A DNA stretch of 64,000 nucleotides, taken from the NCBI GenBank assembly GCA_031409275.1, contig JANNXA010000049.1:1-64000 (forward strand), read 5' to 3'. A program made the translations under genes and the position numbers. The DNA is from Planctomycetota bacterium (GTDB lineage: Bacteria > Planctomycetota > B15-G4 > SIAN01). The notes beneath the pieces were generated by a model. The model was given only the letters and a program-made list of their open reading frames with translations, had not been told where the DNA came from and searched no databases. Shown here piece by piece: positions 1 through 64,000 of this stretch; position 1 is the stretch's first letter; the number at the start of each line of letters is the position of its first letter.

Positions 1-150
1 CCCGGACAGGGTGCAGTCGTGTGGGGGATGGGATCGCGAGCAAGAGAAGCCGCCGACGAAGTCGACGCGCTCTTCAGAGAGATTCTGCCGAATGCCGTGA
101 AAGCAGAAGGCGCAGAAGCACGGCGTCGCTCAAGTCGAAGACCGGGGTAG
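1..150 (+). CDS. 3' end of a probable ParA-family partition ATPase (partial, runs in from left edge)
   Basis: Frame 1 reads PGQGAVVWGMGSRAREAADEVDALFREIL...stop at 148-150, resembling ParA C-termini (GxxVxE...AAxE(I/V)xALxxEI); followed by a small partner ORF and a rep gene. Confidence 0.55.
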   Translation, partial: PGQGAVVWGMGSRAREAADEVDALFREILPNAVKAEGAEARRRSSRRPG

Positions 151-163
151 GGGAGGAGCGTGG

Positions 164-445
164 ATGTCGGAGCGTCGTAGTTTGACTCAAGGCCTTCAGG
201 AGACACCCGGGCCGATCGTGCCGACCAAGGAACAGAGCTTCGTGTACGGCGAGAGGAAACCGCCAACGGCCGTAGCGCAGCCCGCCCGCGTATCGGTGAG
301 CACTCGGATGCGCAGCGACTTCGCGACGGCGCTCAAGCGCGCTTCGCTCGAGAGGCAGCTTCAAGGCCTTGCACCGAACACCCTTCAGGACATCCTCGAA
401 GAGGCGGTAGAGCCTTGGCTTCGTGGCAATGGCTACCTCACGTAG
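164..445 (+). CDS. small partition partner (ParG/ribbon-helix-helix-like)
   Basis: 93 aa; GGAGG SD upstream; flexible N-terminus then beta-strand VSVSTRM plus two helices; directly downstream of parA-like ORF. Confidence 0.55.
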   Translation: MSERRSLTQGLQETPGPIVPTKEQSFVYGERKPPTAVAQPARVSVSTRMRSDFATALKRASLERQLQGLAPNTLQDILEEAVEPWLRGNGYLT

Positions 446-1088
446 CGCCGCTGTCGTCGATTGGTTGAGCGACAGCCGGAGCGACTTCGAGCGGGAGTTC
501 CCGTTGTCTGCTGGTGTCCTTCAAATGGTACGACCGCACGAAGGCCAATCGATCGCCGTTGAACATGAACCGAATGTTGACGAAGAACACCCCGTCGCTC
601 GGGCTCCTGAACAAGAACTCCTTCTCCAAGAGCTCGCGCACGCCGCGTTGGTAGGTCCGGTCGTTGATGCCGTGGTCCTTGGCGAGGTACTGGTTCAACT
701 TGATCTCGTCAGAGCCAGGATTGGCGCGCATCTCGTGATAGACGAGTTCGAAGACCTGCATCCCCGTCTTCGATAAGTCAGCCGCCTGTCTGATGCCATC
801 GAGGAAGAGTTTGACGAAGCGGCTGCTGTCGACTTCTTCCTGCCACCAGAAGCCCATCCCTCCGAGGCCTTTGATCTCGCCGCTGCTGTTGTCGACGATC
901 ACGGCGGCCTTGCCGCCGGGCACATGGAACCGGCGCGTCCTGGAGGGGATGCCATTCGCGTTCGGAACGCTGGGGTTCGTGCGGTAGACAGGAAAGCCCC
1001 GCTTTGTGCTGATCTGGTTAGTAGGGATCACGTCAATCTGTCGGTCGTCCGTCATTTTCTCCTCATGGTTTTGACTGTAGATGGACAA
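438..1088 (-). CDS. RepL-like replication/maintenance protein (winged helix)
   Basis: FVKLF...wHTH...RGVRELLEKEFL...FFVNIRFMFNGDR pattern of RepL-type proteins; adjacent to origin-like repeats. Confidence 0.7.
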   Translation of the reverse strand: MSIYSQNHEEKMTDDRQIDVIPTNQISTKRGFPVYRTNPSVPNANGIPSRTRRFHVPGGKAAVIVDNSSGEIKGLGGMGFWWQEEVDSSRFVKLFLDGIRQAADLSKTGMQVFELVYHEMRANPGSDEIKLNQYLAKDHGINDRTYQRGVRELLEKEFLFRSPSDGVFFVNIRFMFNGDRLAFVRSYHLKDTSRQRELPLEVAPAVAQPIDDSGAT

Positions 1089-1102
1089 ATCACTGGCACA
1101 TC

Positions 1103-1231
1103 ACCGACATAATTGCAAGCTGTTTCTGTCGGAAGGCCGACCGATTATGTCGGTTAGTCGTCAGAATGTGTCGGTTCGGCTTGAGGAAATTCAATCGGTT
1201 AAGGGGGTGTCTCTTCTTATATACTAATAAG
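1103..1231. promoter_or_regulatory. putative iteron-containing origin/operator upstream of repL
   Basis: TCGG cores at 1129, 1150, 1171 (all TGTCGG, 21-bp period) and 1195; perfect 11-bp inverted repeat ACCGACATAAT (1103-1113)/ATTATGTCGGT (1144-1154); AT-rich tract 1213-1231. Confidence 0.6.
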
Positions 1232-1534
1232 CAATGCGAAAGCTCACCGCCGGAGCGCGACCACGACGCTGGCGCAGGTGGTGAGCTTTCGATGCTGACA
1301 AGACCGTTGGTGTCGGAGTCGCCGACGCCTTCACGGGCTTCGATACTAGAGCAGACAAAAGTGGGCATTCAGGTAGAAGGAGCGACATCGCTCCGGTAGA
1401 CGCTCTGCGGGGATACCTAGGGCTTGGACAGCGTGGAGCCCCACAGATCAAATCAGAACTCATCGAACTGAGTTGAATATGAACATGAATCGTATTAGAA
1501 AGTAGTTTGCATATTTGGTTATGGAGATATTGAG

Positions 1535-1975
1535 ATGTTGAAGCCGCCGGATGAGAGGATGTATGACAGTGTAATACACTGCGATATTTCGAATCTTGAG
1601 AAGGCCCTGTCGGACGGTGCGGACTATCGCACTCGTAGTGGGATGCTCACGTTGGCCGCCTCTAGGGGTCACATTGGCATAGTAAGGGTGCTCCTCAAGG
1701 CGGGCATGAATCCAAACGACCTTAGTCGGAACGGTGACGCGCCCATTCATGGCGCGGCCGTCGCTCCAGTGTCTGGTCCTGAGATAGTAAAAATGTTGGT
1801 CCAGAGCGGCGCCGATGTAAATGCGCAAACAAGAATTGGATTGACTGCTCTCGACATGGCGGTGATCAAGAAGAACAGGGCAACTGTGCAGACCCTGCTC
1901 GAGCTCAATGCGCAAGGTGAGGCCACTAGTCATGTTCTCGCAGCTCGACTCACTCAGAGCGGTCGTATGAGATGA
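1535..1975 (+). CDS. ankyrin repeat protein
   Basis: GDAPIHGAA, IVKMLVQSGADVNAQTRIGLTALDMA ankyrin consensus segments. Confidence 0.85.
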   Translation: MLKPPDERMYDSVIHCDISNLEKALSDGADYRTRSGMLTLAASRGHIGIVRVLLKAGMNPNDLSRNGDAPIHGAAVAPVSGPEIVKMLVQSGADVNAQTRIGLTALDMAVIKKNRATVQTLLELNAQGEATSHVLAARLTQSGRMR

Positions 1976-1989
1976 ATGCAAGATCGGGA

Positions 1990-3924
1990 CTACAACTTTG
2001 CGTCGGGATGCGATCTATAGATTTGTCGAGCGAGCAACCTCATGTCATTGACGGCTTCGTTAAGTTGAGCATCACCTCCCATTGGAAAATGGTGCATCGT
2101 AAAGATCTCAAAATTCGACCCTTTCATTCTTCTCGCTTGCGGATGCGCAATGAACCCATGAGCAACAAGGTATGCCTTGTGCTCTCGTGAGTTGACAGCC
2201 GCCAAGAAACGAATCGGCCCGCCTCTTGGGGTCAGGCCGACGCCGAGAAATAAATGTTGGTAAAGGACGGTTCTGTGAAACAAGGCGATTGTCTTGTCCG
2301 CTTCGACCGGCCCTTGCTCTTGGACCTTAGGTGCGGCACCCTCAATAAGCAGAAATCCGGAATTCGCTTGAAGGTCAGATTGCTCGATATCCATGATATG
2401 AAGTTCTCCTCGGTGGACTCTCCACCACGCGTCGGGTGTCACCGAGAAAGCAATACTCACCGTACAAGGAAGTTCGCAACCTATTCCGACAACAACTGAC
2501 CACTTATCAATAGCGATGAGTCTCTTGATTTTAGTTAGATAGTCATTGTACGAGATGCCATAGTTGTTTTCGTCGAGCTGCAAAGCGGTCGTCGCGGACA
2601 GCGCTGTGGTCGGCAGAAGATGATGTTCGTCTTTGTAAGAAATTCTGCCGCTGTGAACAAACACCCATCGTATAGCCTCGGAGAGCTCGCGATCTAGACA
2701 TGGCCTGACTTCGAGAAACTTCCTTTTGCACTCGCTCAACACTCGGCCGACGTCGGTCAAACCTAGTGCGATCTGCGATCTCGGCGCGGGCGTGCGTTGG
2801 TGGTCATCACTATGAGGTATCCCGAGCAGGCTCTCGACCTCACGATTGCGATTGGCGGCAGGAGGTCCAAACAGTCGATATCCGAGGTTCATCAGAAACA
2901 CCTCAAGATGTACTCTATCTTTCGTCCTCGGGCAGTCATAGTAGACCGCATGCGCGCAGAGCTTACGCGCATACCAGTCTCTGTCATGCGCGTTCAATCC
3001 TGTAGATTCTTGCACTGTAAAGTGAAATGGCTTTGGCGTGTTGAACTGTCTTGACAGGTCCGCTAGCGGTTCAAGAAGGCAGTCATCAGCCATCGAAGAA
3101 CCGATGAATACGGCTGGCCGTGCGAAGATCCTTGCCAGCAAATTAGGGAGCGCACCATTCTCACGATAGATAGAAGTGAAGTCCTCTGTCGTAAGTGCGA
3201 TATTCTGACGCTCGCTAGAAGTGATATCGTGAGCTACTGCTCCATGCACATGAAGCACGAGCTTCCGTTCAGAAGAATAAGATGTTTCTAGTTCACTCAA
3301 GTGCCCGATCACGCGCTCGAACTCGTCTGGTGTCCGGAGCGCCATGGACTCCCAACTCATGCCGTTCAGTTCAAGCGCGTGTTCAAGCACATGGTCGAAG
3401 TTTGTAGTTACAATGAGTCGGAGCGGTAGTTTGAGAAGATGCTTGAGAAGAGAGCTACGCTCAATAGATTGACCTACGTAGGTTGATACTTGGAGATTTG
3501 AGGACGCTAGTCTCGCGAACTCATCGGCGCCGAGCGCGCGGCGCAGCTCAGATGCGACTCGCCGCAGGCGTTGCGCGTTGTCGAATCGAGACTCAATCGC
3601 TCGAGTCCTCGCAATCACGGAGAGCTGTCTGCGAAGCTCTTGCCTCATTTTAATTCGTGGCGCATGGCCGGCGATCTGTTTAAGCAACTCGATCCAATCA
3701 GGGAGTCCCACCGATTTGCTGATACCAGCGCCAATCACGACTACGGGAGGCCTTGCCCAGGTCTGTACCAATTTGTCATACGCATCCTCATTGAGTGGGT
3801 CGCTCTTGTCGTTCGGCAGAAAGACCACCGGTCGGCTCCTCGACGTTGTCTCGAATCGTCTTCGCGGAGTGTATCGTGCTGTCAATGAGTTGATTCGACT
3901 CGAGTTGGTCTCGAGGGACTTCAT
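1990..3924 (-). CDS. SIR2-like (SIR2_2) domain protein with uncharacterised C-terminal domain; probable defence NADase
   Basis: VVVIGAGISKSVGLPDW, IVTTNFD, VLHVHG, VFIGSSMAD SIR2 motifs; start uncertain (ATG 3924 chosen, overlaps ParE tail). Confidence 0.75.
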   Translation of the reverse strand: MKSLETNSSRINSLTARYTPRRRFETTSRSRPVVFLPNDKSDPLNEDAYDKLVQTWARPPVVVIGAGISKSVGLPDWIELLKQIAGHAPRIKMRQELRRQLSVIARTRAIESRFDNAQRLRRVASELRRALGADEFARLASSNLQVSTYVGQSIERSSLLKHLLKLPLRLIVTTNFDHVLEHALELNGMSWESMALRTPDEFERVIGHLSELETSYSSERKLVLHVHGAVAHDITSSERQNIALTTEDFTSIYRENGALPNLLARIFARPAVFIGSSMADDCLLEPLADLSRQFNTPKPFHFTVQESTGLNAHDRDWYARKLCAHAVYYDCPRTKDRVHLEVFLMNLGYRLFGPPAANRNREVESLLGIPHSDDHQRTPAPRSQIALGLTDVGRVLSECKRKFLEVRPCLDRELSEAIRWVFVHSGRISYKDEHHLLPTTALSATTALQLDENNYGISYNDYLTKIKRLIAIDKWSVVVGIGCELPCTVSIAFSVTPDAWWRVHRGELHIMDIEQSDLQANSGFLLIEGAAPKVQEQGPVEADKTIALFHRTVLYQHLFLGVGLTPRGGPIRFLAAVNSREHKAYLVAHGFIAHPQARRMKGSNFEIFTMHHFPMGGDAQLNEAVNDMRLLARQIYRSHPDAKL

Positions 3925-4219
3925 CCTGGGTACACCGACGAACCCTGAGAACTCGAACGCGGTCGTCCTTGATGTCGAACAACGCCCGATACCAGTCGCG
4001 CGGCCGCTTGCCGTAGTAGAGCTGGCGGATCTCCCGCTGCACGAGGTCTTCTTCCGGCGCCTTTGAACAGCGACCCGGATGCTGCTCAAGCGAGGCGAGC
4101 TTCACGGCGAGCCCGTCGTACCAACGCGCCGCGGCTTCGGGCGCGTTCTCGTGGATCCAGTCAAAGATCTCGCGGATGTCTTCCTGCGCCCTTGGTGTCA
4201 GCTCAACCCGGAAGCCCAT
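3788..4219 (-). CDS. RelE/ParE-family toxin
   Basis: MGFRVELTPRAQEDIREIFDWI...LEQHPGRC...YRALFDIKDDRVRVLRVR; overlaps upstream antitoxin; unusual ~40-aa C-terminal extension. Confidence 0.85.
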   Translation of the reverse strand: MGFRVELTPRAQEDIREIFDWIHENAPEAAARWYDGLAVKLASLEQHPGRCSKAPEEDLVQREIRQLYYGKRPRDWYRALFDIKDDRVRVLRVRRCTQDEVPRDQLESNQLIDSTIHSAKTIRDNVEEPTGGLSAERQERPTQ

Positions 4220-4496
4220 GCTCACTCCGGAAGTGCTTGTCGAAGACGGCGAGGGGGATGGTGTCGCCTCGGTCTGCTTGGGCGAGCGCTTCACGAAGGC
4301 CGTGGATGAGCTCCGCTTCGTGCGCAAGCTCGGAGAGGCGGTGATAGGCGTCAGGCGCGAGGACTACCGCCTCGGCCTTACCGTTCACCGTCAAGAGTTC
4401 GGGGCGGCCGGTCAACTTCAGGCGTTCGAGGTGAGCCTTGGTGTTCCGCTGAAAGTCGGTCAGCGAGTGCGTGTCTTGAGGGTGAAGGTGGACCAT
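4203..4496 (-). CDS. Phd/YefM-family antitoxin
   Basis: HSLTDFQRNT...GRPELLTVNGKAEAVVL motif; AGGAG SD; coupled to ParE gene. Confidence 0.85.
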   Translation of the reverse strand: MVHLHPQDTHSLTDFQRNTKAHLERLKLTGRPELLTVNGKAEAVVLAPDAYHRLSELAHEAELIHGLREALAQADRGDTIPLAVFDKHFRSEHGLPG

Positions 4497-4808
4497 TGCG
4501 ATTCTCCTAGCATGAGTATCGCATGGAATTCAATGCTGCGCAAGTCCCCTTAAGTCGCGGGCCTGGTCTCAACCAACGGGCTGAAAAAAGACAAGCCAGA
4601 CGAATTCGACCGCTCGTTAGGCTGGGGTGCCACTTCTGCGCCAAAAATACGGGACGCGTCAGAGTACAAGGCTGACGAGCGAATCGGGAAGAGATCGGCA
4701 TTCGTAACGACTGCGCCGCTTCCGCGTAACATGACCGTCTGGCCGCGTATGAGGATGGCGCACGCGACCGCGCGCCCCAACCCGCACGTTTCGGAGTGCC
4801 GAGAGTTC

Positions 4809-6806
4809 ATGATTCTCAAGACCGCACATGTGACGAACTTCAAGTGTGTCAAAGACTCAACGTCGTTTGGGATCGACAAGGATGTGACGTGCCTAGTAGG
4901 GAAGAACGAGGCGGGGAAGACGGCGATCCTCGAGGCTCTCTACAAGCTCAAGCCCGTCCGAGACGACGACGGAAAGTTCGATGTAACGAAGGAATACTTC
5001 CGTCCTTCGGTACTCGACTACAAGCCCCGACACCTGAAGGAACCCGATGTCGCGATCCGTACGGTATGGGAGCTTGAAGAAGGAGATTGTAATGAACTTG
5101 AGTTAGTTATTGGTCCCGCTGCGCGCGAGACCGGACTCATTACGATTTCGAAGCGGTTTGACGACAGCGTTTCCATCACCTTTGACCTGGACGAGGGCGA
5201 TGTTGTACACGGCCTGTTGAAGTCAAGCGACCTCGAGTCGAAGGAGAAGGGCAAGTACAAGTCCGCGCAAACGGTCAAGGAGCTGGCTACTCAATTAGCC
5301 GCCGTGCCAGAGGAACAGAAGCAGCGGGTCGTCTTCTTACAGACGATTAAGGCACGGTTCGGCGATAAGACGGCACGACAAGTCGCAAATGAGATGATCT
5401 GGAATCGCGTTCCGCGTTTCGCGTTCTTCAGTCAGTACCTGCGCATGCCCGGGCAGCTTGCTGTGAATCAATTTATGGAGCGAGCCAGCCATAACAGGTT
5501 CGTGGACGAAGACCGGGTATTCAGCTCGCTGCTCGAAATGATCGGCATGTCCGTCGACTCGTTCGCAGCAGTAACGACGTACGAGGATCTGACTGCACGG
5601 CTTGAGGCGGCGTCGGGCAAGCTAACTCGGGAGCTCCGGAGTTTTTGGCCTGACGGCAAACATCTCAGCATGCAATTCAAATTCGACGACGGGTTGTCGG
5701 CGGACCCTGCGCCGTTCAACTCCGGCAAGATATTCCGGGCGCGGATAAAGAATGAGCGATATGACGTCACAACGGCCTTTGATCAGAGGAGCAGCGGGTT
5801 CATCTGGTTCTTCTCGTTCCTTGTCTGGTTCACGCAGCTTGAGCGCAACTACAAGAGTGACTTGATTGTGCTTTTGGATGAACCGGGAATGGCACTACAT
5901 GGTACCGCGCAGAAGGAACTGTTGCGCTTCATTGAGCAACGGCTTGCTCCGAAATTCCAGGTCATCTACACCACTCATTCGCCGTTCATGCTGGACCCGT
6001 CGCACTTGCATCGTGCCCGGCCCGTAGAAGACGTCTACCGCGAGCCCGGACTCAAAGAAGACGCTACGATTGATCCGGCGCGCGGAACAAAGGTGTTCGA
6101 GGATTGGTGGGCCGCTGACAAGCTCACGCTATTCCCACTTCGCGGTTGTTTGGCGTACGACCTGACACAGTCACTCTTCTTGGGCCCCTACAGCCTTCTG
6201 GTGGAAGGTCCTGCCGATCTTATGTTTATCGAATGGTTTCGGTGCAAACTTGCTTCGCTCAAGCGAATTACTCTGGACCGGCGATGGATCGTGACGCCTT
6301 GCGGCTCCATCTCCAAAATCGGGGCGTTTTTGAGTCTTCTCGGTAGTAATCACATTTACTGCGTCGTTCTGTGTGATTACGCCGAAGGCCATAAGAGGGA
6401 AATTCGAAGTCTCGGCGACACCGCTATCCTCGCGTCAGCCCAAATTCTAACAGCTGACCAATTCGCCGGAAAGCCAGAGGCGGACATCGAGGACCTCCTC
6501 GGCGACGAGTTCTACGCAGCGCTAGTTAATGCTTGCTACGGGCTCTCAGGCGCGCAGTCGTTCGTCCCACCTGCCGCGCAAAATGGACGACCCGCGGCTC
6601 GAATCCTGAAAGCAGCCGAAGCGCACATGCGCCTGATGCCCCCGTCCGTTCCTGAATTCACTCACCCGGCGCCGGCGGACTATCTCCTTCGAAAGGGCAT
6701 CGACGAACCCTATCCGGGGATGGAGGCGGCACTGGAACGCTTCGAGCGGCTATTCGAGAAGCTCAACGGGATTCTTGCTGCGAGACTCTTGGAGCGCTGC
6801 GAATAG
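4809..6806 (+). CDS. OLD-family ATP-dependent nuclease (ABC ATPase + TOPRIM)
   Basis: N-terminal VTNFKCV, Walker A GKNEAGKT, signature SSG, Walker B LLDEP, TTHSPF, TOPRIM LLVEGPAD. Confidence 0.85.
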   Translation: MILKTAHVTNFKCVKDSTSFGIDKDVTCLVGKNEAGKTAILEALYKLKPVRDDDGKFDVTKEYFRPSVLDYKPRHLKEPDVAIRTVWELEEGDCNELELVIGPAARETGLITISKRFDDSVSITFDLDEGDVVHGLLKSSDLESKEKGKYKSAQTVKELATQLAAVPEEQKQRVVFLQTIKARFGDKTARQVANEMIWNRVPRFAFFSQYLRMPGQLAVNQFMERASHNRFVDEDRVFSSLLEMIGMSVDSFAAVTTYEDLTARLEAASGKLTRELRSFWPDGKHLSMQFKFDDGLSADPAPFNSGKIFRARIKNERYDVTTAFDQRSSGFIWFFSFLVWFTQLERNYKSDLIVLLDEPGMALHGTAQKELLRFIEQRLAPKFQVIYTTHSPFMLDPSHLHRARPVEDVYREPGLKEDATIDPARGTKVFEDWWAADKLTLFPLRGCLAYDLTQSLFLGPYSLLVEGPADLMFIEWFRCKLASLKRITLDRRWIVTPCGSISKIGAFLSLLGSNHIYCVVLCDYAEGHKREIRSLGDTAILASAQILTADQFAGKPEADIEDLLGDEFYAALVNACYGLSGAQSFVPPAAQNGRPAARILKAAEAHMRLMPPSVPEFTHPAPADYLLRKGIDEPYPGMEAALERFERLFEKLNGILAARLLERCE

Positions 6807-6909
6807 GACGTTTGTGAGACTGCAAGGCGTGATGCGCGCCGCAACGACAATCTGTTAATGTACATATACGATTCTCTTGCATTGACGTTTAATTGCGGAC
6901 GTGTCAAGG

Positions 6910-6937
6910 ATGCTTGATAAACTGGATTATCGTGCGG
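6910..6937. other. putative tyrosine-recombinase core site (dif/res-like 11-6-11)
   Basis: ATGCTTGATAA-ACTGGA-TTATCGTGCGG, inverted GATAA/TTATC around a 6-bp spacer, 7 bp before the recombinase ATG. Confidence 0.5.
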
Positions 6938-6944
6938 GGGGCTA

Positions 6945-7973
6945 ATGACCGACCAGGAACCGGAGAATGTCCTAGAGCGAGACGGCCTGGTCAACGACTC
7001 GGCCGCGTCGAACGCGACGAGTTCTGTTCAGCCGAATCCCGAGGTCGGTCTACCGGCAACGACGCTCGACCTACTTCGTGCCGTCCCCGAAGAAGAACTA
7101 TGGCTGCAGGGACAGCGAAGCGCCCATACGCGGCGTGCGTACCAAGCGGACGTGAGGCACTTCGTTGCCGCGCTCGGGGTGCGGTCAGCTGAGGATCTGC
7201 GCTGCGTCGGTCGCGCGGCCATCGTTCACTGGCAGCGACAGATGGAGAAGAACGGAACGAGGCCGCGGACAATTCGGCGGCGGCTCTCGGCGCTATCGAG
7301 CCTGTTTGCGCATCTGGTCGAGCAGGGAATCGCCGAAACGAATCCATGTCGCGAGGTCAAGCGACCGCGCGTGAATCGGAGACGCGGTGAAACCAGGTCG
7401 TTCTCGTACGAGCAGGCAGGGAGGCTCCTTGCTGCACCGGATGCTGAGTCTGTCCAAGGCCTACGCGACCGCGCGATACTGTCCGTCGGTCTGCAGGTGG
7501 GGGCGAGGCGCTCTGAGATCACCAAGCTCTTGGTACGAGACTTCCATCAAAATCAGGGGTACTGGAGCCTCCACTTCGTTCGGAAAGGTGGAGAGGATCT
7601 CTCGGTGTCCGTGAACGCCACCGTTTGCCGACGGATCCAGGCCTACCTTGGTGCAGCCGGGCATGCTGATGACTTCGATGGCCCGTTGTTTCGCCCGACT
7701 CCGAGGACGGCAGATGCCGCGAGTCCCAGGCGGAGCCTGAACGCCGACGTGGTTGACCGGATCCTGAAGAAGTACGCGAGGGCGCTCGACTTCGGGCACG
7801 GGTTCTCGGCGCACTCGATGCGAGCGACGTTCATCACAACGGCGCTTGACGGCGGATGTTCGCTCGACGACGTGCAGCGCGACGTCGGCCACGCAGATCC
7901 AACGACGACGAAGCTCTACGACCGTCGTGGGCATAACCCGGAGAAGAGCGCGAGCTTCTTCGCGAACTACTGA
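6945..7973 (+). CDS. tyrosine recombinase (XerC/D-like integrase/resolvase)
   Basis: SAM-like N-domain (SAHTRRAY), catalytic R (GARRSEI), K (VRKGG), HSMR, GH, TTKLYDRR. Confidence 0.92.
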   Translation: MTDQEPENVLERDGLVNDSAASNATSSVQPNPEVGLPATTLDLLRAVPEEELWLQGQRSAHTRRAYQADVRHFVAALGVRSAEDLRCVGRAAIVHWQRQMEKNGTRPRTIRRRLSALSSLFAHLVEQGIAETNPCREVKRPRVNRRRGETRSFSYEQAGRLLAAPDAESVQGLRDRAILSVGLQVGARRSEITKLLVRDFHQNQGYWSLHFVRKGGEDLSVSVNATVCRRIQAYLGAAGHADDFDGPLFRPTPRTADAASPRRSLNADVVDRILKKYARALDFGHGFSAHSMRATFITTALDGGCSLDDVQRDVGHADPTTTKLYDRRGHNPEKSASFFANY

Positions 7974-8216
7974 TCGAGCCTCGTCCTGACGGCTGATGCG
8001 AAGCCACCCCGCGCCCGTCGAGCAACACCTGTTCGATATCGGCACCGTTCGATGAGCGACCGAGAGGGCCACGGCGGACCGATCACGAATTCAACCACTG
8101 GCTCGCTCTCAGTACGACCGTTGACTTGCACCCGGGCCGCTTGACATGGTAGCCCAAGCTGATCACAATATTGCCGTAGATCGGATGGCCGGTCAGGACG
8201 TCTCAAATTTTCTCAA

Positions 8217-8555
8217 ATGGAGACAGCAATGTTCCAAGCGCAGTATCTCCCAGTAAACACCGTTGTGTACACCCCTTGGTTCGCACGCGGGGGGGACCTA
8301 ATGCGGGCGTCGGCCGAGCTCGTCGCCCGCTCAGCCAGTGAAACCGTTACGATCACTCCGTTCACGAAGGCCGACACCGATGCGGGAGACGGCGCCGCGG
8401 CGACGGGGACTCTCACGCTGTCGTCGGTGGGTAGGCAGACTGCCGAGTTTTCCAATCTGAAGAACCTGGTTCGATACAAGATCGACCCTGGAGCCACCGG
8501 AAGCTGGGTAATGGTACGCATTCTCCCCCCGTCCTGGTTCGAGAAGGTCGTTTGA
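8217..8555 (+). CDS. hypothetical beta-rich protein, paralogue A
   Basis: 112 aa ORF with GGAG SD before Met5; clearly homologous to next ORF. Confidence 0.7.
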   Translation: METAMFQAQYLPVNTVVYTPWFARGGDLMRASAELVARSASETVTITPFTKADTDAGDGAAATGTLTLSSVGRQTAEFSNLKNLVRYKIDPGATGSWVMVRILPPSWFEKVV

Positions 8556-8567
8556 GGAGAAATTGGG

Positions 8568-8957
8568 ATGCGCTGCTGCTGTTGCAAATGCGCTGGAACG
8601 GTAACATTTGACGCCGTCGCCTTGCCGGCCGGCAAGACCGTGCTAAGTCAGTGGACGGAGCGGCGAGGAGACTGCCTTCGTGCAACGCTCGATCTGCTGA
8701 AGACGACCGCGGGCTCATTGACAGTCGCTCTCTTTACCAAGGCCTCGTCGCAGGCCGGGGACGGCGGGGAGGTCGACGTTACGACGCGTATCGTACGGTC
8801 AACGACGGGGCGGACTACCGTTGAATGGGGTCCCCGCACCGGAAGCGGACTTAAGGATCTCGTAAGATATCAGTTTCAAGTCGCAACTGGCACTTTTGGG
8901 ATCACCGTTTTCAGAATGCTCCCGCCAGTCTGGTTTGACACGGTACGGCTTGCCTAG
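8568..8957 (+). CDS. hypothetical beta-rich protein, paralogue B (Cys-rich N-terminus)
   Basis: GAGGAG SD; shares W..R.GD..RA, FTKA....AGDG, LK.LVRY, R.LPP.WF motifs with 8217-8555. Confidence 0.7.
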   Translation: MRCCCCKCAGTVTFDAVALPAGKTVLSQWTERRGDCLRATLDLLKTTAGSLTVALFTKASSQAGDGGEVDVTTRIVRSTTGRTTVEWGPRTGSGLKDLVRYQFQVATGTFGITVFRMLPPVWFDTVRLA

Positions 8958-8969
8958 GAGCGAGAACTC

Positions 8970-10145
8970 ATGAACACTGGTCAAGCCCCATGTGAGTGCG
9001 AGTGCTCGGAGGTCGACGGGGATGGTTGCCCCCTGGTGTGTCATCCCGAAAATGGCTCGGCGGCGGCGGCGTGCTGCCACCCAAACGTACTCAATGTGAA
9101 GATTGGCGATCGAGTGGTTCGTGCCCTGCAAATTGATGGGGACTTTGACTTTGGAGGTTCGGGCGGCCGGGCCACGCTGGAAGCGTCGGCAGAGAAACTG
9201 ATGACCGGTGGTCGTGGATTGGTCTCAAATACCATTGGCGTATTCAGAAACTATTCCGCCGAGCGGCTTGAGTGGCTTACGGCGTTGATCTCCAACGTTG
9301 AACAGTCTGGGCCGTCGCGCACTGCTGTCCAAGAACACGCTCTGATTCCGTTTTCGTCTGGGTTGCAAGTAGGTCAGTTCGATTCCTTCGGAGCAGATTC
9401 AAGGGTCGCCAGTCTACTGTCTGAAATTAGCAATTTCGCGCGCGAGTCGGAGGAGCTTGCGACTCGTTTGATCGCTGGAAATGAGCCGAGTACCGTAAAA
9501 TCCGCGATCGCCGCAGAGCAGTACAATCGCACTCGCGACTATCTCGTCAGAATTCAAGAAATCGCCGAGTCCGTCGGAGTGGATCTGGCCGAGGTCATTG
9601 AAGTTGACGGGCTGCCCGTCAAGGTCTTTGATTTTGTACTTCCGACGCTTGGCGAACTTGTTGTCACTGAGGGGTTATCCGTCGGTGCCATTGTTTCGGG
9701 AGCGAATCCGAAGCTGAGCGCTGCCCTAGCCCTCCCTGACGAACCTAAACTTGCTGGGATGGATGATGGATCTTCTAGTAGATTTACGATGTCGTGGCTT
9801 GTTTCGAAGCTTCTTAGCCTGGCGGGACTAGACGCGATTAAGGATGGACTCATCGCTACTCTTGAAGAAGAGGGGATGAAGGGGGTTTGGGCTAAGTTGT
9901 GGAAGGCCATTAACGAAGGGGCAGTAAAGGAGATAATCAAGCTACTTAGGAAGCTACTCGAGAAGTTCTTTGACAAGAAATTCCTGGACAAGTTGGGCAA
10001 GAAGATTGGCGCAAAAGCGCTCGCGAAGCTCATGGGAGATATGGCAGGGAAGTGCGCCCCGTTCGTCGGCTGGTTACTACTTGCGATCGGGATCGCATGG
10101 GGACTGTACAAACAGTTCACATCGGGAGGGAATAATCCAACTTAA
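8970..10145 (+). CDS. hypothetical protein with cationic amphipathic, bacteriocin/pore-former-like C-terminus
   Basis: AGGAG SD; Cys-rich N-terminus; C-terminal Lys-rich helices (KLLRKLLEKFFDKKFLDKLGKKIGAKALAKL) then hydrophobic PFVGWLLLAIGIAWGLY. Confidence 0.65.
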   Translation: MNTGQAPCECECSEVDGDGCPLVCHPENGSAAAACCHPNVLNVKIGDRVVRALQIDGDFDFGGSGGRATLEASAEKLMTGGRGLVSNTIGVFRNYSAERLEWLTALISNVEQSGPSRTAVQEHALIPFSSGLQVGQFDSFGADSRVASLLSEISNFARESEELATRLIAGNEPSTVKSAIAAEQYNRTRDYLVRIQEIAESVGVDLAEVIEVDGLPVKVFDFVLPTLGELVVTEGLSVGAIVSGANPKLSAALALPDEPKLAGMDDGSSSRFTMSWLVSKLLSLAGLDAIKDGLIATLEEEGMKGVWAKLWKAINEGAVKEIIKLLRKLLEKFFDKKFLDKLGKKIGAKALAKLMGDMAGKCAPFVGWLLLAIGIAWGLYKQFTSGGNNPT

Positions 10146-10246
10146 ACATTGCCATTTAGGTGCGAGGCGGGTTGCAATTCGCCTCGGCACAGATGGCTGC
10201 CACAGTTGTCACTGAATATGTCCTTCGGGACTCGGTGTGTTGCAAT

Positions 10247-10540
10247 ATGACATCAGACGATGAAATGCCCCACGACCGACAACCGCTGTCTGCGGTTGAT
10301 TGCATCCGTTCATCTGTAGCCAGTCGAGATCGGTCGCCGATTTCTCAGCTCTGGCCGCTCGGCGTAGTGTCGATCGGAGTGATAGTTGTCGGAGTCGCTG
10401 GGGCCGCCCCGTGGGGTGTATCGGTTCCATCTGGAGCGATCGTTGTATTCGTTTGGAACACCTATCGTTTGCGAGTGCAAACGATTGAACGGGCGATCGC
10501 CGAAATCTCGGAGAAATTTCGAGCGAACTCGGGTGATTGA
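10247..10540 (+). CDS. small two-TM membrane protein (possible immunity protein)
   Basis: Hydrophobic hairpin LWPLGVVSIGVIVVGVAGAAPWGVSVPSGAIVVFVW; start uncertain (10160 GTG or 10247 ATG). Confidence 0.45.
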   Translation: MTSDDEMPHDRQPLSAVDCIRSSVASRDRSPISQLWPLGVVSIGVIVVGVAGAAPWGVSVPSGAIVVFVWNTYRLRVQTIERAIAEISEKFRANSGD

Positions 10541-10556
10541 ATAATCGAGGCCTCGC

Positions 10557-10763
10557 CTGCAGGTTGGCGCCAGGCGGTCAGAGATCGCCAAGCTCCTCGT
10601 CCGCGACTTCCATCAGAACCAGGGTTACTGGAGCCTTCATTTCGTCCGCGAAGGTGGGGAGGATCTCTCGGTCTCCGTGAACGCGACCGTCTGTAAGCGG
10701 ATCCAGGCCTATCTGGAAGCCGCCAAGCATGGCGACGATCTGGATGGTCCCTTGTTCCGGCCT
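10557..10763 (+). pseudogene. internal fragment of a second tyrosine recombinase
   Basis: 207 bp colinear with 7491-7697; encodes LQVGARRSEIAKLLVRDFHQNQGYWSLHFVREGGEDLSVSVNATVCKRIQAYL...DGPLFRP; lacks both ends of the gene. Confidence 0.85.
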
Positions 10764-11359
10764 GCACCTCTTTTCCGTCGAGATCTCGACACCCGGAGCT
10801 CATCGGAAGCGCATCCGGTCGCGAGGTTCGCGTTCTCCGAGCGGGCGCCGAAGCTTCAAACCACCACTTGACGGCCTGTGCGATGTTTCACCGTGCAACT
10901 TGAACCACTTCGTGGACGAAGGTCGCAACGCGGCGTTCCCACCCCCGGACCCCTCCCACGAAAAGTTCTATTGCCGTCTCCTTGCCCCGACCATTCCGCA
11001 ACTCGACCAGTCCGCACGTTTCACCTCGGCCGCTGTCGCGTGGCCTCGTCTCTGCGCCTGCTGGCGTCACGTCGCCCTGCGTCGCATGCTTGCCGTGGCG
11101 CGTCCGCAACCGCCACCGACGTCTTGCACCTGCTGCGCACGAATGCAAACGCTGCAGCGCGCCGCTCCCACGACCGGAACGGCCGCGATCTCCCAGCGAG
11201 TCGCTCCCGGTGGCCGCGCGACGGAGGCGTGGTGGCGCGACGGCCCGGAGATTGCCCTTCGCTGAACGGGCCCGCGAGGGCCGTCTTCGCCGACGCCTCC
11301 GGCTTCGGTGAAGATCGCGCCGCGCGAAGTGCTCCTGTGCAGGAGGCCAGTCGCCGCTG

Positions 11360-12841
11360 ATGGACCGCCCTGAATCCAATCCCGCGCCGCTGCTGCGCAC
11401 CTGGATCTTGCAGTCGTTGCTGGTGGCGACGGCCGCCGCCGCGCTGCTCTATTTTGCTGTCGGCGCGAGGGCGACCGAACAGGAGACCGGGCTCGCCGCC
11501 GACCTCGGGACGCGTGCGAGCTACCACGTCTTCCGCGAACTCGAGAAGCGCTGGCTGCCGTTGCATCTCGATCAGCTCGCCCCGAAGAACCCGGCCGAAT
11601 TCGCCGAGCTCGAATCGCTGTTCGAGATGCACCGGACCAGCTTGCAGATCCAGCGCATCGTCTGGTTCGACGAACAGCGTTGCATCGTCCACTCGGGTGC
11701 CCCGGCCGACACGGGAGTGAAGGCGGTCGGCGACGACGAACTCGATGCGCTGAAAGAGGGCGCGCGCGCCGTGAAGCTGATCGCGGCAGGAGCGCCGATC
11801 CACGGCACCGCCGTGCGCTTCACGGTCCCCGTCCTCGAGCTCTACCTCGCCGCCGACCCGGCGCGCGTCCACCCGCGGCTGCGCGGCCACGTGATCGAGC
11901 TCTACCTCGATGCGAGCGACCTCGTCGCGCGCGTCGCCGCGTCGCGCCGCTTCACGCTGCTCACCGCGCTTGGCGTCGGGACAGCGCTCTTCGTCGCCGT
12001 GTTCCGGCTGCTGCAGCGCGCGCAGCGCCAGCTCGCGGAGCAGAACCAGCGCCTGCGCGCGCTCTCCAGCGGACTCGAGCGCGAGGTCGAGGCGCGCACC
12101 CAGGAGCTGATCCGGACGCGCCGCCTCGCCGATGTCGGCACCCTCGCGGCGGGGCTGGCGCATGAGATCAACAATCCGCTCGCGGTCATCGGCGCCAGCG
12201 CGCAGGGACTGCTCGATCGCCTGCGTCGGCGCGGGGATTCGCTCGAGTCCGAACGCGCCGACTTCGAGGAGTACCTGCGCGCCATCGAGAGCGAGACGTT
12301 CCGCTGCAAGCGGATCACCGAGTCGCTGCTCTCCTTCGCGCGCACGCGGCCGCCGACGCTGTGCCGCGTCGATCTGCGTGAGCTCTCCGCTGAAGTGGCG
12401 GCGCTGATGCGGCCGCTCGCCGAGGCGCGCCGGCAGTCGATCGACGCGTCCTCGCCGGGCGAGCCGCTCTTCGTCGATGTGGCACCGGAAGAGATCAAGC
12501 AGTTGCTGGTCAACCTGATCTCGAACGCCTTCGACGCCGGTGCCGCGGGCCAGCAGGTCGAAATTCGCAGCGGCCGCGACGGCGATCGCGCCTTCGTCGC
12601 CGTCCGCGATCGCGGTCGCGGGCTTTCGGCGGTGGGCACCGAGCGTGTCTTCGAGCCGTTCTTCACCACCAAGCCGCCGGGCGAGGGGGTCGGAATGGGG
12701 CTGTCGATCTCGCGGCAGATCGCCGAGATGCACCGTGGCCGGCTCGTGGCCGAGGTGCCGTCCGATGGCGTCGGCGCCCGTTTCCGCTGCGAGCTTCCGC
12801 TCGCCGTCAGCGCGACCGTTGCGCCGGAGGGCCAGTCATGA
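11360..12841 (+). CDS. membrane sensor histidine kinase
   Basis: Two TM segments; H-box LAHEINNPL, N-box NLISNAFDA, DRGRG, FEPFFTTK, GVGMGL. Confidence 0.93.
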   Translation: MDRPESNPAPLLRTWILQSLLVATAAAALLYFAVGARATEQETGLAADLGTRASYHVFRELEKRWLPLHLDQLAPKNPAEFAELESLFEMHRTSLQIQRIVWFDEQRCIVHSGAPADTGVKAVGDDELDALKEGARAVKLIAAGAPIHGTAVRFTVPVLELYLAADPARVHPRLRGHVIELYLDASDLVARVAASRRFTLLTALGVGTALFVAVFRLLQRAQRQLAEQNQRLRALSSGLEREVEARTQELIRTRRLADVGTLAAGLAHEINNPLAVIGASAQGLLDRLRRRGDSLESERADFEEYLRAIESETFRCKRITESLLSFARTRPPTLCRVDLRELSAEVAALMRPLAEARRQSIDASSPGEPLFVDVAPEEIKQLLVNLISNAFDAGAAGQQVEIRSGRDGDRAFVAVRDRGRGLSAVGTERVFEPFFTTKPPGEGVGMGLSISRQIAEMHRGRLVAEVPSDGVGARFRCELPLAVSATVAPEGQS

Positions 12842-14304
12842 ACCGTGAGACCGAACGCGTCGCGGCCGCGCCCGCGATCCAGTTGCTGATCGTCGACGAT
12901 GAGGCCGCGTATCGGCGCGTCCTGCAGCGCGAACTCGAGCGGCGCGGCCACGCCGTCGTGACGGCCGGCTCGTCGGAGGAAGGGCTCGCGCTGCTGGCGA
13001 GCGGCATGCCCGATGTCGTGCTGCTCGACCTGCGCATGGCCGGCGTCGGTGGTCTGGGCTTCCTGCACGAACTGCGCGAGCGCGGCGGCGACAGCGAAGT
13101 GATCATCCTCACCGGCTATCCGAGTCTCGAATCGGCGGTCGAGGCGGTGCGCGCGGGCATCTTCGACTACCGCACCAAGCCGATCGACCTCGACACGCTC
13201 GAAGGCGTGGTGCGGCGCGCCGCCGAACGGCGCGCGTTGCTGCGCGAGAACCTGGCGCTGCGGCACGCGCTGGTGCCCTCGACCGATCGGTCAGCGGTGC
13301 CGTCGGCGAGTCCGACGATGCTGCGATTCTCGCGCTCGCTGCCGCGCATCGCCGCCTCGACCTCGACCGTGCTGATCCATGGCGAGACGGGAGCCGGCAA
13401 GGAGCTCGTGGCTCGCGAGCTCCATCGCTTGAGCCCGCGGCGCGACGAACCGCTGGTGGTCATCGACTGCGCGGCGCTGCAGTCCTCGGTGCGAGGCGCG
13501 GAGTTGTTCGGGTGCGAGAAGGGGGCTTTCACCGGCGCCGAACAGGCGCGCCCGGGTCTTTTCGAGGCGGCGCATCGCGGGACCGTCTTCCTCGACGAGA
13601 TCGGCGAGCTCGACCTCGAAGCGCAGGCCGCGCTGCTGCGTGTGCTGGAGAGCGGCGAGATCCGTCGCGTCGGCGCGACCAAGTCACGCCCGCTCGACGT
13701 TCGCGTGATCGCGGCCACTCATCGCGACCTCGCGGCCGAAGTGGCGGCGCGCCGCTTCCGCGAAGACCTGCTGTTCCGCTTGCAGGTGGTGCAGCTCGAT
13801 CTGCCGCCGCTGCGCGACCGCAGCGAGGACATCCTGCCGCTGTTCGACCACTTCCTGGCGCGTGCCGCAGGAGCGCACGCGCCGCGTCTCGCCGACCCCG
13901 TTCGCGACGCGTTGCTGGCCTATCGCTGGCCAGGCAACGTCCGCGAGGTGCGCAACCTCGCCGAGATGCTGGCAGTCACGGTGGAGGGCGCAACCGTCGA
14001 ACTCGCCGATCTGCCGCGGCGGATCGTGGCCGCGCCCGGCACTCTCCTGGCGAGTGGTGGTGGCGCGCTTGCTGGAAGCGCGGTGGCCGGCGCCGGCATG
14101 GCCGCGGATGGCACGGTCGAAACACTTGCGGCGCTCGAGCGGCGCCAGATCCTCGCCGTCTACGAGCTGAGCGGCCGCAACAAGCGGCGCGCCGCCGAGC
14201 TGCTCGGCATCTCGTTGCGTACGCTGTACAACAAGCTCGCCGAGTACCTCGGTAGCGACCCGCAAGATCGAGCCGCTTCCGACTCGGGACCCGTTCATGG
14301 TTGA
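12838..14304 (+). CDS. sigma-54-dependent response regulator (NtrC/AtoC family)
   Basis: REC (LIVDDE, LLDLRM), GETGAGKE, GAFTGA, FLDEIGEL, WPGNVRE, Fis HTH (LGISLRTLYNKL); ATGA overlap with kinase. Confidence 0.95.
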   Translation: MNRETERVAAAPAIQLLIVDDEAAYRRVLQRELERRGHAVVTAGSSEEGLALLASGMPDVVLLDLRMAGVGGLGFLHELRERGGDSEVIILTGYPSLESAVEAVRAGIFDYRTKPIDLDTLEGVVRRAAERRALLRENLALRHALVPSTDRSAVPSASPTMLRFSRSLPRIAASTSTVLIHGETGAGKELVARELHRLSPRRDEPLVVIDCAALQSSVRGAELFGCEKGAFTGAEQARPGLFEAAHRGTVFLDEIGELDLEAQAALLRVLESGEIRRVGATKSRPLDVRVIAATHRDLAAEVAARRFREDLLFRLQVVQLDLPPLRDRSEDILPLFDHFLARAAGAHAPRLADPVRDALLAYRWPGNVREVRNLAEMLAVTVEGATVELADLPRRIVAAPGTLLASGGGALAGSAVAGAGMAADGTVETLAALERRQILAVYELSGRNKRRAAELLGISLRTLYNKLAEYLGSDPQDRAASDSGPVHG

Positions 14305-16201
14305 TGACGGCTTTGCGGTCGCGAAACCGGCCCCCTGCGTGGTGGTGATGCGGCTGGCGCTGCTGAACCTCGTCGCCACTCTCGCCATCCTTGCGGCCAA
14401 CTTCGGCGAAGTGCATTGGTTCGGGGCTGCGACGGTGGCTTTCCTGGGTGGTGTCTGGGTCGAGTACGCCGTGATCTACCTGCTGCCGGTCTTCCTGACC
14501 GCGCTGCTGTTGGCGTGGAACGCACGCGACTCGCGTTGGCGCGGCGGTGCAAGCCTGGTCTGGATGGCGCTCGGTGGCGCGGCCGTTCAGTTGCTGCTGG
14601 TCGTCGACCACTTCATCTTCCGGCAGTTCGTCTACCACCTGAACGGCTTCGTCTGGAACCTGATGATCACGCCGGGCGGCCTCCAGTCGATGGACGCCGG
14701 CGGTGCGACGACCTGGTTCGCCATCGCCATCGCGGCCGGCGTGATTGCCGTCGAAGTGGCGGCCTGCTTCGCGTCGCGCGCACGGCTGCGCCTCTGGGAG
14801 TGGCTCACGCCGCGGCGGCCGCGCCGCGCGCTCGCCTGGTCGCTCGGTGCCTTCGCACTGTTGGCCGGTGGCGAGCGGCTCGCGTTCAGCCTCGCGAGCC
14901 TCGCGGACTACCAGCCGATCGTCGCGGCCCACGGCACGTTTCCGTTCTACATGCCGACCCGGATGCGCAAGTTCGCGATCGCGCTCGGCTTCCCCGATCG
15001 ACGCGAGCATCGCGTCGACCTCGGCGGCGACCTCGACCTCGAGGCGGGCCACCTGAACTATCCGCGCGCCCCGATCACGTTGGCGCCCGACCGCCGTCCG
15101 CTCGACATCCTCTGGCTCGTTTCCGAATCGTGGCGCGCCGACACGCTCGATGACGAGGTGATGCCGGCGACCTCCGCCTTCGCGCGCGGCGCCTGGAACT
15201 TCCGCGAGCATGTGAGCGGCGGCAACGGCACGCGGATGGGCGTCTTCTCGATGTTCTACGGGATCTACGGTTCCTACTGGTTCCCGTTCCTCTCGCATCG
15301 ACGCGGTCCGGTCCTCGTCGACCAGTTGCTGGCCGACGCCTACCAGATGCGGGTTTCGACCAGCGCCAAGTTCTCCTTCCCGGAGTTCGACAAGACCATC
15401 TGGACGCGCCTGCCGCACGAGGGGCTGATCGAGGGCGATGAGTCCAAGCGCGGCTACGAGAACGACGCCGAGCAGGTCGGCCAGATGCTGGCGTGGCTCG
15501 ATCAGCGCGACCGCACGCGCCCCTTCTTCGCCTTCCACTTCTTCGAGTCGCCGCACGCGCAGTATTGGTTTCCCGACGACTGCGTGATCCGGACGCCCTA
15601 TTCGCCGGCGGTGAACTACGCGCTGCTCGATCGCGAGGACATGCCGCTGGTGAAGGCGCGCTACCTGAACGCGGTCCATCACCTCGACCGCCAGCTCGGC
15701 CGCCTCTTCGACGGGTTGCGTGAGCGTGGGCTGCTCGAAACGACGATCGTCGTCGTCACCGGCGACCACGGCGAAGAGTTCATGGAGAAGGGGCGCTACG
15801 GCCACCATTCCACCTTCAGCGAGGAGCAGATCAGGACTCCTCTGATCGTGAAGCTGCCCGGCGAAGCGCCGCGCGTCGTCGATGCGGTGACCAGCCACCT
15901 CGACCTCGTGCCGACCGTGCTCACCCGCCTCGGCGTGACCAATCCGATCGCCGACTACTCGCTGGGCGTCGACCTCGCCGCGCCTTTTGAGCGCTCGTTC
16001 GTGGTGGTGGCCGATTGGGACCACCTGTGCGTGCGCGATGAGCAGCAGAAGGGGATCTTCCCGGTTGCGCAGCGCGGCTTCCTCGGCTTCGAGGTGACCT
16101 CGCGCGACGATGCGCCCGACGGCGACAAGTCGGCCTATCGCGCGTCGCGGATCGATGCGCTGCTGGCAGTGGTGAAGGGGCAGGCGGCGTTCCGGCAATA
16201 G
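14297..16201 (+). CDS. YejM/PbgA-like membrane-anchored sulfatase-family protein
   Basis: Multi-TM N-terminus with HLNGFVWNL, then ESWRAD, SGGNGTRMGVFSMFYG, TGDHGEEF, GH; start may be a few codons later. Confidence 0.85.
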   Translation: MVDDGFAVAKPAPCVVVMRLALLNLVATLAILAANFGEVHWFGAATVAFLGGVWVEYAVIYLLPVFLTALLLAWNARDSRWRGGASLVWMALGGAAVQLLLVVDHFIFRQFVYHLNGFVWNLMITPGGLQSMDAGGATTWFAIAIAAGVIAVEVAACFASRARLRLWEWLTPRRPRRALAWSLGAFALLAGGERLAFSLASLADYQPIVAAHGTFPFYMPTRMRKFAIALGFPDRREHRVDLGGDLDLEAGHLNYPRAPITLAPDRRPLDILWLVSESWRADTLDDEVMPATSAFARGAWNFREHVSGGNGTRMGVFSMFYGIYGSYWFPFLSHRRGPVLVDQLLADAYQMRVSTSAKFSFPEFDKTIWTRLPHEGLIEGDESKRGYENDAEQVGQMLAWLDQRDRTRPFFAFHFFESPHAQYWFPDDCVIRTPYSPAVNYALLDREDMPLVKARYLNAVHHLDRQLGRLFDGLRERGLLETTIVVVTGDHGEEFMEKGRYGHHSTFSEEQIRTPLIVKLPGEAPRVVDAVTSHLDLVPTVLTRLGVTNPIADYSLGVDLAAPFERSFVVVADWDHLCVRDEQQKGIFPVAQRGFLGFEVTSRDDAPDGDKSAYRASRIDALLAVVKGQAAFRQ

Positions 16202-16292
16202 GCAGGCGCGGCGGCGCCATCGCGATCGCGCAGCGGTCGTGCGACAATCGCCGCCCGCGTCGCGCACTCGTCGGCGCGCGCAGGAGCCGCCG

Positions 16293-18263
16293 ATGCAACG
16301 CCGCCTCATGTTCGTCGCCGCCACGTTGACGGCCGTGCCGCTGCTGATCGGCGTTCCGCCCGGCGAAGCACCCGCCGCGCCGGCTGACCTTCGTGTGGAA
16401 GAGGTCGCGCCCGGTGTCTTCTTCGCGGAGGCGACCTTTCCTCCCTTCCAAGGCAGCAACGCTGGCTTCGTCGTGCAGGACGACCAGGTCGTCGTGATCG
16501 AAGGGAGCTATCCCGGCGTCGCGCGCCAGCTGCGCGAGGAGCTCGCCGCGCGCACGAACTTGCCGGTGCGACTCCTCTTCGACACGCATGACCACGCCGA
16601 CCACAGCTTCGGCAACGGTGTCTTCGCCGAGCACGGCGCGGTGGTCGTCGCGCACGCCGCGTGCGCCGCGCGCCTGGCGACGCGCGGGGCGGAGAAGTTC
16701 GCTCAGCAGGCCGCGTCTGCGGACGCGACCGAGCGCGCCGTCCTCGCGGGAGCGCGCTTCGCCGGTGTCGCGCTGTCGTTCGACGAACCCGTGACGATCG
16801 GCCGCGGAGAACGGCGCATCGAACTGCGCCACTTCGGGCGCGGCCACACGCGCGGCGACGCGGTCGCGTGGCTGCCCGGGCCGCGCGTCCTCTTCACCGG
16901 CGACCTGTGCGTGAACGGGGCGCACAACTACCTGGGCGATGCGGACAGCGAGAGCTGGGTCGCGGTGCTCGAGCGGCTGCAAGGGCTCGCGCCGAAGATC
17001 CTCTGTCCCGGCCACGGCGCGCGCGGTGGCGCTGAGCTGCTTACGTTGCAGCGCCGTTGGCTGGTCGACTTGCGCGGCGCCGTCGCCGCCGGGATCGAGC
17101 AGGGGCGCGACGCCGCTGCGATCGCCGCGGGCCTCGACCTTCCCTGGTACCGCGAGTGGACCGGCGTTGCGGCCGCCGATCGCGGCGAGAACGTCGTCCA
17201 CGTCTTCGATGAACTCACCGGCCGCATCACGCCGCCGATGCTGACCGAGGACCTCGGGCTGAGCGCAGGACCATCGCCCTCGCGCGCCGACGCAGGATTC
17301 AGCGCGCCGCGCAGGGTGGTCGCCGTCGGCGTCGACGCCAGCGAGGCCGTGTGGCTCCAGCGTGCCGCTCCCACGCTGGAGGTCGTTGCGGCGGCCAATG
17401 CGAAGGAAGCGCTGCCGCTGCTTTCAAATGCCGATGGCTTGATCGGCGCGTGCAGCGCGGAACTGCTCGACGCCGCGCCGCAACTGCGCTGGGTCCAGGT
17501 CGGTTCAGCGGGCGTCGAGCGCTACGTCGGATTGCGGCGCATCGCCGATCGCCGCGTGACGCTCACCAACGCGCAACGGCTCTATGGTCCCGAGATCGCC
17601 GACCATGCGGTCGCCATGGCGCTCGCGCTCATGCGTGGACTGCCTGCGGCGCTCGCCAATGGCAACGGCCCGCGGCAATGGAGCCTCGGCGAGGGCGGCA
17701 CCGAGCTCGCGGAGCTGCGCGGCCGATGCGTGCTGATCGCGGGACTCGGCGGCATCGGTCGCGAGGTCGCGCGCCGCGTTGCCGCGGCCGGCGCGCGCGT
17801 CGTCGCTACCAATCCACCGGGCCGAGAGCCGCCCCCTGGCGTCGAGCGCGTCGAGCCGCCGTCGGCGCTGTTGACCCTGGCGGCCGAGGCGGACCTCGTC
17901 TTCATCTGCGTTCCGCTCACGAAGTCGACCGAAGGGATGTGCGATGCGCGCTTCTTCGCGGCGCTCAAGCCGGGGGCGCGACTCATCAACGTGGCGCGCG
18001 GGCGCTGCGTCGACACGAGTGCTCTGGTGGCAGCGCTGCAGAGTGGGCGCCTCGCGGGCGCCGGACTCGACGTCACCGATCCCGAGCCGCTGCCGCCCGA
18101 CCATGCGCTGTGGCGGCTGCCGCAGGTGATCGTCACCCCGCACGTCGCGGCGCAGAGCGCCGAGGCGGAGGAGCGGCAGCGCTTGCTGACGCGCGAGAAT
18201 CTGCGCCGTTTCGCGGCGGGCGAGCAGCTGCTGTCGGTGGTGGATCCGGCGGTGGGCTATTAG
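16293..18263 (+). CDS. fusion: MBL-fold (cyclase-like) hydrolase + D-2-hydroxyacid dehydrogenase, with N-terminal signal peptide
   Basis: THDHADH, GHTRGD, GDL, PGHG; then GLGGIG, NVARG, LDVTDPEPL, TPHVAA; AGGAG SD. Confidence 0.85.
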   Translation: MQRRLMFVAATLTAVPLLIGVPPGEAPAAPADLRVEEVAPGVFFAEATFPPFQGSNAGFVVQDDQVVVIEGSYPGVARQLREELAARTNLPVRLLFDTHDHADHSFGNGVFAEHGAVVVAHAACAARLATRGAEKFAQQAASADATERAVLAGARFAGVALSFDEPVTIGRGERRIELRHFGRGHTRGDAVAWLPGPRVLFTGDLCVNGAHNYLGDADSESWVAVLERLQGLAPKILCPGHGARGGAELLTLQRRWLVDLRGAVAAGIEQGRDAAAIAAGLDLPWYREWTGVAAADRGENVVHVFDELTGRITPPMLTEDLGLSAGPSPSRADAGFSAPRRVVAVGVDASEAVWLQRAAPTLEVVAAANAKEALPLLSNADGLIGACSAELLDAAPQLRWVQVGSAGVERYVGLRRIADRRVTLTNAQRLYGPEIADHAVAMALALMRGLPAALANGNGPRQWSLGEGGTELAELRGRCVLIAGLGGIGREVARRVAAAGARVVATNPPGREPPPGVERVEPPSALLTLAAEADLVFICVPLTKSTEGMCDARFFAALKPGARLINVARGRCVDTSALVAALQSGRLAGAGLDVTDPEPLPPDHALWRLPQVIVTPHVAAQSAEAEERQRLLTRENLRRFAAGEQLLSVVDPAVGY

Positions 18264-18269
18264 GCGTTG

Positions 18270-18385
18270 CTGCTGACGAGCCGAAGGCTCGCAGCAGAAC
18301 GCGGCGCCGGCGAGGCTGCGCGGTGCGCAGCTCGCCTCTCCGGTGTTGGAGCTGACGAAGCGGCGCTGTGCGCGCTTCGCAGCTC
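18270..18385. repeat. three consecutive GC-rich bulged hairpins (REP-like/structured element)
   Basis: 18270-18297, 18309-18336, 18349-18385; hairpins 1 and 3 share GCTG(A)CGA...TCGCAGC. Confidence 0.6.
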
Positions 18386-18391
18386 AACCGG

Positions 18392-18590
18392 GGGAGAGGT
18401 GGTGAGGAGCGGCGCGTTGCGCCGGCTTGCGAGGAGACGGGGGAGGAGAGGTGGTGGGGAGCGGCGCGTTGCGCCGGCTTGGGAGGAGATGGGAGGGGAG
18501 AGGTGGTGAGGAGCGGCGCGTTGCGCCGGCTCGGTAGGAGAACGAAGCGGCGCTGGAGATGGGGCGCGTTGCGCCGGCTTGGGAGGAGGG
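18392..18590 (+). repeat. tandem ~52-bp repeat (3 copies + degenerate 4th)
   Basis: Core GGCGCGTTGCGCCGGCT at 18411, 18463, 18515, 18563 with purine-rich GGAGAGGTGGTG(A/G)GGAGC flanks in the first three. Confidence 0.85.
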
Positions 18591-18593
18591 CAG

Positions 18594-18917
18594 ATGCGAA
18601 TCGCGGTGATTTCGCGCGATGGAGTGGGAGTCAACGAGCGGCTGCATCGAGCGCTCGACTGCTTCGTCTTCGATCGCGAGGGCGATCGGGTGAGCTTCGT
18701 CGAGCGGCGGGTCTTTGCGTCGGGAGCGACGCGGCTGTTCCGGGACTTTTTGTCTCTCGAGTCGACGTTCCAAGGCTGCGTGTGGATCGTGGCGCTCGGT
18801 TTCAACGGCGAGGCGAAGCGGGAACTCGCGGCACGCGGTTTCCGTCTCCATGAGGCGCGTGGCCCGGTCGAGGGAGTGATTCGCGCGCTGCCCGTCGATA
18901 GCGTGGGCACGGCCTAG
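18594..18917 (+). CDS. NifX/NifB-C-terminal-like (FeMo-co-binding fold) small protein
   Basis: MRIAVISRDGVGVNERLHRALDCFVFD matches the MKIAV.S.DG..VN.HFG.A..F.I(Y/F) pattern but lacks HFG; GGAGG SD. Confidence 0.6.
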   Translation: MRIAVISRDGVGVNERLHRALDCFVFDREGDRVSFVERRVFASGATRLFRDFLSLESTFQGCVWIVALGFNGEAKRELAARGFRLHEARGPVEGVIRALPVDSVGTA

Positions 18918-18969
18918 AACCGGCGCTTGCGGCGGCCTGCCGCGGCGCTGTCGACGGAGAGTCGCCTTC

Positions 18970-21408
18970 ATGCGCACCCTGCTGCTCTTCCCGCCCCAAG
19001 CTCATCCGACTCAGCCCTATCTCTGCTTGCCGTCGCTGGTCGCCTTCCTGCGCGCCAATGGCTTCCCCGACACGCACCAGCGCGATCTGAACCTCGAGGC
19101 GCACGAGTGGTTCCTCGCCAAGGAGCGGCTTGCGCTGGCACGGGATCGGGTAGCGCAGGCGTTTGCGTCCCATCGTGACGACGTGCCGCTGCCGTTGCCC
19201 GAGATGGACCGCTTCCGGGTCCTGGCCGAGGCGCACGCTTCCGCGGATGCGGTGGTGGAGGGGATCGACGAGGCGCTCTTCACGCTGCGCAACGAAGAGG
19301 CCTTCTACGACTACGACCGCTACCTGCGGGCGGTGAAGCTGCTCGATCGCGCCTTCCGCTTGATCAGCGCCGAGCACTATCCGACGGCGCTCACGCCTCA
19401 CAACTACACGCTGCCGCACTCGATCGAGAAGGAGGCGGAGATCCTCGCAGCGGTGTTCGATGAGAACGCCAACTTCTTCTGCGAGTACTACCGGGCCAAG
19501 GCGCTGCCCGAGATCGTGGCGATGAAGCCCGACCTCGTCGGCATCTCGCTGACCTACACGAGCCAGGTGATTCCGGGGCTGGCGCTGGCGCGGATGATCA
19601 AGGAGGCGCTGCCGGGCGTGCACGTGACGATCGGCGGCGGCCTGATGGCCTACATCGGCGACAAGGCGACGAAGAGCGGCAAGGTCTTCGCCGCGATCGA
19701 CAGCGCGATCGTGCTCGAAGGCGAAGGGCCGCTGCTCGAGCTCGCGAAGAACGTCGCGGCGGGCAAGAGCCAGCCGGCCGACGGTGTCGGCAACGCGATC
19801 TGGAAGCGCGGCGACCAGGTCGTCGTCAACGAGCCGGCGAGCCCGCTCTCGATCGACTCGCTGCCGACGCCCGAGTTCGATGGGCTGCCGATGGAGCGCT
19901 ACTACTCGCCGAAGCTCGCGCTGCCCCTCGCGATCACGCGCGGTTGCTACTGGGAGAAATGCGCGTTCTGCACCTTGTACAAGGTGATCGGCCCCGGTTT
20001 CCGCCAGCGCCGTCTCGACAAGGTGATGGACGACATCGAGAAGGTGACGAAGCTCTGGAAGAGTGACGTCATCTACTTCGTCGTCGAGGACATGCCGCCT
20101 CCGGTCTTCAAGCAGCTGCCGATCGAACTGAAGAAGCGCGAGCTCGAGATCCGCTGGTGGACCGACGCGCGGCTCGAGAGGAACCTCTTCACCGACGAGT
20201 TGTGCGCCGACCTCTACGCTTCTGGTTGCCGGCGCATCGCGTTCGGCTTCGAGAGCGCATCGCAGCGCCTGCTCGACCTGATGGAGAAGGGCACGGCGGT
20301 CGGCGAGGCGGGGACGATCCTGCGCCGTCTATCGAAGGCGGGCATCAGCAACACGCTCTACACGATGATCGGCTTCCCGACCGAGACGCGCGAGGAAGCG
20401 CTGCAGACGCTCGAGTGGCTGCGGACGCACAAGGATTGCGTCGACGAAGTGTCGCTGCGCATCTTCTACGTCGACCACCTGAGCAAGGTATTCGAGCACC
20501 CGCAAACCTACGGGGTCGAGCGCATCCTGATCGACCCGGACAAGGACCTGCAGGTCTACTACGACTGGGTGCCGGCGCGTGTCGGCACGACGTTGCCGGT
20601 GGTGAGCGAGCCCGCCGCGTGCGGCGACGGCTGCGCCGGCGCGGCGCTGATCGATGGCGGCATGTCGCGACGCGATGCGCGCGAGCTCTTCTTCGACTTC
20701 ATGAAGGTGCTGCGCGAGGAGTTCCCGCTCTTTCACGGCGACAACCTGCTGCTCTTCGAGCTGAAGAGCCACTACTTCCTCTACCTCTGCAAGTACGGCA
20801 ACCTCTCCTTCCTCGACGGCAAGAGCGAGGTTGCGGTCGCCGAGGCGGCGCCGACCGACCTGCTCTCGGCTCGGCTGCGGTTGCCGGAGGGCAATCGCGT
20901 GGTCGAGATGCCCTACGACCTGCGCACCATCGCCGTGAAGCTGAACGAAGCGGAGTGCTCCGTCCTCAAGCCGCGCTACCAGTCGGGCAACTTCAAGGAG
21001 AAGCTGTTCGAAGAGATGGCCGGCCAGGTTCCGGCGGCGCCGCCGGCGAAGAACTTCGCCGTCTACCGCGCGCGGTCGAGCGACCTGCTGCATGTCGGCA
21101 AGGACGCGGCGCGACTGCTCGCCGCGTGCGACGGGTCGCGCACGGTGGGCGCGATCGTCGAGAGCTACGCGCCGGCGCTGCAGGAGAAGGTGACGCGCTT
21201 CCTCGTCGATCTGATGAAGCGCGGGCTGCTCACGGCCGGCGCGCGCGATGTCGCGCCGCGATCGGCACGGCACGACGCATCCTCCGGGCGACCGCTCTCA
21301 TCCGACGCGCGTCCGCAGGCGCGCGACCTGACCGTCGCGGCCAGCGGCGAGGAGCGCGCGCGGGTGGCGGAGACGATGCATCTCTACTGCAAGCCGTCGG
21401 CAATCTGA
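18970..21408 (+). CDS. B12-binding radical SAM enzyme with C-terminal PqqD/RRE-like domain
   Basis: N-terminal LLFPP...PYLCLPSL, B12 domain (PDLVGISL, IGGG), RGCYWEKCAFC, GFES, MIGFPTET; C-terminal LLAACDGSRTVGAIV...RFLVDLMKRGLL. Confidence 0.88.
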   Translation: MRTLLLFPPQAHPTQPYLCLPSLVAFLRANGFPDTHQRDLNLEAHEWFLAKERLALARDRVAQAFASHRDDVPLPLPEMDRFRVLAEAHASADAVVEGIDEALFTLRNEEAFYDYDRYLRAVKLLDRAFRLISAEHYPTALTPHNYTLPHSIEKEAEILAAVFDENANFFCEYYRAKALPEIVAMKPDLVGISLTYTSQVIPGLALARMIKEALPGVHVTIGGGLMAYIGDKATKSGKVFAAIDSAIVLEGEGPLLELAKNVAAGKSQPADGVGNAIWKRGDQVVVNEPASPLSIDSLPTPEFDGLPMERYYSPKLALPLAITRGCYWEKCAFCTLYKVIGPGFRQRRLDKVMDDIEKVTKLWKSDVIYFVVEDMPPPVFKQLPIELKKRELEIRWWTDARLERNLFTDELCADLYASGCRRIAFGFESASQRLLDLMEKGTAVGEAGTILRRLSKAGISNTLYTMIGFPTETREEALQTLEWLRTHKDCVDEVSLRIFYVDHLSKVFEHPQTYGVERILIDPDKDLQVYYDWVPARVGTTLPVVSEPAACGDGCAGAALIDGGMSRRDARELFFDFMKVLREEFPLFHGDNLLLFELKSHYFLYLCKYGNLSFLDGKSEVAVAEAAPTDLLSARLRLPEGNRVVEMPYDLRTIAVKLNEAECSVLKPRYQSGNFKEKLFEEMAGQVPAAPPAKNFAVYRARSSDLLHVGKDAARLLAACDGSRTVGAIVESYAPALQEKVTRFLVDLMKRGLLTAGARDVAPRSARHDASSGRPLSSDARPQARDLTVAASGEERARVAETMHLYCKPSAI

Positions 21409-21418
21409 GGAGTGGATC

Positions 21419-21598
21419 GTGGCCGATTCGCGCAACCCACCTGCCGCTGCCGGTAGCTCGGCGGACCTGCCGAAGAAGGGCAGCAACCCTTCGGCTGCGG
21501 TGACGCCGCCGTCGGCCGAGAGCGGGCTCGATTTCGCGATCGAGGAGATCGCGCCAGCGCAGCAACTGAAAGAGGGATTCAGCGGTCAGGAGCGCTGA
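21419..21598 (+). CDS. 59-aa candidate RiPP precursor peptide 1 (not in ORF track)
   Basis: GAGGAG SD 6 nt before GTG; MADSRNPPAAAGSSADLPKKGSNPSAAVTPPSAESGLDFAIEEIAPAQQLKEGFSGQER. Confidence 0.6.
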   Translation: MADSRNPPAAAGSSADLPKKGSNPSAAVTPPSAESGLDFAIEEIAPAQQLKEGFSGQER

Positions 21599-21637
21599 GC
21601 TCCGGCTCACCGTTTCGAGAGGACTTGGAGTCAGTCG

Positions 21638-21841
21638 ATGGATGCGAAGGACAGCAAGGGACAAGGCGACGTCGAGGCGGGCAAGAGCGTGCCCGGCGGG
21701 CGCTTCGATGCGGCCCTGCCGATGGGCAAGCCGGGGGAGTCGGCGCAGGTGCGTCGCGATGCCGAGGGTGAACTCGACCTCGACGTCGGCGAGATCCAGA
21801 CCCGACTGCCGTACGGTTCGGAAGACATCGCGGACAAATGA
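21638..21841 (+). CDS. 67-aa candidate RiPP precursor peptide 2
   Basis: GGAG SD; ...GELDLDVGEIQTRLPYGSEDIADK; ATGA overlap with next gene. Confidence 0.6.
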   Translation: MDAKDSKGQGDVEAGKSVPGGRFDAALPMGKPGESAQVRRDAEGELDLDVGEIQTRLPYGSEDIADK

Positions 21842-23394
21842 GCGAAGCGAGCTGCGCGGTCGCGGCGGCGCCGGCTCCGGCGAGCGCGCGCTCGAATCGC
21901 TACTCGGCGCTGCTCGGCGGCATCGTGCTGCTCGGGCTGCTGCTGCGGTTGCCGGGCCTCTCCTCGTCCTTCTGGATCGACGAGGTCGACACGCTGCTCC
22001 ATTGCGTGCGCGAGCCGCTGGCGACGATCGTCACGTCGTACGCCAGCGAGAATCAGCACCCGCTCTATTCGCTCCTTGCGCATCTCTCGTTGCGCCTCTT
22101 CGGCGAGAGCGAGTGGGCGTTGCGACTGCCGGCGCTGCTGCTTGGAGTGGCGAGTCTCGCGGCGGTCGCGCGATTGGGTCGGCAACTGCTCGATGAGACG
22201 ACCGGGCTGCTCGCCGCGCTGCTGCTGGCGGTGTCGGCGCATCACGTCTGGTTCTCGCAGAACGCGCGCGGCTACACCGGGATGCTGCTCTTCTCGGTGC
22301 TGGCCACCAGCGAGTTCCTCGAACTCTGTTGGCGTCCGCGGCGCGCGAACGTGGTCCGCTACGCCTTGTTCGCGGCGCTGGCCACCTACACCCATCTCAC
22401 CGCCGCTTTCGCGTTCAGCGGTCATGGCCTCGCCTGGCTCGTGCTGCGCATGCGGCCGGCGTCCGCGGACGCGCGTCCGCTGATCGACTGCGGCCCGTTG
22501 CCGCTGCCGCGCGCCACCGGCGCCGCGCTCGCGGCGATGCTCCTCGCGGCGCTGCTGGCGGCGCTGCTCTACGCGCCGCTGGCCGGCGACCTCGTCGCGG
22601 CGTTCCGCGCGCGCGCCGAGGGGGCGAATGTGCAGGTCGTCAAGGTCGCGGCGTGGACGAGCCCGGGCTGGCTCCTCGAGCAGGTGACGTCGAGCCTCGG
22701 CCGTTCGTGGCTCGCGCTGGCCAGCCTGGTTGCGGTCGCGTTGCTGGCGCTGACCGGACTGCGGTCGCTGTGGCGCAACGGCCGGCGCCTGTTCGTCGCG
22801 ATCCACCTGCTGGCGCCGCCGCTGGCACTGCTCGTCCTGTTGCTGCTCCATCGCCACCTCTACCCGCGCTTCTTCTTCTTCGAGGCGGGATTCGCGGCGC
22901 TGCTGGTCGTGCGCGGCGCGCGCATCAGCGGCGGCTGGCTCTCCTGCAGCCTGCCCGGCTGCAAAGGTCAGCGCATCGAACTCTGGGGCATCGCGGTGGT
23001 CCTGCTGGTGGCGGCCGGATTCGCGCTCTCGCTCGATCGCGTCTACGCCCATCCCAAGCAGGACTTCACCGGCGCTCGCGACCTCGTCGCCGCGCGTGCG
23101 GCGCCGGGCGATGCCAAAGTCGCGGTGGGGCCGGCCAAGCTCGCGCTGCCCGGGTACTACGCGCCGGACTTCCAGATCGCCGACACCGCTGCCGAGCTCG
23201 AGTCGATCCGCGCCGGCGCTGCGGTCACGTGGCTGGTCTACACGCTCCCGGAGCAGCTTGCCGCGGCTCGCCCCGACGTGTTTGCCGTGGTGCAGCGCGA
23301 CTTCGAAGCGGTCGCCGAGCTGCCGGGATCGATGGGTGGCGGCTCCGTTTTCGTCCTGCGCTCGCGCGCGCCGACCGAGCCGCGTCGCGAGTGA
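21838..23394 (+). CDS. GT-C fold glycosyltransferase (PMT/ArnT-like)
   Basis: SFWIDE, HPLYSLL, EWALRLPA, SQNARGY motifs; many TM helices. Confidence 0.85.
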   Translation: MSEASCAVAAAPAPASARSNRYSALLGGIVLLGLLLRLPGLSSSFWIDEVDTLLHCVREPLATIVTSYASENQHPLYSLLAHLSLRLFGESEWALRLPALLLGVASLAAVARLGRQLLDETTGLLAALLLAVSAHHVWFSQNARGYTGMLLFSVLATSEFLELCWRPRRANVVRYALFAALATYTHLTAAFAFSGHGLAWLVLRMRPASADARPLIDCGPLPLPRATGAALAAMLLAALLAALLYAPLAGDLVAAFRARAEGANVQVVKVAAWTSPGWLLEQVTSSLGRSWLALASLVAVALLALTGLRSLWRNGRRLFVAIHLLAPPLALLVLLLLHRHLYPRFFFFEAGFAALLVVRGARISGGWLSCSLPGCKGQRIELWGIAVVLLVAAGFALSLDRVYAHPKQDFTGARDLVAARAAPGDAKVAVGPAKLALPGYYAPDFQIADTAAELESIRAGAAVTWLVYTLPEQLAAARPDVFAVVQRDFEAVAELPGSMGGGSVFVLRSRAPTEPRRE

Positions 23395-23500
23395 CCGCCC
23401 CGCCGCGAGGCGGCGCGCTGGAACGAAGCCTCGTCGGCGCGTTCAATGGTGCGCCTCGAATCGACTCCGTCGTCCCGGTCCGTCCCCAAGGAGCTACCCG

Positions 23501-24148
23501 ATGTCCACCGATCCGTTGCCGGAGGCCCTCCCGCGACTCAATGCCGCGGCGCCGCAGTTCACCGCCGCGTCGACGCAGGGGCCGATCGCGCTGTCGCAGT
23601 ACAAAGGCAAATGGGTGATCCTCTTCTCGCACCCGGCCGACTTCACGCCGGTCTGCACCACCGAGTTCGTCGAGTTCGCGAAGCGCAGCGCCGAGTTCGC
23701 CGCCAAGAACGTGCAGCTGATCGGGTTGTCGATCGACAGCGTCTACTCGCACATCGCATGGGTGCGCTCGATCGAGCACCACTTCAAGGTGACCATCGAC
23801 TTTCCGCTGATCGCCGACCTCGACATGAAGGTGGCGATGGCGTACGGGATGATCCACCCCGGAGCGGCCACGACCGCGACGGTGCGCTGCGTGTTCGTGA
23901 TCGATCCCGACCAGAACGTGCGCGCGATGATCTACTACCCGATGAGCAACGGCCGCAGCATCGACGAGATCGTGCGGTTGGTCGACGCGTTGCAGACGCA
24001 TGTGAAGAAGCAGGTCGCGACTCCCGCCAACTGGAAGCCGGGCGACAAGGTGATCGTGCCGCCGCCGGGGACAGTCGCCGACGCGAAAGCGCGCCAGGGC
24101 GCGGGCTACGAGTACACCGACTGGTACTTCTGCAAGAAGGACGCGTAG
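23501..24148 (+). CDS. peroxiredoxin (Prx6/1-Cys type)
   Basis: FSHPADFTPVCTTE, GRSIDEI, TPANW; AAGGAG SD. Confidence 0.95.
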   Translation: MSTDPLPEALPRLNAAAPQFTAASTQGPIALSQYKGKWVILFSHPADFTPVCTTEFVEFAKRSAEFAAKNVQLIGLSIDSVYSHIAWVRSIEHHFKVTIDFPLIADLDMKVAMAYGMIHPGAATTATVRCVFVIDPDQNVRAMIYYPMSNGRSIDEIVRLVDALQTHVKKQVATPANWKPGDKVIVPPPGTVADAKARQGAGYEYTDWYFCKKDA

Positions 24149-24299
24149 TCGTCGGCGCGATCGACGGCCACAGCGTCGCGAGCGGAAGGGAATTCCGCTC
24201 GCGACGGCGTTTGCATGGCGGCCGGGTCTGGCATCAAGCCCTGCGTCGGGCCGCACCGAAGAGGCCGCAGACCGCGCGGCGAAGCATGGGGGGACGCGA

Positions 24300-25193
24300 G
24301 TGATCGAGGACGTCGGCGAGCCGGCACGAGGCGCGAAGGAACGCGCCGTCACCGTCGTGATCCCCGCGTACAACGAGGGGCCGCACGTTGCCGCGCAGGT
24401 GCGCGCCGTCGCCGAGACCCTGCGCACCACCGGCTGGGAGTGGGAGCTGATCGTCGTCGACGACGGCTCGTCCGATCGCACTGCGGAGGAGGCCTCGGCC
24501 GCCGGCGCGCGCGTGCTGCGCAAGTTGCGCAACGAGGGCTACGGTGCCGCGCTCAAGACCGGCATCGCGGCCGCCAAGTACGGCTGGATCCTGATCACCG
24601 ACGCGGACGGCACCTATCCCACCGCCGCCATCCCGCAGATGCTCGAGCGCGCCGCTCGCAACGAGATGGTGGTCGGCGCGCGCATCGGCAAGAACGTGCA
24701 CATCCCGCTGGTGCGGCGCCCGGCGAAGTGGGTCCTCACCAAGCTCGCGAGCTACCTCGCCGGCCTGCGCATCCCCGACCTGAACTCCGGCCTGCGGCTG
24801 ATGCGCAAACCCCTGGTGCAGCGCTACGAACACCTCCTGCCGCAGGGCTTCTCCTTCACCACTACGATCACCCTCTGTTCCGCGTGCAACGGCCACCCGA
24901 TGGAGTTCATCGCCATCGACTACGCCAAGCGGCTCGGCGACAGCAAGATCCGGCCGCGCCACGCCTACGACTTCCTGCTGCTGATCCTGCGCACGATCGT
25001 GCTGTTCCACCCGCTCAAGTTCTTCCTCCCGACTGGCGCGTTGCTCTTCGCAGCGGGAACCGCGAAGTTCGTCTACGACTGCTATCGCGACAACCTCTCC
25101 GAGAGCGCCGTCCTCGCGCTGCTAGGTGCGCTGATCGTCTGGTGCGTCGGGCTGCTCGCCGACCAGAACGCTCGGATGGCGATGAAGCGCTGA
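24300..25193 (+). CDS. GT2 glycosyltransferase (polyprenol-phosphate glycosyltransferase-like)
   Basis: VVIPAYNE, VVDDGSSDRT, GYGAALKTG, DADG, two C-terminal TMs. Confidence 0.9.
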   Translation: MIEDVGEPARGAKERAVTVVIPAYNEGPHVAAQVRAVAETLRTTGWEWELIVVDDGSSDRTAEEASAAGARVLRKLRNEGYGAALKTGIAAAKYGWILITDADGTYPTAAIPQMLERAARNEMVVGARIGKNVHIPLVRRPAKWVLTKLASYLAGLRIPDLNSGLRLMRKPLVQRYEHLLPQGFSFTTTITLCSACNGHPMEFIAIDYAKRLGDSKIRPRHAYDFLLLILRTIVLFHPLKFFLPTGALLFAAGTAKFVYDCYRDNLSESAVLALLGALIVWCVGLLADQNARMAMKR

Positions 25194-25198
25194 CGACG

Positions 25199-26215
25199 AT
25201 GGCGCACGAACCGTTGCCACCCGCCCCGAATCGCCGACGCAAGCTGGCGCTGCGACTCGTCGCGAGCGCGCTGCTCATCGCGGCGCTCGTCGCCTTCGTG
25301 CCGTGGGCCAAGCTGCAGGCCGCGTTCGCTCGCGTCTCGCCCGCGACCTTCGCGCTGACTGCCGTGCTCTTCCTCGCGTGCCATGCGTTCGGCTCGCTCA
25401 AGTGGCGCATGGTGATCGGCGTCGCTGGCGCCCGCTTGCCGGTCATCGCGGCGTTCCAGTGCTACGCGGCGGGACTCTTCTCGAACATCTTCCTGCCGAG
25501 CATCGTCGGCGGCGACGTGCTGCGCGCGCTGCTCGCCGGCAAGAAGAGCGGGCGCATGGAGGCGGCGATCCTCGGTGGCGCCGCCGACCGCCTCCTCGAC
25601 CTCGCATCGCTCGGCCTCCTCGCTCTCGGCGCGAGCACTTGCGTCGGTTTCGCGCAGGAAGGGGCACGGCGCGCGCTGTTGCTGTTCGGTGCCGGGCTCG
25701 CCGCGGTGGCTGGGGTCATCGTCCTGTTCTTCCTGCTACGGCGCCCGCTCGCGAAGTGGCCGCGCAAGCTGCGCCGCCGCGTCGCGCAGGTGTTGCTGGC
25801 GCTGCGCCGGCAACGTCGCCGCCCGGGCGTGCTGCTCCTTTCCCTCCTCGGCGCGTGCGCGATGCAGGCGTCGCTGGTCGGGTTGAACGCCTTGCTGGCG
25901 GGGGGGCTCGAGCTGCATGCGGGGCCGGCCGCGTGGATCTTCTGCTGGTCGCTCGCGAAGCTCGCCGGCCTGATGCCGGTCGGATTCAACGGCATCGGCG
26001 TGCGCGACGGTGCGTTCGCCTTCCTGATGGCGCCGTTGCTGGCGGGCAGTGGATTGCCGCGCGAGGAGCTGCTCGCCCGCGCGCTCGCGGCGTCGCTCTT
26101 GTGGCAGGCGCTCCTGATCGTCGGCAGCCTCGTCGCAGGCGCGATCTGGGCGCTGCTGCGACGCGGCAGCGCGACCGAATCGCCGTTGGTCTCGGAGTCG
26201 GTGCAACATGGTTGA
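25199..26215 (+). CDS. lysylphosphatidylglycerol-synthase-TM/flippase-like membrane protein
   Basis: KW...FSNIFLPSIVGGD..R, DRLLDL, P...NGIGVRD motifs. Confidence 0.85.
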   Translation: MAHEPLPPAPNRRRKLALRLVASALLIAALVAFVPWAKLQAAFARVSPATFALTAVLFLACHAFGSLKWRMVIGVAGARLPVIAAFQCYAAGLFSNIFLPSIVGGDVLRALLAGKKSGRMEAAILGGAADRLLDLASLGLLALGASTCVGFAQEGARRALLLFGAGLAAVAGVIVLFFLLRRPLAKWPRKLRRRVAQVLLALRRQRRRPGVLLLSLLGACAMQASLVGLNALLAGGLELHAGPAAWIFCWSLAKLAGLMPVGFNGIGVRDGAFAFLMAPLLAGSGLPREELLARALAASLLWQALLIVGSLVAGAIWALLRRGSATESPLVSESVQHG

Positions 26216-27662
26216 GTCGACCGACGCGAATCCACGATCCAGGTTGCCTCGGGTGGCGATCCTCGGCGGCGGCCCCGCCGGCCTTGGAGCCGCGTGGCAG
26301 CTCGCGCTGCAGAAGAAGGCGCGCGTCCTGTTGATCGAGCAGAACGCCTGGTTCGGCGGCAACGCCGGCAGTTTCGAGTGGGACGGCCAGGCGCTCGACT
26401 TCGGCAGCCATCGCCTCCACCCCGCATGCGAGCCCTCGATCCTCGCCGACTTGAAGCGCCTGCTCGGCGCCGAGCTGCTCGATCGACCGCGCCACGGCCG
26501 CATCCGCATGCTCGGCCGCTTCATCCACTTCCCGCTGAAGCCGCTCGACCTGGTGCTGCGACTCGATCCGCGCTTCGGGCTCGGGATGGCGTGGGATGGC
26601 GTCACCAAGCGGTCGCGCCGCTCGCCGCCGGGAAGCGCTGACACCTTCGCGTCGGTGCTGCGCGAGAGCCTCGGTCCGACCATGTGCGAGCGCTTCTACT
26701 TCCCCTATGCGCGCAAGCTCTGGGGCCGCGAGCCCGCCGAGCTCTCCGGCATCCAGGCGCGCAAGCGCGTCTCGGCCGGCACGGTGATGAAGCTGCTGCG
26801 CAAGGTGTTGAACGCCGTGCCGGGCCTGAAGAAGCCCGGCTCGGGTCGCTTCTGGTATCCGCGGCATGGGTATGGCCAGCTCTCCGACGCGCTCGCGCGG
26901 GCGGCGCAGCTCGCGGGCGCGGAGCTCCTCGTCGAGCATCGCGTGAAGCTGCTCGAACCGCCGAACGCGCAGCTCCCGTGGCGCGTCTGGATCGATCGCG
27001 GCGGGCGCGAGCAGGTCGTCGAAGCGGACTTCGTCTGGTCGACGCTGCCGATCTCGCTGATCCCGAAGCTGCTGAAGAGCGAGCCGACCGATGCGCTCGC
27101 GGCCGCCGCCGCGCAGACGCGCTATCGCGCCATGCTGCTGGTCTACCTGCGCTTGCCGGTGGCTCGCTTCACCGAGTACGACGCCCACTACTTCCCGGAA
27201 GCGGCCATCACGATCACGCGCCTCTCGGAGCCGAAGAACTACTCCGACCTCGGGGCCCCGGTCGGCGCGACCACCTTGTGCGCCGAGCTGCCGTGCGACG
27301 CCGGCGACCGCTTCTGGAAGATGAGTGAGGCGGAGCTCGGCGAGCTGGTCGCCGCCGACCTCGCGCGCGCCGGCATCCCGCTGCCCGTTGCGCCGAGCGC
27401 CGTGAAGGTGATGCGCTTGCCGCAGGCCTATCCGATCTATCCCAACGGGTACGAGCAGCCGCTGGCGCAGCTCGATGCGTTCGCCGACGCGCTGCCGAAT
27501 TTCATGACCTACGGTCGCCAAGGGCTCTTCGCCCACGACAACACCCACCACGCACTGGCGATGGCCTATGCCGCCGTCGAGTGCCTGCAAGGCCGCGAGT
27601 TCGACCGTGCCGCGTGGGCGCGCCATCGCGAGGTCTTCGCGACACACGTCGTGGAGGACTGA
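26208..27662 (+). CDS. FAD-dependent oxidoreductase (UDP-galactopyranose mutase/HemY-like, glycan-cluster type)
   Basis: GGGPAGL dinucleotide motif, GG..GSF, DFGSHRLH, AYPIY, GRQGLF. Confidence 0.8.
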   Translation: MVESTDANPRSRLPRVAILGGGPAGLGAAWQLALQKKARVLLIEQNAWFGGNAGSFEWDGQALDFGSHRLHPACEPSILADLKRLLGAELLDRPRHGRIRMLGRFIHFPLKPLDLVLRLDPRFGLGMAWDGVTKRSRRSPPGSADTFASVLRESLGPTMCERFYFPYARKLWGREPAELSGIQARKRVSAGTVMKLLRKVLNAVPGLKKPGSGRFWYPRHGYGQLSDALARAAQLAGAELLVEHRVKLLEPPNAQLPWRVWIDRGGREQVVEADFVWSTLPISLIPKLLKSEPTDALAAAAAQTRYRAMLLVYLRLPVARFTEYDAHYFPEAAITITRLSEPKNYSDLGAPVGATTLCAELPCDAGDRFWKMSEAELGELVAADLARAGIPLPVAPSAVKVMRLPQAYPIYPNGYEQPLAQLDAFADALPNFMTYGRQGLFAHDNTHHALAMAYAAVECLQGREFDRAAWARHREVFATHVVED

Positions 27663-27670
27663 CCGCCGCC

Positions 27671-28864
27671 GTGCGCATCGCCGTCGACGCCTCCTCCTGC
27701 TTCAACCGGCGCGGCTTCGGGCGCTTCGCTCGCGAGTTGCTGGTCGCGTTGAGTCGGCGCCAGGACGGCTTCGACTGGCTGCTGCTGGTCGATCGCGAGC
27801 CGGCACCCGGCGATCTGCCCGACGCGCTGGCGAGGTTGCCGCGCTTGAACGCGCAGCCGGGGCGCACGGTGACCGACGCCGCGGTCGCTGGCGATGCGCG
27901 ACGGCCCGCCGAGATGCTCGCCTTCACGCGGGCGGCGCGCCGCAGCGGTGCCGACCTGCTGTTCCTGCCGGCGGTCTACAGCGCCTTCCCGTTGTGGCCA
28001 GGCACGCGTGCGGTGGTCTGCTTCCATGACGCGATTGCCGAGCGATTCCCGCGGATGGTCTTTCCCGACCGCAAGAGCGAGTGGTTCTGGCGCGCGAAGT
28101 CATGGCTGGCGGCGCGCCAATCAACTCGCGTGATGACGGTCAGCGAAGCTTCGGCGCGTGACGTCGGCGCCGCCTACCGCGTGGCGCGCGAACGCATCGA
28201 CGTGGTGACGGAAGGGGCCGATCCCCGCTTTGAGCCAGTCGTCGATCGCGCCGCCCTCGCCGCCGCGCTTGCGCGGCTGAAGGTGCCGACGTCGCGGCCC
28301 TATTTCCTCTTCGTCGGCGGCATCAGCCCGCACAAGAACCTCGCCACCTTGCTGACCGCGTTCGCGCGATTGCTCGAGCACGACGATGCGACGCTGGTGC
28401 TGGTGGGCGATCCGCAAGCCGACGGTTTCCTCGCGGTCGCCGCGCCGCTGCGACAGCAGATCGCCGCCGATCCGCGCCTCGCCGCGCGCGTCTGCTGGAC
28501 CGGGTTCGTCCGCGACGAAGAGCTCGTGCCGCTCTACCAGGGGGCACACGCGCTGGTGTTGCCGTCGCTGCTCGAGGGCTTCGGCCTGCCGGCGCTCGAG
28601 GCGATGAGCTGCGCGACGCCGATCCTCGCGAGTCGCGCCGGCTCGCTGCCCGAGGTGGTGGGCGAGGGCGGGCTCTATTTCGAGCCGCTCGATGGCGCGG
28701 CGCTCACGACCGCGTTGCGCACGCTGCTTCGTGATCCGGCGCAGCGCGACACGCTGGCGGTGCGAGCGCTCGACCGTTCGAAGCGCTTCTCATGGGAGCG
28801 CGGCGCCGAGCTGGCGGCCGCCTGTTTCCAGCGTGCGCTCGCCACCGCGACGGCGGGGGGCTGA
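27671..28864 (+). CDS. GT4 glycosyltransferase
   Basis: FVGGISPHKN, PSLLEGFGLPALEAMSC, SLPEVVG. Confidence 0.92.
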   Translation: MRIAVDASSCFNRRGFGRFARELLVALSRRQDGFDWLLLVDREPAPGDLPDALARLPRLNAQPGRTVTDAAVAGDARRPAEMLAFTRAARRSGADLLFLPAVYSAFPLWPGTRAVVCFHDAIAERFPRMVFPDRKSEWFWRAKSWLAARQSTRVMTVSEASARDVGAAYRVARERIDVVTEGADPRFEPVVDRAALAAALARLKVPTSRPYFLFVGGISPHKNLATLLTAFARLLEHDDATLVLVGDPQADGFLAVAAPLRQQIAADPRLAARVCWTGFVRDEELVPLYQGAHALVLPSLLEGFGLPALEAMSCATPILASRAGSLPEVVGEGGLYFEPLDGAALTTALRTLLRDPAQRDTLAVRALDRSKRFSWERGAELAAACFQRALATATAGG

Positions 28865-28865
28865 G

Positions 28866-29609
28866 ATGGACGCGCTGCTCTCCTTCCATGGGATCGACGA
28901 CTCGGGTTCGGTGCTCTCCTACGCGCCGGCGGAGTTCGAGCGCCTGCTCGATGGACTGCTCGAGGAGGGCGTGAGCGTCGTCGCGCTCGACGAACTGCTC
29001 GCGACCAACGGGAGCGCCGCGCCGCGCGTCGCGCTCACCTTCGACGACGGTTTCCGTTCCGTGCACGCGCAGGCGCTGCCGCGGTTGGCCGCGCGCAAGC
29101 TCCCGTTCACGGTCTACGCGGTCGCGGGCTACCTCGGCCGCGACAACCGCTGGCCGTCGCAACCCGCTTCGATCGCGCGCTTCGAGCTGATGGACGCCGT
29201 GCAACTGCGGGAGCTTGCCGCCGCGGGCGCCACCATCGGTGGCCACACCTCCACGCATCCCGATTGCCGTGGCCTCGACGCGGCGTCGCTGCAACGGGAA
29301 GTGGTCGACTCGCGCTCGCAACTCGAAGCGCAACTCGGCGCGCCGGTGCGCCACTTCGCCTGGCCCTACGGCCGCTTCGACGCCGCGGCGGATGCGGCGA
29401 TGCGGCCCCATTGGCAAAGCGCCGTCACCACGCGCCTCGCCTATCTGCCGGGGCCGACGGTACGCGACGTCCACGCGCTGCCGCGGCTCGACACCTGGTA
29501 CCTGCGCGAGCCGCAGCGCCACCGTCCGCTCTTCGGGCCGCGCACGCGCGCCTGGATCGCCTGGCGGGCGCTGTTGCGCTCGCTCAAGGGCGCGGCGTAC
29601 GGATCGTGA
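28866..29609 (+). CDS. polysaccharide deacetylase (CE4)
   Basis: LTFDDG, GHTSTH, FAWPYG. Confidence 0.9.
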   Translation: MDALLSFHGIDDSGSVLSYAPAEFERLLDGLLEEGVSVVALDELLATNGSAAPRVALTFDDGFRSVHAQALPRLAARKLPFTVYAVAGYLGRDNRWPSQPASIARFELMDAVQLRELAAAGATIGGHTSTHPDCRGLDAASLQREVVDSRSQLEAQLGAPVRHFAWPYGRFDAAADAAMRPHWQSAVTTRLAYLPGPTVRDVHALPRLDTWYLREPQRHRPLFGPRTRAWIAWRALLRSLKGAAYGS

Positions 29610-29611
29610 CC

Positions 29612-30643
29612 ATGACCACGATCAGCGTCGTCATGCCGATGTGGAACGCCGCGAGCTACCTCGACCTGGTGCTGCCGCCGCTGCAGCGCGCCCTGGCCGA
29701 TTCGCGCGTCCTCGAAGTGCTGGTGGTCGATGACGGGTGCACCGACGATGGGCCGCAGCGCGCTCGCGCCGCCGGTTTCACGGTGATTCCGTCGGGCGGC
29801 CGCCTCGGTCCCGGCGCCTGCCGCAACCTCGCCGCGTGCCGCGCGCGCGGCGACCTCCTGCTCTTCATCGACGCCGACGTCGTGATGCATGACGACGTGC
29901 CGGAACTGGTGGTCGCCCATTTCGAGCGTCGTGCCGAAGTTGTCGCGCTCTTTGGCGCCTACGACGATCGTCCGCATGCGCGCGGCATCGTCTCGCGCTA
30001 CCGCAACCTGCTGCATCACTTCACCCACTTCGCCCACGAAGGCGAAGCGTCGACCTTCTGGGCGGGCTGCGGTGCGGTGCGCCGCACCGCGTTCCTCGCC
30101 GCCGGTGGCTTCGACTCCGACTACTACAAGGTCCCCTCGATCGAGGACATCGAGCTCGGCTACCGATTGCGCCGTGCCGGCGGCGTCATCCTGCTGACGC
30201 CGGAAATCCAGGGCACGCACCTCAAGCGCTGGACGTTTCGGGGAATGCTCCAGACCGATGTCTTCCGGCGAGCGCTGCCGTGGGGGCGTCTGCTGCAGCA
30301 TCCCGAGCTTGCCGGGGCCGTGCTGAACGTCAGCAACGCCGAACGGCTGAAGGCGCTGATCGGCGGCGCCTTCTTTGCGGCCGCCATCGCCGGCCTGATC
30401 CACACGCCGTTCCTGGGCGCCGCCATGGCGCTGTTGCTGGTGGCGGCGCTGACGAGCTGGCCCTTCTATTGGGTGGTCGCCCAATCGGCGGGGCTGCTGA
30501 CGGCGTTGGCCGCCCTGTTCCTCCACCAGCTCTATTTCGTCTACGGCGCCGCGACGTTCGTGTGGTGCGTGGTCGAGCACAAGATCCGCCTGTCGCCGCC
30601 GCCCCCGCTCGGGACGCGCCCGCCCTTGCAGTCGGGAGGATAA
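29612..30643 (+). CDS. GT2 glycosyltransferase with C-terminal TMs
   Basis: SVVMPMWN, VVDDGCTD, FIDADV, IEDIELGYRL. Confidence 0.9.
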   Translation: MTTISVVMPMWNAASYLDLVLPPLQRALADSRVLEVLVVDDGCTDDGPQRARAAGFTVIPSGGRLGPGACRNLAACRARGDLLLFIDADVVMHDDVPELVVAHFERRAEVVALFGAYDDRPHARGIVSRYRNLLHHFTHFAHEGEASTFWAGCGAVRRTAFLAAGGFDSDYYKVPSIEDIELGYRLRRAGGVILLTPEIQGTHLKRWTFRGMLQTDVFRRALPWGRLLQHPELAGAVLNVSNAERLKALIGGAFFAAAIAGLIHTPFLGAAMALLLVAALTSWPFYWVVAQSAGLLTALAALFLHQLYFVYGAATFVWCVVEHKIRLSPPPPLGTRPPLQSGG

Positions 30644-30701
30644 AACTCGTCGCCCCTCTCGCGGGGCGATGCGGCTTTGCGGGCCTCCCGAAGGATCGTC
30701 C

Positions 30702-31847
30702 TTGGACCTCGACTTCAGCGACGAGCAGCGCACCTGGCACGACGCCGCGGTCGACTTCGCGCGCCGTCACCTCGCCGGCGATGCGGTCGCCGCGGATCGC
30801 GAGGAGCGCTTCGACCATGAGGGGTGGCGCCGCGCCGCGGAGTTCGGCGTGCTGGCGATGCCGGTCGCCAAGGAGCTCGGCGGCCTCGGCCTCAAGATCG
30901 GCGAGGTGATCGCCGTGATGGAGGGGCTCGGCTACGCGGCGAAGGACCAGGGGCTGCTCTTCTCGCTGAACGCGCATCTCTGGACCAACACGCTCCCGCT
31001 GGTCGAGTGGGGCACGCCTGAGCAGCGTCAGCGCTGGCTGCCGGGACTGCTGGATGGTTCGTGCATCGGCGCGAACGGCGCGAGCGAGCCCGACTCCGGC
31101 TCCGACGTCTTCGCGATGCGCACGCGCGCGACGCGCCGCGGCGACCACTACGTGCTGAACGGCACCAAGATGTTCGTCACCAACGCGCCGGTCGCCGACC
31201 TGCTCGTCACCTACGCGACGATCGACCCCGCGCTCGGTTCGATGGGAGTGACCGCCTTCCTCGTCGATGGCCATGCCCGAGGCGTCACCGTCAGCCGCAA
31301 GCTCGCCAAGATGGGGCTGCGCACCTCGCCGATGGCGGAGGTCGTGTTCGAAGAGGTCGTGGTGCCGGTCGCCGATCGGCTCGGCCGCGAAGGGCGCGGC
31401 GTCGCCGTGTTCGAATCGTCGATGGAGTGGGAGCGCGGCTGCATCCTCGCCAGTTGCCTCGGCGTCATGCGCCGCCAGCTCGAGCGCTGCCTCGCCCACG
31501 CGCGCGAGCGCCAGCAGTTCGGCCAGTCGATCGGCAAGTTCCAGTCGGTGGCGAACAAGCTCGTCGACATGCGGCTGCGGCTCGATACCTGCCGACCGCT
31601 CGTCTACCGGATCGGGCGGATGAAGGAGGCGGGACGCGATGCGACCGTCGAGGCGGCGCTCGCCAAGCTGCACGTCTCCGAGTGCCTCGTGAAGAACAGC
31701 CTCGACGCGGTGCAGCTGTTCGGCGGCTACGGCTACATGACCGAGTACGAGCTCGAACGCGATCTGCGCGACGCGGTCGGCAGCACGCTCTACTCCGGAA
31801 CCAGCGAGATCCAGCGCAACCTGATCGCGCGCGGGCTCGGCTTGTGA
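30702..31847 (+). CDS. acyl-CoA dehydrogenase family, prolyl-carrier-protein dehydrogenase type (AnaB/PltE/RedW-like)
   Basis: ASEPDSGSD, SMEWERGCI, QFGQSIGKFQ, YSGTSEIQ (Ser in place of the MCAD YEG Glu); TTG start after AAGGA. Confidence 0.85.
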   Translation: MDLDFSDEQRTWHDAAVDFARRHLAGDAVAADREERFDHEGWRRAAEFGVLAMPVAKELGGLGLKIGEVIAVMEGLGYAAKDQGLLFSLNAHLWTNTLPLVEWGTPEQRQRWLPGLLDGSCIGANGASEPDSGSDVFAMRTRATRRGDHYVLNGTKMFVTNAPVADLLVTYATIDPALGSMGVTAFLVDGHARGVTVSRKLAKMGLRTSPMAEVVFEEVVVPVADRLGREGRGVAVFESSMEWERGCILASCLGVMRRQLERCLAHARERQQFGQSIGKFQSVANKLVDMRLRLDTCRPLVYRIGRMKEAGRDATVEAALAKLHVSECLVKNSLDAVQLFGGYGYMTEYELERDLRDAVGSTLYSGTSEIQRNLIARGLGL

Positions 31848-33172
31848 CGAGCGGAGCCGTGGTCGGCGCAGTCGATGCGAGCGTGACGGTCGCCGACGCG
31901 GCCCGCGCGCAGCGTTGTCGGCTGGAGCCGCGGCGTTACGTCGTGCTGCTGCTCGAGTTGGCGCTGCTACTGGCGGCGTTTCGCAGCTTCAAGCTACACG
32001 AGCTGATCGGCGAGACCTTCTTCGCCGTCAGCGCGATCGCCGCGGTCGCCTTCGCGCTGCACTACTGGCTGCCGTTGCGACTGAAGGAACCCGCCTTCAT
32101 CGCCATCTCGATCGGCGCGCTGCCTTTCCTGGTCGGGCCGACGGTGGCGCTGCTGCTGCTCGCCGTGGCGCTGGCGATCTTCGCGATCGGACGCGCCGAA
32201 GGCTCGAACGCGATGCGGGCGGGCGGGCTGCTCCTGATCGGCGCGGCGTGTGTCGCCGGCCGGGTCGGCGCGCTGCCGTGGCTGCCGGAGGAGTTGTGGC
32301 CGCTGCTCGGCTCGGTGTTCCTGTTCCGGTTGCCGATCTGGGCGTACGACCGCGCCCACCTGCGCGGGCGCCCGTCGCTGCGCGAGTACCTCACCTACTT
32401 CTTCATGCTCCCCAATTGGGGATGCCTGCTGTTCCCGGTCGTCGATTTCCAGACGCAGCGCAAGAGCTTCCTCGCGCGCGATCAGAACGAAGTGGCGCAG
32501 ACCGGCATCGCCTGGATGGCGCGCGGGCTGTTGCAGCTGGTGATCTACACCTGGCTCTACAACGCGCGGGAGTGGTTCCCGGATCCGCTCCTGATCGACG
32601 ATCCGCTGGCGCTGCTGCTGTGCCTGGCGCGCGTCTATCTGCTCTACCTGCGCCTTTCGGGGACGTTCCACTTCGTGATCGGGCTGATGCACCTGTTCGG
32701 CTACGACCTGCCCGAAACCCACCGTCGCTGGCTGCTCTCCTCGTCGCTCACCGACTTCTGGCGGAGGATCAACCTCTACTGGAAGGACTTCATGGTGAAG
32801 CTGGTGTGGTTCCCGGCCTACTTCCGCTGGCGCAAACAGGGGGAGCGGCGCGCGCAGCTCGCCGCGACGGCGCTGGTCTTCGTGGCGACCTGGTTCCTGC
32901 ACGCCGCGCAGACCTTCTTGGCGACCGGGACCTTCCTGTGGCGCGCCACCGATGCCGTCTTCTGGGCGATCCTCGGCGTGCTGGTGCTGGTGAACCTCGC
33001 CTTTGAGCTGCGGCCCGGGGCGGCCGCAAGAGCGGCGGCGCGCCCCGCGTGGTCGCGGGCGTTGCGAGTGGCGGCGACGCTGCTGCTCCTGATGGTGCTC
33101 TGGTCGATGTGGAACGCGCCGACCTTCGCCGAGTGGTTCGACCTGCTGACCTGGTGGAAGGTGGGTGGGTGA
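31844..33172 (+). CDS. MBOAT-family O-acyltransferase (DltB/AlgI-like)
   Basis: Multi-TM; LFGYDLPET, SLTDFWRRIN, conserved His in TWFLH; GTGA overlap with dehydrogenase. Confidence 0.85.
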   Translation: MTSGAVVGAVDASVTVADAARAQRCRLEPRRYVVLLLELALLLAAFRSFKLHELIGETFFAVSAIAAVAFALHYWLPLRLKEPAFIAISIGALPFLVGPTVALLLLAVALAIFAIGRAEGSNAMRAGGLLLIGAACVAGRVGALPWLPEELWPLLGSVFLFRLPIWAYDRAHLRGRPSLREYLTYFFMLPNWGCLLFPVVDFQTQRKSFLARDQNEVAQTGIAWMARGLLQLVIYTWLYNAREWFPDPLLIDDPLALLLCLARVYLLYLRLSGTFHFVIGLMHLFGYDLPETHRRWLLSSSLTDFWRRINLYWKDFMVKLVWFPAYFRWRKQGERRAQLAATALVFVATWFLHAAQTFLATGTFLWRATDAVFWAILGVLVLVNLAFELRPGAAARAAARPAWSRALRVAATLLLLMVLWSMWNAPTFAEWFDLLTWWKVGG

Positions 33173-33239
33173 ACCGTCGTCGCGACGCGTCGGCATCGCT
33201 CATTGCCGAGCGCCTTCGCAGGGAGCAGAATCGGCCGCC

Positions 33240-33491
33240 ATGGACGAGATCGCCAACGAACTTCGCCGCTTCCTTCTCGCCGAGTTCCTGCCCGGGGAGA
33301 GCGCGGCCAACCTGCGCGACGACACGCCGCTGCGGACGGGCGGCATCCTCGATTCGGTTTCGACCCTCAAGTTCGTGGCCTTCGTCGAGCAGCGCTTCGG
33401 CATCGAGATCGAAGCGCACGAGACTGGCGTCCGCGACTTCGACTGCATTGCCGACGTCGCCGCATTGGTACAGCGCAAGCGGGGGCGCTGA
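33240..33491 (+). CDS. acyl/peptidyl carrier protein
   Basis: 83 aa acidic, GGILDSV phosphopantetheine Ser, FVEQRFGIEI; GGGAG SD. Confidence 0.9.
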   Translation: MDEIANELRRFLLAEFLPGESAANLRDDTPLRTGGILDSVSTLKFVAFVEQRFGIEIEAHETGVRDFDCIADVAALVQRKRGR

Positions 33492-33495
33492 GGCG

Positions 33496-35121
33496 ATGGT
33501 GGCGAGCGGAGCCACCGCGCAGAGTCTCTGCGACCTGCTCGAAGCGTCGACGCGCCGCCACGGCGATCGGACCGCGCTGGTGTCGCCCGACGGCAGCGCG
33601 ACGAGCTACGCGCAACTCGAGCAGCACGCGAGCGCGATCGCGGCGTTCCTGCGCGAGAGCGGCGTGGAGCCGGGCGATCGCATCGGCTTGTGCCTGCCGA
33701 AAGGGGCGGCGAGCGTCGCGGTGCTCTGGGGCGCGATGAAGGCGCGTGCCGCCTACGTGCCCGTCGACTGGCAGGGACCGGCGGCCCGCAACGCGGCGAT
33801 CCAAAGGGACGCGGGGGTCCGTGTGCTCTTCCTCGGCGAAGCGCGCGCCGACGTGCTTCGCGAGTGGCCGCAAGCGACGGCGCTGCCGACGCTCGTGCGC
33901 GTGCCGATGGGACGGACGGGCGCCGCGGGTGCGTTCGCCGCGGTCGTCGCGCCGTTTCCGGCTGCCGCGATCGAGTGGAGCGCGGTGTTGCGCCACCCGC
34001 CGCTCGCGCCCGATGGAGCCGGCCCGCGCGGTCGCGAGCAGCTGGCCTACATCCTCTACACGTCCGGTTCGACCGGGGTGCCCAAGGGCGTCGCGCTCAC
34101 GCACGGCAACGCGCTCGCGTTCGTCGACTGGGCCAGCGAAGTGTTCGCGCCGACGCCGGACGACCGCTTCTCGAGCCACGCGCCGTTTCATTTCGACCTC
34201 TCCGTCTTCGACCTCTTCGTGGCGCTGAAGCACGGCGCGACGTTGGTGCTGATCGGCGAGGAGCTCGGCAAGGAACCGAAGGGGTTGGCGCGCTGCATCG
34301 CCGAGCAGAAGCTGACCTTCTGGTACTCGACCCCTTCGGCGTTGGCGCTGCTCGCGGAGTTCGGGCAGCTCGCGGCGCATGACCTTTCCGCGTTGCGCCA
34401 CGTCCTCTTCGCCGGCGAGGTCTTTCCGCTGCCGGCGCTGCGCCGCTTGACCGAGCAGTTGCCGCGGCCGGCGTTCTGGAACCTCTACGGGCCCACCGAG
34501 ACCAACGTCTGCACCTTCGCGCGCATCCCGCTGCCGATCGCGCCCGACCGTACGCGTCCGTTTCCGATCGGCCCACTTTGCGCGCATTGCGACGGGCTCG
34601 TCCTCGACGAGGCGCGGCGCGAAGTGGCGGTGGGTGGCGAGGGCCGGCTCCACATCGCCGGGCCGGCGCTCTTCGCGGGCTATTTCGGCCGTCCCGACCT
34701 CGATACGACGGTCTTCTTCGAGCGAGGAGGGCGGCGCTGGTACGACACCGGCGACGTCGTCCGCGAGGTCGCGGGCGAGGGGTTCCATTACCTCGGCCGG
34801 CGCGACCGCATGGTCAAGCGCCGCGGCTACCGCATCGAGCTCGGCGAGGTCGAGGCGGCGTTGCAGCGCCATCCCGAGCTGCGCGAGGCGGCGGTGGTGG
34901 CGCTGCCCGACGCGGCGTGCGGCGTGCGAATCGACGCCCATGTCGTGGCGGTCGCTGCGCCGCTGTCGTTGATCGCGCTGAAGCGTTTCTGTGCCGAGCA
35001 GCTGCCGGCGGCGATGAGCCCCGACCGTTTCGTCTTCCACCCGCAGCTCCCGCGCACTTCGACGGCGAAGGTCGACTACCCGGCACTCCTGCGCGTGTCT
35101 TCCGGCGGAGGCGCACCATGA
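33496..35121 (+). CDS. stand-alone adenylation domain, predicted L-proline:carrier protein ligase
   Basis: YTSGSTGVPKG, FDLSVF, NLYGPTETNVC, YDTGD, GYRIELGE, A10 Lys; manually read specificity code DLFYLALVCK. Confidence 0.88.
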   Translation: MVASGATAQSLCDLLEASTRRHGDRTALVSPDGSATSYAQLEQHASAIAAFLRESGVEPGDRIGLCLPKGAASVAVLWGAMKARAAYVPVDWQGPAARNAAIQRDAGVRVLFLGEARADVLREWPQATALPTLVRVPMGRTGAAGAFAAVVAPFPAAAIEWSAVLRHPPLAPDGAGPRGREQLAYILYTSGSTGVPKGVALTHGNALAFVDWASEVFAPTPDDRFSSHAPFHFDLSVFDLFVALKHGATLVLIGEELGKEPKGLARCIAEQKLTFWYSTPSALALLAEFGQLAAHDLSALRHVLFAGEVFPLPALRRLTEQLPRPAFWNLYGPTETNVCTFARIPLPIAPDRTRPFPIGPLCAHCDGLVLDEARREVAVGGEGRLHIAGPALFAGYFGRPDLDTTVFFERGGRRWYDTGDVVREVAGEGFHYLGRRDRMVKRRGYRIELGEVEAALQRHPELREAAVVALPDAACGVRIDAHVVAVAAPLSLIALKRFCAEQLPAAMSPDRFVFHPQLPRTSTAKVDYPALLRVSSGGGAP

Positions 35122-36260
35122 CGCCGTTCGCCCGCTCGGCCGCGGCGACGGTGGCGCTGCTGGTCGCGCTGCTCGCTCTCGAGCGCGCGCATCCCTCGGT
35201 CGCTCCGAGCTGGGTGCCGCGTTGGCTGCGGGCGCAGGTGCGCGAGTGCGTCTACCACGGCCTGAACGAAGAGGACGAGCTCGGCTTGCTGGCCGGCTAC
35301 TACACCGAACTGCTCGACGCGAGCCGCGAATCGACGCGAAGCGGCGACCTCGACGACGTCTGGGAGAGGGCGCTCCATCGTGGCGCGATCCACGAGCGGC
35401 TGGACTCCTTCCTGCTCTATCGACCCAAGCCGTCGACCGGCGATCCGGGCGACCCGTCGGCCGCGCATCTCACCAATCGCGCCGGACTGTTCGATCGCGA
35501 CTACCCCGACGCGCGCACCCCGGGAGTGCGGCGCCTGGTGTGGGTCGGCGATTCGCTCTCGCGAGGGCTCGGCGCGCCGTTCGGGAAGGGGCTCGAGCCA
35601 CGACTCGAAGCGTGGCTGAACGAGCCGCGCGGTGACGGGACGGGTGTCGAGGTGCTGAACCTCGCCGTCGAGGGCTATCGCCTCACGCAGTTCATCAAGG
35701 TCGTGGACGAGGCGCTGCCGCGCTGGCATCCCGACGTCGTGGTCGTCGGCCTCTCCGACCTCTCGGTGGCGCGGATCTGGGGACACCACCTCGCCTGCCT
35801 CGTCCATGACGGCATCGACCTCGAGTACCCCTACCTGCGCGAGCTTGTCGTCCGCGCGCGGCTAGAGCGCAACGACCCGCCGCGCGTTTCCGACGCGAAG
35901 CTGGCGCCCTTCCGCGTCGAGTTCATCCGTTTCGCGTTGACCACGATCCGCGCGAGCTGCGCGTCGGCGGGCGCGCAAGTGGTGATCGCGCTGCTCCCCG
36001 CCGTCGGCGAGAGCGATCGACTCGAAGCGCGATTCCTCGAGGCGCGCGCGATCGCGCTCGAGCTCGAGCTGCCGGTGATCGACCTCGTCGAGACCTTTGC
36101 GGGGGTCAGCGACCTCGCCGATTGGCGCGTCAGCGACATCGATCACCATCCGAACGAAGCGGGCTACGGGCGCCTGCTCGCGGCATTCCAGTCAGCGCTC
36201 CGGGCCGCGCCGGCCACCTACGAACTCTTCGCCGGCCGTCCGCTGCCGGCGGGGGACTGA
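35118..36260 (+). CDS. membrane-anchored SGNH hydrolase/acyltransferase (DltD/AlgJ-like)
   Basis: N-terminal TM, block I VGDS, block V DHHPN; ATGA overlap. Confidence 0.82.
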   Translation: MTPFARSAAATVALLVALLALERAHPSVAPSWVPRWLRAQVRECVYHGLNEEDELGLLAGYYTELLDASRESTRSGDLDDVWERALHRGAIHERLDSFLLYRPKPSTGDPGDPSAAHLTNRAGLFDRDYPDARTPGVRRLVWVGDSLSRGLGAPFGKGLEPRLEAWLNEPRGDGTGVEVLNLAVEGYRLTQFIKVVDEALPRWHPDVVVVGLSDLSVARIWGHHLACLVHDGIDLEYPYLRELVVRARLERNDPPRVSDAKLAPFRVEFIRFALTTIRASCASAGAQVVIALLPAVGESDRLEARFLEARAIALELELPVIDLVETFAGVSDLADWRVSDIDHHPNEAGYGRLLAAFQSALRAAPATYELFAGRPLPAGD

Positions 36261-36266
36261 GCGCGC

Positions 36267-37535
36267 GTGGTCGCACGCCTGCCGTCGTGGCGCGGACTGA
36301 CGGTGCTGCTTGGCGGCGAGGGCACGCAGCGCGGCCTGTCGTTCGTCGCGATCTGGTTGCTGACGCAGCGCATGACGCGCGAGCAGTACGCGCCGGTCGA
36401 GGTCGCGCTCGCCGCCTTGATGTTCGCCGCGCTCGTGGTCGAACTCGGCCTCCCGCTGCTGGGCGCGCGCGAGGTCGCGCGACAGCCGACGCACGCGCTG
36501 TCGCTCGTGCGTCCGGTCGTCGGGTTGCAACTGGTGACGGCGTTGGTGCTCGCGGGGCTCGCGTTCGTCGCGCGCGCAGCAGGCTGGATCGATGGAGTGC
36601 TTGCGCAGCTGCTGCCGGTCTACGCGCTCAGCCTGCTCTTGCTGCCGTGGCTCGTGCCGTGGCTCTTCCAGGGCCTTGGCGCGATGGCGTGGGTCGCGGC
36701 GCCCGGGGTCCTGCGCCAGGGGCTCTTCCTCGCGGGCGTCGCCGTCTGGGTGACCGATGGCGAGCGAATCGCCCGACTGCCGTGGATCGAAGTGGCCGCG
36801 GTTGGCGGCGCGGCAGCGCTTGCGCAGTTGGCATGGCGGAAGCGGACGGCGGCGCTGCGAGCGGTCGGCGCGATCGGCGCGATCGGCGAACCGCGGGCGC
36901 TGCCGTCGCGGTCGGCGCTGTTGCGTGAAGCGGCCCCCATGGGACTCTCGCAGTTCCTGTGGGCGCTGCGGATGTTCCTGGCGACGCTGCTGTTGTGGAA
37001 CCTTGTGGAACGGCCGGCGGTCGCCGATTACGGGGTCGCCCATCGGGTGATGATGATCCTGCAGGCCGTGATCACGATGTACTTCACGAATCTCTATCCG
37101 ACGCTCTCGCGCGCAGCGGTCGGGCCGCGTCCGGAGCTGGCGCGGTTGCTGGTTCGATCGCTGTCGATCGCGACCGGCGGCGCGCTGCTGCTCGCGGGCG
37201 GGATCGCGGTGGCGGCGCCGTGGCTGCTGCACACCCTCTTCCGGGCGGAGTTCGCCAACGCGCAGAGCATCCGTTGCCTGCGCCTGCTGATCTTCGTCAT
37301 TCCATTGCTGGCGCTGCGCGGCCACTTCCGAATGACGCTGCTGTCGATGGGCCGCGGGCGGCTCGAGCTGATGGTGTCGATCGGCGGGACGTTGCTGCTG
37401 GCGGCGCTGATCCCGTCGCTTGCGCGTGCGCAGGGGGCGAGCGGCGCGGCGCTCTCGCTGCTGATCGCGGAAGCGGCGGGGACGGCGGCGACGGCGATCG
37501 CGTTCTCGATGGCATGGCGGGAGCGGCGGGCATGA
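36267..37535 (+). CDS. Wzx-like oligosaccharide flippase
   Basis: Multi-TM MOP-superfamily pattern (ELGL...GAREVA, WLFQG, YGVAHR, YPTLSR). Confidence 0.85.
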   Translation: MVARLPSWRGLTVLLGGEGTQRGLSFVAIWLLTQRMTREQYAPVEVALAALMFAALVVELGLPLLGAREVARQPTHALSLVRPVVGLQLVTALVLAGLAFVARAAGWIDGVLAQLLPVYALSLLLLPWLVPWLFQGLGAMAWVAAPGVLRQGLFLAGVAVWVTDGERIARLPWIEVAAVGGAAALAQLAWRKRTAALRAVGAIGAIGEPRALPSRSALLREAAPMGLSQFLWALRMFLATLLLWNLVERPAVADYGVAHRVMMILQAVITMYFTNLYPTLSRAAVGPRPELARLLVRSLSIATGGALLLAGGIAVAAPWLLHTLFRAEFANAQSIRCLRLLIFVIPLLALRGHFRMTLLSMGRGRLELMVSIGGTLLLAALIPSLARAQGASGAALSLLIAEAAGTAATAIAFSMAWRERRA

Positions 37536-38506
37536 GCGACGGGCTGGTCTTCGTGCTCGGTGCGCCGCGCAGCGGAACGACGCTGTTGCGCGCGATGCTG
37601 AATCGCCACTCGCGCGTCGGGCTGTGCGACGAGACCTTCTTCTTCTACTGGGTCGCGCAGCGCGAGCGGGTCTTCGGTGACCTCGCCGACCCGCGCCGTC
37701 GCGCGCGGGCGATCGACCGCTTCGTCGCGACGCGTCGCATCGAGCGGCTGCGTCTCGATCGCGCGGCGCTGCAGGCGTGCCTGCAGGAGGAGGCGACGAG
37801 CTATCCGGCCTTCTTCGCGTCGCTGCTCCGTTTCTATGCGCGCGCGCAGGGCAAGACGATCGGCGGCGAGAAGACGCCGCAGCACGCCTTGCACGCGGCC
37901 ACGTTGCGGCGCTGGTATCCCGACGCGCGGCTGATCCACCTGATCCGTGATCCGCGCGACGTCGCCGCGTCGCTGAAACGGATGCCGTGGGGCAGCGGCA
38001 GCGCGCTCTCCGATGCCACGTTGTGGCGCGACTGCGTCGAAGGCGCCGAGGCGCTGGCAGGAGATCCGCGGTTCGCACGCGTTCGCTACGAGACCCTCGT
38101 GGAGCAGCCGCAGCCGGAGCTCGAGCGGCTCTGCGCCTTCCTCGGGCTTGCGTTCGAGCCGGGCATGCTGCAAGGCGAGGCGAAGAAGAGCGACCGCTGG
38201 TGGTTCGACCGCGCGCAGGGAGCGCTCGAGAAGTCGCGCGTCGAGCGTTGGCGCAGCGAACTCGACGCCGATGAGGTCGCGATCGTGGAGCGCGTCGCGG
38301 GGCACCACCTTGCGGCGCACGGCTACGTCGCGGCGCAGCCGCCGGCGACGCCGCCGCAGTGGCGCGCGGCGCAGTGGCAGGCGAAGGTCGCCGGACTCAA
38401 GCGTCGCTGGCGCCACCTCCCGGCCACTTTCTGGCGGCTCGTTCGGCCCGATCTCCTGGCGCGCGAGGAACGTGCGATCGACGGCCCTGGCGACCCGATC
38501 GAGTGA
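37532..38506 (+). CDS. PAPS-dependent sulfotransferase
   Basis: 5'-PSB GAPRSGTT, EKTP, 3'-PB RDPRDVAAS, RYETLV. Confidence 0.92.
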   Translation: MSDGLVFVLGAPRSGTTLLRAMLNRHSRVGLCDETFFFYWVAQRERVFGDLADPRRRARAIDRFVATRRIERLRLDRAALQACLQEEATSYPAFFASLLRFYARAQGKTIGGEKTPQHALHAATLRRWYPDARLIHLIRDPRDVAASLKRMPWGSGSALSDATLWRDCVEGAEALAGDPRFARVRYETLVEQPQPELERLCAFLGLAFEPGMLQGEAKKSDRWWFDRAQGALEKSRVERWRSELDADEVAIVERVAGHHLAAHGYVAAQPPATPPQWRAAQWQAKVAGLKRRWRHLPATFWRLVRPDLLAREERAIDGPGDPIE

Positions 38507-38513
38507 GGCAAGC

Positions 38514-38549
38514 GAAGGGCCCGCGCGGCGGCTGCCGAGCGGGCCCTTC
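38514..38549. terminator. GC-rich hairpin between convergent genes
   Basis: GAAGGGCCCGC...GCGGGCCCTTC inverted repeat; no U-tract. Confidence 0.5.
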
Positions 38550-38590
38550 AGTGAATCACGGTCGTGGTCGTCGGGTCGAGCCGCGCTCGC

Positions 38591-39763
38591 TCAGGACGAG
38601 GAGGCCTTCAGCGCGAAGGCCGACTCATCGACGCGCAGCAGCGCCTTCTTGGTGCCCACGCAGACCTCGAAGTTGAGCGAGCCGCGCGTCTGGAAGATCT
38701 CGCAGGCGAGCTTGTTGCCCTTCGCGTCTTCGGAGGTGCCGGTGAGGCGCAGGTTGTCGGGGCGATTGACCGAGTCCTCGAGCACGATCTCGTTCTTCAC
38801 GAGCTGGCGCTGCGCCCGGGTCCGCAGCGGACCGACCTGCGCTTCCGCCTGCGCCCCGAACTGCTGGACGATCGCCTCGAACTGCTTCAGCGCGAGCTCG
38901 GTGGCGGCGTTCGACTGCTCCGCCTCCTCGCGCTCGCGGTTGCGCAGCAGCGCGACGATCTCGCTGCCCTGCTGCATCAAGTAGACGTTCATCGAGCAGT
39001 CGTCGCCCTCGATCTCGAGATCGATGGTGCCGACGATCATCGGCTTGGTGAGGTCGCTGTCGGCGGCCAACGAGCGCTGGTACCAGGTCGACTTGGCATC
39101 GTTGCCGTTCAGCTGCAGGTCGGCGTGGGTGACCGCCACCGCAGCGCAACCCGCGCTGAGCCGCAGCGGACCCCACGCGAGCGTGCACGTGGCGGTTTCG
39201 CCGCCGCCCGCGAGGTCGATGGTCATCAGCGGGACGATCTCGGGAGCATCGCCGACGAAGCGCGCGGCCACCTGATGCGCCGGCTCGTCGCCGATCATCG
39301 TCGGCGCCTGGTCGGCGTGCAGCGGCTCGTAGACGATGAAGCTCCAGGCGTTCTCGCCGGTGGCGATCAGGTTGAAGCCGTAGCGGCCCGGCTGGATCAG
39401 CTGGTCGCCGAAGAAGATCGGCGCGCCCTTCACGGTGATCGTGGAGATCTCGGCCGGCCCGGTGCCGGCGCCCATGCGCCACGGCTGGCCCGCCTGCGCG
39501 ATCTGCGCCATCTGGCCCAGGCGATCATCGCTCCATTCCGGCTGGCCATGCTCGACGGTCAACGTCGCTTCGCCCACCTTGGTGGTCGACGTGTGGCGCG
39601 TCGGGCCCTTCGGCGCCGCATCCTGCGTCGGCGCGCTCGCAGCGGGTGCGCCGGTCGCGGGCGGGGTGGCGGGAGCCGGGGTGGCTGGCTGTTGGGCATG
39701 GGCCGTTGCAGCAAGGACGAGAGTGGCCAGGCAAAGGGCACTCTGGGTGAGGCGCGCAGACAT
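38591..39763 (-). CDS. secreted DUF2911-like protein with C-terminal extension
   Basis: Signal peptide (…ATAHA), Pro/Ala linker, LTVEHGQP...WRMGA...IQPGRYG...LAWG; AAGGAGG SD. Confidence 0.65.
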   Translation of the reverse strand: MSARLTQSALCLATLVLAATAHAQQPATPAPATPPATGAPAASAPTQDAAPKGPTRHTSTTKVGEATLTVEHGQPEWSDDRLGQMAQIAQAGQPWRMGAGTGPAEISTITVKGAPIFFGDQLIQPGRYGFNLIATGENAWSFIVYEPLHADQAPTMIGDEPAHQVAARFVGDAPEIVPLMTIDLAGGGETATCTLAWGPLRLSAGCAAVAVTHADLQLNGNDAKSTWYQRSLAADSDLTKPMIVGTIDLEIEGDDCSMNVYLMQQGSEIVALLRNREREEAEQSNAATELALKQFEAIVQQFGAQAEAQVGPLRTRAQRQLVKNEIVLEDSVNRPDNLRLTGTSEDAKGNKLACEIFQTRGSLNFEVCVGTKKALLRVDESAFALKASSS

Positions 39764-39873
39764 CGAATCCTCCTTCGAACGGAACGCTTGAGCGGCACCG
39801 CAGGGGGCTTCCGGACGCTTCCGGTCGCGGTGCCGGACGGGGCGCGAGAGTACCGAACACGAGCCGCGGGCGC

Positions 39874-40833
39874 TCAAGTTCCCGCGCTCTCGCCGTTCTG
39901 CCGCGGCGGCTGCAGGTCGGCCACCGTTCCGAGGCGCGCTTCGCACACTTGCTGGAAGAAGCAGCGGCGACATTCGTGGACGTCGGTGGTCGGCGGGAAG
40001 TCCTCGATGCGGGCGCTGTTGGCGGCGCGATCGACGAGCCGCTCCCGCATCGCCTCGGCGCTGGCGCGAACCTTCTCGGCGGCCCCGTCGAGCGCGGTGG
40101 CGCTGATCGGCACCTCGATCACGGTGCCGCTTTGGAGCATCACGTCGAATGCGCGCAGGCGCGTCGGATCGAGTCCCCACTTGGCGCGCGCGAAATGGGC
40201 GTAGGCGAGCAGCTGGAACGCGTGGTCGTTGCGCTCGCCGCCGGTCTTCCAGTCGAGCAGCCAGGTCTCACCGTCGCGGTCGAAGGCGAAGTCGGGGGCG
40301 ACGAAGCACGGCACGCATCCGATCGGCGCGACCTCGAGCTCGTCGATCGAGCGCCAGTGCGCCGGCCCGACCCGCTCGATGTCGCGTGCCAGCTCGCTGT
40401 CGAGGTGGTGGCGCACGCAGGCGACGGCGTGGTCGCGCAGCGCGGTCAGTTCGCTTGGCGCGATGGACAGCGCGAAGTAGTGCTCGAAGAGAGGCGGCGC
40501 CTGCTTGGGGCCGACGGTGCGCCAGCGCTCCTGCTTCGACGCGACCCACGCATCGTTCATGCGCTGGCGCAGCTGCTCGTACGGAGGGGTCGGCGTACGG
40601 CCGGCGGCGCGCGCGCGCAACAGGTCGGCAAGCGTGGCGTGGACCGCCGTGCCCGCCATCATCTTCAGCGTCGCCATCTTGCTGAAGAAGTAGGCGCGTT
40701 GCGCGAGCTCGGGCGCGCCGCGCGACCAGCCGCCCCAGAAAGCGTAGTAGCGCAGCCAGTAGCGCCGCTGGCAGGTCGCGAAGGTCTGCGCGCGCGAGAA
40801 CGACCAGGTGAACTCGTTCTTCAGCTCGGCCAT
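39874..40833 (-). CDS. PD-(D/E)XK nuclease, Cas4/AddB-like with Fe-S Cys set
   Basis: WSFSR...C.RRYW, GTAVH, APD...LLDWKTG, QL..Y, C-terminal CRRCFFQQVC. Confidence 0.85.
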   Translation of the reverse strand: MAELKNEFTWSFSRAQTFATCQRRYWLRYYAFWGGWSRGAPELAQRAYFFSKMATLKMMAGTAVHATLADLLRARAAGRTPTPPYEQLRQRMNDAWVASKQERWRTVGPKQAPPLFEHYFALSIAPSELTALRDHAVACVRHHLDSELARDIERVGPAHWRSIDELEVAPIGCVPCFVAPDFAFDRDGETWLLDWKTGGERNDHAFQLLAYAHFARAKWGLDPTRLRAFDVMLQSGTVIEVPISATALDGAAEKVRASAEAMRERLVDRAANSARIEDFPPTTDVHECRRCFFQQVCEARLGTVADLQPPRQNGESAGT

Positions 40834-40879
40834 GGCGGGAACTGTAGCGCGATCGAAGCGCGCGTCGCGGAGCGCGCGG

Positions 40880-43800
40880 TCATGGCGAGGACAGCGGAAT
40901 GCGCAGCTCCGGCTCGCCCTTCAGCGTGATCGAGCGATCGATCGGCTGGCCGCGCAGCGATCCGTGCACGCGATAGGTCCCCGGCGCGAAGCGGCCAAGT
41001 CGCACGGCGTTCTGCTGCCACGGCGCGTTCAGCGCCTCGCTCAGTTCACCGAGTCCGAACAGCGTCAGTGGCAGCGGCCCTTGCGGACCGTCGATGGTGA
41101 GGGAAAGCGTGGCGAGATCGGCGAACTCGATGTCGCCGAGCAGCGCGAAAACCTCGGTGCCGCCGGTCAGTTCGAGTCGCACTCGGGCGATCTGTCCGAC
41201 GCTGGCGCGAACCGCGCGAGCCGTCGCCGTCGCGTGGCCGGCGGCGCGTGCGACCACGTCCCAGCTGCCCTCCGGCACGCCGCTGTACTCAAAGGCGCCC
41301 TCGCTGTCGCTCGAGACGCTCGACCACTCCTCCAGGAATCCTCCGCTGGCCGGATTGCGCAGGAAGAGCGATCCGTTCGCCACCGGCTTGCCCGCGCTGT
41401 CGACGAGCGTGCCGGCGATGGTCGCGGCGCGTGGCAGGCGGATCTCGCCGAGATCGACCGTGCCGGTCGCCGGCGCTTGCGCCGGAGTTGCCGCGAGCGC
41501 GTGGTCGCGTGAACGATTGGAGAGCAGATCGCCGCCGCCGGCGATCACTCGGCAGGCGCCGGCCGGGACCCGCGGCAGCGTGAAGCGGCCGTCCGCATTG
41601 GTGCGCACGGCCATCGTGCGGCGCATGGCCATTTCCATCGCGTTGGCCGATCCGCCGTCGGTCGCGGCGGCGAGGTAGATGGCGATCCCGGCCAACGGGA
41701 CGCCGCTTTCCGCATCGACCACCGCGCCGGTGAGGGCGCCTGCGGGCACGTCGATCGTGACATCGACGGTCGAGCCTTCCTTGAGCAGGACCGGAACCAG
41801 CGCGGCGTTCATGTCGCCGGCCGCGAAGTCACCGCCATGGACCTGCACGAAGGCGCGACCGGCCTGCAGAGCGTCGAATCGAAACGACCCGTCCGCCTCG
41901 GTGGTGGCCGCGGCCACGCCGCTCGAGCGTCCCTCTTCTCCCGATCCGATCACCTGAACCATCGCACCCGCGAACGGGCGTCCGCCGCTGGTGACGCGGC
42001 CCTCGAGCGCAGCGTGCCCTTGCGTCTGCGCGCCGAAGTCGACGCGCAGCTGCTCACCGGGCTTCAGGCGGACCGACTGCGTCTCGATCTGCCCCTGCAT
42101 CTCCTTCATGAAGTCGTCGCCGCCGATGGCGAGGTTCGACGGCATGCGCGTCAGCGCGAAGTTACCGGCGGCGAGCCCCTCGATGCGGTAGGCGCCGTTG
42201 GCGTCGCTCTTGGTCGACTGCATCGAGAAGCGCGTGAGGTCCTGGCACATGATGCTGGCGCCGGCGATCGGTGCCCGGTCGCTGCCGCGCACCTCGCCGA
42301 AGATCACGGCACCCGCGTCGAGTTCGACCTGGAGCTCCGCGGACGTCTCGCCCGCGGCGAGTGGCGGCGCCGTGAGCTCCACTTCGACGAATCCTTCGGC
42401 TCGAACGGCGATGCGATGGGCGCCGGCGCCGAGGCCGCCGATGCGGAATCGTCCGTCGCCGTCGCTCTTGGCGCCGACCGGCTGCAGCATGCGCGAGACC
42501 ATCTGCTGCAACATCGCCTGGTCGGCCTGGAGCTGGCGCACGCTCGCGCCGACGACCGGACGACCGTCTACGGCGGCGACCACGCGACCGAGCAGGACCG
42601 CCTCCGCTTGCAGCGAAGCGATGACGCCGCGCTTGGTCGCCCCCTCTTCAAGCGTGAACCACTCGCTGCGCCAGTCGCCGTGACCTTCGGCCGCGATCGT
42701 GAGGCGCAGGTCGCCCGGCTCGACGCCGGCGACGCGGAACTTGCCGTTCTCGGTCGCGAACGGCAGCGCGAGCTGTTGCAGCCCCTGGAAAGAGGATGCA
42801 TCGAACATGGAAGTCGGTTCAGCGGCACGCCGCTCGATTCGGAGCTCGAAGCTCTTCAGCGCTTTTCCGGTCACTCGCGAGAGGGCGATTCCCTCGATGG
42901 CACCGCGCGTGGCGAGCCGCAGTTCGACTGCCGTGGCGTTCGCCGCAGCCTCCGTCTTCGCCTCCTGATAGCCCGCGGCGCGCGCGACGACTTCGAGCTT
43001 GAAGTCGACGAGCCCGGTCAGCACGAAGGCGCCGTCGGCGTCGCATTCCGCGAAGCGGCGGCCGGCACCGGTGGCGGCGCGCATGACATTGGCGAGCGAA
43101 CTCGGCTCGCTGGCGGAGACGCGCGCGCCGCCGATGGGGGTGCCGTCCTTGGCGAGCACGTGGCCGCGCAGCTCGCGGCCTTTGGCGAGCTGCAGTTCGA
43201 CCGCGATCTCGGGTGCGGAGAGATCGACCACGACTTCGCGTCGGCACTCGACCCATGGCGGGAGATCGACGCGGACGTAGTAGCGGCCGGCGGCGATCCC
43301 GACGAAACGCGTCTGGCCTTCGGCGTCAAGCCGCTTGCGCACGCCGCGCACCGCGTCGCCCTGCGCCGTCATCTCGTCGAGCTTCAGGTCGGCGCGCTCG
43401 AGGCGGCAGAGCGCTGTGGCGACCGGCGCGCCGACGGCGTCGCGTGCGGTGACGGCGATCGTCGCGCCGCGCGACAGCGAGAGCTCGACTTCAGCGGTGC
43501 GTCCGGCGACGGTCGCCACCGTGACCGTCGGCGAACTCGCGAAGCCGTTGGCGTGCGCCGCGACGTGGAGCTCGAGTCCACCGGGGACGCCCGCCAGCGC
43601 GAACGCGCCGCTCGCGTCGCTGATGGCGCTCGCGGGTTTGCGCAGATCGAGTCCTTGCGCCGAGAACATGGCGAATGGATCGAAGTGCGTGCCGGCGACG
43701 ACGCGCGCGCCGGCGAAAGGGACCCCGTCGGGATCGAGGACGCGACCGCGGACGCTCGCCCCGTCGATCAGCAGGAGCTCGATCGGCGCCGGCTCCGCTT

Positions 43801-44395
43801 CCTTGCCGAGGTCGACGACGACGGGCTTCACGCACTCGGCCAATTCGGCGACCGCGTCGATCGTGAGTCGAATCGAATCGGCGATCGGCAATTCGAAGCG
43901 GCCGTCGGCGTCGGTGCGCGTTTGCGCGGTGGGATCGGAGCGCTCCTCGGTGTCGTCGCGCTCTTCGGTGGGAAGAGCGTCCTGTTCCGGCCAGGGCATG
44001 GCGCCCAGCGAGTCGAGGTCGTGCTGCGCCGCCGCCGGACGCGAGCTTCCGCGCGCGTCGGCGAGTCCCCGCTCGATTGACTGGCGTGCGAGTGGCGCCT
44101 GGCCGCGATGGGCGCGGACGAGCGCGTCAGCGGCGGGGCGGCCATCGGCGGCGAAGTGGACGACGCCGCGGATCGTATGACGCGCGGTGGCGGTCGCCGC
44201 TCGACTCGCCGTATCACGCTGCGCCGCGACTCCGACGTCGCTGCTGGCGGCGTCGGCGAGCGCGCTGCTGCCGTCGGCGCGCTTCGCCGCCGCGGGCGCC
44301 GCTCCGAGCTTCGGTCCCGTGGCGCGCTGGTTCCAGAAGGCAAGTCCGGCAAGGAGCAACGCGGCGATGAGCAGCCACGGGGCGGCGCGTTTCAT
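40880..44395 (-). CDS. large membrane-anchored protein with carboxypeptidase-regulatory-like beta-sandwich repeats
   Basis: N-terminal TM; repeated G.V.D..G.P..GA.V and TDADGRF units. Confidence 0.85.
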   Translation of the reverse strand: MKRAAPWLLIAALLLAGLAFWNQRATGPKLGAAPAAAKRADGSSALADAASSDVGVAAQRDTASRAATATARHTIRGVVHFAADGRPAADALVRAHRGQAPLARQSIERGLADARGSSRPAAAQHDLDSLGAMPWPEQDALPTEERDDTEERSDPTAQTRTDADGRFELPIADSIRLTIDAVAELAECVKPVVVDLGKEAEPAPIELLLIDGASVRGRVLDPDGVPFAGARVVAGTHFDPFAMFSAQGLDLRKPASAISDASGAFALAGVPGGLELHVAAHANGFASSPTVTVATVAGRTAEVELSLSRGATIAVTARDAVGAPVATALCRLERADLKLDEMTAQGDAVRGVRKRLDAEGQTRFVGIAAGRYYVRVDLPPWVECRREVVVDLSAPEIAVELQLAKGRELRGHVLAKDGTPIGGARVSASEPSSLANVMRAATGAGRRFAECDADGAFVLTGLVDFKLEVVARAAGYQEAKTEAAANATAVELRLATRGAIEGIALSRVTGKALKSFELRIERRAAEPTSMFDASSFQGLQQLALPFATENGKFRVAGVEPGDLRLTIAAEGHGDWRSEWFTLEEGATKRGVIASLQAEAVLLGRVVAAVDGRPVVGASVRQLQADQAMLQQMVSRMLQPVGAKSDGDGRFRIGGLGAGAHRIAVRAEGFVEVELTAPPLAAGETSAELQVELDAGAVIFGEVRGSDRAPIAGASIMCQDLTRFSMQSTKSDANGAYRIEGLAAGNFALTRMPSNLAIGGDDFMKEMQGQIETQSVRLKPGEQLRVDFGAQTQGHAALEGRVTSGGRPFAGAMVQVIGSGEEGRSSGVAAATTEADGSFRFDALQAGRAFVQVHGGDFAAGDMNAALVPVLLKEGSTVDVTIDVPAGALTGAVVDAESGVPLAGIAIYLAAATDGGSANAMEMAMRRTMAVRTNADGRFTLPRVPAGACRVIAGGGDLLSNRSRDHALAATPAQAPATGTVDLGEIRLPRAATIAGTLVDSAGKPVANGSLFLRNPASGGFLEEWSSVSSDSEGAFEYSGVPEGSWDVVARAAGHATATARAVRASVGQIARVRLELTGGTEVFALLGDIEFADLATLSLTIDGPQGPLPLTLFGLGELSEALNAPWQQNAVRLGRFAPGTYRVHGSLRGQPIDRSITLKGEPELRIPLSSP

Positions 44396-44655
44396 GGATC
44401 GAGCTCCAGTGGAAAGGGGGCGACAGGAGCAAACGTAGGTCCCCGAGCTCCGTCCCAGCGCTGCGCGCACGTCGGACGGCGAAGGCCGGTCACCAACGTG
44501 GCGTCGGTGTGCCGATTCGACTCAGTTCGAATCGGGGCGCCTCCGCTTTACTCTCCCGCCCGTTCCGCTCGAAACAGCAACGATCGCGGCCATCGCAACG
44601 GCCGCTCGTCCACGCACGCCGGCCGTTCGTTCGGCCGACCCAGGAGCCCGCTGAC

Positions 44656-47118
44656 ATGAGGACTGCTCGTTGGATGGCGACCGCGTTGGTCGCGACGGCC
44701 ACGCTCACGACGGCTGCGCTGGCGATGTTGCCGCGCGCCAACGCGACGATCGCGAACGCTTCCCCGATCGGCGCGGCGGTCGCGACGTCACTGGTGGTCG
44801 CGCCGCCGACGGTGGCGTCGGATGCCGGCCCGCGGGTGGTCCTGCTGGGCTTCGACGGCGCCTCGCACCACCTCGCGGAACAGTTCATCGCCGAGGGGCG
44901 GATGCCGTGGGCGAAGAAGTTGATGGAGCAGGGCGCCTTCCTGCCGCTCGGTTCCGCCAACCCGTCCGAATCGCCGGTGGCGTGGGCGTCCGTCAACAGC
45001 GGCCAGAACCCGGGCAAGACCAACATCTTCGGTTTCATCCGCCGCACGTTCCGGTGGTCCGAGCTCACCGACGAGAAGGGGCAGCCGAAGCTCGTCGGCA
45101 GCGTGATCCCGACGATCGGCTACAGCCGCGGCGCCGACCTCGCGTTCCGCGACGGCTTCACCATGCCGTCGCATCAGAACGACTTGTCGGTGAAGAACTT
45201 CTGGGACCTGCTCGACGACGCCAAGCTCTCCTCGCGAGTGCTGCAGGCGGCGTGCAACTACCCGGCGACCGGCGGTCCGAACACCAAGCTGCTGGCAGGC
45301 CTCTCCGTGCCCGACGTGCGCGGCGGCCCCGGCACCTACCTCGTCTACACCAACAGCGAATGGGAGTTCAACCGCTCGACCGGCAACGGCGGGCAGGTGC
45401 TGAAGTACAAGGTCATCTGCCCGAAGTGCAAGAACAAGAGCTTCTCCTTCACCAAGGGCTGCGCGAAGTGCGCGGACGGCAACAAGGTCGGCTACTTCGA
45501 GACCAAGCTCTCGGGGCCGGAGAACTTCGTCGAAGCGCAGAAGTGGGCGCGCAAGATCGCCGAGCTGCAGAAGGCGTTCGATGCGGCGAAAGAAGGGGCG
45601 CCCGAGAAGCAGCAGCTGACCAAGGACCTGAACACGGCGAAGAATGACCGCAAGAAGTGGGAGGCGGACAAGGGCAACGCCTCGGTGCCGCTGTCCGGCC
45701 TCGTCGACAAGGCGGCCGGAACCATCAAGTTCACGCTGTCGGGCCAGGACGTCTTGCTGAAGGAGGGCGAGTGGTCGCCCTACATCCCGGTGACGTTCGA
45801 CGTCGAGGGTGCGTTCGCAGTGAAGGCGACGGCGCACCTGCACGTGTCGCAGTGCAATGCGACGGCAGAGGACGTGAAGTTCTATCTGCCGGCGATCACG
45901 GCGGCCGCCGACGCCACGCCGCCGAACATGCCGATCACCTCGCCGCGCGAGTTCGGGGCGGAGCTGGTGAAGGACGTCGGCTACTTCGACACGATCGGCT
46001 GGTCGTGCCAGACGCACGCGCTGAAGGATGACGAGATCGGCGACCTCTCGTTCATGTCGGCCATCTGGGACACGATCCAGTGGCGCCGCAAGATGCTGAT
46101 CGCGCAACTCGACAAGAATGACTGGCGGACGCTGTTCCAGGTCTTCGGCGAGACCGATCGCGTCTGCCACATGATGTACCGCTTCTTCGACCCCAAGCAC
46201 CCGCAGTACAAGGCCGAGGATGCCGCGAAGATGGTCCGCTTCGGTCCGCGCGAGATCGCGGCAAAGGACGCCATCCCGGCGATCTACGAGGAAGTCGACA
46301 AGACCATCGGCATCGTGATGGAGCGGCTCGAAGCGGGCAAGCTCGGCGACTGCACGCTGATGGTCTGCTCGGACCACGGGTTCAGCTCGTTCCGCGAGGA
46401 GGTCGAGCTCAACGCTTGGCTCGTCGACCAGGGCTTCATGACGCTGAAGACCGAGCCCGACGGCAAGCCGACCACCAACAAGTCGTTCCTCGGCTACGTC
46501 GACTGGGCGAAGACGAAGGCCTACTCCGTCGGCATCGGGACGATCTACCTGAACGTGAAGGGGCGCGAGCCCAATGGCAGCGTCGACCCGGCCGACTACG
46601 ACAAGGTCTGCGATGAGCTGATCGCGAAGATGCTGGCCTACCGCAATCCGAACAAGGAATCGCCCAACGATCCGCAGGTCTTCAAGGGCGCGTGGAAGCG
46701 CAGCGAGTACCTCGCGGGACCGTTTGCCACCGACCTGCGCGACGCCAAGGGGCGCTGCACGGAAGGGGCGGCCGACGTCCAGGTTGGTTTCAACGTCGGC
46801 TACCGCGTCGGCTGGGGCACGGCGATGGGCGACCGCAGCAAGGACGCCATCATCTTCCCGAACAAGAACCGCTGGTCGGGCGACCACACCTCGGTCCATC
46901 CGTACCTCGTGCGCGGGATCTTCTTCTGCAGCAAGAAGGTGGCGCCCGGTTCGGCTCCGCACCTGCAGGACCTCGCGCCGACGATCCTCGCCCTCCACGG
47001 CGTGCCGGTGCCGGCCGACATGGATGGCCACCTGATCGCGCTGCCGGGTCTCGAGGAGTTGGCGAAGAAGCACGTCGGCGGCAGCGCCAATCGCGAGTCG
47101 CTGATTCCGCCGAACTGA
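44656..47118 (+). CDS. exported AlkP/nucleotide pyrophosphatase-superfamily protein with CxxC..CxxC insert
   Basis: Signal peptide; LLGFDG, PSESPVAW, DRVCH, SDHG, WSGDH; insert CPKC...CAKC. Confidence 0.85.
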   Translation: MRTARWMATALVATATLTTAALAMLPRANATIANASPIGAAVATSLVVAPPTVASDAGPRVVLLGFDGASHHLAEQFIAEGRMPWAKKLMEQGAFLPLGSANPSESPVAWASVNSGQNPGKTNIFGFIRRTFRWSELTDEKGQPKLVGSVIPTIGYSRGADLAFRDGFTMPSHQNDLSVKNFWDLLDDAKLSSRVLQAACNYPATGGPNTKLLAGLSVPDVRGGPGTYLVYTNSEWEFNRSTGNGGQVLKYKVICPKCKNKSFSFTKGCAKCADGNKVGYFETKLSGPENFVEAQKWARKIAELQKAFDAAKEGAPEKQQLTKDLNTAKNDRKKWEADKGNASVPLSGLVDKAAGTIKFTLSGQDVLLKEGEWSPYIPVTFDVEGAFAVKATAHLHVSQCNATAEDVKFYLPAITAAADATPPNMPITSPREFGAELVKDVGYFDTIGWSCQTHALKDDEIGDLSFMSAIWDTIQWRRKMLIAQLDKNDWRTLFQVFGETDRVCHMMYRFFDPKHPQYKAEDAAKMVRFGPREIAAKDAIPAIYEEVDKTIGIVMERLEAGKLGDCTLMVCSDHGFSSFREEVELNAWLVDQGFMTLKTEPDGKPTTNKSFLGYVDWAKTKAYSVGIGTIYLNVKGREPNGSVDPADYDKVCDELIAKMLAYRNPNKESPNDPQVFKGAWKRSEYLAGPFATDLRDAKGRCTEGAADVQVGFNVGYRVGWGTAMGDRSKDAIIFPNKNRWSGDHTSVHPYLVRGIFFCSKKVAPGSAPHLQDLAPTILALHGVPVPADMDGHLIALPGLEELAKKHVGGSANRESLIPPN

Positions 47119-47249
47119 AGGCGCGTCGCGCGACGAAGCCCATGAATGCAGCGCGGGCGGCTCGGGAGATCCCGGGCCGCCCGCGTCGTTTCCGTTCGAG
47201 TCATCGCCGGCCATCGCCGGTCGGTGGCGTCACGCGTTCGTGCGCGCGA

Positions 47250-47831
47250 TCACTGCTGCGCGCCCGTCTCCTCCTCGTCCTCGCCTTCAGCGCCGAGATA
47301 GCCGAGCGCCTTCAGCTGGTCGAGCGCGCCCGAGTCGCCCGCCTCCATGAACTTCTGCTCGCAGAACTTCGCGACGCGCTTCAGCTTTTTCATCACGACC
47401 GCGTCGGTCCCGAACTTCTTCTTCGCCACCTCGAGCAGGTCCAGCGCAACCTTCGGGTGATCGCTCTCCGCGAGGCCGATCCCGAGCGAGGCGTACTGCT
47501 CCGCCGTCAGCACCGCGGTCGACGCGGCCATCTGTTGCACCGCCGCCTTGCCGGCGTCGTCACCGTTGCCGCGCGCGGACGCGGTGATCTTGTCGCTCCA
47601 CGCCTGCGCCTTCTCTTCGGCGGTCGCCTTGGAGTCGGCAAGCGCCGCGTCGAGCGCCACAAGGGCCGCCTTCCACTCCTCCTTGGCGGCGGCGCTAGTC
47701 GCGTCGTCGAGGAGTTCGCTTGCGCTCTTGCCGGAGGTTGGCGCTCCACCGGAGTCGGTCGGCTTCTGGTCGCCGCATGCCGCGACGAGTGAGAGAGCGA
47801 TCAGGGCGGTGAGCAGGTGCGTGGGGCGCAT
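47250..47831 (-). CDS. helical lipoprotein with LKALGYL motif near the C-terminus
   Basis: Lipobox LVAAC; alpha-helical body; ...ALDQLKALGYLGAEGEDEEE. Confidence 0.75.
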   Translation of the reverse strand: MRPTHLLTALIALSLVAACGDQKPTDSGGAPTSGKSASELLDDATSAAAKEEWKAALVALDAALADSKATAEEKAQAWSDKITASARGNGDDAGKAAVQQMAASTAVLTAEQYASLGIGLAESDHPKVALDLLEVAKKKFGTDAVVMKKLKRVAKFCEQKFMEAGDSGALDQLKALGYLGAEGEDEEETGAQQ

Positions 47832-48116
47832 GAATTCAAAGTGCTCCGTAGCGGAAGTAGGGGGGGCGAGAGCGTAGCGGCGAAAGTGTCTTTGGCCGCG
47901 GAGGCCGCCGTGCTGCTTGGACGGCGGTCGCCCGCTCGCGTCGATGGTCGGCGCGGGACCCTACCTCGCCTCCGCGCCGCCGGCACCGCCTTGACGAGCC
48001 GCAAAGCGAAGGTATCTATTCCGCCTCCAATGAGAGTGCGATCGGAGTGCGATTGGAGTGCGACCGCTTCGGAGGCGGGCGCTGCCGTTGCCCGATCTCG
48101 CCGTCTTGAGGGCCCG

Positions 48117-48362
48117 ATGCGCGAAAGCAAGGTGACGGTCAAGATCCCGCGGCCGCTCTACCGCAAGATCCAGCTCGTCATCGAGAACTCCGGCTTCTCG
48201 TCGCCAACCGATTTTGTCGTCTTCGTGCTCCGCGATCTCCTCGGCGAGGCCGAGCGCAAGAGTGCCGAGCCGACGGCGGCCGCAGCTGCGACCGCGGACG
48301 ACTTTTCCGCGCACGACCTCGAGGCAGTGAAGCACAAGCTGAAGAACCTGGGATACCTGTGA
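48117..48362 (+). CDS. CopG/ribbon-helix-helix small protein ending LKNLGYL
   Basis: VTVKIPRPLYRKI...SGFSSPTDFVVFVLR RHH pattern. Confidence 0.8.
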   Translation: MRESKVTVKIPRPLYRKIQLVIENSGFSSPTDFVVFVLRDLLGEAERKSAEPTAAAAATADDFSAHDLEAVKHKLKNLGYL

Positions 48363-48416
48363 CGCGCCGGTCGGCCGCGGCTTCGCAGCCGCCGGCGCGC
48401 GCGCGTTCTTGAACCG

Positions 48417-48458
48417 CGTTTCTGACACCGTTTCTGAAGACACCGTTTCTGAAGACAC
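48417..48458 (+). repeat. direct repeats CGTTTCTGA(AGA)CAC x3 upstream of sat
   Basis: 48417-48428 (12 bp), 48429-48443 and 48444-48458 (identical 15-mers), abutting the SD. Confidence 0.75.
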
Positions 48459-48469
48459 AGAGGAATTCG

Positions 48470-49624
48470 ATGATCGCTCCGCATGGTGGACGGCTGGTGA
48501 ACCGGATGGTCGAGGGCGGCGAGCGCGATCGCCTGCTCGCTTCGGCTCCGAAGCTCCCGAAGGTGGTCCTGAACGCGCGCGAGATGGCCGACGTCGACAT
48601 GATCGCCGTCGGTGCCATGAGCCCGCTGCAGGGCTTCATGGGCAAGGCGGACTACGACGCCGTGCTCGCGACGCGCCGACTGAACAACGGCCTGCCGTGG
48701 ACGATCCCGATCGTGCTCGCCGTCAAGCCCGGCACGAGCGCCGAGGCGTACAAGGAGGGCAGCGATGTCGCCCTCGAGACGACCGACGGGCAGCTGCTCG
48801 CCATCCTCCACCTCGACTCGAAGTGGAAGATGGACAAGGGTGACGAGGCGCGGAAGGTGCTGCGCACGGACGACAAGGCGCACCCTGGCGTCGGCTACCT
48901 CGAGTCGATCGGCGACACCTACCTCGGCGGCACGCTGTCGGTGGTCAACCGCCTGAAGTACGACAAGTACAACAACCGCCGCCTCGACCCGGTCGAGACG
49001 CGGACGCTCTTCAAGAGCAAGGGCTGGAACACGATCGTCGCGTTCCAGACGCGCAACCCGATCCATCGCGCGCACGAGTACCTCACCAAGGTCGCGCTCG
49101 AAGTCGTCGACGGCCTGATGCTCCACCCGCTGATGGGCGAGACCAAGAGCGACGACGTCCCGGCCGACGTGCGCATGAAGTGCTACGAAGCGCTCCTCGC
49201 CGGCTACTACCCGAAGGAGCGCACGGCGCTCGCCGTCTATCCGCAGGCGATGCGCTACGGCGGGCCAAGCGAGGCCGTTCTCCACGCGATCTGCCGCAAG
49301 AACTACGGCTGCACCCACTTCATCGTCGGTCGCGACCACGCCGGCGTCGGCAGCTACTACGGCAGCTACGACGCGCAGAAGATCTTCGAGGAGTACGCCC
49401 CCGGCGAAGTCGGGATCAACCTCCTCAAGTTCGAGAACTCGTTCTGGTGCAAGCGCACCAACGGCATGGCCTCGACCAAGTCGAGCCCGGCCACGCCGGA
49501 AGAGCGCATCAACCTCTCGGGCACGCAGGTGCGCGAGATGCTGCGCGCCGGCACCATCCCGCCGGTCGAGTTCACGCGCCCGGAGATCGCGAAGATCCTG
49601 ATCGACGCGCTCAAGGCGACCTGA
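48470..49624 (+). CDS. sat: sulfate adenylyltransferase (ATP sulfurylase)
   Basis: IAPHGGRL, SPLQGFM, AFQTRNPIHRAHEY, HFIVGRDHAGVG, LSGT.VR. Confidence 0.97.
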   Translation: MIAPHGGRLVNRMVEGGERDRLLASAPKLPKVVLNAREMADVDMIAVGAMSPLQGFMGKADYDAVLATRRLNNGLPWTIPIVLAVKPGTSAEAYKEGSDVALETTDGQLLAILHLDSKWKMDKGDEARKVLRTDDKAHPGVGYLESIGDTYLGGTLSVVNRLKYDKYNNRRLDPVETRTLFKSKGWNTIVAFQTRNPIHRAHEYLTKVALEVVDGLMLHPLMGETKSDDVPADVRMKCYEALLAGYYPKERTALAVYPQAMRYGGPSEAVLHAICRKNYGCTHFIVGRDHAGVGSYYGSYDAQKIFEEYAPGEVGINLLKFENSFWCKRTNGMASTKSSPATPEERINLSGTQVREMLRAGTIPPVEFTRPEIAKILIDALKAT

Positions 49625-49684
49625 TCGCGCGTCCGCCGCGATTCCTCCCTAACTCCCCCAAAGACTCAAGGAAACGGACGACCC

Positions 49685-50284
49685 ATGGAAGGTTTCACGC
49701 TCTGGTTCACCGGGCTCTCGGGCTCGGGCAAGTCGACGCTCGCGGAACGGATCAAGAACGAGCTGATCGAGCGCGGCATGAAGGTCGAGCTGCTCGACGG
49801 CGACGAGTTCCGCACGACGCTCAGCAAGGGGCTCGGCTTCAGCAAGGAAGACCGCGACACCAACATCCGCCGCATCGGTTACGTGGCGAAGCTGCTGTCG
49901 CGCAACGGCGTCGTGGCGATCACCGCCGCGATCTCGCCCTATCGCGATACGCGCAACGAGCAGCGCCAGAAGATCGGGCGCTTCTTCGAGGTCTACACCG
50001 AATGCGATCTCGACACCCTCGAGGCGCGCGACGTGAAGGGGCTCTACAAGAAGGCGCGCGCCGGCCAGATCAAGAACTTCACCGGCGTCGATGACCCGTA
50101 CGAGCCGCCGACCAGCCCCGAGGTCCACTGCAACACGGCGAAGGAGGAGCAGGACGCCTGCTTCGACCGCATCCTCACCGCGCTCGAAGCGCGCGGCTGG
50201 GTGGCGAAGCCCGCCGGCGATGGCATCGACCAGGCGACCGAGGCCGCTGCGATGCGCTCGCTCAAGGCGAAGGGTTTCATCTGA
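49685..50284 (+). CDS. cysC: adenylyl-sulfate kinase
   Basis: [45 protein letters not shown]. Confidence 0.97.
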
Positions 50285-50356
50285 CGATTGCCGGCACCTC
50301 CGGCGTGGACGGCACGACGGCAACTCCGTCCAAGTCGTCACGTCGGAGGTGCAGCG

Positions 50357-50620
50357 ATGGCGGATCTCTTCAGCGTCCTGGCCTACATCGGGCCGGGAAT
50401 CGGTCATTCCTCCCCGTGGTCGACCTGGCTCGACCAGGCGTGCGTCAGTGTCGTGATGACGATCGTGGTCGGCGCGCTCCTCGGCCTTGCCGGCGCGCTG
50501 CCTGGGGCGCTTTGGATCGGCTGGTATTCCGCGCGCATGGCGCCGCGGCGGTTCGCACGCCGGGTCACGCTTCGGATCGGGTCGACTTTTCCCGACGCGC
50601 TGGCCGATCACCCGCGTTGA
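50357..50620 (+). CDS. small membrane protein with N-terminal YIGPG motif
   Basis: GGAGG SD; MADLFSVLAYIGPG...TM...basic tail. Confidence 0.6.
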   Translation: MADLFSVLAYIGPGIGHSSPWSTWLDQACVSVVMTIVVGALLGLAGALPGALWIGWYSARMAPRRFARRVTLRIGSTFPDALADHPR

Positions 50621-50731
50621 GGAAGGCTTGCCTCGCACCACGATGGCGCCTCAAGCTCGGGGGCTATACCTGTCGTACCTTTCGCGATCGAAGCGGCGGC
50701 CCGCGCGCCGCCGTCATGGTTTGAGGTCTGC

Positions 50732-52920
<2,189 letters not shown>

Positions 52921-52924
<4 letters not shown>

Positions 52925-54957
52925 GCCGAAAGGACGCCTCCGTGACCTTGCAGAGCCACCGTTTCCCGATCGCCGCGCTGCTGCTCGGCGCGCTTGCGCT
53001 CGCGGCGCCCTCCTGTAGCCGCTCCTACGGCGTCAGCGGCAAGAAGCTCGTCGTGCTCGGCATCGACGGCATGGACCCGAACCTGCTGCGCGAGTACATG
53101 GACGCCGGCCTGCTGCCGAACTTCAAGGAGTTGGCCGACTCCGGCACCTTCCTGCCGCTTGGCACCAGCAACCCGCCGCAGTCGCCGGTCGCGTGGTCGA
53201 ACTTCATCACCGGGATGGATCCTGGCGGCCACGGCGTCTACGACTTCCTCCATCGCGATCCGCAGACCTACCTGCCCGTGAGTTCGACGCAGATCACCGA
53301 AGGCGAACCGACGACGTTCTCGCTGCCGGGCGACTATCAGCTCGAGCTGCCAGCCGACAGCCGCCCGGTTCGTCAGGGTGCCGCGTTCTGGGACCTGCTC
53401 GGCGAGGCGGGGATTCGCTGCGACGTCTATCGCATGCCCGCCGCCTATCCGATCCAGGCCAGCGATCAGCTGACGCTCTCCGACATGGGGACGCCCGACC
53501 TGCAAGGCGGCATCGACGGGATGTACGCCTACTACACCAGCGACGTCCCGGACAACTTCGACAAGGTGCACGGCGGGATCTGGAAGCAGGTGAAGCTGCA
53601 GAAGGGGCGCGCTGACGCGAAGCTCTACGGACCGCCGAGCCCCTTCAAGACGCCGCCCGAGGGCAAGCACGAGGTCGCGAAGTCGGAGCAGCCGTTCACG
53701 ATCTTCGTCGACCCGACCGAAGAGGTCGTCCACATCGCGATCGAGGGTGGCGACGCCTGCGTGCTCGAGAAGGGGCAGTGGAGCGACTGGCTGCGCTGCT
53801 CGTTCGACCTCGGCCTGAAGCAGTCGATGGGCGGCATGGTGAAGTTCTACGTGCAGCAGGTGCGCCCGAACCTGCGCCTCTACTGCTCGCCGGTGAACAT
53901 CGACCCGCGTGCGCCGTGCATGCCGATCTCGACGCCCGACGACGCCGCCGTGATCGACCTCGCCGCCTCGATCGGCCCGTTCTACACGCAGGGTCTTGCC
54001 GAGGAGACCAAGGCGCTGCAGGAAGGGACGATCGACGACCGCGAGTTCATCGAGCAGTGCAACGACATCCATCACGAGCGCATGCGCATGCTCGACCACG
54101 CGCTCGCGCATTTCGACGACGGGCTGCTCTTCTTCTATTTCTCCACCGTCGACCTGCGCAGTCACATGATGTGGCGCCACATCGCGGCCGGTCACCCGGC
54201 GCGCGACGAGAAGATCGCGGCGCAGTACGCCCGCTCGATCGAGGATTCCTACGTCCTCATGGACCAGGCGCTCGGTCACCTGCGCGAGAAGATCGGCGAG
54301 GCGACGCCGCTGATGGTCCTCTCCGACCACGGCTTCTCGCCCTTCACGCGCCGCGTCAACTTGAACAACTGGCTGCTGAAGGAGGGCTACCTCGTCCTCA
54401 CCGAGAAGGCGGCGCAGGACCCGAAGGGGGTCTACTCGCTCGCCGAGGGCGGCGGTGTCGACCGCTCGAAGTCGCGCGCCTATGCGGTCGGATTCAACGG
54501 CATCTACCTGAACCAGAAGGGGCGCGAGAAAGAGGGCGTTGTCGAACCGGCCGCGCGCGACGCGCTGCTGGCCGAGATCCGCGGCAAGCTGCTCGCGCTG
54601 CGCGACGAGTCGAAGGGTGGCGCCAAGGTGGTCTTCCGCGCCGATCTGCGCGACGAGATCTACCACGGTGATCAGCTCGACCACGCACCCGACCTCGTCG
54701 TCGGCTACGACCGCGGATTTGGCGCTTCCGACACCACGGCGCTTGGCCAGGTGCAGCCGCGCGACGCCTTCGTCGAGGACAACAAGGACCTCTGGAGCGG
54801 CAACCACTTGATGGCGCCCGATGTGGTGCCGGGCATCTTCCTCACCAACCGCAAGATCGATCCGAAGGACCCCTGCCTGTACGACCTCACGGTGACGATG
54901 CTCGCCTACTTCGGCGTCAGCAAACCCGCCGTGATGCGCGGCAAGAGCCTGTTCTGA
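52921..54957 (+). CDS. AlkP/NPP-superfamily protein, predicted exported/lipoprotein
   Basis: Hydrophobic leader ending APSC; GIDGMD, PPQSPVAW, DLRSH, SDHG, WSGNH; ATGA overlap. Confidence 0.88.
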
Positions 54958-55053
54958 ATCGAGCCGGATCGCCGCGCTCGCGACTCGTGACCTGAACCAA
55001 CCACGACCCAACGACCCGCGCCTGCGCTGCAGGCGCTTCCGACGGAGCAACCC

Positions 55054-55254
55054 ATGTTCGGTGGCAACAAGGTCAAGCTCGAGAAGGATGTCTTCGAGAA
55101 GCTGAAGAAGTTCGCGGCCGCGGCCGGCTACAGCTCGCTCGACGAGTTCGTGAACCACATCCTCGAGCGCGAGCTGCAGTCGATGGACACTGGCGGCAGC
55201 GAGGACCCCGAGGCGATGCGCGAGAAGCTGCGCGGCCTCGGCTACATCTCCTGA
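55054..55254 (+). CDS. RHH-like small protein ending LRGLGYIS
   Basis: GGAG SD; KVKLEKDVFEKL...AGYSSLDEFVNHILERE, similar to 48117-48362. Confidence 0.8.
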   Translation: MFGGNKVKLEKDVFEKLKKFAAAAGYSSLDEFVNHILERELQSMDTGGSEDPEAMREKLRGLGYIS

Positions 55255-55346
55255 TCGCAGCCACCACGACGAACGCATGAGGCGCCCGCCGCCTGCCCCC
55301 GACTCCGGGGTGCGGGACGGCGCGGCGTGCGGAGCACGGAGCGAAG

Positions 55347-56192
55347 ATGGATGCGGTGAATCGCGCGATGAAGTCGACGTTCGACGTCCTGTGGACGCCG
55401 TTCGCTTCGGCCCCGTTGTGGGTCGGAGTGCTGGTGCTTGGCGTCGCCTTCGGCGTCCTCGCGCTGATCGCGATGAAGTACACGACCAATCCCAAGCGCG
55501 TCAGCCACTACAAGGACCGCTACCAGGGGCACATCCTCGCCATCAAGCTGTTCCGCGACAGCTTCTCGGTGGTGATCAGTTCGCTCGGGCGGACGCTGGC
55601 CTGGGTCGGCGCCTACCTCACCGAGCAGTTCAAGCCGATGCTGGTGATGCTCATCCCGTTCATGCTGCTCTTCGCGCAGATGCAGATGCGGCTTGGCTAT
55701 CGGCCGCTCGACGTCGGTGCGCCGGTGCTGTTGACGGTCGACCTCGCTCCCGGCCAGTCGGTCGAGGCGATGGCGCTGTCGCTGCAGATGCCGGAAGGTC
55801 TCGAGTCACGCACGAAGATGGTGCGCGAGCCCGGCGAGAACCGCGTCGTGATGTCGATCGCCGCGAAGTCCGCCGGCGCCCACGTGCTCAAGCTGACCTG
55901 CGCGGGCGAGACGGTCGAGAAGACGATCCACGCGGGCGCGCTCGCGGGCGCGCCGATGGTCTTCCCGGTGCGCTCGAACGACTTCGTCGACCAGCTGCTC
56001 TATCCGGGGGAGGACTCCTTCGGCGCGACCTCGCACTTCCGCCGCATCTCGCTCGCCTATCCGGTGCGCCCGATCGACTGCTTCGGCTTCGACTTGAGCT
56101 TCGGCAGCGAGATCGGCATGGCGATGACGTTCGTCCTCATCACGATCGTCGCGGCCTTCGGGTTGAAGGGCGTCTTCGGCGTCACCATCTGA
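55347..56192 (+). CDS. DUF106/EMC3/TMCO1 (Oxa1-superfamily)-like membrane protein with beta-rich soluble domain
   Basis: Amphipathic helix, TM1, helical loop, FKPMLVMLIPFMLLF TM, beta domain, C-terminal TM ending KGVFGVTI. Confidence 0.6.
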   Translation: MDAVNRAMKSTFDVLWTPFASAPLWVGVLVLGVAFGVLALIAMKYTTNPKRVSHYKDRYQGHILAIKLFRDSFSVVISSLGRTLAWVGAYLTEQFKPMLVMLIPFMLLFAQMQMRLGYRPLDVGAPVLLTVDLAPGQSVEAMALSLQMPEGLESRTKMVREPGENRVVMSIAAKSAGAHVLKLTCAGETVEKTIHAGALAGAPMVFPVRSNDFVDQLLYPGEDSFGATSHFRRISLAYPVRPIDCFGFDLSFGSEIGMAMTFVLITIVAAFGLKGVFGVTI

Positions 56193-56215
56193 CGCCCCCG
56201 CCGTCGACGCCACCG

Positions 56216-56779
56216 ATGCCCCGTTCCGAGCAGAGCTACGACCCGCAGGTCGAACGCGCGATCGCCCTGGCGCTGCGCGCGCATGCGGGGCAGGAGCGCA
56301 AGGGGCAGGTCGGCGTTCCCTACGTCGTCCACCCGCTGCACGTCGGGATGCTCCTGGCACGCCACGGCTTCGAACCCGAGGTGGTGGCGGCGGGCATCCT
56401 CCACGACGTGGTGGAGGACTGCGACATCGGGCTTCCCGAGCTCGCGCTGCGTTTCACGCCGCGGGTCGTCGCGCTGGTGGCCGAGGTGAGCGAGTCGAAA
56501 GAGAAGAGCTGGGAGCAGAGGAAGCAGCACACGATCGACGCGATCCCCGGAATGAGCGATGGGGCGCGCGCCGTGACGGCGGCCGACAAGGTGCACAACC
56601 TCGCCGACCTCGAGCGACTGCTCGGCGAGCGCGGCGAAGAGGTGTGGAAGCTCTTCCGGCGCGGGCGCGGCCCGACGCTCGACTACTACGAGCGGGTCCA
56701 CGCGCAGCTGGCTCGCCACTTCGCCCACGCGCTCACCGACGAGCTTCGGCTGCGCTTCGACGCCGTCGCGCAGCGCTGA
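56216..56779 (+). CDS. HD-domain small alarmone hydrolase-like (Mesh1/SAH)
   Basis: AH.GQ.RK, PYVVHP, LHDVVED, ADKVHN. Confidence 0.88.
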   Translation: MPRSEQSYDPQVERAIALALRAHAGQERKGQVGVPYVVHPLHVGMLLARHGFEPEVVAAGILHDVVEDCDIGLPELALRFTPRVVALVAEVSESKEKSWEQRKQHTIDAIPGMSDGARAVTAADKVHNLADLERLLGERGEEVWKLFRRGRGPTLDYYERVHAQLARHFAHALTDELRLRFDAVAQR

Positions 56780-56806
56780 CCGAGCGCACGGCCGGAGCGA
56801 AAGAAC

Positions 56807-56841
56807 GCGACCCCGGCACGCGCGAGGCGGGCCGGGGTCGC
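56807..56841. terminator. hairpin between convergent genes
   Basis: GCGACCCCGGC...GCCGGGGTCGC 11-bp stem. Confidence 0.55.
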
Positions 56842-56870
56842 TTCGAAGTCACGAACTGCGGGGCGGTCGA

Positions 56871-57170
56871 TCAACCGCCGGCGAGGCCCGCGTCCCAGCT
56901 CGGGCCGTGGGTCACCTGGTCCTTCTTGGTGCGCTTCTTGTCCTCGGGGAACGGTCCTGCCGCGTTCAGCGCGGTGTACTCCGCGTCGGCGCGATCGCCC
57001 GACGTGATCGCCTGCGGCGGGCAGACCGGTTCGCACGCGCTGCAATCGATGCAGGTGTTCGGGTCGATGATCAGGAGCGTCTCGGTCTCGAAGAAGCACT
57101 CGACGGGGCACACCTCGACGCAGTCCCCGTACTTGCAAAGAACGCACGGCTTGCCGACGACATAGGCCAC
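56871..57170 (-). CDS. fdxA: FdxA-type ferredoxin
   Basis: AYVVGKPCVLCKYGDCVEVCPVECF...CIDCSACEPVCP; GAGGAG SD before GTG. Confidence 0.9.
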   Translation of the reverse strand: MAYVVGKPCVLCKYGDCVEVCPVECFFETETLLIIDPNTCIDCSACEPVCPPQAITSGDRADAEYTALNAAGPFPEDKKRTKKDQVTHGPSWDAGLAGG

Positions 57171-57271
57171 GGACGTTTCTCCTCGGCTTTGGGGATTCGG
57201 CGCCCGCGTGAGCGGCGGCGCGATGAACGAAGGTCGGCGGATGATACTGACGAGCTGAAGCGACTTAAAGC

Positions 57272-58297
57272 TCACCAGACGTCGCTGTCGCCGATCGTGT
57301 AGTAGCACTGATCCAGCGCCTCCTCGCGGGTCGGCCGCTCGACGAAGAGGTTCATGCAGAGGACATAGAGCCCCGGTTCGGTACGGAATCCAGCGGCGAG
57401 CGCGTGGGCGAACGTTGGATGGCGCTCCGGCAGCCATGCCTCGATGCGCGCATGTTCGGTGGCTCGGGCGATCTGCGTGGCGGTCCGCAGCGCCAGCGCG
57501 AGGCCTGCCGCGTCATCGGGGGCGCCAAACCAGTCGGTCAGCGCGAGGATCGGCAGCTTCTGCCAGCGAGGCCGCAGCACGAACCACGCGCGCAGCTCAC
57601 CGCTGCCCTTCTCGCGCACCAGGAACCGACGGTAGGGGAGCCACGGACAGCGGTCGTAGCGCCAGGCGAGGTAGGCGTGGTCGCGGACGTGCGCCAGCGG
57701 GTAGCGCGGCGCGAGCCGCTGCCAGAGCCGGTCGACTTCCGCCGGGAAGCGCTCGACCTCGACGACGTCCGCGGAGCCGACATGGTCGCGACCGACCTGC
57801 TCGTCGTCGCCGTCCTGGAAGAAGTTGCGGAAGAGCACCGGCACCGGCGCGATGAAGGGGTTGTACTTCAGCAGGCGCCGGCCGATCGGATAGACGCGGC
57901 GGTTCGGGAATCCGTAGTGCACCGCGCATTCGGGGAGCTGCTCGTAGCCGGCGAAGAAGGCCTTCGCGGTGCGCAGGAAGATCCCCTCCTTCTGCAGGCC
58001 GCGGCGCCAGTCGGGGTGCACCATCGAGTCGACCATCTGCGCCGACACGTGCACCTGCGACCCGATCTGGATGCGGGCCGGGAGCCCGCCGTAGTGCGAG
58101 ATGATCCGCCCGCCCGGCTCGACGCCGACCATGATGCGGCGACCCATCGGGTTCTCGTCCCACAGCCAGCGCCACTGCGCCAGCGTGCGCTGCTCGAAGG
58201 CGGGATCGCCCTCGCCGAAGACGACGTTGAAGAGCTCGACGAGCCCTTCTTCGTCGCCAGGCCGGTAGGGGCGCACCTCGCAGCTGGTTTCGCTCAT
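57272..58297 (-). CDS. GNAT-family acetyltransferase (tandem GNAT)
   Basis: DSMVHPDWR, YGFPN, RDHAYLAWRY, GDSD C-terminus. Confidence 0.8.
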   Translation of the reverse strand: MSETSCEVRPYRPGDEEGLVELFNVVFGEGDPAFEQRTLAQWRWLWDENPMGRRIMVGVEPGGRIISHYGGLPARIQIGSQVHVSAQMVDSMVHPDWRRGLQKEGIFLRTAKAFFAGYEQLPECAVHYGFPNRRVYPIGRRLLKYNPFIAPVPVLFRNFFQDGDDEQVGRDHVGSADVVEVERFPAEVDRLWQRLAPRYPLAHVRDHAYLAWRYDRCPWLPYRRFLVREKGSGELRAWFVLRPRWQKLPILALTDWFGAPDDAAGLALALRTATQIARATEHARIEAWLPERHPTFAHALAAGFRTEPGLYVLCMNLFVERPTREEALDQCYYTIGDSDVW

Positions 58298-58335
58298 GGA
58301 CGCGGCTTCCTCGATGCCGCACCATATCGGCCGTC

Positions 58336-60042
58336 ATGGACGCCCCGCTGCTGCCTCTGTTGCGCGAACGCTTCGGACTGACCGCCTTCCGCGGCAGCCA
58401 GGAGCGCGTCGTGCGTCATCTGCTGGCGGGCGGCGACGCGCTGGTGGCGTGGCCGACCGGCAGCGGCAAGTCGCTGGTCTACCAGCTGCCCGCGCTGCTC
58501 CTCTCGGCGCCGACCGTGGTCCTCTCGCCGCTGATCGCGCTGATGGAGGACCAGGTGGCGGCGTTGCGTGCGCGTGGCATCGCGGCCACCTTCATCAACT
58601 CGACGCTCGACCGCCCCGAGCGCGAGCGCCGCGCCGCGGCCTTCGCGGCCGGCCGCCATCCGCTGCTCTACGTCACGCCGGAGCGCTTCCGCGACCCGAC
58701 CTTCCTGGCCGCGGTGGCCGCGCGCCCGCCCGGCCTGCTCGCCGTCGACGAAGCGCATTGCATCAGCACCTGGGGCCACGACTTCCGCCCCGAGTATGGA
58801 CGCGTCGGTCGCTTGCGTGCGCTGCTTGGCCAGCCACCGACCGTCGCGCTCACCGCCACGGCGACGCCCGCCGTGCTGGCCGAGATCGAGCAGCGACTCG
58901 AGCTGCGCGCGCCGCTGATCGAGCGTTCAGGGCTCGAGCGCGAGAACCTCTTCCTGGCGGCGAGCGAGCCCGCCGACGAGGTGCAGAAGTGGTTGCGGGT
59001 GGCGCAGCTCCTCGCGCGCATCGGCGGCGCCGGAATCGTCTATGGCGCGCTGATCCGCGACCTCCACCGGCTCGAGGACGAGCTGGCGCGCGGCGGTCAG
59101 CGCTTGCTGATCTATCACGGCGACCTGTCGCGCGAAGAGCGGCGCGCGATGCATCGCCGCTTCCAGGCGCCGGGCGATGCGCGCGTGCTGGCGACCCGCG
59201 CCTTCGGCATGGGGATCGACAAGCCCGACCTGCGTCTGCTGCTGCACCATCAGCTGCCCGGCTCGATCGAGGAGCTGTGGCAGGAGATCGGGCGCGCGGG
59301 CCGCGACGGCAAACCCTCCTACTGCGAGCTGCTCTACTCCTCCGACGACCTCGCGATCCAGATGCAGTTCGTGCGCGCCGCCAATCCCGACCGCCGCCTT
59401 TTCCGCGAGGTGGTGCAGCGCCTCTCCGAATGGAGCGCGCGCGGAGAGGCGTTCGATCGCGAGTCGCTGCGCCTCGCCGTGACCGGCAAGTCGGCGGCGG
59501 ATGGTCGCGTCGACACCTGCGTCGCCTGGCTGGTCGCGCTCGGCGCGCTGGAAGGGGACCTCGATCGCGGCCGCGCGCGCCTGGTGCGTGCGCTCGATCC
59601 CGACGACGAGCCGGCGGAGCTCGGGGCCGACAAGCAGAAGCGCGATCTCGAGCGGCTCGCCAAGGTGGTGGAGTACGTGCGCACGCGCGCCTGCCGGCGC
59701 CTCTACCTGCACGACTACTTCGGGCTACCCGCACCGCCGGCCCATTGCGACGCATGCGACGTCTGCGTCGATCGGGACGAGTGGATCGAGGCGAACCTCG
59801 CCCGACCGGTGGCCGCCACCACGAGCGCCACGGCCGCCGCGGCGCCGCTCGACGGCGCACCGCCGGTGCGCGAGCTGCCCGCACGCGGCGACTTCGTGCG
59901 CGTCGATGGCCAGTGGATCGGTCGCGTCGTGCGGGTGAGCGGTCGCGGCCGCGATGCGCAGGTCGAAGTCGAGCTGGCGACTACGCTCGAGACGCGCCGC
60001 TTCCCGGTTCGCCGCCATCGCATCGAACGGCTCGACGCTTGA
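58336..60042 (+). CDS. recQ: RecQ-family DNA helicase (no HRDC)
   Basis: PTGSGKS, DEAHCIS.WGHDFRP, TATA, AFGMGIDK, QEIGRAGRDG, CRR...CDACDVC. Confidence 0.92.
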   Translation: MDAPLLPLLRERFGLTAFRGSQERVVRHLLAGGDALVAWPTGSGKSLVYQLPALLLSAPTVVLSPLIALMEDQVAALRARGIAATFINSTLDRPERERRAAAFAAGRHPLLYVTPERFRDPTFLAAVAARPPGLLAVDEAHCISTWGHDFRPEYGRVGRLRALLGQPPTVALTATATPAVLAEIEQRLELRAPLIERSGLERENLFLAASEPADEVQKWLRVAQLLARIGGAGIVYGALIRDLHRLEDELARGGQRLLIYHGDLSREERRAMHRRFQAPGDARVLATRAFGMGIDKPDLRLLLHHQLPGSIEELWQEIGRAGRDGKPSYCELLYSSDDLAIQMQFVRAANPDRRLFREVVQRLSEWSARGEAFDRESLRLAVTGKSAADGRVDTCVAWLVALGALEGDLDRGRARLVRALDPDDEPAELGADKQKRDLERLAKVVEYVRTRACRRLYLHDYFGLPAPPAHCDACDVCVDRDEWIEANLARPVAATTSATAAAAPLDGAPPVRELPARGDFVRVDGQWIGRVVRVSGRGRDAQVEVELATTLETRRFPVRRHRIERLDA

Positions 60043-60046
60043 ACCG

Positions 60047-61273
60047 CTACTGCGATGCCGGCTCGACCAGCGCCGCATGGGCGCGCCCGAGCGCGAGCGC
60101 GGCGAACGCGGTCGCGTACGGCTTCGTGTAGTCGGAGAAGTAGTAGTCCCAGCAGGCGCCGTCGTCGCCCTGCGTCTTCAGGACCTCGAACGCGAGCTTG
60201 CCGGCGGTGTCGCGCCGCAGCGCCGGCGGCAGTTCGGGAAGCAGCTCCCCCAGGTAGCAGTGGCCGAAGAAATAGAAGTAGCCCGAGTTCAAGTGATAGG
60301 CCTCGTGCGGGGTCGGTCGCATGCGCGCGCAGTCGAGGTAGGCGTGATGGCGGAAGAAGAGGTCGACGCCGCGTGCCAGCGTCGTCGCATTGGCCGGCAT
60401 GCCGCCGCGACGCAACGCCAGCTCGCAGACCGGAATGCGGCAAAGCGAGCCGCGCGGATCGTTGATCCCCTCGGGACCGTCGGGTTCCGGCAGGGCCATC
60501 ACGTCGTAGGTGAAGGCTCCGCTCGGCAACCGGCAACGTGCCACGGCACGCACCGCGCCCGCGTAGCGGTGGTCATCGAAGGCATGTCCCGCCGCGCGCG
60601 CCGCGTCGATCGCCAGCACCATCGCCGCGGTCGTGAAGGAGGTCGACCACTGCGGCCGCCACGCGTCGATCTGATCGGCGTAGTAGGCGTAGCCGCCATT
60701 GGGCGATTGATAGGCGGCGATGCGCTCCAGCAGGCGGTCGAGCGCCGCGTCGATTGGCGCGCGACGGGATCCCTCGGCAAACCAAGGATGGAGCACCGCC
60801 ACCGCCAGCGCGTGCGTCCCGTAGAGCATTCCCCACACCTGGTCGGTGTCCCAGTCGTCGCAGCGGCGCAGGTCGTGATTCGCCACCAGGTAATCGACCG
60901 CGCGTTCGACCTGCGTCCTGCATGCAGCATCGTTGCCGCCGTGGCGCAGCAGCGCCATGACCGCCAACCCGGTCGTCGCCACCGTCCAGCCGCGATGCGC
61001 TTCGAAGTTCGCCCACGTCTCGTGCGCGAACATGTTGCCGCTGCCGCCGAATGCGCCGCTCTCCTTCTGCGCACCGCGCAGGTAGGCGATCGCGCGCTCG
61101 AGTCCCGCGGCGACCGCGTCGGCGCTCGGTGCGGCGCTGCGGATCGCGAGCGGCGGCACCGCTCGACCGCGCGCGACTTCTCGAGTGGCCGTGGGCCCGG
61201 CCGGCGACTGCGCGCCTGCCTGGTTCGCCGCGCACGCGGCCAGCAACGCGAGCGCGCAGCCGCGCCGAATCAC
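60047..61273 (-). CDS. exported prenyltransferase/squalene-cyclase-repeat (alpha/alpha toroid) protein
   Basis: Signal/lipobox-like LLAAC; QW-like repeats YLRGAQKESGAF, YQSPNGGY, TQGDDGACW. Confidence 0.75.
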   Translation of the reverse strand: MIRRGCALALLAACAANQAGAQSPAGPTATREVARGRAVPPLAIRSAAPSADAVAAGLERAIAYLRGAQKESGAFGGSGNMFAHETWANFEAHRGWTVATTGLAVMALLRHGGNDAACRTQVERAVDYLVANHDLRRCDDWDTDQVWGMLYGTHALAVAVLHPWFAEGSRRAPIDAALDRLLERIAAYQSPNGGYAYYADQIDAWRPQWSTSFTTAAMVLAIDAARAAGHAFDDHRYAGAVRAVARCRLPSGAFTYDVMALPEPDGPEGINDPRGSLCRIPVCELALRRGGMPANATTLARGVDLFFRHHAYLDCARMRPTPHEAYHLNSGYFYFFGHCYLGELLPELPPALRRDTAGKLAFEVLKTQGDDGACWDYYFSDYTKPYATAFAALALGRAHAALVEPASQ

Positions 61274-61959
61274 GATTCGTCCGTGGCGGCTTCGGCCAGC
61301 GCTTCCTGCGCGTCGAGCAGCGCGTGCTCCGCCTGCAGCCGCTCGATCTGCTTGGCGTTCCATTCGACGCGCGCGTCGCGGCGAGCGGTGGCGAGCGCCC
61401 GCTCCTTCTCGGCGACTGTCGCGGCGAGCGCCTCGTTCTCGGCCGGCTGCTCCGCTTCGACCAGCAGCGCGAGGGCGCGGCGGGCGATGTCGAGTTCGGC
61501 GCGTGCCTGCGCGAGGCGGCGTTCGCTGCGCGCGATCACCATCTCGCGCGTCTGGTCGGCGAGGTCCTGTTCGGCGTACATGAGCTTCAGCTGACTGAGT
61601 TCCTCTTCGACCTCGTGCACCTGCGTCTCCTGGCCGCGCAACTCGAGTTCCGCCGTCGAGCGCGCAAGCGGCGCGGCGCGGTCGACGTGGATCGACAGGG
61701 CGCGAGTCGCGGCCGCCAGTTCGGTCTCGGCCGCGGCGATCTCCGCAGCGCTCGCCTCTTGCGCCGCTCGGTTCGCGAGTTCGACCTGCGCGAGTTGTTG
61801 CTTCGCGAGCTCGACCGCGCGCGCGAGAGCCGCGTGGCCCGACTCCGCTTTCGTCTCGGTTCCGGTGTCCTCCTCCGCCCGGTCTGGAATCGTCGGCGAG
61901 GCGCATCCCGCGAGGGCGCAAATCAAGACGAGGGCGGTGGATCGGCAGGGGCGATGCAT
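61270..61959 (-). CDS. coiled-coil lipoprotein
   Basis: Lipobox LAGC; Ala/Glu-rich heptads; GTGA overlap with downstream gene. Confidence 0.75.
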   Translation of the reverse strand: MHRPCRSTALVLICALAGCASPTIPDRAEEDTGTETKAESGHAALARAVELAKQQLAQVELANRAAQEASAAEIAAAETELAAATRALSIHVDRAAPLARSTAELELRGQETQVHEVEEELSQLKLMYAEQDLADQTREMVIARSERRLAQARAELDIARRALALLVEAEQPAENEALAATVAEKERALATARRDARVEWNAKQIERLQAEHALLDAQEALAEAATDES

Positions 61960-62270
61960 GAGGACCTCTCGTGGGGTGAAGCTGCGGCGAGTCGAGCCGT
62001 CGAACCGATGCGGGAGCGTAACCGCTGCAAGTCGTCGATGAGCTCGACCGCCTGGGCTGCGGCTTGTCCGATCAACTGCCCGAGCTCGGGATCGCCCTGG
62101 CGGTCCCGCAGTCGTGCGAGAGTCGCGTGCGCAAGGCGAAGCGCGCGGTCGACCTCTGCGGGCCGGAGCGCGCGCCGGCAGCCGGGATGGGTGGTGATCC
62201 CCTGGCGCGCGCGCCGCGCGCCGAGCGGCTTGGCGCAGATCGAGCAGTGGGAGGCATCGGGGAGCCGCAT
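61923..62270 (-). CDS. hypothetical protein with CxxC...HxxC zinc-finger-like motif
   Basis: CSIC...HPGC then helices; fills the gap between DJ-1 and lipoprotein genes. Confidence 0.5.
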   Translation of the reverse strand: MRLPDASHCSICAKPLGARRARQGITTHPGCRRALRPAEVDRALRLAHATLARLRDRQGDPELGQLIGQAAAQAVELIDDLQRLRSRIGSTARLAAASPHERSSCIAPADPPPSS

Positions 62271-62284
62271 CGTCTGCGCCGCGG

Positions 62285-62851
62285 TCAGGAAGCCAGCATC
62301 GGTGCCGCGACCGCCGCTGCCTTTTCCGCGCCGCACAACGCCTTCACGACGGCGAGCGCGAACTCGAGCGCGGTGCCGGGGCCGCGACTCGTCAGCACGC
62401 GGCCGTCGTGGACCACTCGCTCCTCGCGGTAGCGCGCGCGCGGCAACTCCTGCTGCACGGCCGGGTGGCTCGTGTAGGTGGCGTCGTGCAGTACTCCCGC
62501 GGCGAGCAGCGCGACGGGGGCGGCGCAGATCGCCGCGAGCAGGCAGCTGGCCGCATCGCCCTCTCGCAGCAGTCGCTGCGCGTCGCCATCGCTCGCCAGC
62601 GTTCGCGCGTTGCGCATGCCGCCCGGCAGCACCAGGGCGGCGAAGTCGCCACCACGCAGGCCGGCGAGCTTGCCGTCGCTCTCGATGCGCAGGTCGTGGG
62701 CACCGGTCAGCGTGGTGCCGCCGGGGCTCGCCAGCAGGACGGCAAGGCCGGCGCGTCGCAACACGTCGACGACGGTCACCATCTCGATCTCTTCGAAACC
62801 GTCGGCGCAAAGGACGAGGACGCGCGGCGCGGTGGGAGCGGGCGAGTTCAT
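62285..62851 (-). CDS. DJ-1/PfpI (YajL/ThiJ) family protein
   Basis: GFEEIE, LPGG, AAICAAP, TSRGPGT. Confidence 0.92.
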   Translation of the reverse strand: MNSPAPTAPRVLVLCADGFEEIEMVTVVDVLRRAGLAVLLASPGGTTLTGAHDLRIESDGKLAGLRGGDFAALVLPGGMRNARTLASDGDAQRLLREGDAASCLLAAICAAPVALLAAGVLHDATYTSHPAVQQELPRARYREERVVHDGRVLTSRGPGTALEFALAVVKALCGAEKAAAVAAPMLAS

Positions 62852-63098
62852 GGTGGCGCTTCATACTGCGCTGCGGGCAGCGCGTGCAACGCGCGCGAGC
62901 GAGTCGTGGACAACTTGCGCGCAAGATCGCTGCGTCGCGCGCGCATCAGCGCCGCGTCGGCAACTGCCCTCTTTCCCTCGCCGAACGCGTCGCTAAGACA
63001 CCGCGCCGCTGCACGCGGACCGAGCCGCGCCCGATGGCGGTCGCGCCTCGGTCCGCGCCGCAGCGACCTGTTCTGCCACCCCCTTCGCGGGCTGCTCC

Positions 63099-64000
63099 AT
63101 GCGAGTGCGCGCCTCCGGTACGTTCCGCCGCTACTACGTCGACTTGCGCGGCTTCGAGGGCGGTGCCAGACGGTTGCGCGATGACGGCGAGGCGCTCGAG
63201 AAACGGCTCCAGGCGCAACGTTTCCGTTCGATCGATCAGGCCGGCAGCGAGGTCAACTCGGTCGGCTGGTGTCGCGGCGACGGCACCACGCCGCGCGGCT
63301 TCGTGGCCGAGGATCAGTGGCTCGGCAAGGTCTTCGGCGCCACCCTTCGCATCGATCAGAAGAAGCTCCCGGCCGGCGCGCTGCGCGTGCGCCGCATGGA
63401 GGCGGAGGCCGCCGAGCGCCGTGAGGCGGGGGAGCGGATCCCTCCGGCCCGCCGCCGCGAGATCGTCGAGAAGCTCGAAGCGGAGCTGATGGCGCGGATG
63501 GTGCCATCGACAGCGCTCTATTCGATGTACTGGCTGCCCGAGCGCGGCCAGCTCCTGCTGAACGCCTCTGCCGACGCGGCCAACGTCGCCTTCCGCGCCC
63601 TCTTCCGCGAGACGTTCGAGCTCGCACCCGAACCGGTGCCGACCGCGACCCTCGCCGGACAGCTCATCTCGGCGAAGAAACTCGCCGATCTTGCTCCCGC
63701 GATCTTCGTCGATGGCGGCGTCGCGATCGTCGGCGACTCGGCCGCCTTTCTCGGCGGCGAGTTCCTGCTGTGGCTCTGGTACCAGTGCGAGACCGCGGGC
63801 GGCAAATTCGAGCTGCCCGAACTCGGCGAAGTGGGGGTCGCCTTCGACGCGCTGCTCGAGTTCGGCGGCGCCGAGGAGGGCGGCAAGGTGATCGTGCGCG
63901 GCGACGCGCCGACCCGCTCGACGGAAGCCGCTTCGGCGTTGTTGGCCGGTCGCATGCCGCAGCGCGCGCGCCTGGCGTTGGCGCGTGGCGACATGACCTT
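63099..64000 (+). CDS. RdgC-like recombination-associated protein (partial, runs off right edge; not in ORF track)
   Basis: Open frame MRVRASGTFRRYYV...FRSIDQ...SVGW...LRIDQKKLP...FLGGEFLLWLWY. Confidence 0.7.
   Translation, partial: MRVRASGTFRRYYVDLRGFEGGARRLRDDGEALEKRLQAQRFRSIDQAGSEVNSVGWCRGDGTTPRGFVAEDQWLGKVFGATLRIDQKKLPAGALRVRRMEAEAAERREAGERIPPARRREIVEKLEAELMARMVPSTALYSMYWLPERGQLLLNASADAANVAFRALFRETFELAPEPVPTATLAGQLISAKKLADLAPAIFVDGGVAIVGDSAAFLGGEFLLWLWYQCETAGGKFELPELGEVGVAFDALLEFGGAEEGGKVIVRGDAPTRSTEAASALLAGRMPQRARLALARGDMT

Follow-up and report, generated by a model that had tools for sequence, protein, structure and literature searches.

A proposed route for a proline-derived pyrrole acyl group to the bacterial envelope: a carrier-fed MBOAT-SGNH cassette in Planctomycetota and other phyla

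In a stretch of 64,000 nucleotides from a Planctomycetota bacterium (contig JANNXA010000049.1, positions 1 to 64,000; hereafter the window), five genes raise the question of what relatives of the enzymes that make pyrrole acids are doing beside a membrane pair of the kind that decorates surface polymers. The tight spacing described in an earlier note was recovered: all five are plus-strand open reading frames (Table 1) and two of their junctions are 4-base overlaps, GTGA at 31844-31847 between the dehydrogenase and the MBOAT and ATGA at 35118-35121 between the adenylation (A) enzyme and the SGNH protein, the remaining gaps measuring 67 bases (MBOAT to carrier) and 4 bases (carrier to A enzyme). 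A promoter and terminator scan of the stretch gave no signal above shuffled sequences. Glycosyltransferases, Wzx and a sulfotransferase had been claimed for the two flanks, where Pfam indeed identifies GT2, GT4, GT-C, flippase-like, deacetylase, Wzx and sulfotransferase genes. Closely linked to the SGNH gene are those for Wzx and the sulfotransferase, in an order repeated in loci L001-L004 and L090, and the GT2, flippase-like and oxidoreductase module also adjoins the cassette in Planctomycetota and Acidobacteriota (gene maps L001, L004, L012-L015, L023, L051).

Table 1. Coordinates of the five cassette genes, two conserved sites and the neighbouring glycan genes in the window.
Feature	Position	Strand	Basis
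Prolyl-carrier dehydrogenase gene (AnaB/PigA/RedW-like flavoenzyme, 381 aa), predicted	30702..31847	+	PDB and NCBIfam matches
Divergent MBOAT gene (442 aa)	31844..33172	+	AlphaFold model and Foldseek
MBOAT His340 codon (numbering from start at 31883)	32900-32902	+	Alignment invariance
Type II peptidyl carrier protein gene (83 aa)	33240..33491	+	PDB sequence matches
Stand-alone adenylation enzyme gene (541 aa)	33496..35121	+	PDB match PltF, pocket alignment
Membrane-anchored SGNH protein gene (380 aa)	35118..36260	+	Pfam PF13472, SGNH fold
GYY motif (Gly60-Tyr61-Tyr62) of SGNH protein	35295..35303	+	Conservation in fusions
GT-C (PMT_2/ArnT-like) membrane glycosyltransferase, context	21838..23394	+	Pfam PF13231
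GT2 polyprenyl-phosphate sugar synthase-like, flippase-like LPG_synthase_TM and FAD oxidoreductase genes, context	24300..27662	+	Pfam, NCBIfam
GT4, polysaccharide deacetylase and GT2, context (start codons approximate)	27659..30643	+	Pfam
Wzx-type flippase and sulfotransferase, context	36267..38506	+	Pfam PF01943, PF13469

The A enzyme is a predicted L-proline ligase, as judged from its pocket and its nearest relatives. Its code at the ten GrsA-equivalent positions, DLFYLALVCK in the earlier reading, proved real on re-reading and close to that of PltF (PDB 6O6E), whose first nine positions by alignment are DLLYLALVC, eight of the nine being identical; its full ten-position code is DLLYLALVCK. 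The same L-proline--carrier ligase is the best single-domain PDB match (311 bits); the pocket region scores 174 bits to PltF versus at most 104 to DltA, and the DltA models reach 240-248 bits, below their cut-offs of 476-560. The code itself is of the PltF type and not the alanine code that would have spoken against proline. Lys517 is present. Among 56 A domains from the loci the PltF code occurs in 25 and that of the window in 10, and no specificity-code string was found in the papers searched.

The dehydrogenase carries both motifs previously attributed to it, SMEWER from residue 240 and YSGTSEIQ from residue 364; Glu244, which we take to be the catalytic base, lies in SMEWERG, where W-E-R is conserved in 50/50 aligned rows. 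Its top four PDB matches are enzymes of the AnaB/PigA/RedW/Bmp3 group, with AnaB at 390 bits, PigA at 307 and Bmp3 at 276, and ordinary acyl-CoA dehydrogenases score at most 259. The carrier, whose Ser39 in GILDSV is conserved in 65/65 rows, best matches the carrier chain of 6CXT (presumably Bmp1), followed by 2MY5, PltL and PigG, with DltC weaker. An NCBIfam match to the "ornithine lipid biosynthesis acyl carrier protein" (107 bits, cut-off 130) was set aside because the genome of the window has no olsHGI match.

The locus has no PKS, NRPS or thioesterase partner, and the genome (93% complete) has no condensation domain. Of the four ketosynthase matches in the genome, one has the size of FabF, one (contig C19) is an orphan stand-alone ketosynthase of 714 aa and two are weak and thiolase-like; one AcpS-sized PPTase was found by family search, and tblastn with locus queries for PPTase and condensation domain gave nothing in the genome.

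The second gene gave no match in Pfam, NCBIfam or PDB sequence searches, and only 1/55 aligned relatives of its product matches Pfam MBOAT. Its earlier assignment to the MBOATs is upheld by fold alone, which recognised what the sequence searches missed: the AlphaFold model (pLDDT 93) is nearest to DltB in Foldseek (8JEM, 6BUG; TM 0.64-0.66), other MBOATs coming next. As modelled, the protein is a divergent MBOAT with a catalytic-type His340, a residue invariant in alignments of 55 and 44 sequences and in 123/123 fusions. The C-terminal FXYXXF motif is absent from the cassette MBOATs (0/82 from the loci, 0/120 homologues, 0/149 in a further set), although a canonical MBOAT in locus L102 does end in it. 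Positions 13001-40000 of the window hold no DltX-like ORF ending in FXYXXF; six ORFs with this ending occur in 79 loci, of which only one adjoins cassette genes on their strand (L043, beside a carbamoyltransferase).

The SGNH protein begins with a hydrophobic helix; its Ser146 lies in a GDS motif, its Asp342 and His344 lie in DHHP, and its invariant columns across 44 sequences are Y61, Y62, R139, G144, S146 and H344. In 123 diverse MBOAT-SGNH fusions the triad is kept (Ser 123/123, His 123/123, Asp 119/123), as are the two tyrosines of GYY (123/123 and 122/123). The block III Asn of the SGNH proteins is not conserved, which, like the lack of FXYXXF, counts against the proposed relay. GYY is absent from the 18 other scorable SGNH proteins of the genome and lies within a low-confidence stretch (48-74) of the SGNH model predicted alone. 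Tyr61 is put forward as a predicted relocated acyl shuttle, replacing the FXYXXF tyrosine; what is new relative to known systems is the missing FXYXXF shuttle with an invariant GYY on the SGNH partner instead.

Relatives of the cassette number at least 595 in the genome collection, and the MBOAT-SGNH family forms more than 700 clusters at 50% identity in Planctomycetota, Acidobacteriota, Gemmatimonadota, Pseudomonadota, Myxococcota and others, mostly diderm phyla. The neighbourhood survey proposed earlier was carried out on 79 loci anchored on the MBOAT: SGNH is present in 76, the carrier in 64, a Pro-type A enzyme in 57, the dehydrogenase in 50 and all five genes in 49, and since this recurs in several phyla the arrangement is not due to chance. 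A ketosynthase motif occurs in none of the 79 and an NRPS (condensation motif) in one; the contrary expectation, that homologous trios are mostly linked to a PKS, does not apply to the close homologues, which adjoin MBOAT/SGNH. When the survey was started from the A domain instead, a cassette MBOAT or SGNH was seen in 11 of the 20 nearest loci and a ketosynthase motif in none, though the loci of two close A-domain relatives (L082 and L083, 63-64% identical) lack MBOAT, SGNH and carrier over the 10.8 and 3.6 kb available, and more distant trios have a ketosynthase alongside in 10/60 loci. In all five genomes tested that have a dehydrogenase-less locus, a dehydrogenase (46-66% identical) and a carrier are encoded elsewhere, and 8/79 loci have MBOAT and SGNH with no carrier, A enzyme or dehydrogenase nearby.

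Fusions of MBOAT and SGNH number 23 in the loci read, and an SGNH domain is present in 123/123 long MBOAT representatives. In 7/87 loci an acyl-CoA-ligase-type module replaces the usual donor, with a chorismate lyase in five of these; the carrier is retained even where the ligase is exchanged. Neither the fusions nor the donor swaps are mentioned in the earlier note, and the same holds for the absence of FXYXXF and the invariance of GYY. Amino-acid kinases beside L078 and L079 were identified as ArgB rather than ProB and hence give no support. The MBOAT tree made in this analysis was a quick tree.

What the analysis establishes is the identity and fold of the gene products, the conservation of their catalytic residues, the co-occurrence of the genes and the fusions; every reaction is a proposal. 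In the first step the A enzyme would, very probably, adenylate L-proline and load it on the Ser39-phosphopantetheine of the carrier, as its code and homology indicate; the FAD-dependent flavoenzyme, with Glu244, would then oxidise the carrier-bound prolyl group, a step of similarly high probability. The third step, suggested by conservation and position, is held with moderate confidence: His340 of the MBOAT may take the acyl group off the carrier and pass it to Tyr61 in the GYY segment of the SGNH protein, a residue that would do the work of the FXYXXF tyrosine of DltX/PatA. Fairly probably, Ser146 would subsequently accept the group and esterify a sugar hydroxyl, belonging to the glycan of the neighbouring GT/Wzx/sulfotransferase genes or to a polyprenyl-delivered sugar, the MBOAT and SGNH together carrying the acyl group across the inner membrane. 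As relatives of pyrrole-acid enzymes adjoin a membrane pair that decorates surface polymers, attachment of a pyrrole to a surface sugar appears likely, and the whole relay, pyrrole-2-carboxyl passing from carrier to MBOAT, tyrosine, SGNH and envelope glycan, is on balance the reading we favour. The overall interpretation given to the locus earlier is sustained by the PltF-type code and by close homologues that adjoin MBOAT/SGNH and not PKS.

That the acceptor is an envelope glycan is what we infer from neighbouring genes that are enriched but not universal. The glycan enzymes of the window are matched in 20/50 long loci versus 24/239 genome tiles, a four-fold enrichment in which kin are not independent, and Pfam/NCBIfam place envelope-glycan genes in 14 further of the 50, a count made without a control set; because the scan of neighbouring genes showed none for glycans in about 16/50, a polysaccharide particular to the locus may not be the acceptor. 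The same relay could then end on a surface protein, on an amino-lipid or other membrane lipid, or on water, in which last case the SGNH protein would discharge pyrrole-2-carboxylate, as the free acid or as a small ester, to the exterior. In Singulisphaera and a relative of it, the carrier gene adjoins olsHGI, the ornithine lipid genes; five loci have a lipid A acyltransferase-like gene after the A gene, and the fold matches of the SGNH protein are hydrolases and esterases. Nevertheless, the ols genes have no match in the genome of the window, OlsH works without a carrier protein according to PMC12493201, the glycan enrichment stands, and an invariant extra tyrosine with a membrane anchor would be more in keeping with a transferase than with a simple hydrolase. 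A non-glycan acceptor is therefore regarded as unlikely, and an envelope glycan is retained.

As regards the group transferred, oxidation on the carrier probably proceeds to pyrrole rather than stopping at pyrroline. PltA-like halogenases, which work on the aromatic ring, occur in 6/87 loci, and it is their presence inside sister cassettes that favours pyrrole. The halogenase of L029 scores 577 bits to ChlB4, 571 to PltA and 561 to 5BUK, the next match being at 159, and in a FastTree tree made without characterised reference enzymes the dehydrogenases of L029 and L061 share a 99%-supported clade with that of the window, the ketosynthase-linked dehydrogenases clustering separately. Against pyrrole, no PltA-type halogenase was found in the genome of the window, and the dehydrogenase is nearest to AnaB, whose product is pyrroline (two-electron oxidation), and falls below the NCBIfam cut-offs for PigA (437, cut-off 500) and RedW (403, cut-off 650). 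The relay might accordingly deliver to the glycan a pyrroline-carboxyl group or a proline analogue, or form an amide on a deacetylated amino sugar; some loci have variant A codes (C, F, N or H at position 5, and DMQYGAFVCK once), and a polysaccharide deacetylase gene lies two genes upstream of the cassette. This version is improbable, considering the halogenases that accompany dehydrogenases of the window's clade, the expected instability of a pyrroline ester outside the cell and the exchanged donor, which is chorismate-linked and therefore probably aromatic too. The idea of two unrelated systems, in which the trio feeds a secondary metabolite in trans (for instance through the orphan ketosynthase) and MBOAT-SGNH acetylates a glycan from acetyl-CoA, could draw on the ketosynthase-linked distant trios, the existence of that orphan enzyme and the loci with a bare MBOAT-SGNH pair, but is very improbable given that, across many phyla, the trio genes are intermixed with those for MBOAT and SGNH in a variety of orders, ketosynthase-linked dehydrogenases group apart, donor genes lie in trans in all five genomes checked, the carrier survives ligase exchange and two canonical MBOATs are encoded elsewhere in the genome.

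If the pyrrole relay to an envelope glycan is true, the known envelope decorations would gain a class that is aromatic and heterocyclic and in some cases halogenated, MBOAT-SGNH transfer would gain a new position for its shuttle, and there would be a non-antibiotic role for a pyrrole trio that genome mining would file as a secondary-metabolite cluster; pyrrole decoration of a surface sugar structure was not found in the literature searched. More tentatively, the family as a whole may place natural-product building blocks on bacterial envelopes, with pyrrole-2-carboxyl as the default, pyrroles bearing halogen or methyl groups in loci that have gained PltA-like halogenases and methyltransferases, chorismate-derived benzoyl where the donor module is swapped, and a third tyrosine shuttle on SGNH. 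Glycan engineering could likewise profit from a modular enzyme pair able to move aryl groups through the membrane to sugars. The reading is testable in cultured strains, namely Aromatoleum anaerobium, whose cassette (L078) is fused and has four genes, and Singulisphaera acidiphila, with a split form (L067, carrier and dehydrogenase elsewhere), the latter being genetically tractable according to PMC12493201.

Among known systems, MBOAT-SGNH pathways except Dlt use an acyl-CoA donor and no carrier protein, and a C-terminal FXYXXF tyrosine is common to the bacterial pathways (PMC12148441, also the mechanistic template for the relay); the cassette family departs from both statements. DltXABCD (PMC12148441), which D-alanylates teichoic acids, likewise encodes together a stand-alone A enzyme, a dedicated carrier, an MBOAT and an anchored SGNH protein, and DltB is the best structural match of the cassette MBOAT, both ending without extra motif-bearing helices. 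However, the two share only ~12% identity, the cassette A enzyme has a Pro-type code and is not DltA, an on-carrier flavin oxidation is added, DltX and FXYXXF are missing with the candidate shuttle tyrosine on the SGNH chain, and the hosts are diderm; the cassette thus likely works like Dlt yet is not a Dlt member. PatA/PatB, AlgI/AlgJ/AlgX and WssH/WssI are also MBOAT and SGNH pairs in Gram-negative glycan loci, with a conserved His in the MBOAT fold and a Ser-His-Asp triad, and the cassette fusions similarly place extra hydrophobic helices between the MBOAT core and the conserved tyrosine; in contrast to the cassette family, which lacks FXYXXF and is often SGNH-fused, they end in that motif, and the cassette has its own ligase and a carrier gene (64/79 loci, known from genes alone). 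The closest solved homologues of the three soluble proteins belong to the type II trios PltF/PltL/PltE, PigI/PigG/PigA, RedM/RedO/RedW, Bmp4/Bmp1/Bmp3 and AnaC/AnaD/AnaB, which share the near-identical code, the conserved Glu and, in sister loci, the PltA-like halogenases; here the downstream enzyme is instead a membrane acyltransferase. Finally, the aminocoumarin systems CloN1-7/CouN1-7 form a proline-derived pyrrole-2-carboxyl ester on the noviose hydroxyl, but with soluble cytoplasmic acyltransferases and on a small-molecule antibiotic, whereas the cassette would use MBOAT and SGNH to reach the envelope across the membrane.

The five + strand genes and their order, as claimed in an earlier note, were recovered by ORF reading of the window, with two overlapping junctions of 4 bases each; alignment returned the same A-domain code (DLFYLALVCK), both dehydrogenase motifs (SMEWER and YSGTSEIQ) were found as described, and a family search confirmed the flanking glycosyltransferases (GTs), Wzx, and sulfotransferase. 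In particular, the cassette is embedded in a + strand run of GT-C, GT2, flippase-like, FAD oxidoreductase, GT4, deacetylase, GT2, Wzx, and sulfotransferase genes. This MBOAT and this carrier each occur once in the window's genome, where the closest further copies of the A enzyme, dehydrogenase, and SGNH protein reach at most 38% identity. The nearest relatives carry Planctomycetota titles; the cassette is real and conserved. Its best explanation, held with moderate confidence, is a relay in which carrier-bound proline would be oxidized to pyrrole-2-carboxyl and passed through the MBOAT to a tyrosine and then a serine of the SGNH protein, and finally to an envelope glycan.

The donor half is a genuine prolyl-carrier trio whose downstream partner is unusual. 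The best PDB matches of the dehydrogenase are AnaB (390 bits), PigA (307 and 305), and Bmp3 (276), with ordinary acyl-CoA dehydrogenases ranking below (at most 259). The A enzyme has as top single-domain PDB match the L-proline--carrier ligase 6O6E (311 bits), which multi-module NRPS chains outscore only through summed domains; the substrate prediction proposed in the earlier note points to a proline-ligase pocket, the pocket region scoring 174 bits to PltF (6O6E) versus at most 104 to DltA, and 8 of the 9 visible code positions are identical to PltF. Among 56 locus A domains above 300 bits the code is DLLYLALVCK in 25, DLFYLALVCK in 10, and a variant in 21. The best PDB matches of the carrier are pyrrole-pathway carriers, DltC being much lower. 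Glu244 of the dehydrogenase is presumably the catalytic base equivalent to the glutamate that, according to the portion of PMC10849742 consulted, is common to AnaB and Bmp3; the same portion describes a four-electron oxidation of carrier-bound proline by RedW, PltE, and Bmp3.

The membrane protein has no match in the Pfam, NCBIfam, and PDB sequence libraries; the best fold match of its predicted model is DltB (TM about 0.65, 12% identity), and, when profiles are compared, its WRRINLYW and HAAQ segments line up with a canonical MBOAT at a probability of 93%. Since a cassette-type match at E <1e-100 occurs in 10 of 41 related genomes while all other matches are 3e-10 or weaker, it is, by sequence, a separate subfamily. 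Its spread is uneven, with 7 positives among 301 sampled genomes of the phylum, and a representative library holds 708 clusters at E up to 1e-30; of 149 new representatives read, 123 are at least 800 aa long, all with an SGNH domain. In one member of 1281 aa (P0300), MBOAT and SGNH are accompanied by an additional domain and by another SGNH-like segment that is degenerate.

As regards the acceptor, the window's eight glycan enzymes were used as queries on loci of at least 15 kb, the four closest left out, and matched in 20 of 50 loci, compared with 24 of the 239 genome tiles (Fisher p 1e-6, a significance inflated by kinship). Family scans without a control, covering 192 selected neighbours out of about 1,130 called genes, found GT-C, sugar-transferase, Wzm/Wzt, MurJ, DegT, or exosortase-A-associated genes in 14 further loci, leaving about 16 of the 50 with no glycan gene among those scanned. 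Because these contexts differ (Wzx/Wzy clusters, PEP-CTERM loci, polyprenyl-sugar/GT-C modules), the likely acceptor is a hydroxyl group of a sugar, on glycans that differ between loci and may be made elsewhere where the cassette stands alone. A non-glycan acceptor is rather unlikely; a lipid is possible, as the carrier adjoins olsHGI in Singulisphaera, but OlsH works without a carrier in the part of PMC12493201 consulted and olsHGI has no matches in the window's genome. The carrier there, which NCBIfam labels NF052616 ("ornithine lipid biosynthesis acyl carrier protein"), shares 50% identity with that of the window; its gene converges on olsHGI and has a prolyl-carrier dehydrogenase gene close by, with the MBOAT-SGNH-SGNH-A genes distant (L067), and it may be a pyrrole carrier and not an ornithine-lipid ACP.

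The nature of the acyl group is addressed by variants among 87 loci. Halogenases occur in 6, some accompanied by a methyltransferase; that of L029 is close kin of ChlB4, PltA, and 5BUK, and none such was found in the window's own genome. In 7 loci, all from Acidobacteriota (L013-L015, L023, L033, L041, L051), an acyl-CoA-ligase-type enzyme replaces the proline enzyme and dehydrogenase, accompanied by an amidohydrolase-family gene in 6, chorismate pyruvate-lyase in 5, and a DAHP synthase/chorismate mutase fusion in one; this gene set also includes an O-methyltransferase, and five retain the window-type GT-C/GT2/flippase-like module. In a quick MBOAT tree they fall among proline-type loci, requiring at least 2 label changes. 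From the halogenases and chorismate-linked swaps we infer that the family would prefer aromatic acyl groups, and pyrrole is therefore favoured over pyrroline. AnaB oxidation ends at pyrroline; a pyrroline, an analogue, or an amide in place of the pyrrole ester is considered improbable.

The survey of linkage suggested in the earlier note drew on the best 79 loci of at least 595 confirmed MBOAT relatives: 76 of these include the SGNH, 64 the carrier, 57 a proline-type A enzyme, and 50 the dehydrogenase; 49 hold the complete set of five genes, several missing partners reflecting short contigs. Gene order is highly variable, a ketosynthase (KS) motif occurs in 0 of the 79, and an NRPS adjoins the cassette in one (L055). 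For 5 of 29 dehydrogenase-less loci searched genome-wide, dehydrogenase and matching carrier lie elsewhere in all 5 genomes, within glycosyltransferase/Wzx clusters in 2. In reverse, with the A enzyme as anchor in 80 metagenome loci, this MBOAT or SGNH turns up in 11 of the 20 nearest (47-70% identity, often on <7 kb of DNA) and a KS motif in none of them, so close homologues go with this MBOAT/SGNH pair rather than with a PKS, and the contrary case raised in the earlier note is not borne out; the other 60 show a KS motif in 10 and a weak MBOAT or SGNH match in 3, and KS-linked dehydrogenases cluster separately from the window's. Two close A-enzyme relatives, L082 and L083, have no MBOAT/SGNH partner in the available DNA, which counts against linkage; that the genes are unrelated neighbouring systems is nonetheless very hard to credit. 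Related prolyl trios adjoin hexapeptide-repeat acyltransferases and glycan genes in the metagenome loci L100, L102, L103, L104, and L110, or Wzx, GT2, or sugar transferases in L116, L124, L136, and L138, which suggests a second, cytoplasmic route putting proline-derived groups on sugars; L102 additionally holds a canonical MBOAT with C-terminal FIYFQF.

Features in the window, its genome (G000), and the compared loci (L-numbers)
Location	Feature	Reading
window:438-10145	Low-GC island (52-60% vs about 70%): RepL-like, SIR2_2-domain, ParE-family, AAA_15 ATPase, tyrosine recombinase, 391-aa ORF without family assignment	Probably a mobile defence island interrupted by the contig start
window:18970-21408	B12-binding radical SAM gene upstream of glycan genes; relatives near the trio in L082, L167, L042, L163	Possible methylase for pyrrole or sugar
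window:44656-53500	Three alkaline-phosphatase-superfamily (Phosphodiest) genes surrounding ATP sulfurylase and APS kinase; comparable genes border the cassette or its donor genes in L005, L077, L192, L196	May supply or edit a sulfated glycan
G000:C19:20333-22477 (L178:8333-10477)	Orphan 714-aa protein, FabF-like ketosynthase N-terminal, C-terminal half without family assignment; no adjoining carrier gene seen	
L122:9830-12138	proB (above cut-off) and proA-like gene directly after prolyl trio	Consistent with proline supply
L193:1710-1964 and L193:4788-7891	NF052616 carrier/olsHGI/dehydrogenase region	
L192:6624-7769 (one group with the L193 entry)	NF052616 carrier/olsHGI/dehydrogenase region	
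L194:7006-15398 (one group with the L193 entry)	NF052616 carrier/olsHGI/dehydrogenase region	
L012:9060-9227	Small membrane protein ending APFIYxLF (FXYXXF motif)	Looks like a DltX-style shuttle of a different pathway
L034:12367-12549	As L012	As L012
L043:19248-19427	As L012; NodU-type carbamoyltransferase genes adjoin two of the three	As L012

In the part of PMC12148441 consulted, acyl transfer proceeds via the tyrosine of a C-terminal FXYXXF, located on DltX or the MBOAT, and MBOAT-SGNH pathways other than Dlt have no carrier. This motif is absent from the cassette-family MBOATs (0 of 82 locus proteins, 120 homologues, and 149 representatives), and the window region yielded no DltX-like ORF. 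The SGNH partner carries a Gly-Tyr-Tyr (GYY) about 38 residues past its anchor helix, with both tyrosines invariant in 44 aligned partners. Of 51 homologues, 49 have the pair, the exceptions being two weak outliers, as against 0 of 18 scorable other SGNH proteins of the window's genome (20 found). The first tyrosine occurs in 123 of 123 diverse fusions, equal to the MBOAT His (His340 in the window), SGNH Ser, and SGNH His. The GYY segment has low confidence in the model of the SGNH protein alone, as expected for a partner-dependent arm. A GYY tyrosine would be a relocated acyl shuttle replacing that of FXYXXF.

The earlier note knew of no described envelope modification of this kind, and among the matches listed in the literature searched (subscription papers outside scope) none reports a pyrrole acyl group on an envelope glycan or an MBOAT joined to a pyrrole or prolyl-carrier donor. 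For some queries, two of them with 25 of 2,982 and 15 of 8,104 matches listed, the pyrrole term occurred in no listed paper. The consulted part of 10.1101/2025.01.14.632903 concerns a different system; in that of 10.1101/723874 a planctomycete chorismate lyase and halogenase yield the free acid, with acyl transfer unmentioned, and a term search of the available part of PMC10609480 returned no pyrrole or proline. Compared with known systems, the candidate tyrosine lies on the SGNH partner, whereas FXYXXF-type pathways have it on DltX or the MBOAT; in 23 locus fusions it stands about 185 residues after the MBOAT His, with one or two additional hydrophobic helices in between, as is likewise the case for FXYXXF in PatA. 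The cassette does not belong to the PatA/AlgI type, and it would work like Dlt, yet is not a Dlt member.

Follow-up and report, generated by a model that had tools for sequence, protein, structure and literature searches.

The window analyzed here is the whole 64,000-nt stretch at positions 1 to 64,000 of contig JANNXA010000049.1 (assembly GCA_031409275.1), from a Planctomycetota bacterium. Genes for sulfate activation lie in it beside genes for AlkP-fold enzymes and a predicted membrane protein. The genes listed in a preliminary description of this DNA were all found at the positions it gave, and the features are as follows:

37532..38506, plus strand: canonical sulfotransferase at the end of a cluster of polysaccharide genes; consumes PAPS in the ordinary way and lies outside the cassette
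44656..47118, plus strand: A1, exported AlkP/PF01663 paralogue of 820 aa with a Cys-containing insertion; own transcription unit, peripheral
47250..47831, minus strand: putative TPR-like lipoprotein whose tail reads LKALGYL; seen repeatedly opposite RHH1/sat
48117..48362, plus strand: RHH1, ribbon-helix-helix-like with an LGY tail; starts the sat-cysC run
48470..49624, plus strand: Sat, ATP sulfurylase, above the NCBIfam cut-off
49685..50284, plus strand: CysC, APS kinase, above the NCBIfam cut-off, with an extra LGY-like tail
50357..50620, plus strand: free YIGPG-TM microprotein, divergent and lineage-specific
50732..52924, plus strand: A2, with signal peptide, YIGPG, TM, basic linker and predicted cytoplasmic AlkP domain
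52921..54957, plus strand: A3, exported AlkP paralogue and predicted lipoprotein, with Ser88
55054..55254, plus strand: RHH2, 66 aa, its tail conserved as LxGLGYI[SEG]; part of the core
55347..56192, plus strand: DUF106/Oxa1-superfamily protein with three TMs, assigned from PF01956 and a profile match
56216..56779, plus strand: HD-domain protein 3' of the DUF106 gene; similar ORFs occur there in some relatives

The co-directional run proposed earlier holds from sat-cysC through the DUF106 gene, but A1 lies outside it, with the opposite-strand gene at 47250 to 47831 in between. The start of A3 overlaps the stop of A2 by 4 bp. A promoter and terminator scan was uninformative, with 0 promoters and 11 terminator-like sites against 7.3 expected. 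Both sat and cysC were found as single copies in the genome. The CysC tail reads LKAKGFI, which is LGY-like without the Tyr, and RHH1 matches RHH_8 in Pfam below the cut-off (E = 0.003). The preliminary description had overlooked this tail and RHH1 itself, a second RHH-LGY gene, as well as the YIGPG within A2 and the sulfotransferase at 37532 to 38506, 10 kb upstream.

The conserved core of the cassette is A2, A3, the RHH-LGY protein and the DUF106/Oxa1-family protein. RHH2 is present at 42 of 49 cassette loci, RHH1 at 8 and the lipoprotein gene at 5 (tblastn). A1 was ruled out as a core member: it occurs at 3/49 loci and falls in a clade of its own with two A1-like genes that adjoin other cassettes (support 0.999), so a relay of three paralogues, as first envisaged, does not survive. 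Likewise, the free YIGPG ORF was rejected as a conserved gene, being found in 1 of 30 relatives at 47% identity.

Matches to PF01663 start at 44656, 50732 and 52921 with 88, 117 and 114 bits against a gathering cut-off of 23, and all three enzymes keep the metal ligands and Ser reported for them (GxDG Asp, SPVAW Ser, DxxxH, SDHG, WSG[DN]H). Three Asp and three His ligands and the nucleophile are invariant in 50 A2 and 141 A3 sequences and present in A1. The SPVAW Ser aligns with NPP Thr90. Thr90-Phe91 and Asn111, which we take to be the diester and nucleotide-pocket residues of NPP, are replaced in the weakly aligned 50 A2 and 141 A3 sequences by Ser-Pro and an invariant Phe, so the pocket of NPP proper is apparently not retained. 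Nor do the enzymes resemble formylglycine sulfatases: SPVAW is not [CS]xPxR, the ligand set is of the two-metal kind, and PF00884 stays below its cut-off. In Foldseek, the best matches were Xanthomonas NPP (2gsn/7mw8) and ENPP1 (E = 3e-11); a PDB search with A3 as a single sequence gave no match, whereas the A3 profile did. These NPPs and the cassette enzymes share PF01663, six metal ligands and a nucleophilic hydroxyl residue where NPP has Thr90, but differ in identity (~12%; TM-score ~0.35 over the query), in large β-rich insertions, in Ser-Pro for Thr-Phe and in the pairing of inside and outside paralogues. JGI labels kin of PF01663/NPP "predicted AlkP superfamily phosphohydrolase/phosphomutase." Two-metal, six-ligand sites of the NPP/AP type favor phosphate esters (PMC3693508).

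The idea that the AlkP domains lie on different sides of the membrane is supported by prediction. Hydropathy and motif heuristics, compared across homologues, consistently place the catalytic domain of A2 inside and that of A3 outside. The 50 A2 proteins, chosen by score margin over A3 and for an intact N terminus, carry 5 to 12 K/R in the basic stretch after the TM; in 10 of them the hydrophobic signal before the motif is under the cut-off, in some through truncation. Export signals are found in 110/119 A3 homologues and the Tyr motif in 0/119. Tyr28 of A2 (codon 50813-50815) and the nucleophile position Ser126 are predicted to lie on opposite faces.

All 50 A2 proteins, which form one clade in the catalytic-domain tree (support 1.0), have an N-terminal Y[IVA]GPG, with the core 54 to 55 residues further on in 49. 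Judged by its occurrence in sequences, this Y-x-[DG]-P-G module is autonomous. The 80 loci with AYIDPGTG include 67 free microproteins and 9 fusions, and fusion partners of the module include exported AlkP, an aryl-sulfate sulfotransferase (ASST; locus L224) and TagF-like PF04464. Among TagF-like homologues retrieved with the catalytic region alone, 119/120 have YIDPG, mostly at residue 4 and without a signal peptide. A YidC domain adjoins TagF-like fusions at L205 and L216, in the former as part of a protein that also has a sulfatase fold; matches at L180 and L151 are partial. Neighbors of YIDPG loci include TagF-like proteins, CTP transferases, PEP mutase and a WbdD-like methyltransferase. 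The N-terminal half of a 470-aa YIDPG neighbor matched nothing in the Atlas at ≥0.9, and its label "kinase-like" is therefore a motif reading only. Plasmid searches gave no match, and the TagF-like fusion turned up in 0/151 genomes of the phylum to which genome G201 belongs, in a search run with no positive control. By analogy, this distribution suggests a DltX-like tyrosine shuttle with an Oxa1-fold conduit. The module is likely the carrier across the membrane, for which the preliminary description had named no candidate.

The putative conduit matches PF01956 (E = 7e-4) and, by profile, MJ0480 (5c8j; E = 4e-8). Its model (pLDDT 94) has helices at 24-46, 49-68, 73-117 and 255-273, with a cytosolic helical hairpin and an Ig-like insert between TM2 and TM3 that is predicted to be periplasmic, an architecture that in the model fits the Oxa1 superfamily (DUF106/Ylp1). 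Conserved polar residues are K56, Y90 and Q111. A VIA structure search gave a full-span match to 7tut_8, a chain we take to be TMCO1 (rmsd 4.5, 139 aligned), but its Z of 7.8 is within helical-protein noise, and the Oxa1 assignment therefore leans mainly on the MJ0480 profile match. Foldseek returned weak Ig matches only, Atlas gave only clusters of hypothetical proteins, and the DUF106-like ORF at L057 matches weakly, with a probability of 47 and E = 2e-4. A three-TM core with a cytosolic hairpin is common to this protein and archaeal Ylp1/MJ0480, TMCO1 and EMC3 (PMC5868721); unlike those, the protein here is bacterial, bears an Ig-like insert, accompanies A2 in 24/24 genomes and occurs in a genome that also encodes a normal YidC.

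The same 24 of 201 Planctomycetota genomes carry A2 orthologues (at least 45% identity) and DUF106. APS kinase occurs in 24/24 of these cassette genomes versus 98/177 others, all counts being from related genomes, and cysC adjoins the cassette in 16/24, in keeping with the linkage first proposed. In the genome_contigs set, APS kinase is found in 30/32 cassette genomes, with none found in the other 2, versus 9/18 single-enzyme genomes; sat or cysC lies at only 8/32 cassette loci. Linkage recurs in eight Planctomycetota families and in Acidobacteriota with differing orientations, and cysD/cysN-like genes adjoin cassette variants in other phyla (L080, L102). The cysD/cysN-like genes represent an ATP sulfurylase non-homologous to Sat. 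The operon is not an assimilatory one, as had been argued: neither PAPS reductase nor sulfite reductase was found in the 92.9%-complete genome, whereas the search controls, run over 14 genomes, matched in all 14 and in 11. The view that PAPS has no other consumer must be given up, with five PF13469 sulfotransferases in the genome. ASST-like genes lie at 3/49 cassette loci and in 10/24 cassette genomes versus 10/177 others, but none was found in the source genome; sulfotransferase genes also sit within cassettes among the 49 loci.

PAPS is cytoplasmic. Our favored but tentative reading, which we place a little short of an even chance, is that the cassette carries cytoplasmic sulfate across the inner membrane into the periplasm, bound to the invariant Tyr near the N terminus of A2. 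Sat and CysC, by family membership, supply PAPS. At the cytoplasmic side, A2 could take sulfate onto Ser126, from PAPS or from an accessory-loaded small carrier, and transfer it to Tyr28. The DUF106 protein may provide an Oxa1-type hydrophilic groove in which the Gly/Pro-rich Tyr arm reaches both faces. The lipoprotein A3 would then receive sulfate on Ser88 and deliver it either directly to acceptors in the envelope or to ASSTs of the periplasm and Thr-type sulfatase-fold proteins. Of the envelope sulfate relay first put forward, the linkage and the opposite predicted topologies stand, but with two paralogues, not three. This relay is weakened because the two-metal Ser site matches the NPP/AP type, because parallel YIDPG systems seem to move phospho groups, and because the five ordinary sulfotransferases explain sat-cysC by themselves. 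It is weakened further by the lack of ASST in the source genome, by the scarcity of sat/cysC at genome_contigs loci and the two genomes without a detected APS kinase, and by the predicted placement of Tyr28 and Ser126 on opposite faces.

The metal site is of the NPP type and the best fold matches are Xanthomonas NPP and ENPP1, which would also suit A2 and A3 acting in the manner of NPPs: cleaving the phosphosulfate bond and moving AMP, PAP or another phospho-monoester via Ser and Tyr, or hydrolyzing PAP/APS for sulfotransferases. NPP acting on APS or PAPS would attack phosphorus; the AlkP-fold transferases LtaS, EptA and PIG-O move phospho groups, and the parallel YIDPG systems occur together with genes for TagF-like proteins, CTP transferases and WbdD-like methyltransferases. 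We nonetheless consider phospho transfer rather unlikely, given the invariant Pro after the nucleophile and the Phe at aligned Asn111 (with the roles assumed above for these positions), the module-ASST fusion and the ASST and sulfotransferase genes within cassettes; PAP recycling alone needs no exported paralogue, DUF106 or Tyr arm. Another explanation retains a trans-membrane sulfation complex but makes the Tyr a docking or topogenic tag and DUF106 an insertase or scaffold, with a lipid or a small phenolic compound carrying the sulfate across. Members of the Oxa1 superfamily act as insertases for simple membrane proteins whose translocated parts are small (PMC5868721). The A2 proteins that fall short of a hydrophobic signal before the motif would fit a tag, and the Phe tolerated in the CysC LGY tail implies that the short tags of this cluster can be structural. 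However, a normal YidC is already encoded, the Tyr is unchanged in every A2 and all but one TagF-like protein, and enzyme-free microproteins with their own signal peptide keep the Tyr at 67/80 loci, where a topogenic signal needs none; we find a tag unlikely.

We regard it as very improbable that the enzymes are plain phosphodiesterases or arylsulfatases scavenging nutrients, with the proximity of sat-cysC a matter of lineage history. The AlkP fold is abundant (70 PF01663 matches in the genome), stand-alone exported relatives occur in APS-kinase-free genomes (9/18), and sat and cysC are missing from many cassette loci, but linkage across families and phyla in varied orientations, extending to cysD/cysN-like genes, tells against such hydrolases, to which an invariant Tyr arm and DUF106 would be superfluous.

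Returning to the sulfate relay, a wider version is conceivable, though we think it doubtful: the Y-x-[DG]-P-G arm may be a general Tyr carrier, for which Oxa1/YidC folds were recruited at least twice as conduits that move the loaded Tyr through the membrane, with interchangeable loaders on the cytoplasmic side feeding exported AlkP/sulfatase-fold transferases. The conduits would be archaeal-type DUF106 here and YidC-type in TagF-like systems; the loaders would be AlkP with PAPS, TagF-like proteins with CDP donors, and a putative kinase-methyltransferase. Dozens of Thr-type "sulfatases" and orphan ASSTs might then be relay-fed envelope sulfotransferases. A strict need for Thr-type expansion was rejected, as four cassette genomes have only 1 to 4 pattern matches. 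If true, the relay would be a new way of sulfating the cell envelope, would explain what a widespread family of unannotated microproteins does, would have a protein of Oxa1 fold act as something other than an insertase, and would mean that many annotated sulfatases may build sulfate esters, not remove them. It would also give a donor to periplasmic ASSTs, enzymes that use aromatic sulfate donors, accept tyrosine peptides and for the most part have no known natural role (PMC13426309).

The cassette is apparently a conserved and undescribed bacterial one. Nothing describing it or the motif was found among titles and the starts of abstracts, a literature with few subscription papers and no supplements, and none of it described a trans-membrane sulfate relay or a PAPS route to periplasmic or surface sulfation. 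NodPQ-NodH and RaxPQ-RaxST are PAPS-supplied sulfation modules, similar in their dedicated PAPS synthesis without assimilation genes; those modules sulfate in the cytoplasm, whereas the operon here lacks a canonical sulfotransferase. The cassette genes have no MBOAT or SGNH Pfam match and no FXYXXF motif, and the likeness to Dlt/Pat is by analogy only. DltX and PatA are precedents for a Tyr shuttle, and DltB-DltX-DltD and PatA-PatB (PMC12148441) have the same arrangement of cytoplasmic donor, invariant Tyr in a membrane peptide, exported Ser-intermediate enzyme and envelope acceptor, with the shuttle both free and fused, as in the module here. Compared with these MBOAT-SGNH systems, the cassette shows no homology and has an N-terminal Y-x-[GD]-P-G where they have a C-terminal FXYXXF, together with AlkP-fold enzymes, an Oxa1-fold membrane part and sulfate as the proposed cargo.

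Sulfate activation genes in the source genome (5.6 Mb, 92.9% complete) run co-directionally into a cassette whose core is formed by two AlkP paralogues (A2 and A3), a ribbon-helix-helix-like protein (RHH2), and a DUF106 membrane protein:

48117-48362 (+), RHH1, ribbon-helix-helix-like protein, first gene of the run
starts 48470 (+), sat
49685-50284 (+), cysC
starts 50357 (+), YIGPG open reading frame
starts 50732 (+), A2
52921-54957 (+), A3, overlapping A2 by 4 bp
55054-55254 (+), RHH2
starts 55347 (+), DUF106
56216-56779 (+), HD_4 protein (RelA/SpoT-like hydrolase), directly 3' of DUF106

The preliminary description placed three AlkP paralogues in a PAPS operon; A2 and A3 do lie in the sat-cysC run, but A1 (44656) is separated from it by an opposite-strand lipoprotein gene. 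An ORF similar to the HD_4 protein also follows DUF106 in genomes G004, G071, and G174. An LGY-type tail (acidic helix plus L-x-x-L-G-Y) ends four unrelated window proteins (47250-47831 [-], 48117-48362, 49685-50284, and 55054-55254), that of CysC being a Phe variant, and the tag occurs on cytoplasmic as well as exported proteins. An envelope/polysaccharide cluster (~21838-38506; PMT_2, GT1, GT2, deacetylase, GDSL, flippase, and sulfotransferase) lies co-directionally upstream of the cassette region. Positions 1-10000, of low GC (52-60% compared to ~70%) and with SIR2-like, AAA ATPase, and integrase genes, are likely a mobile or defense element.

The genome encodes sat and cysC once each, and neither PAPS reductase nor sulfite reductase was found in its 92.9%-complete sequence, in agreement with the earlier view that this is not an assimilation operon; its PAPS is therefore most likely used for sulfation. 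PAPS has ordinary consumers, since five PF13469 sulfotransferases are encoded, one at the end of the polysaccharide cluster ~10 kb upstream of the cassette. A normal YidC is encoded elsewhere. When 201 Planctomycetota genomes were searched with A2, 80 matched at E 1e-40, 24 of these at ≥45% identity, and DUF106 was found in the same 24. In co-occurrence and locus counts drawn from relatives, and not independent here or below, APS kinase was present in 24/24 cassette genomes compared to 98/177 others, and lay within ~10 kb of the cassette in 16/24 (8 families), upholding the suspected tie to sulfate activation. Among 79 loci from GTDB contigs, 32 held an A2-type gene or A2-A3 pair, under labels including Acidobacteriota, Aminicenantes, Desulfobacterales, and Eiseniibacteriota; sat or cysC lay inside only 8 of the 32, and APS kinase was encoded in 30/32 of their genomes compared to 9/18 single-enzyme genomes chosen from the 47 non-cassette loci. 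Elusimicrobiota and Victivallales variants carry cysD/cysN-like genes directly upstream of a YIDP[GS] module and AlkP gene. Loci titled "uncultured Eubacteriales" (L032, L048, L054, L055, L060, L062, L074, L091, and L095) share neighbor gene families with Aminicenantes L037 and L039, and their titles may be wrong.

Three gene types recur among the 49 cassette loci, encoding a short canonical sulfotransferase in 10, a short signal-less AlkP in 16, and a 310-aa sulfatase-fold protein in 6, and no locus has two of them (0 overlaps compared to 6.5 expected by shuffling, a contrast inflated by kin), and the three may fill one cytoplasmic PAPS-using slot. In six related cassettes the 310-aa gene sits immediately 5' of cysC and follows sat in those that have it; the source genome holds this type at C4:13441-14388 (-), with orthologues at 60-66%.

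As first noted, the metal ligands (six in number) and the serine of SPVAW are retained in A1, A2, and A3; in alignment this serine falls at NPP Thr90. The predicted A3 structure (pLDDT 94.6) has NPP/ENPP as top structural matches (~12% identity). In a FastTree phylogeny built solely from catalytic domains, with 138 sequences and two short signal-less forms as the root, the A2 clade comprises 49 proteins (support 1.0) and the A3 clade 37 (0.947), while A1 joins two A1-like genes of other cassettes (0.999). G601, D604, and N628 occur in window A3 and ~24/141 A3 homologues, with R, W, and D there in most A3 and all A2, a co-varying second-shell change.

Regular expressions and hydropathy predict opposite topologies for A2 and A3. 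From 55 A2-type ORFs chosen by score margin over A3, 50 were kept after excluding 5 truncated ones; all 50 carry Y[IVA]GPG followed by a TM, an invariant Pro, and 5-12 basic residues. The tyrosine (Tyr28 in A2) lies 54-55 residues N-terminal to the core in 49/50, and A, G, or S precedes it in 47/50, so that it may be residue +1 after signal-peptidase cleavage. The motif is absent from 119/119 A3 homologues, whose N-termini are lipobox-like (81), Sec-like (26), Tat-like (3), or unscorable/short (9). The DUF106 protein, which matches MJ0480 (E 4e-8) and carries a filamin-like insert, is predicted to adopt an Oxa1 fold: its model has a three-TM core and cytosolic hairpin, as described for the Oxa1 superfamily (PMC5868721).

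The tyrosine module extends beyond A2. In L057, L063, L080, L087, and L108 the module is a free microprotein (signal-YI[GD]PG-TM) encoded ahead of a lone exported AlkP gene, and in L027, L028, L030, and L102 it is fused to the AlkP itself (YIDP[GS]-TM-TM-AlkP). Since most of these AlkPs group with A3, the motif goes with the exported enzyme. Searching metagenomes for AYIDPGTG yielded 119 stretches; of the 80 examined, 67 encode microproteins, 9 encode fusions, and 4 match by chance. The commonest partner of the microproteins (45/80 loci; e.g., L160:2451-3899 [-]) is a ~470-aa protein. Its N-terminal half resembles a kinase in motif only, its C-terminal half has weak similarity to SAM methyltransferases such as WbdD (E 0.002), and a membrane sulfatase-fold gene often follows; the arrangement is a candidate methylphosphate relay. 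Other partners are membrane sulfatase-fold (18 + 5), TagF-like (11), and A2/A3-like (3) proteins, and L224:248-1741 (-) joins signal-AYIDPGTG-TM-TM to an aryl-sulfate sulfotransferase (ASST; E 7e-19). Among TagF-like homologues (query residues 60-420; close relatives, ≥62% identity), 119/120 carry YIDPG, mostly at residue 4 and without a signal peptide. A YidC domain adjoins YIDPG-TagF-like fusions in L205:26-2755 (+), where it is fused to a TM and weak sulfatase-fold region, and L216:989-3738 (+), with partial YidC matches near those of L180 and L151; the remaining two fusion loci, L187 and L223, are short. By analogy, YIDPG-TagF-like, YidC, and sulfatase fold mirror A2, DUF106, and A3 with different proteins. 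CTP-transferase and PEP mutase genes occur in loci related to L205/L216.

Gene content, conservation, catalytic residues, linkage to sulfate activation, and the invariant tyrosine module are the observations from which we tentatively propose, at slightly below even probability, a tyrosine-sulfate relay. Sulfate would pass from PAPS to A2 Ser126 and on to Tyr28, sulfo-Tyr28 would move through the DUF106 groove, and sulfate would then reach A3 Ser88 and the envelope, a route modeled on DltX and PatA (PMC12148441). Cargo identity is its weakest step. NPP-type sites are reported to favor phosphate esters (PMC3693508), and the parallel YIDPG systems look like phospho-transfer. Sulfate is favored by the ASST fusion and by ASSTs inside 3/49 cassette loci, because ASSTs are described as using aromatic sulfate donors and accepting tyrosine peptides (PMC13426309).

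Under the sulfate relay, ASSTs and Thr-type sulfatase-like proteins are possible downstream users. ASSTs occur in 10/24 cassette genomes compared to 10/177 others; none was found in the source genome. The latter shows a large expansion of sulfatase-like ORFs (54 by blastp) over many contigs (e.g., C51, C37, and C55), characterized by a T-x-P-[SAT] nucleophile motif; 25 of them end in LGY. A motif pattern matched 35, with Thr as nucleophile in 33 and Ser in 2, and the formylglycine Arg is present in 0/35. With a DNA pattern for the Thr type, the median count was 18 per cassette genome (n = 24) compared to 1 in the other 177, and all 15 genomes with ≥15 matches hold the cassette; within family f2, counts are 17 and 30 with it and 6, 8, and 10 without. 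The link is not obligate, since four cassette genomes hold only 1-4 matches.

No description of the cassette or tyrosine motif was found in the literature, judged on titles and abstract openings, and the module belongs to none of the described systems compared here. By analogy, it appears to work like the tyrosine acyl shuttles of the MBOAT-SGNH systems DltB-DltX-DltD and PatA-PatB.
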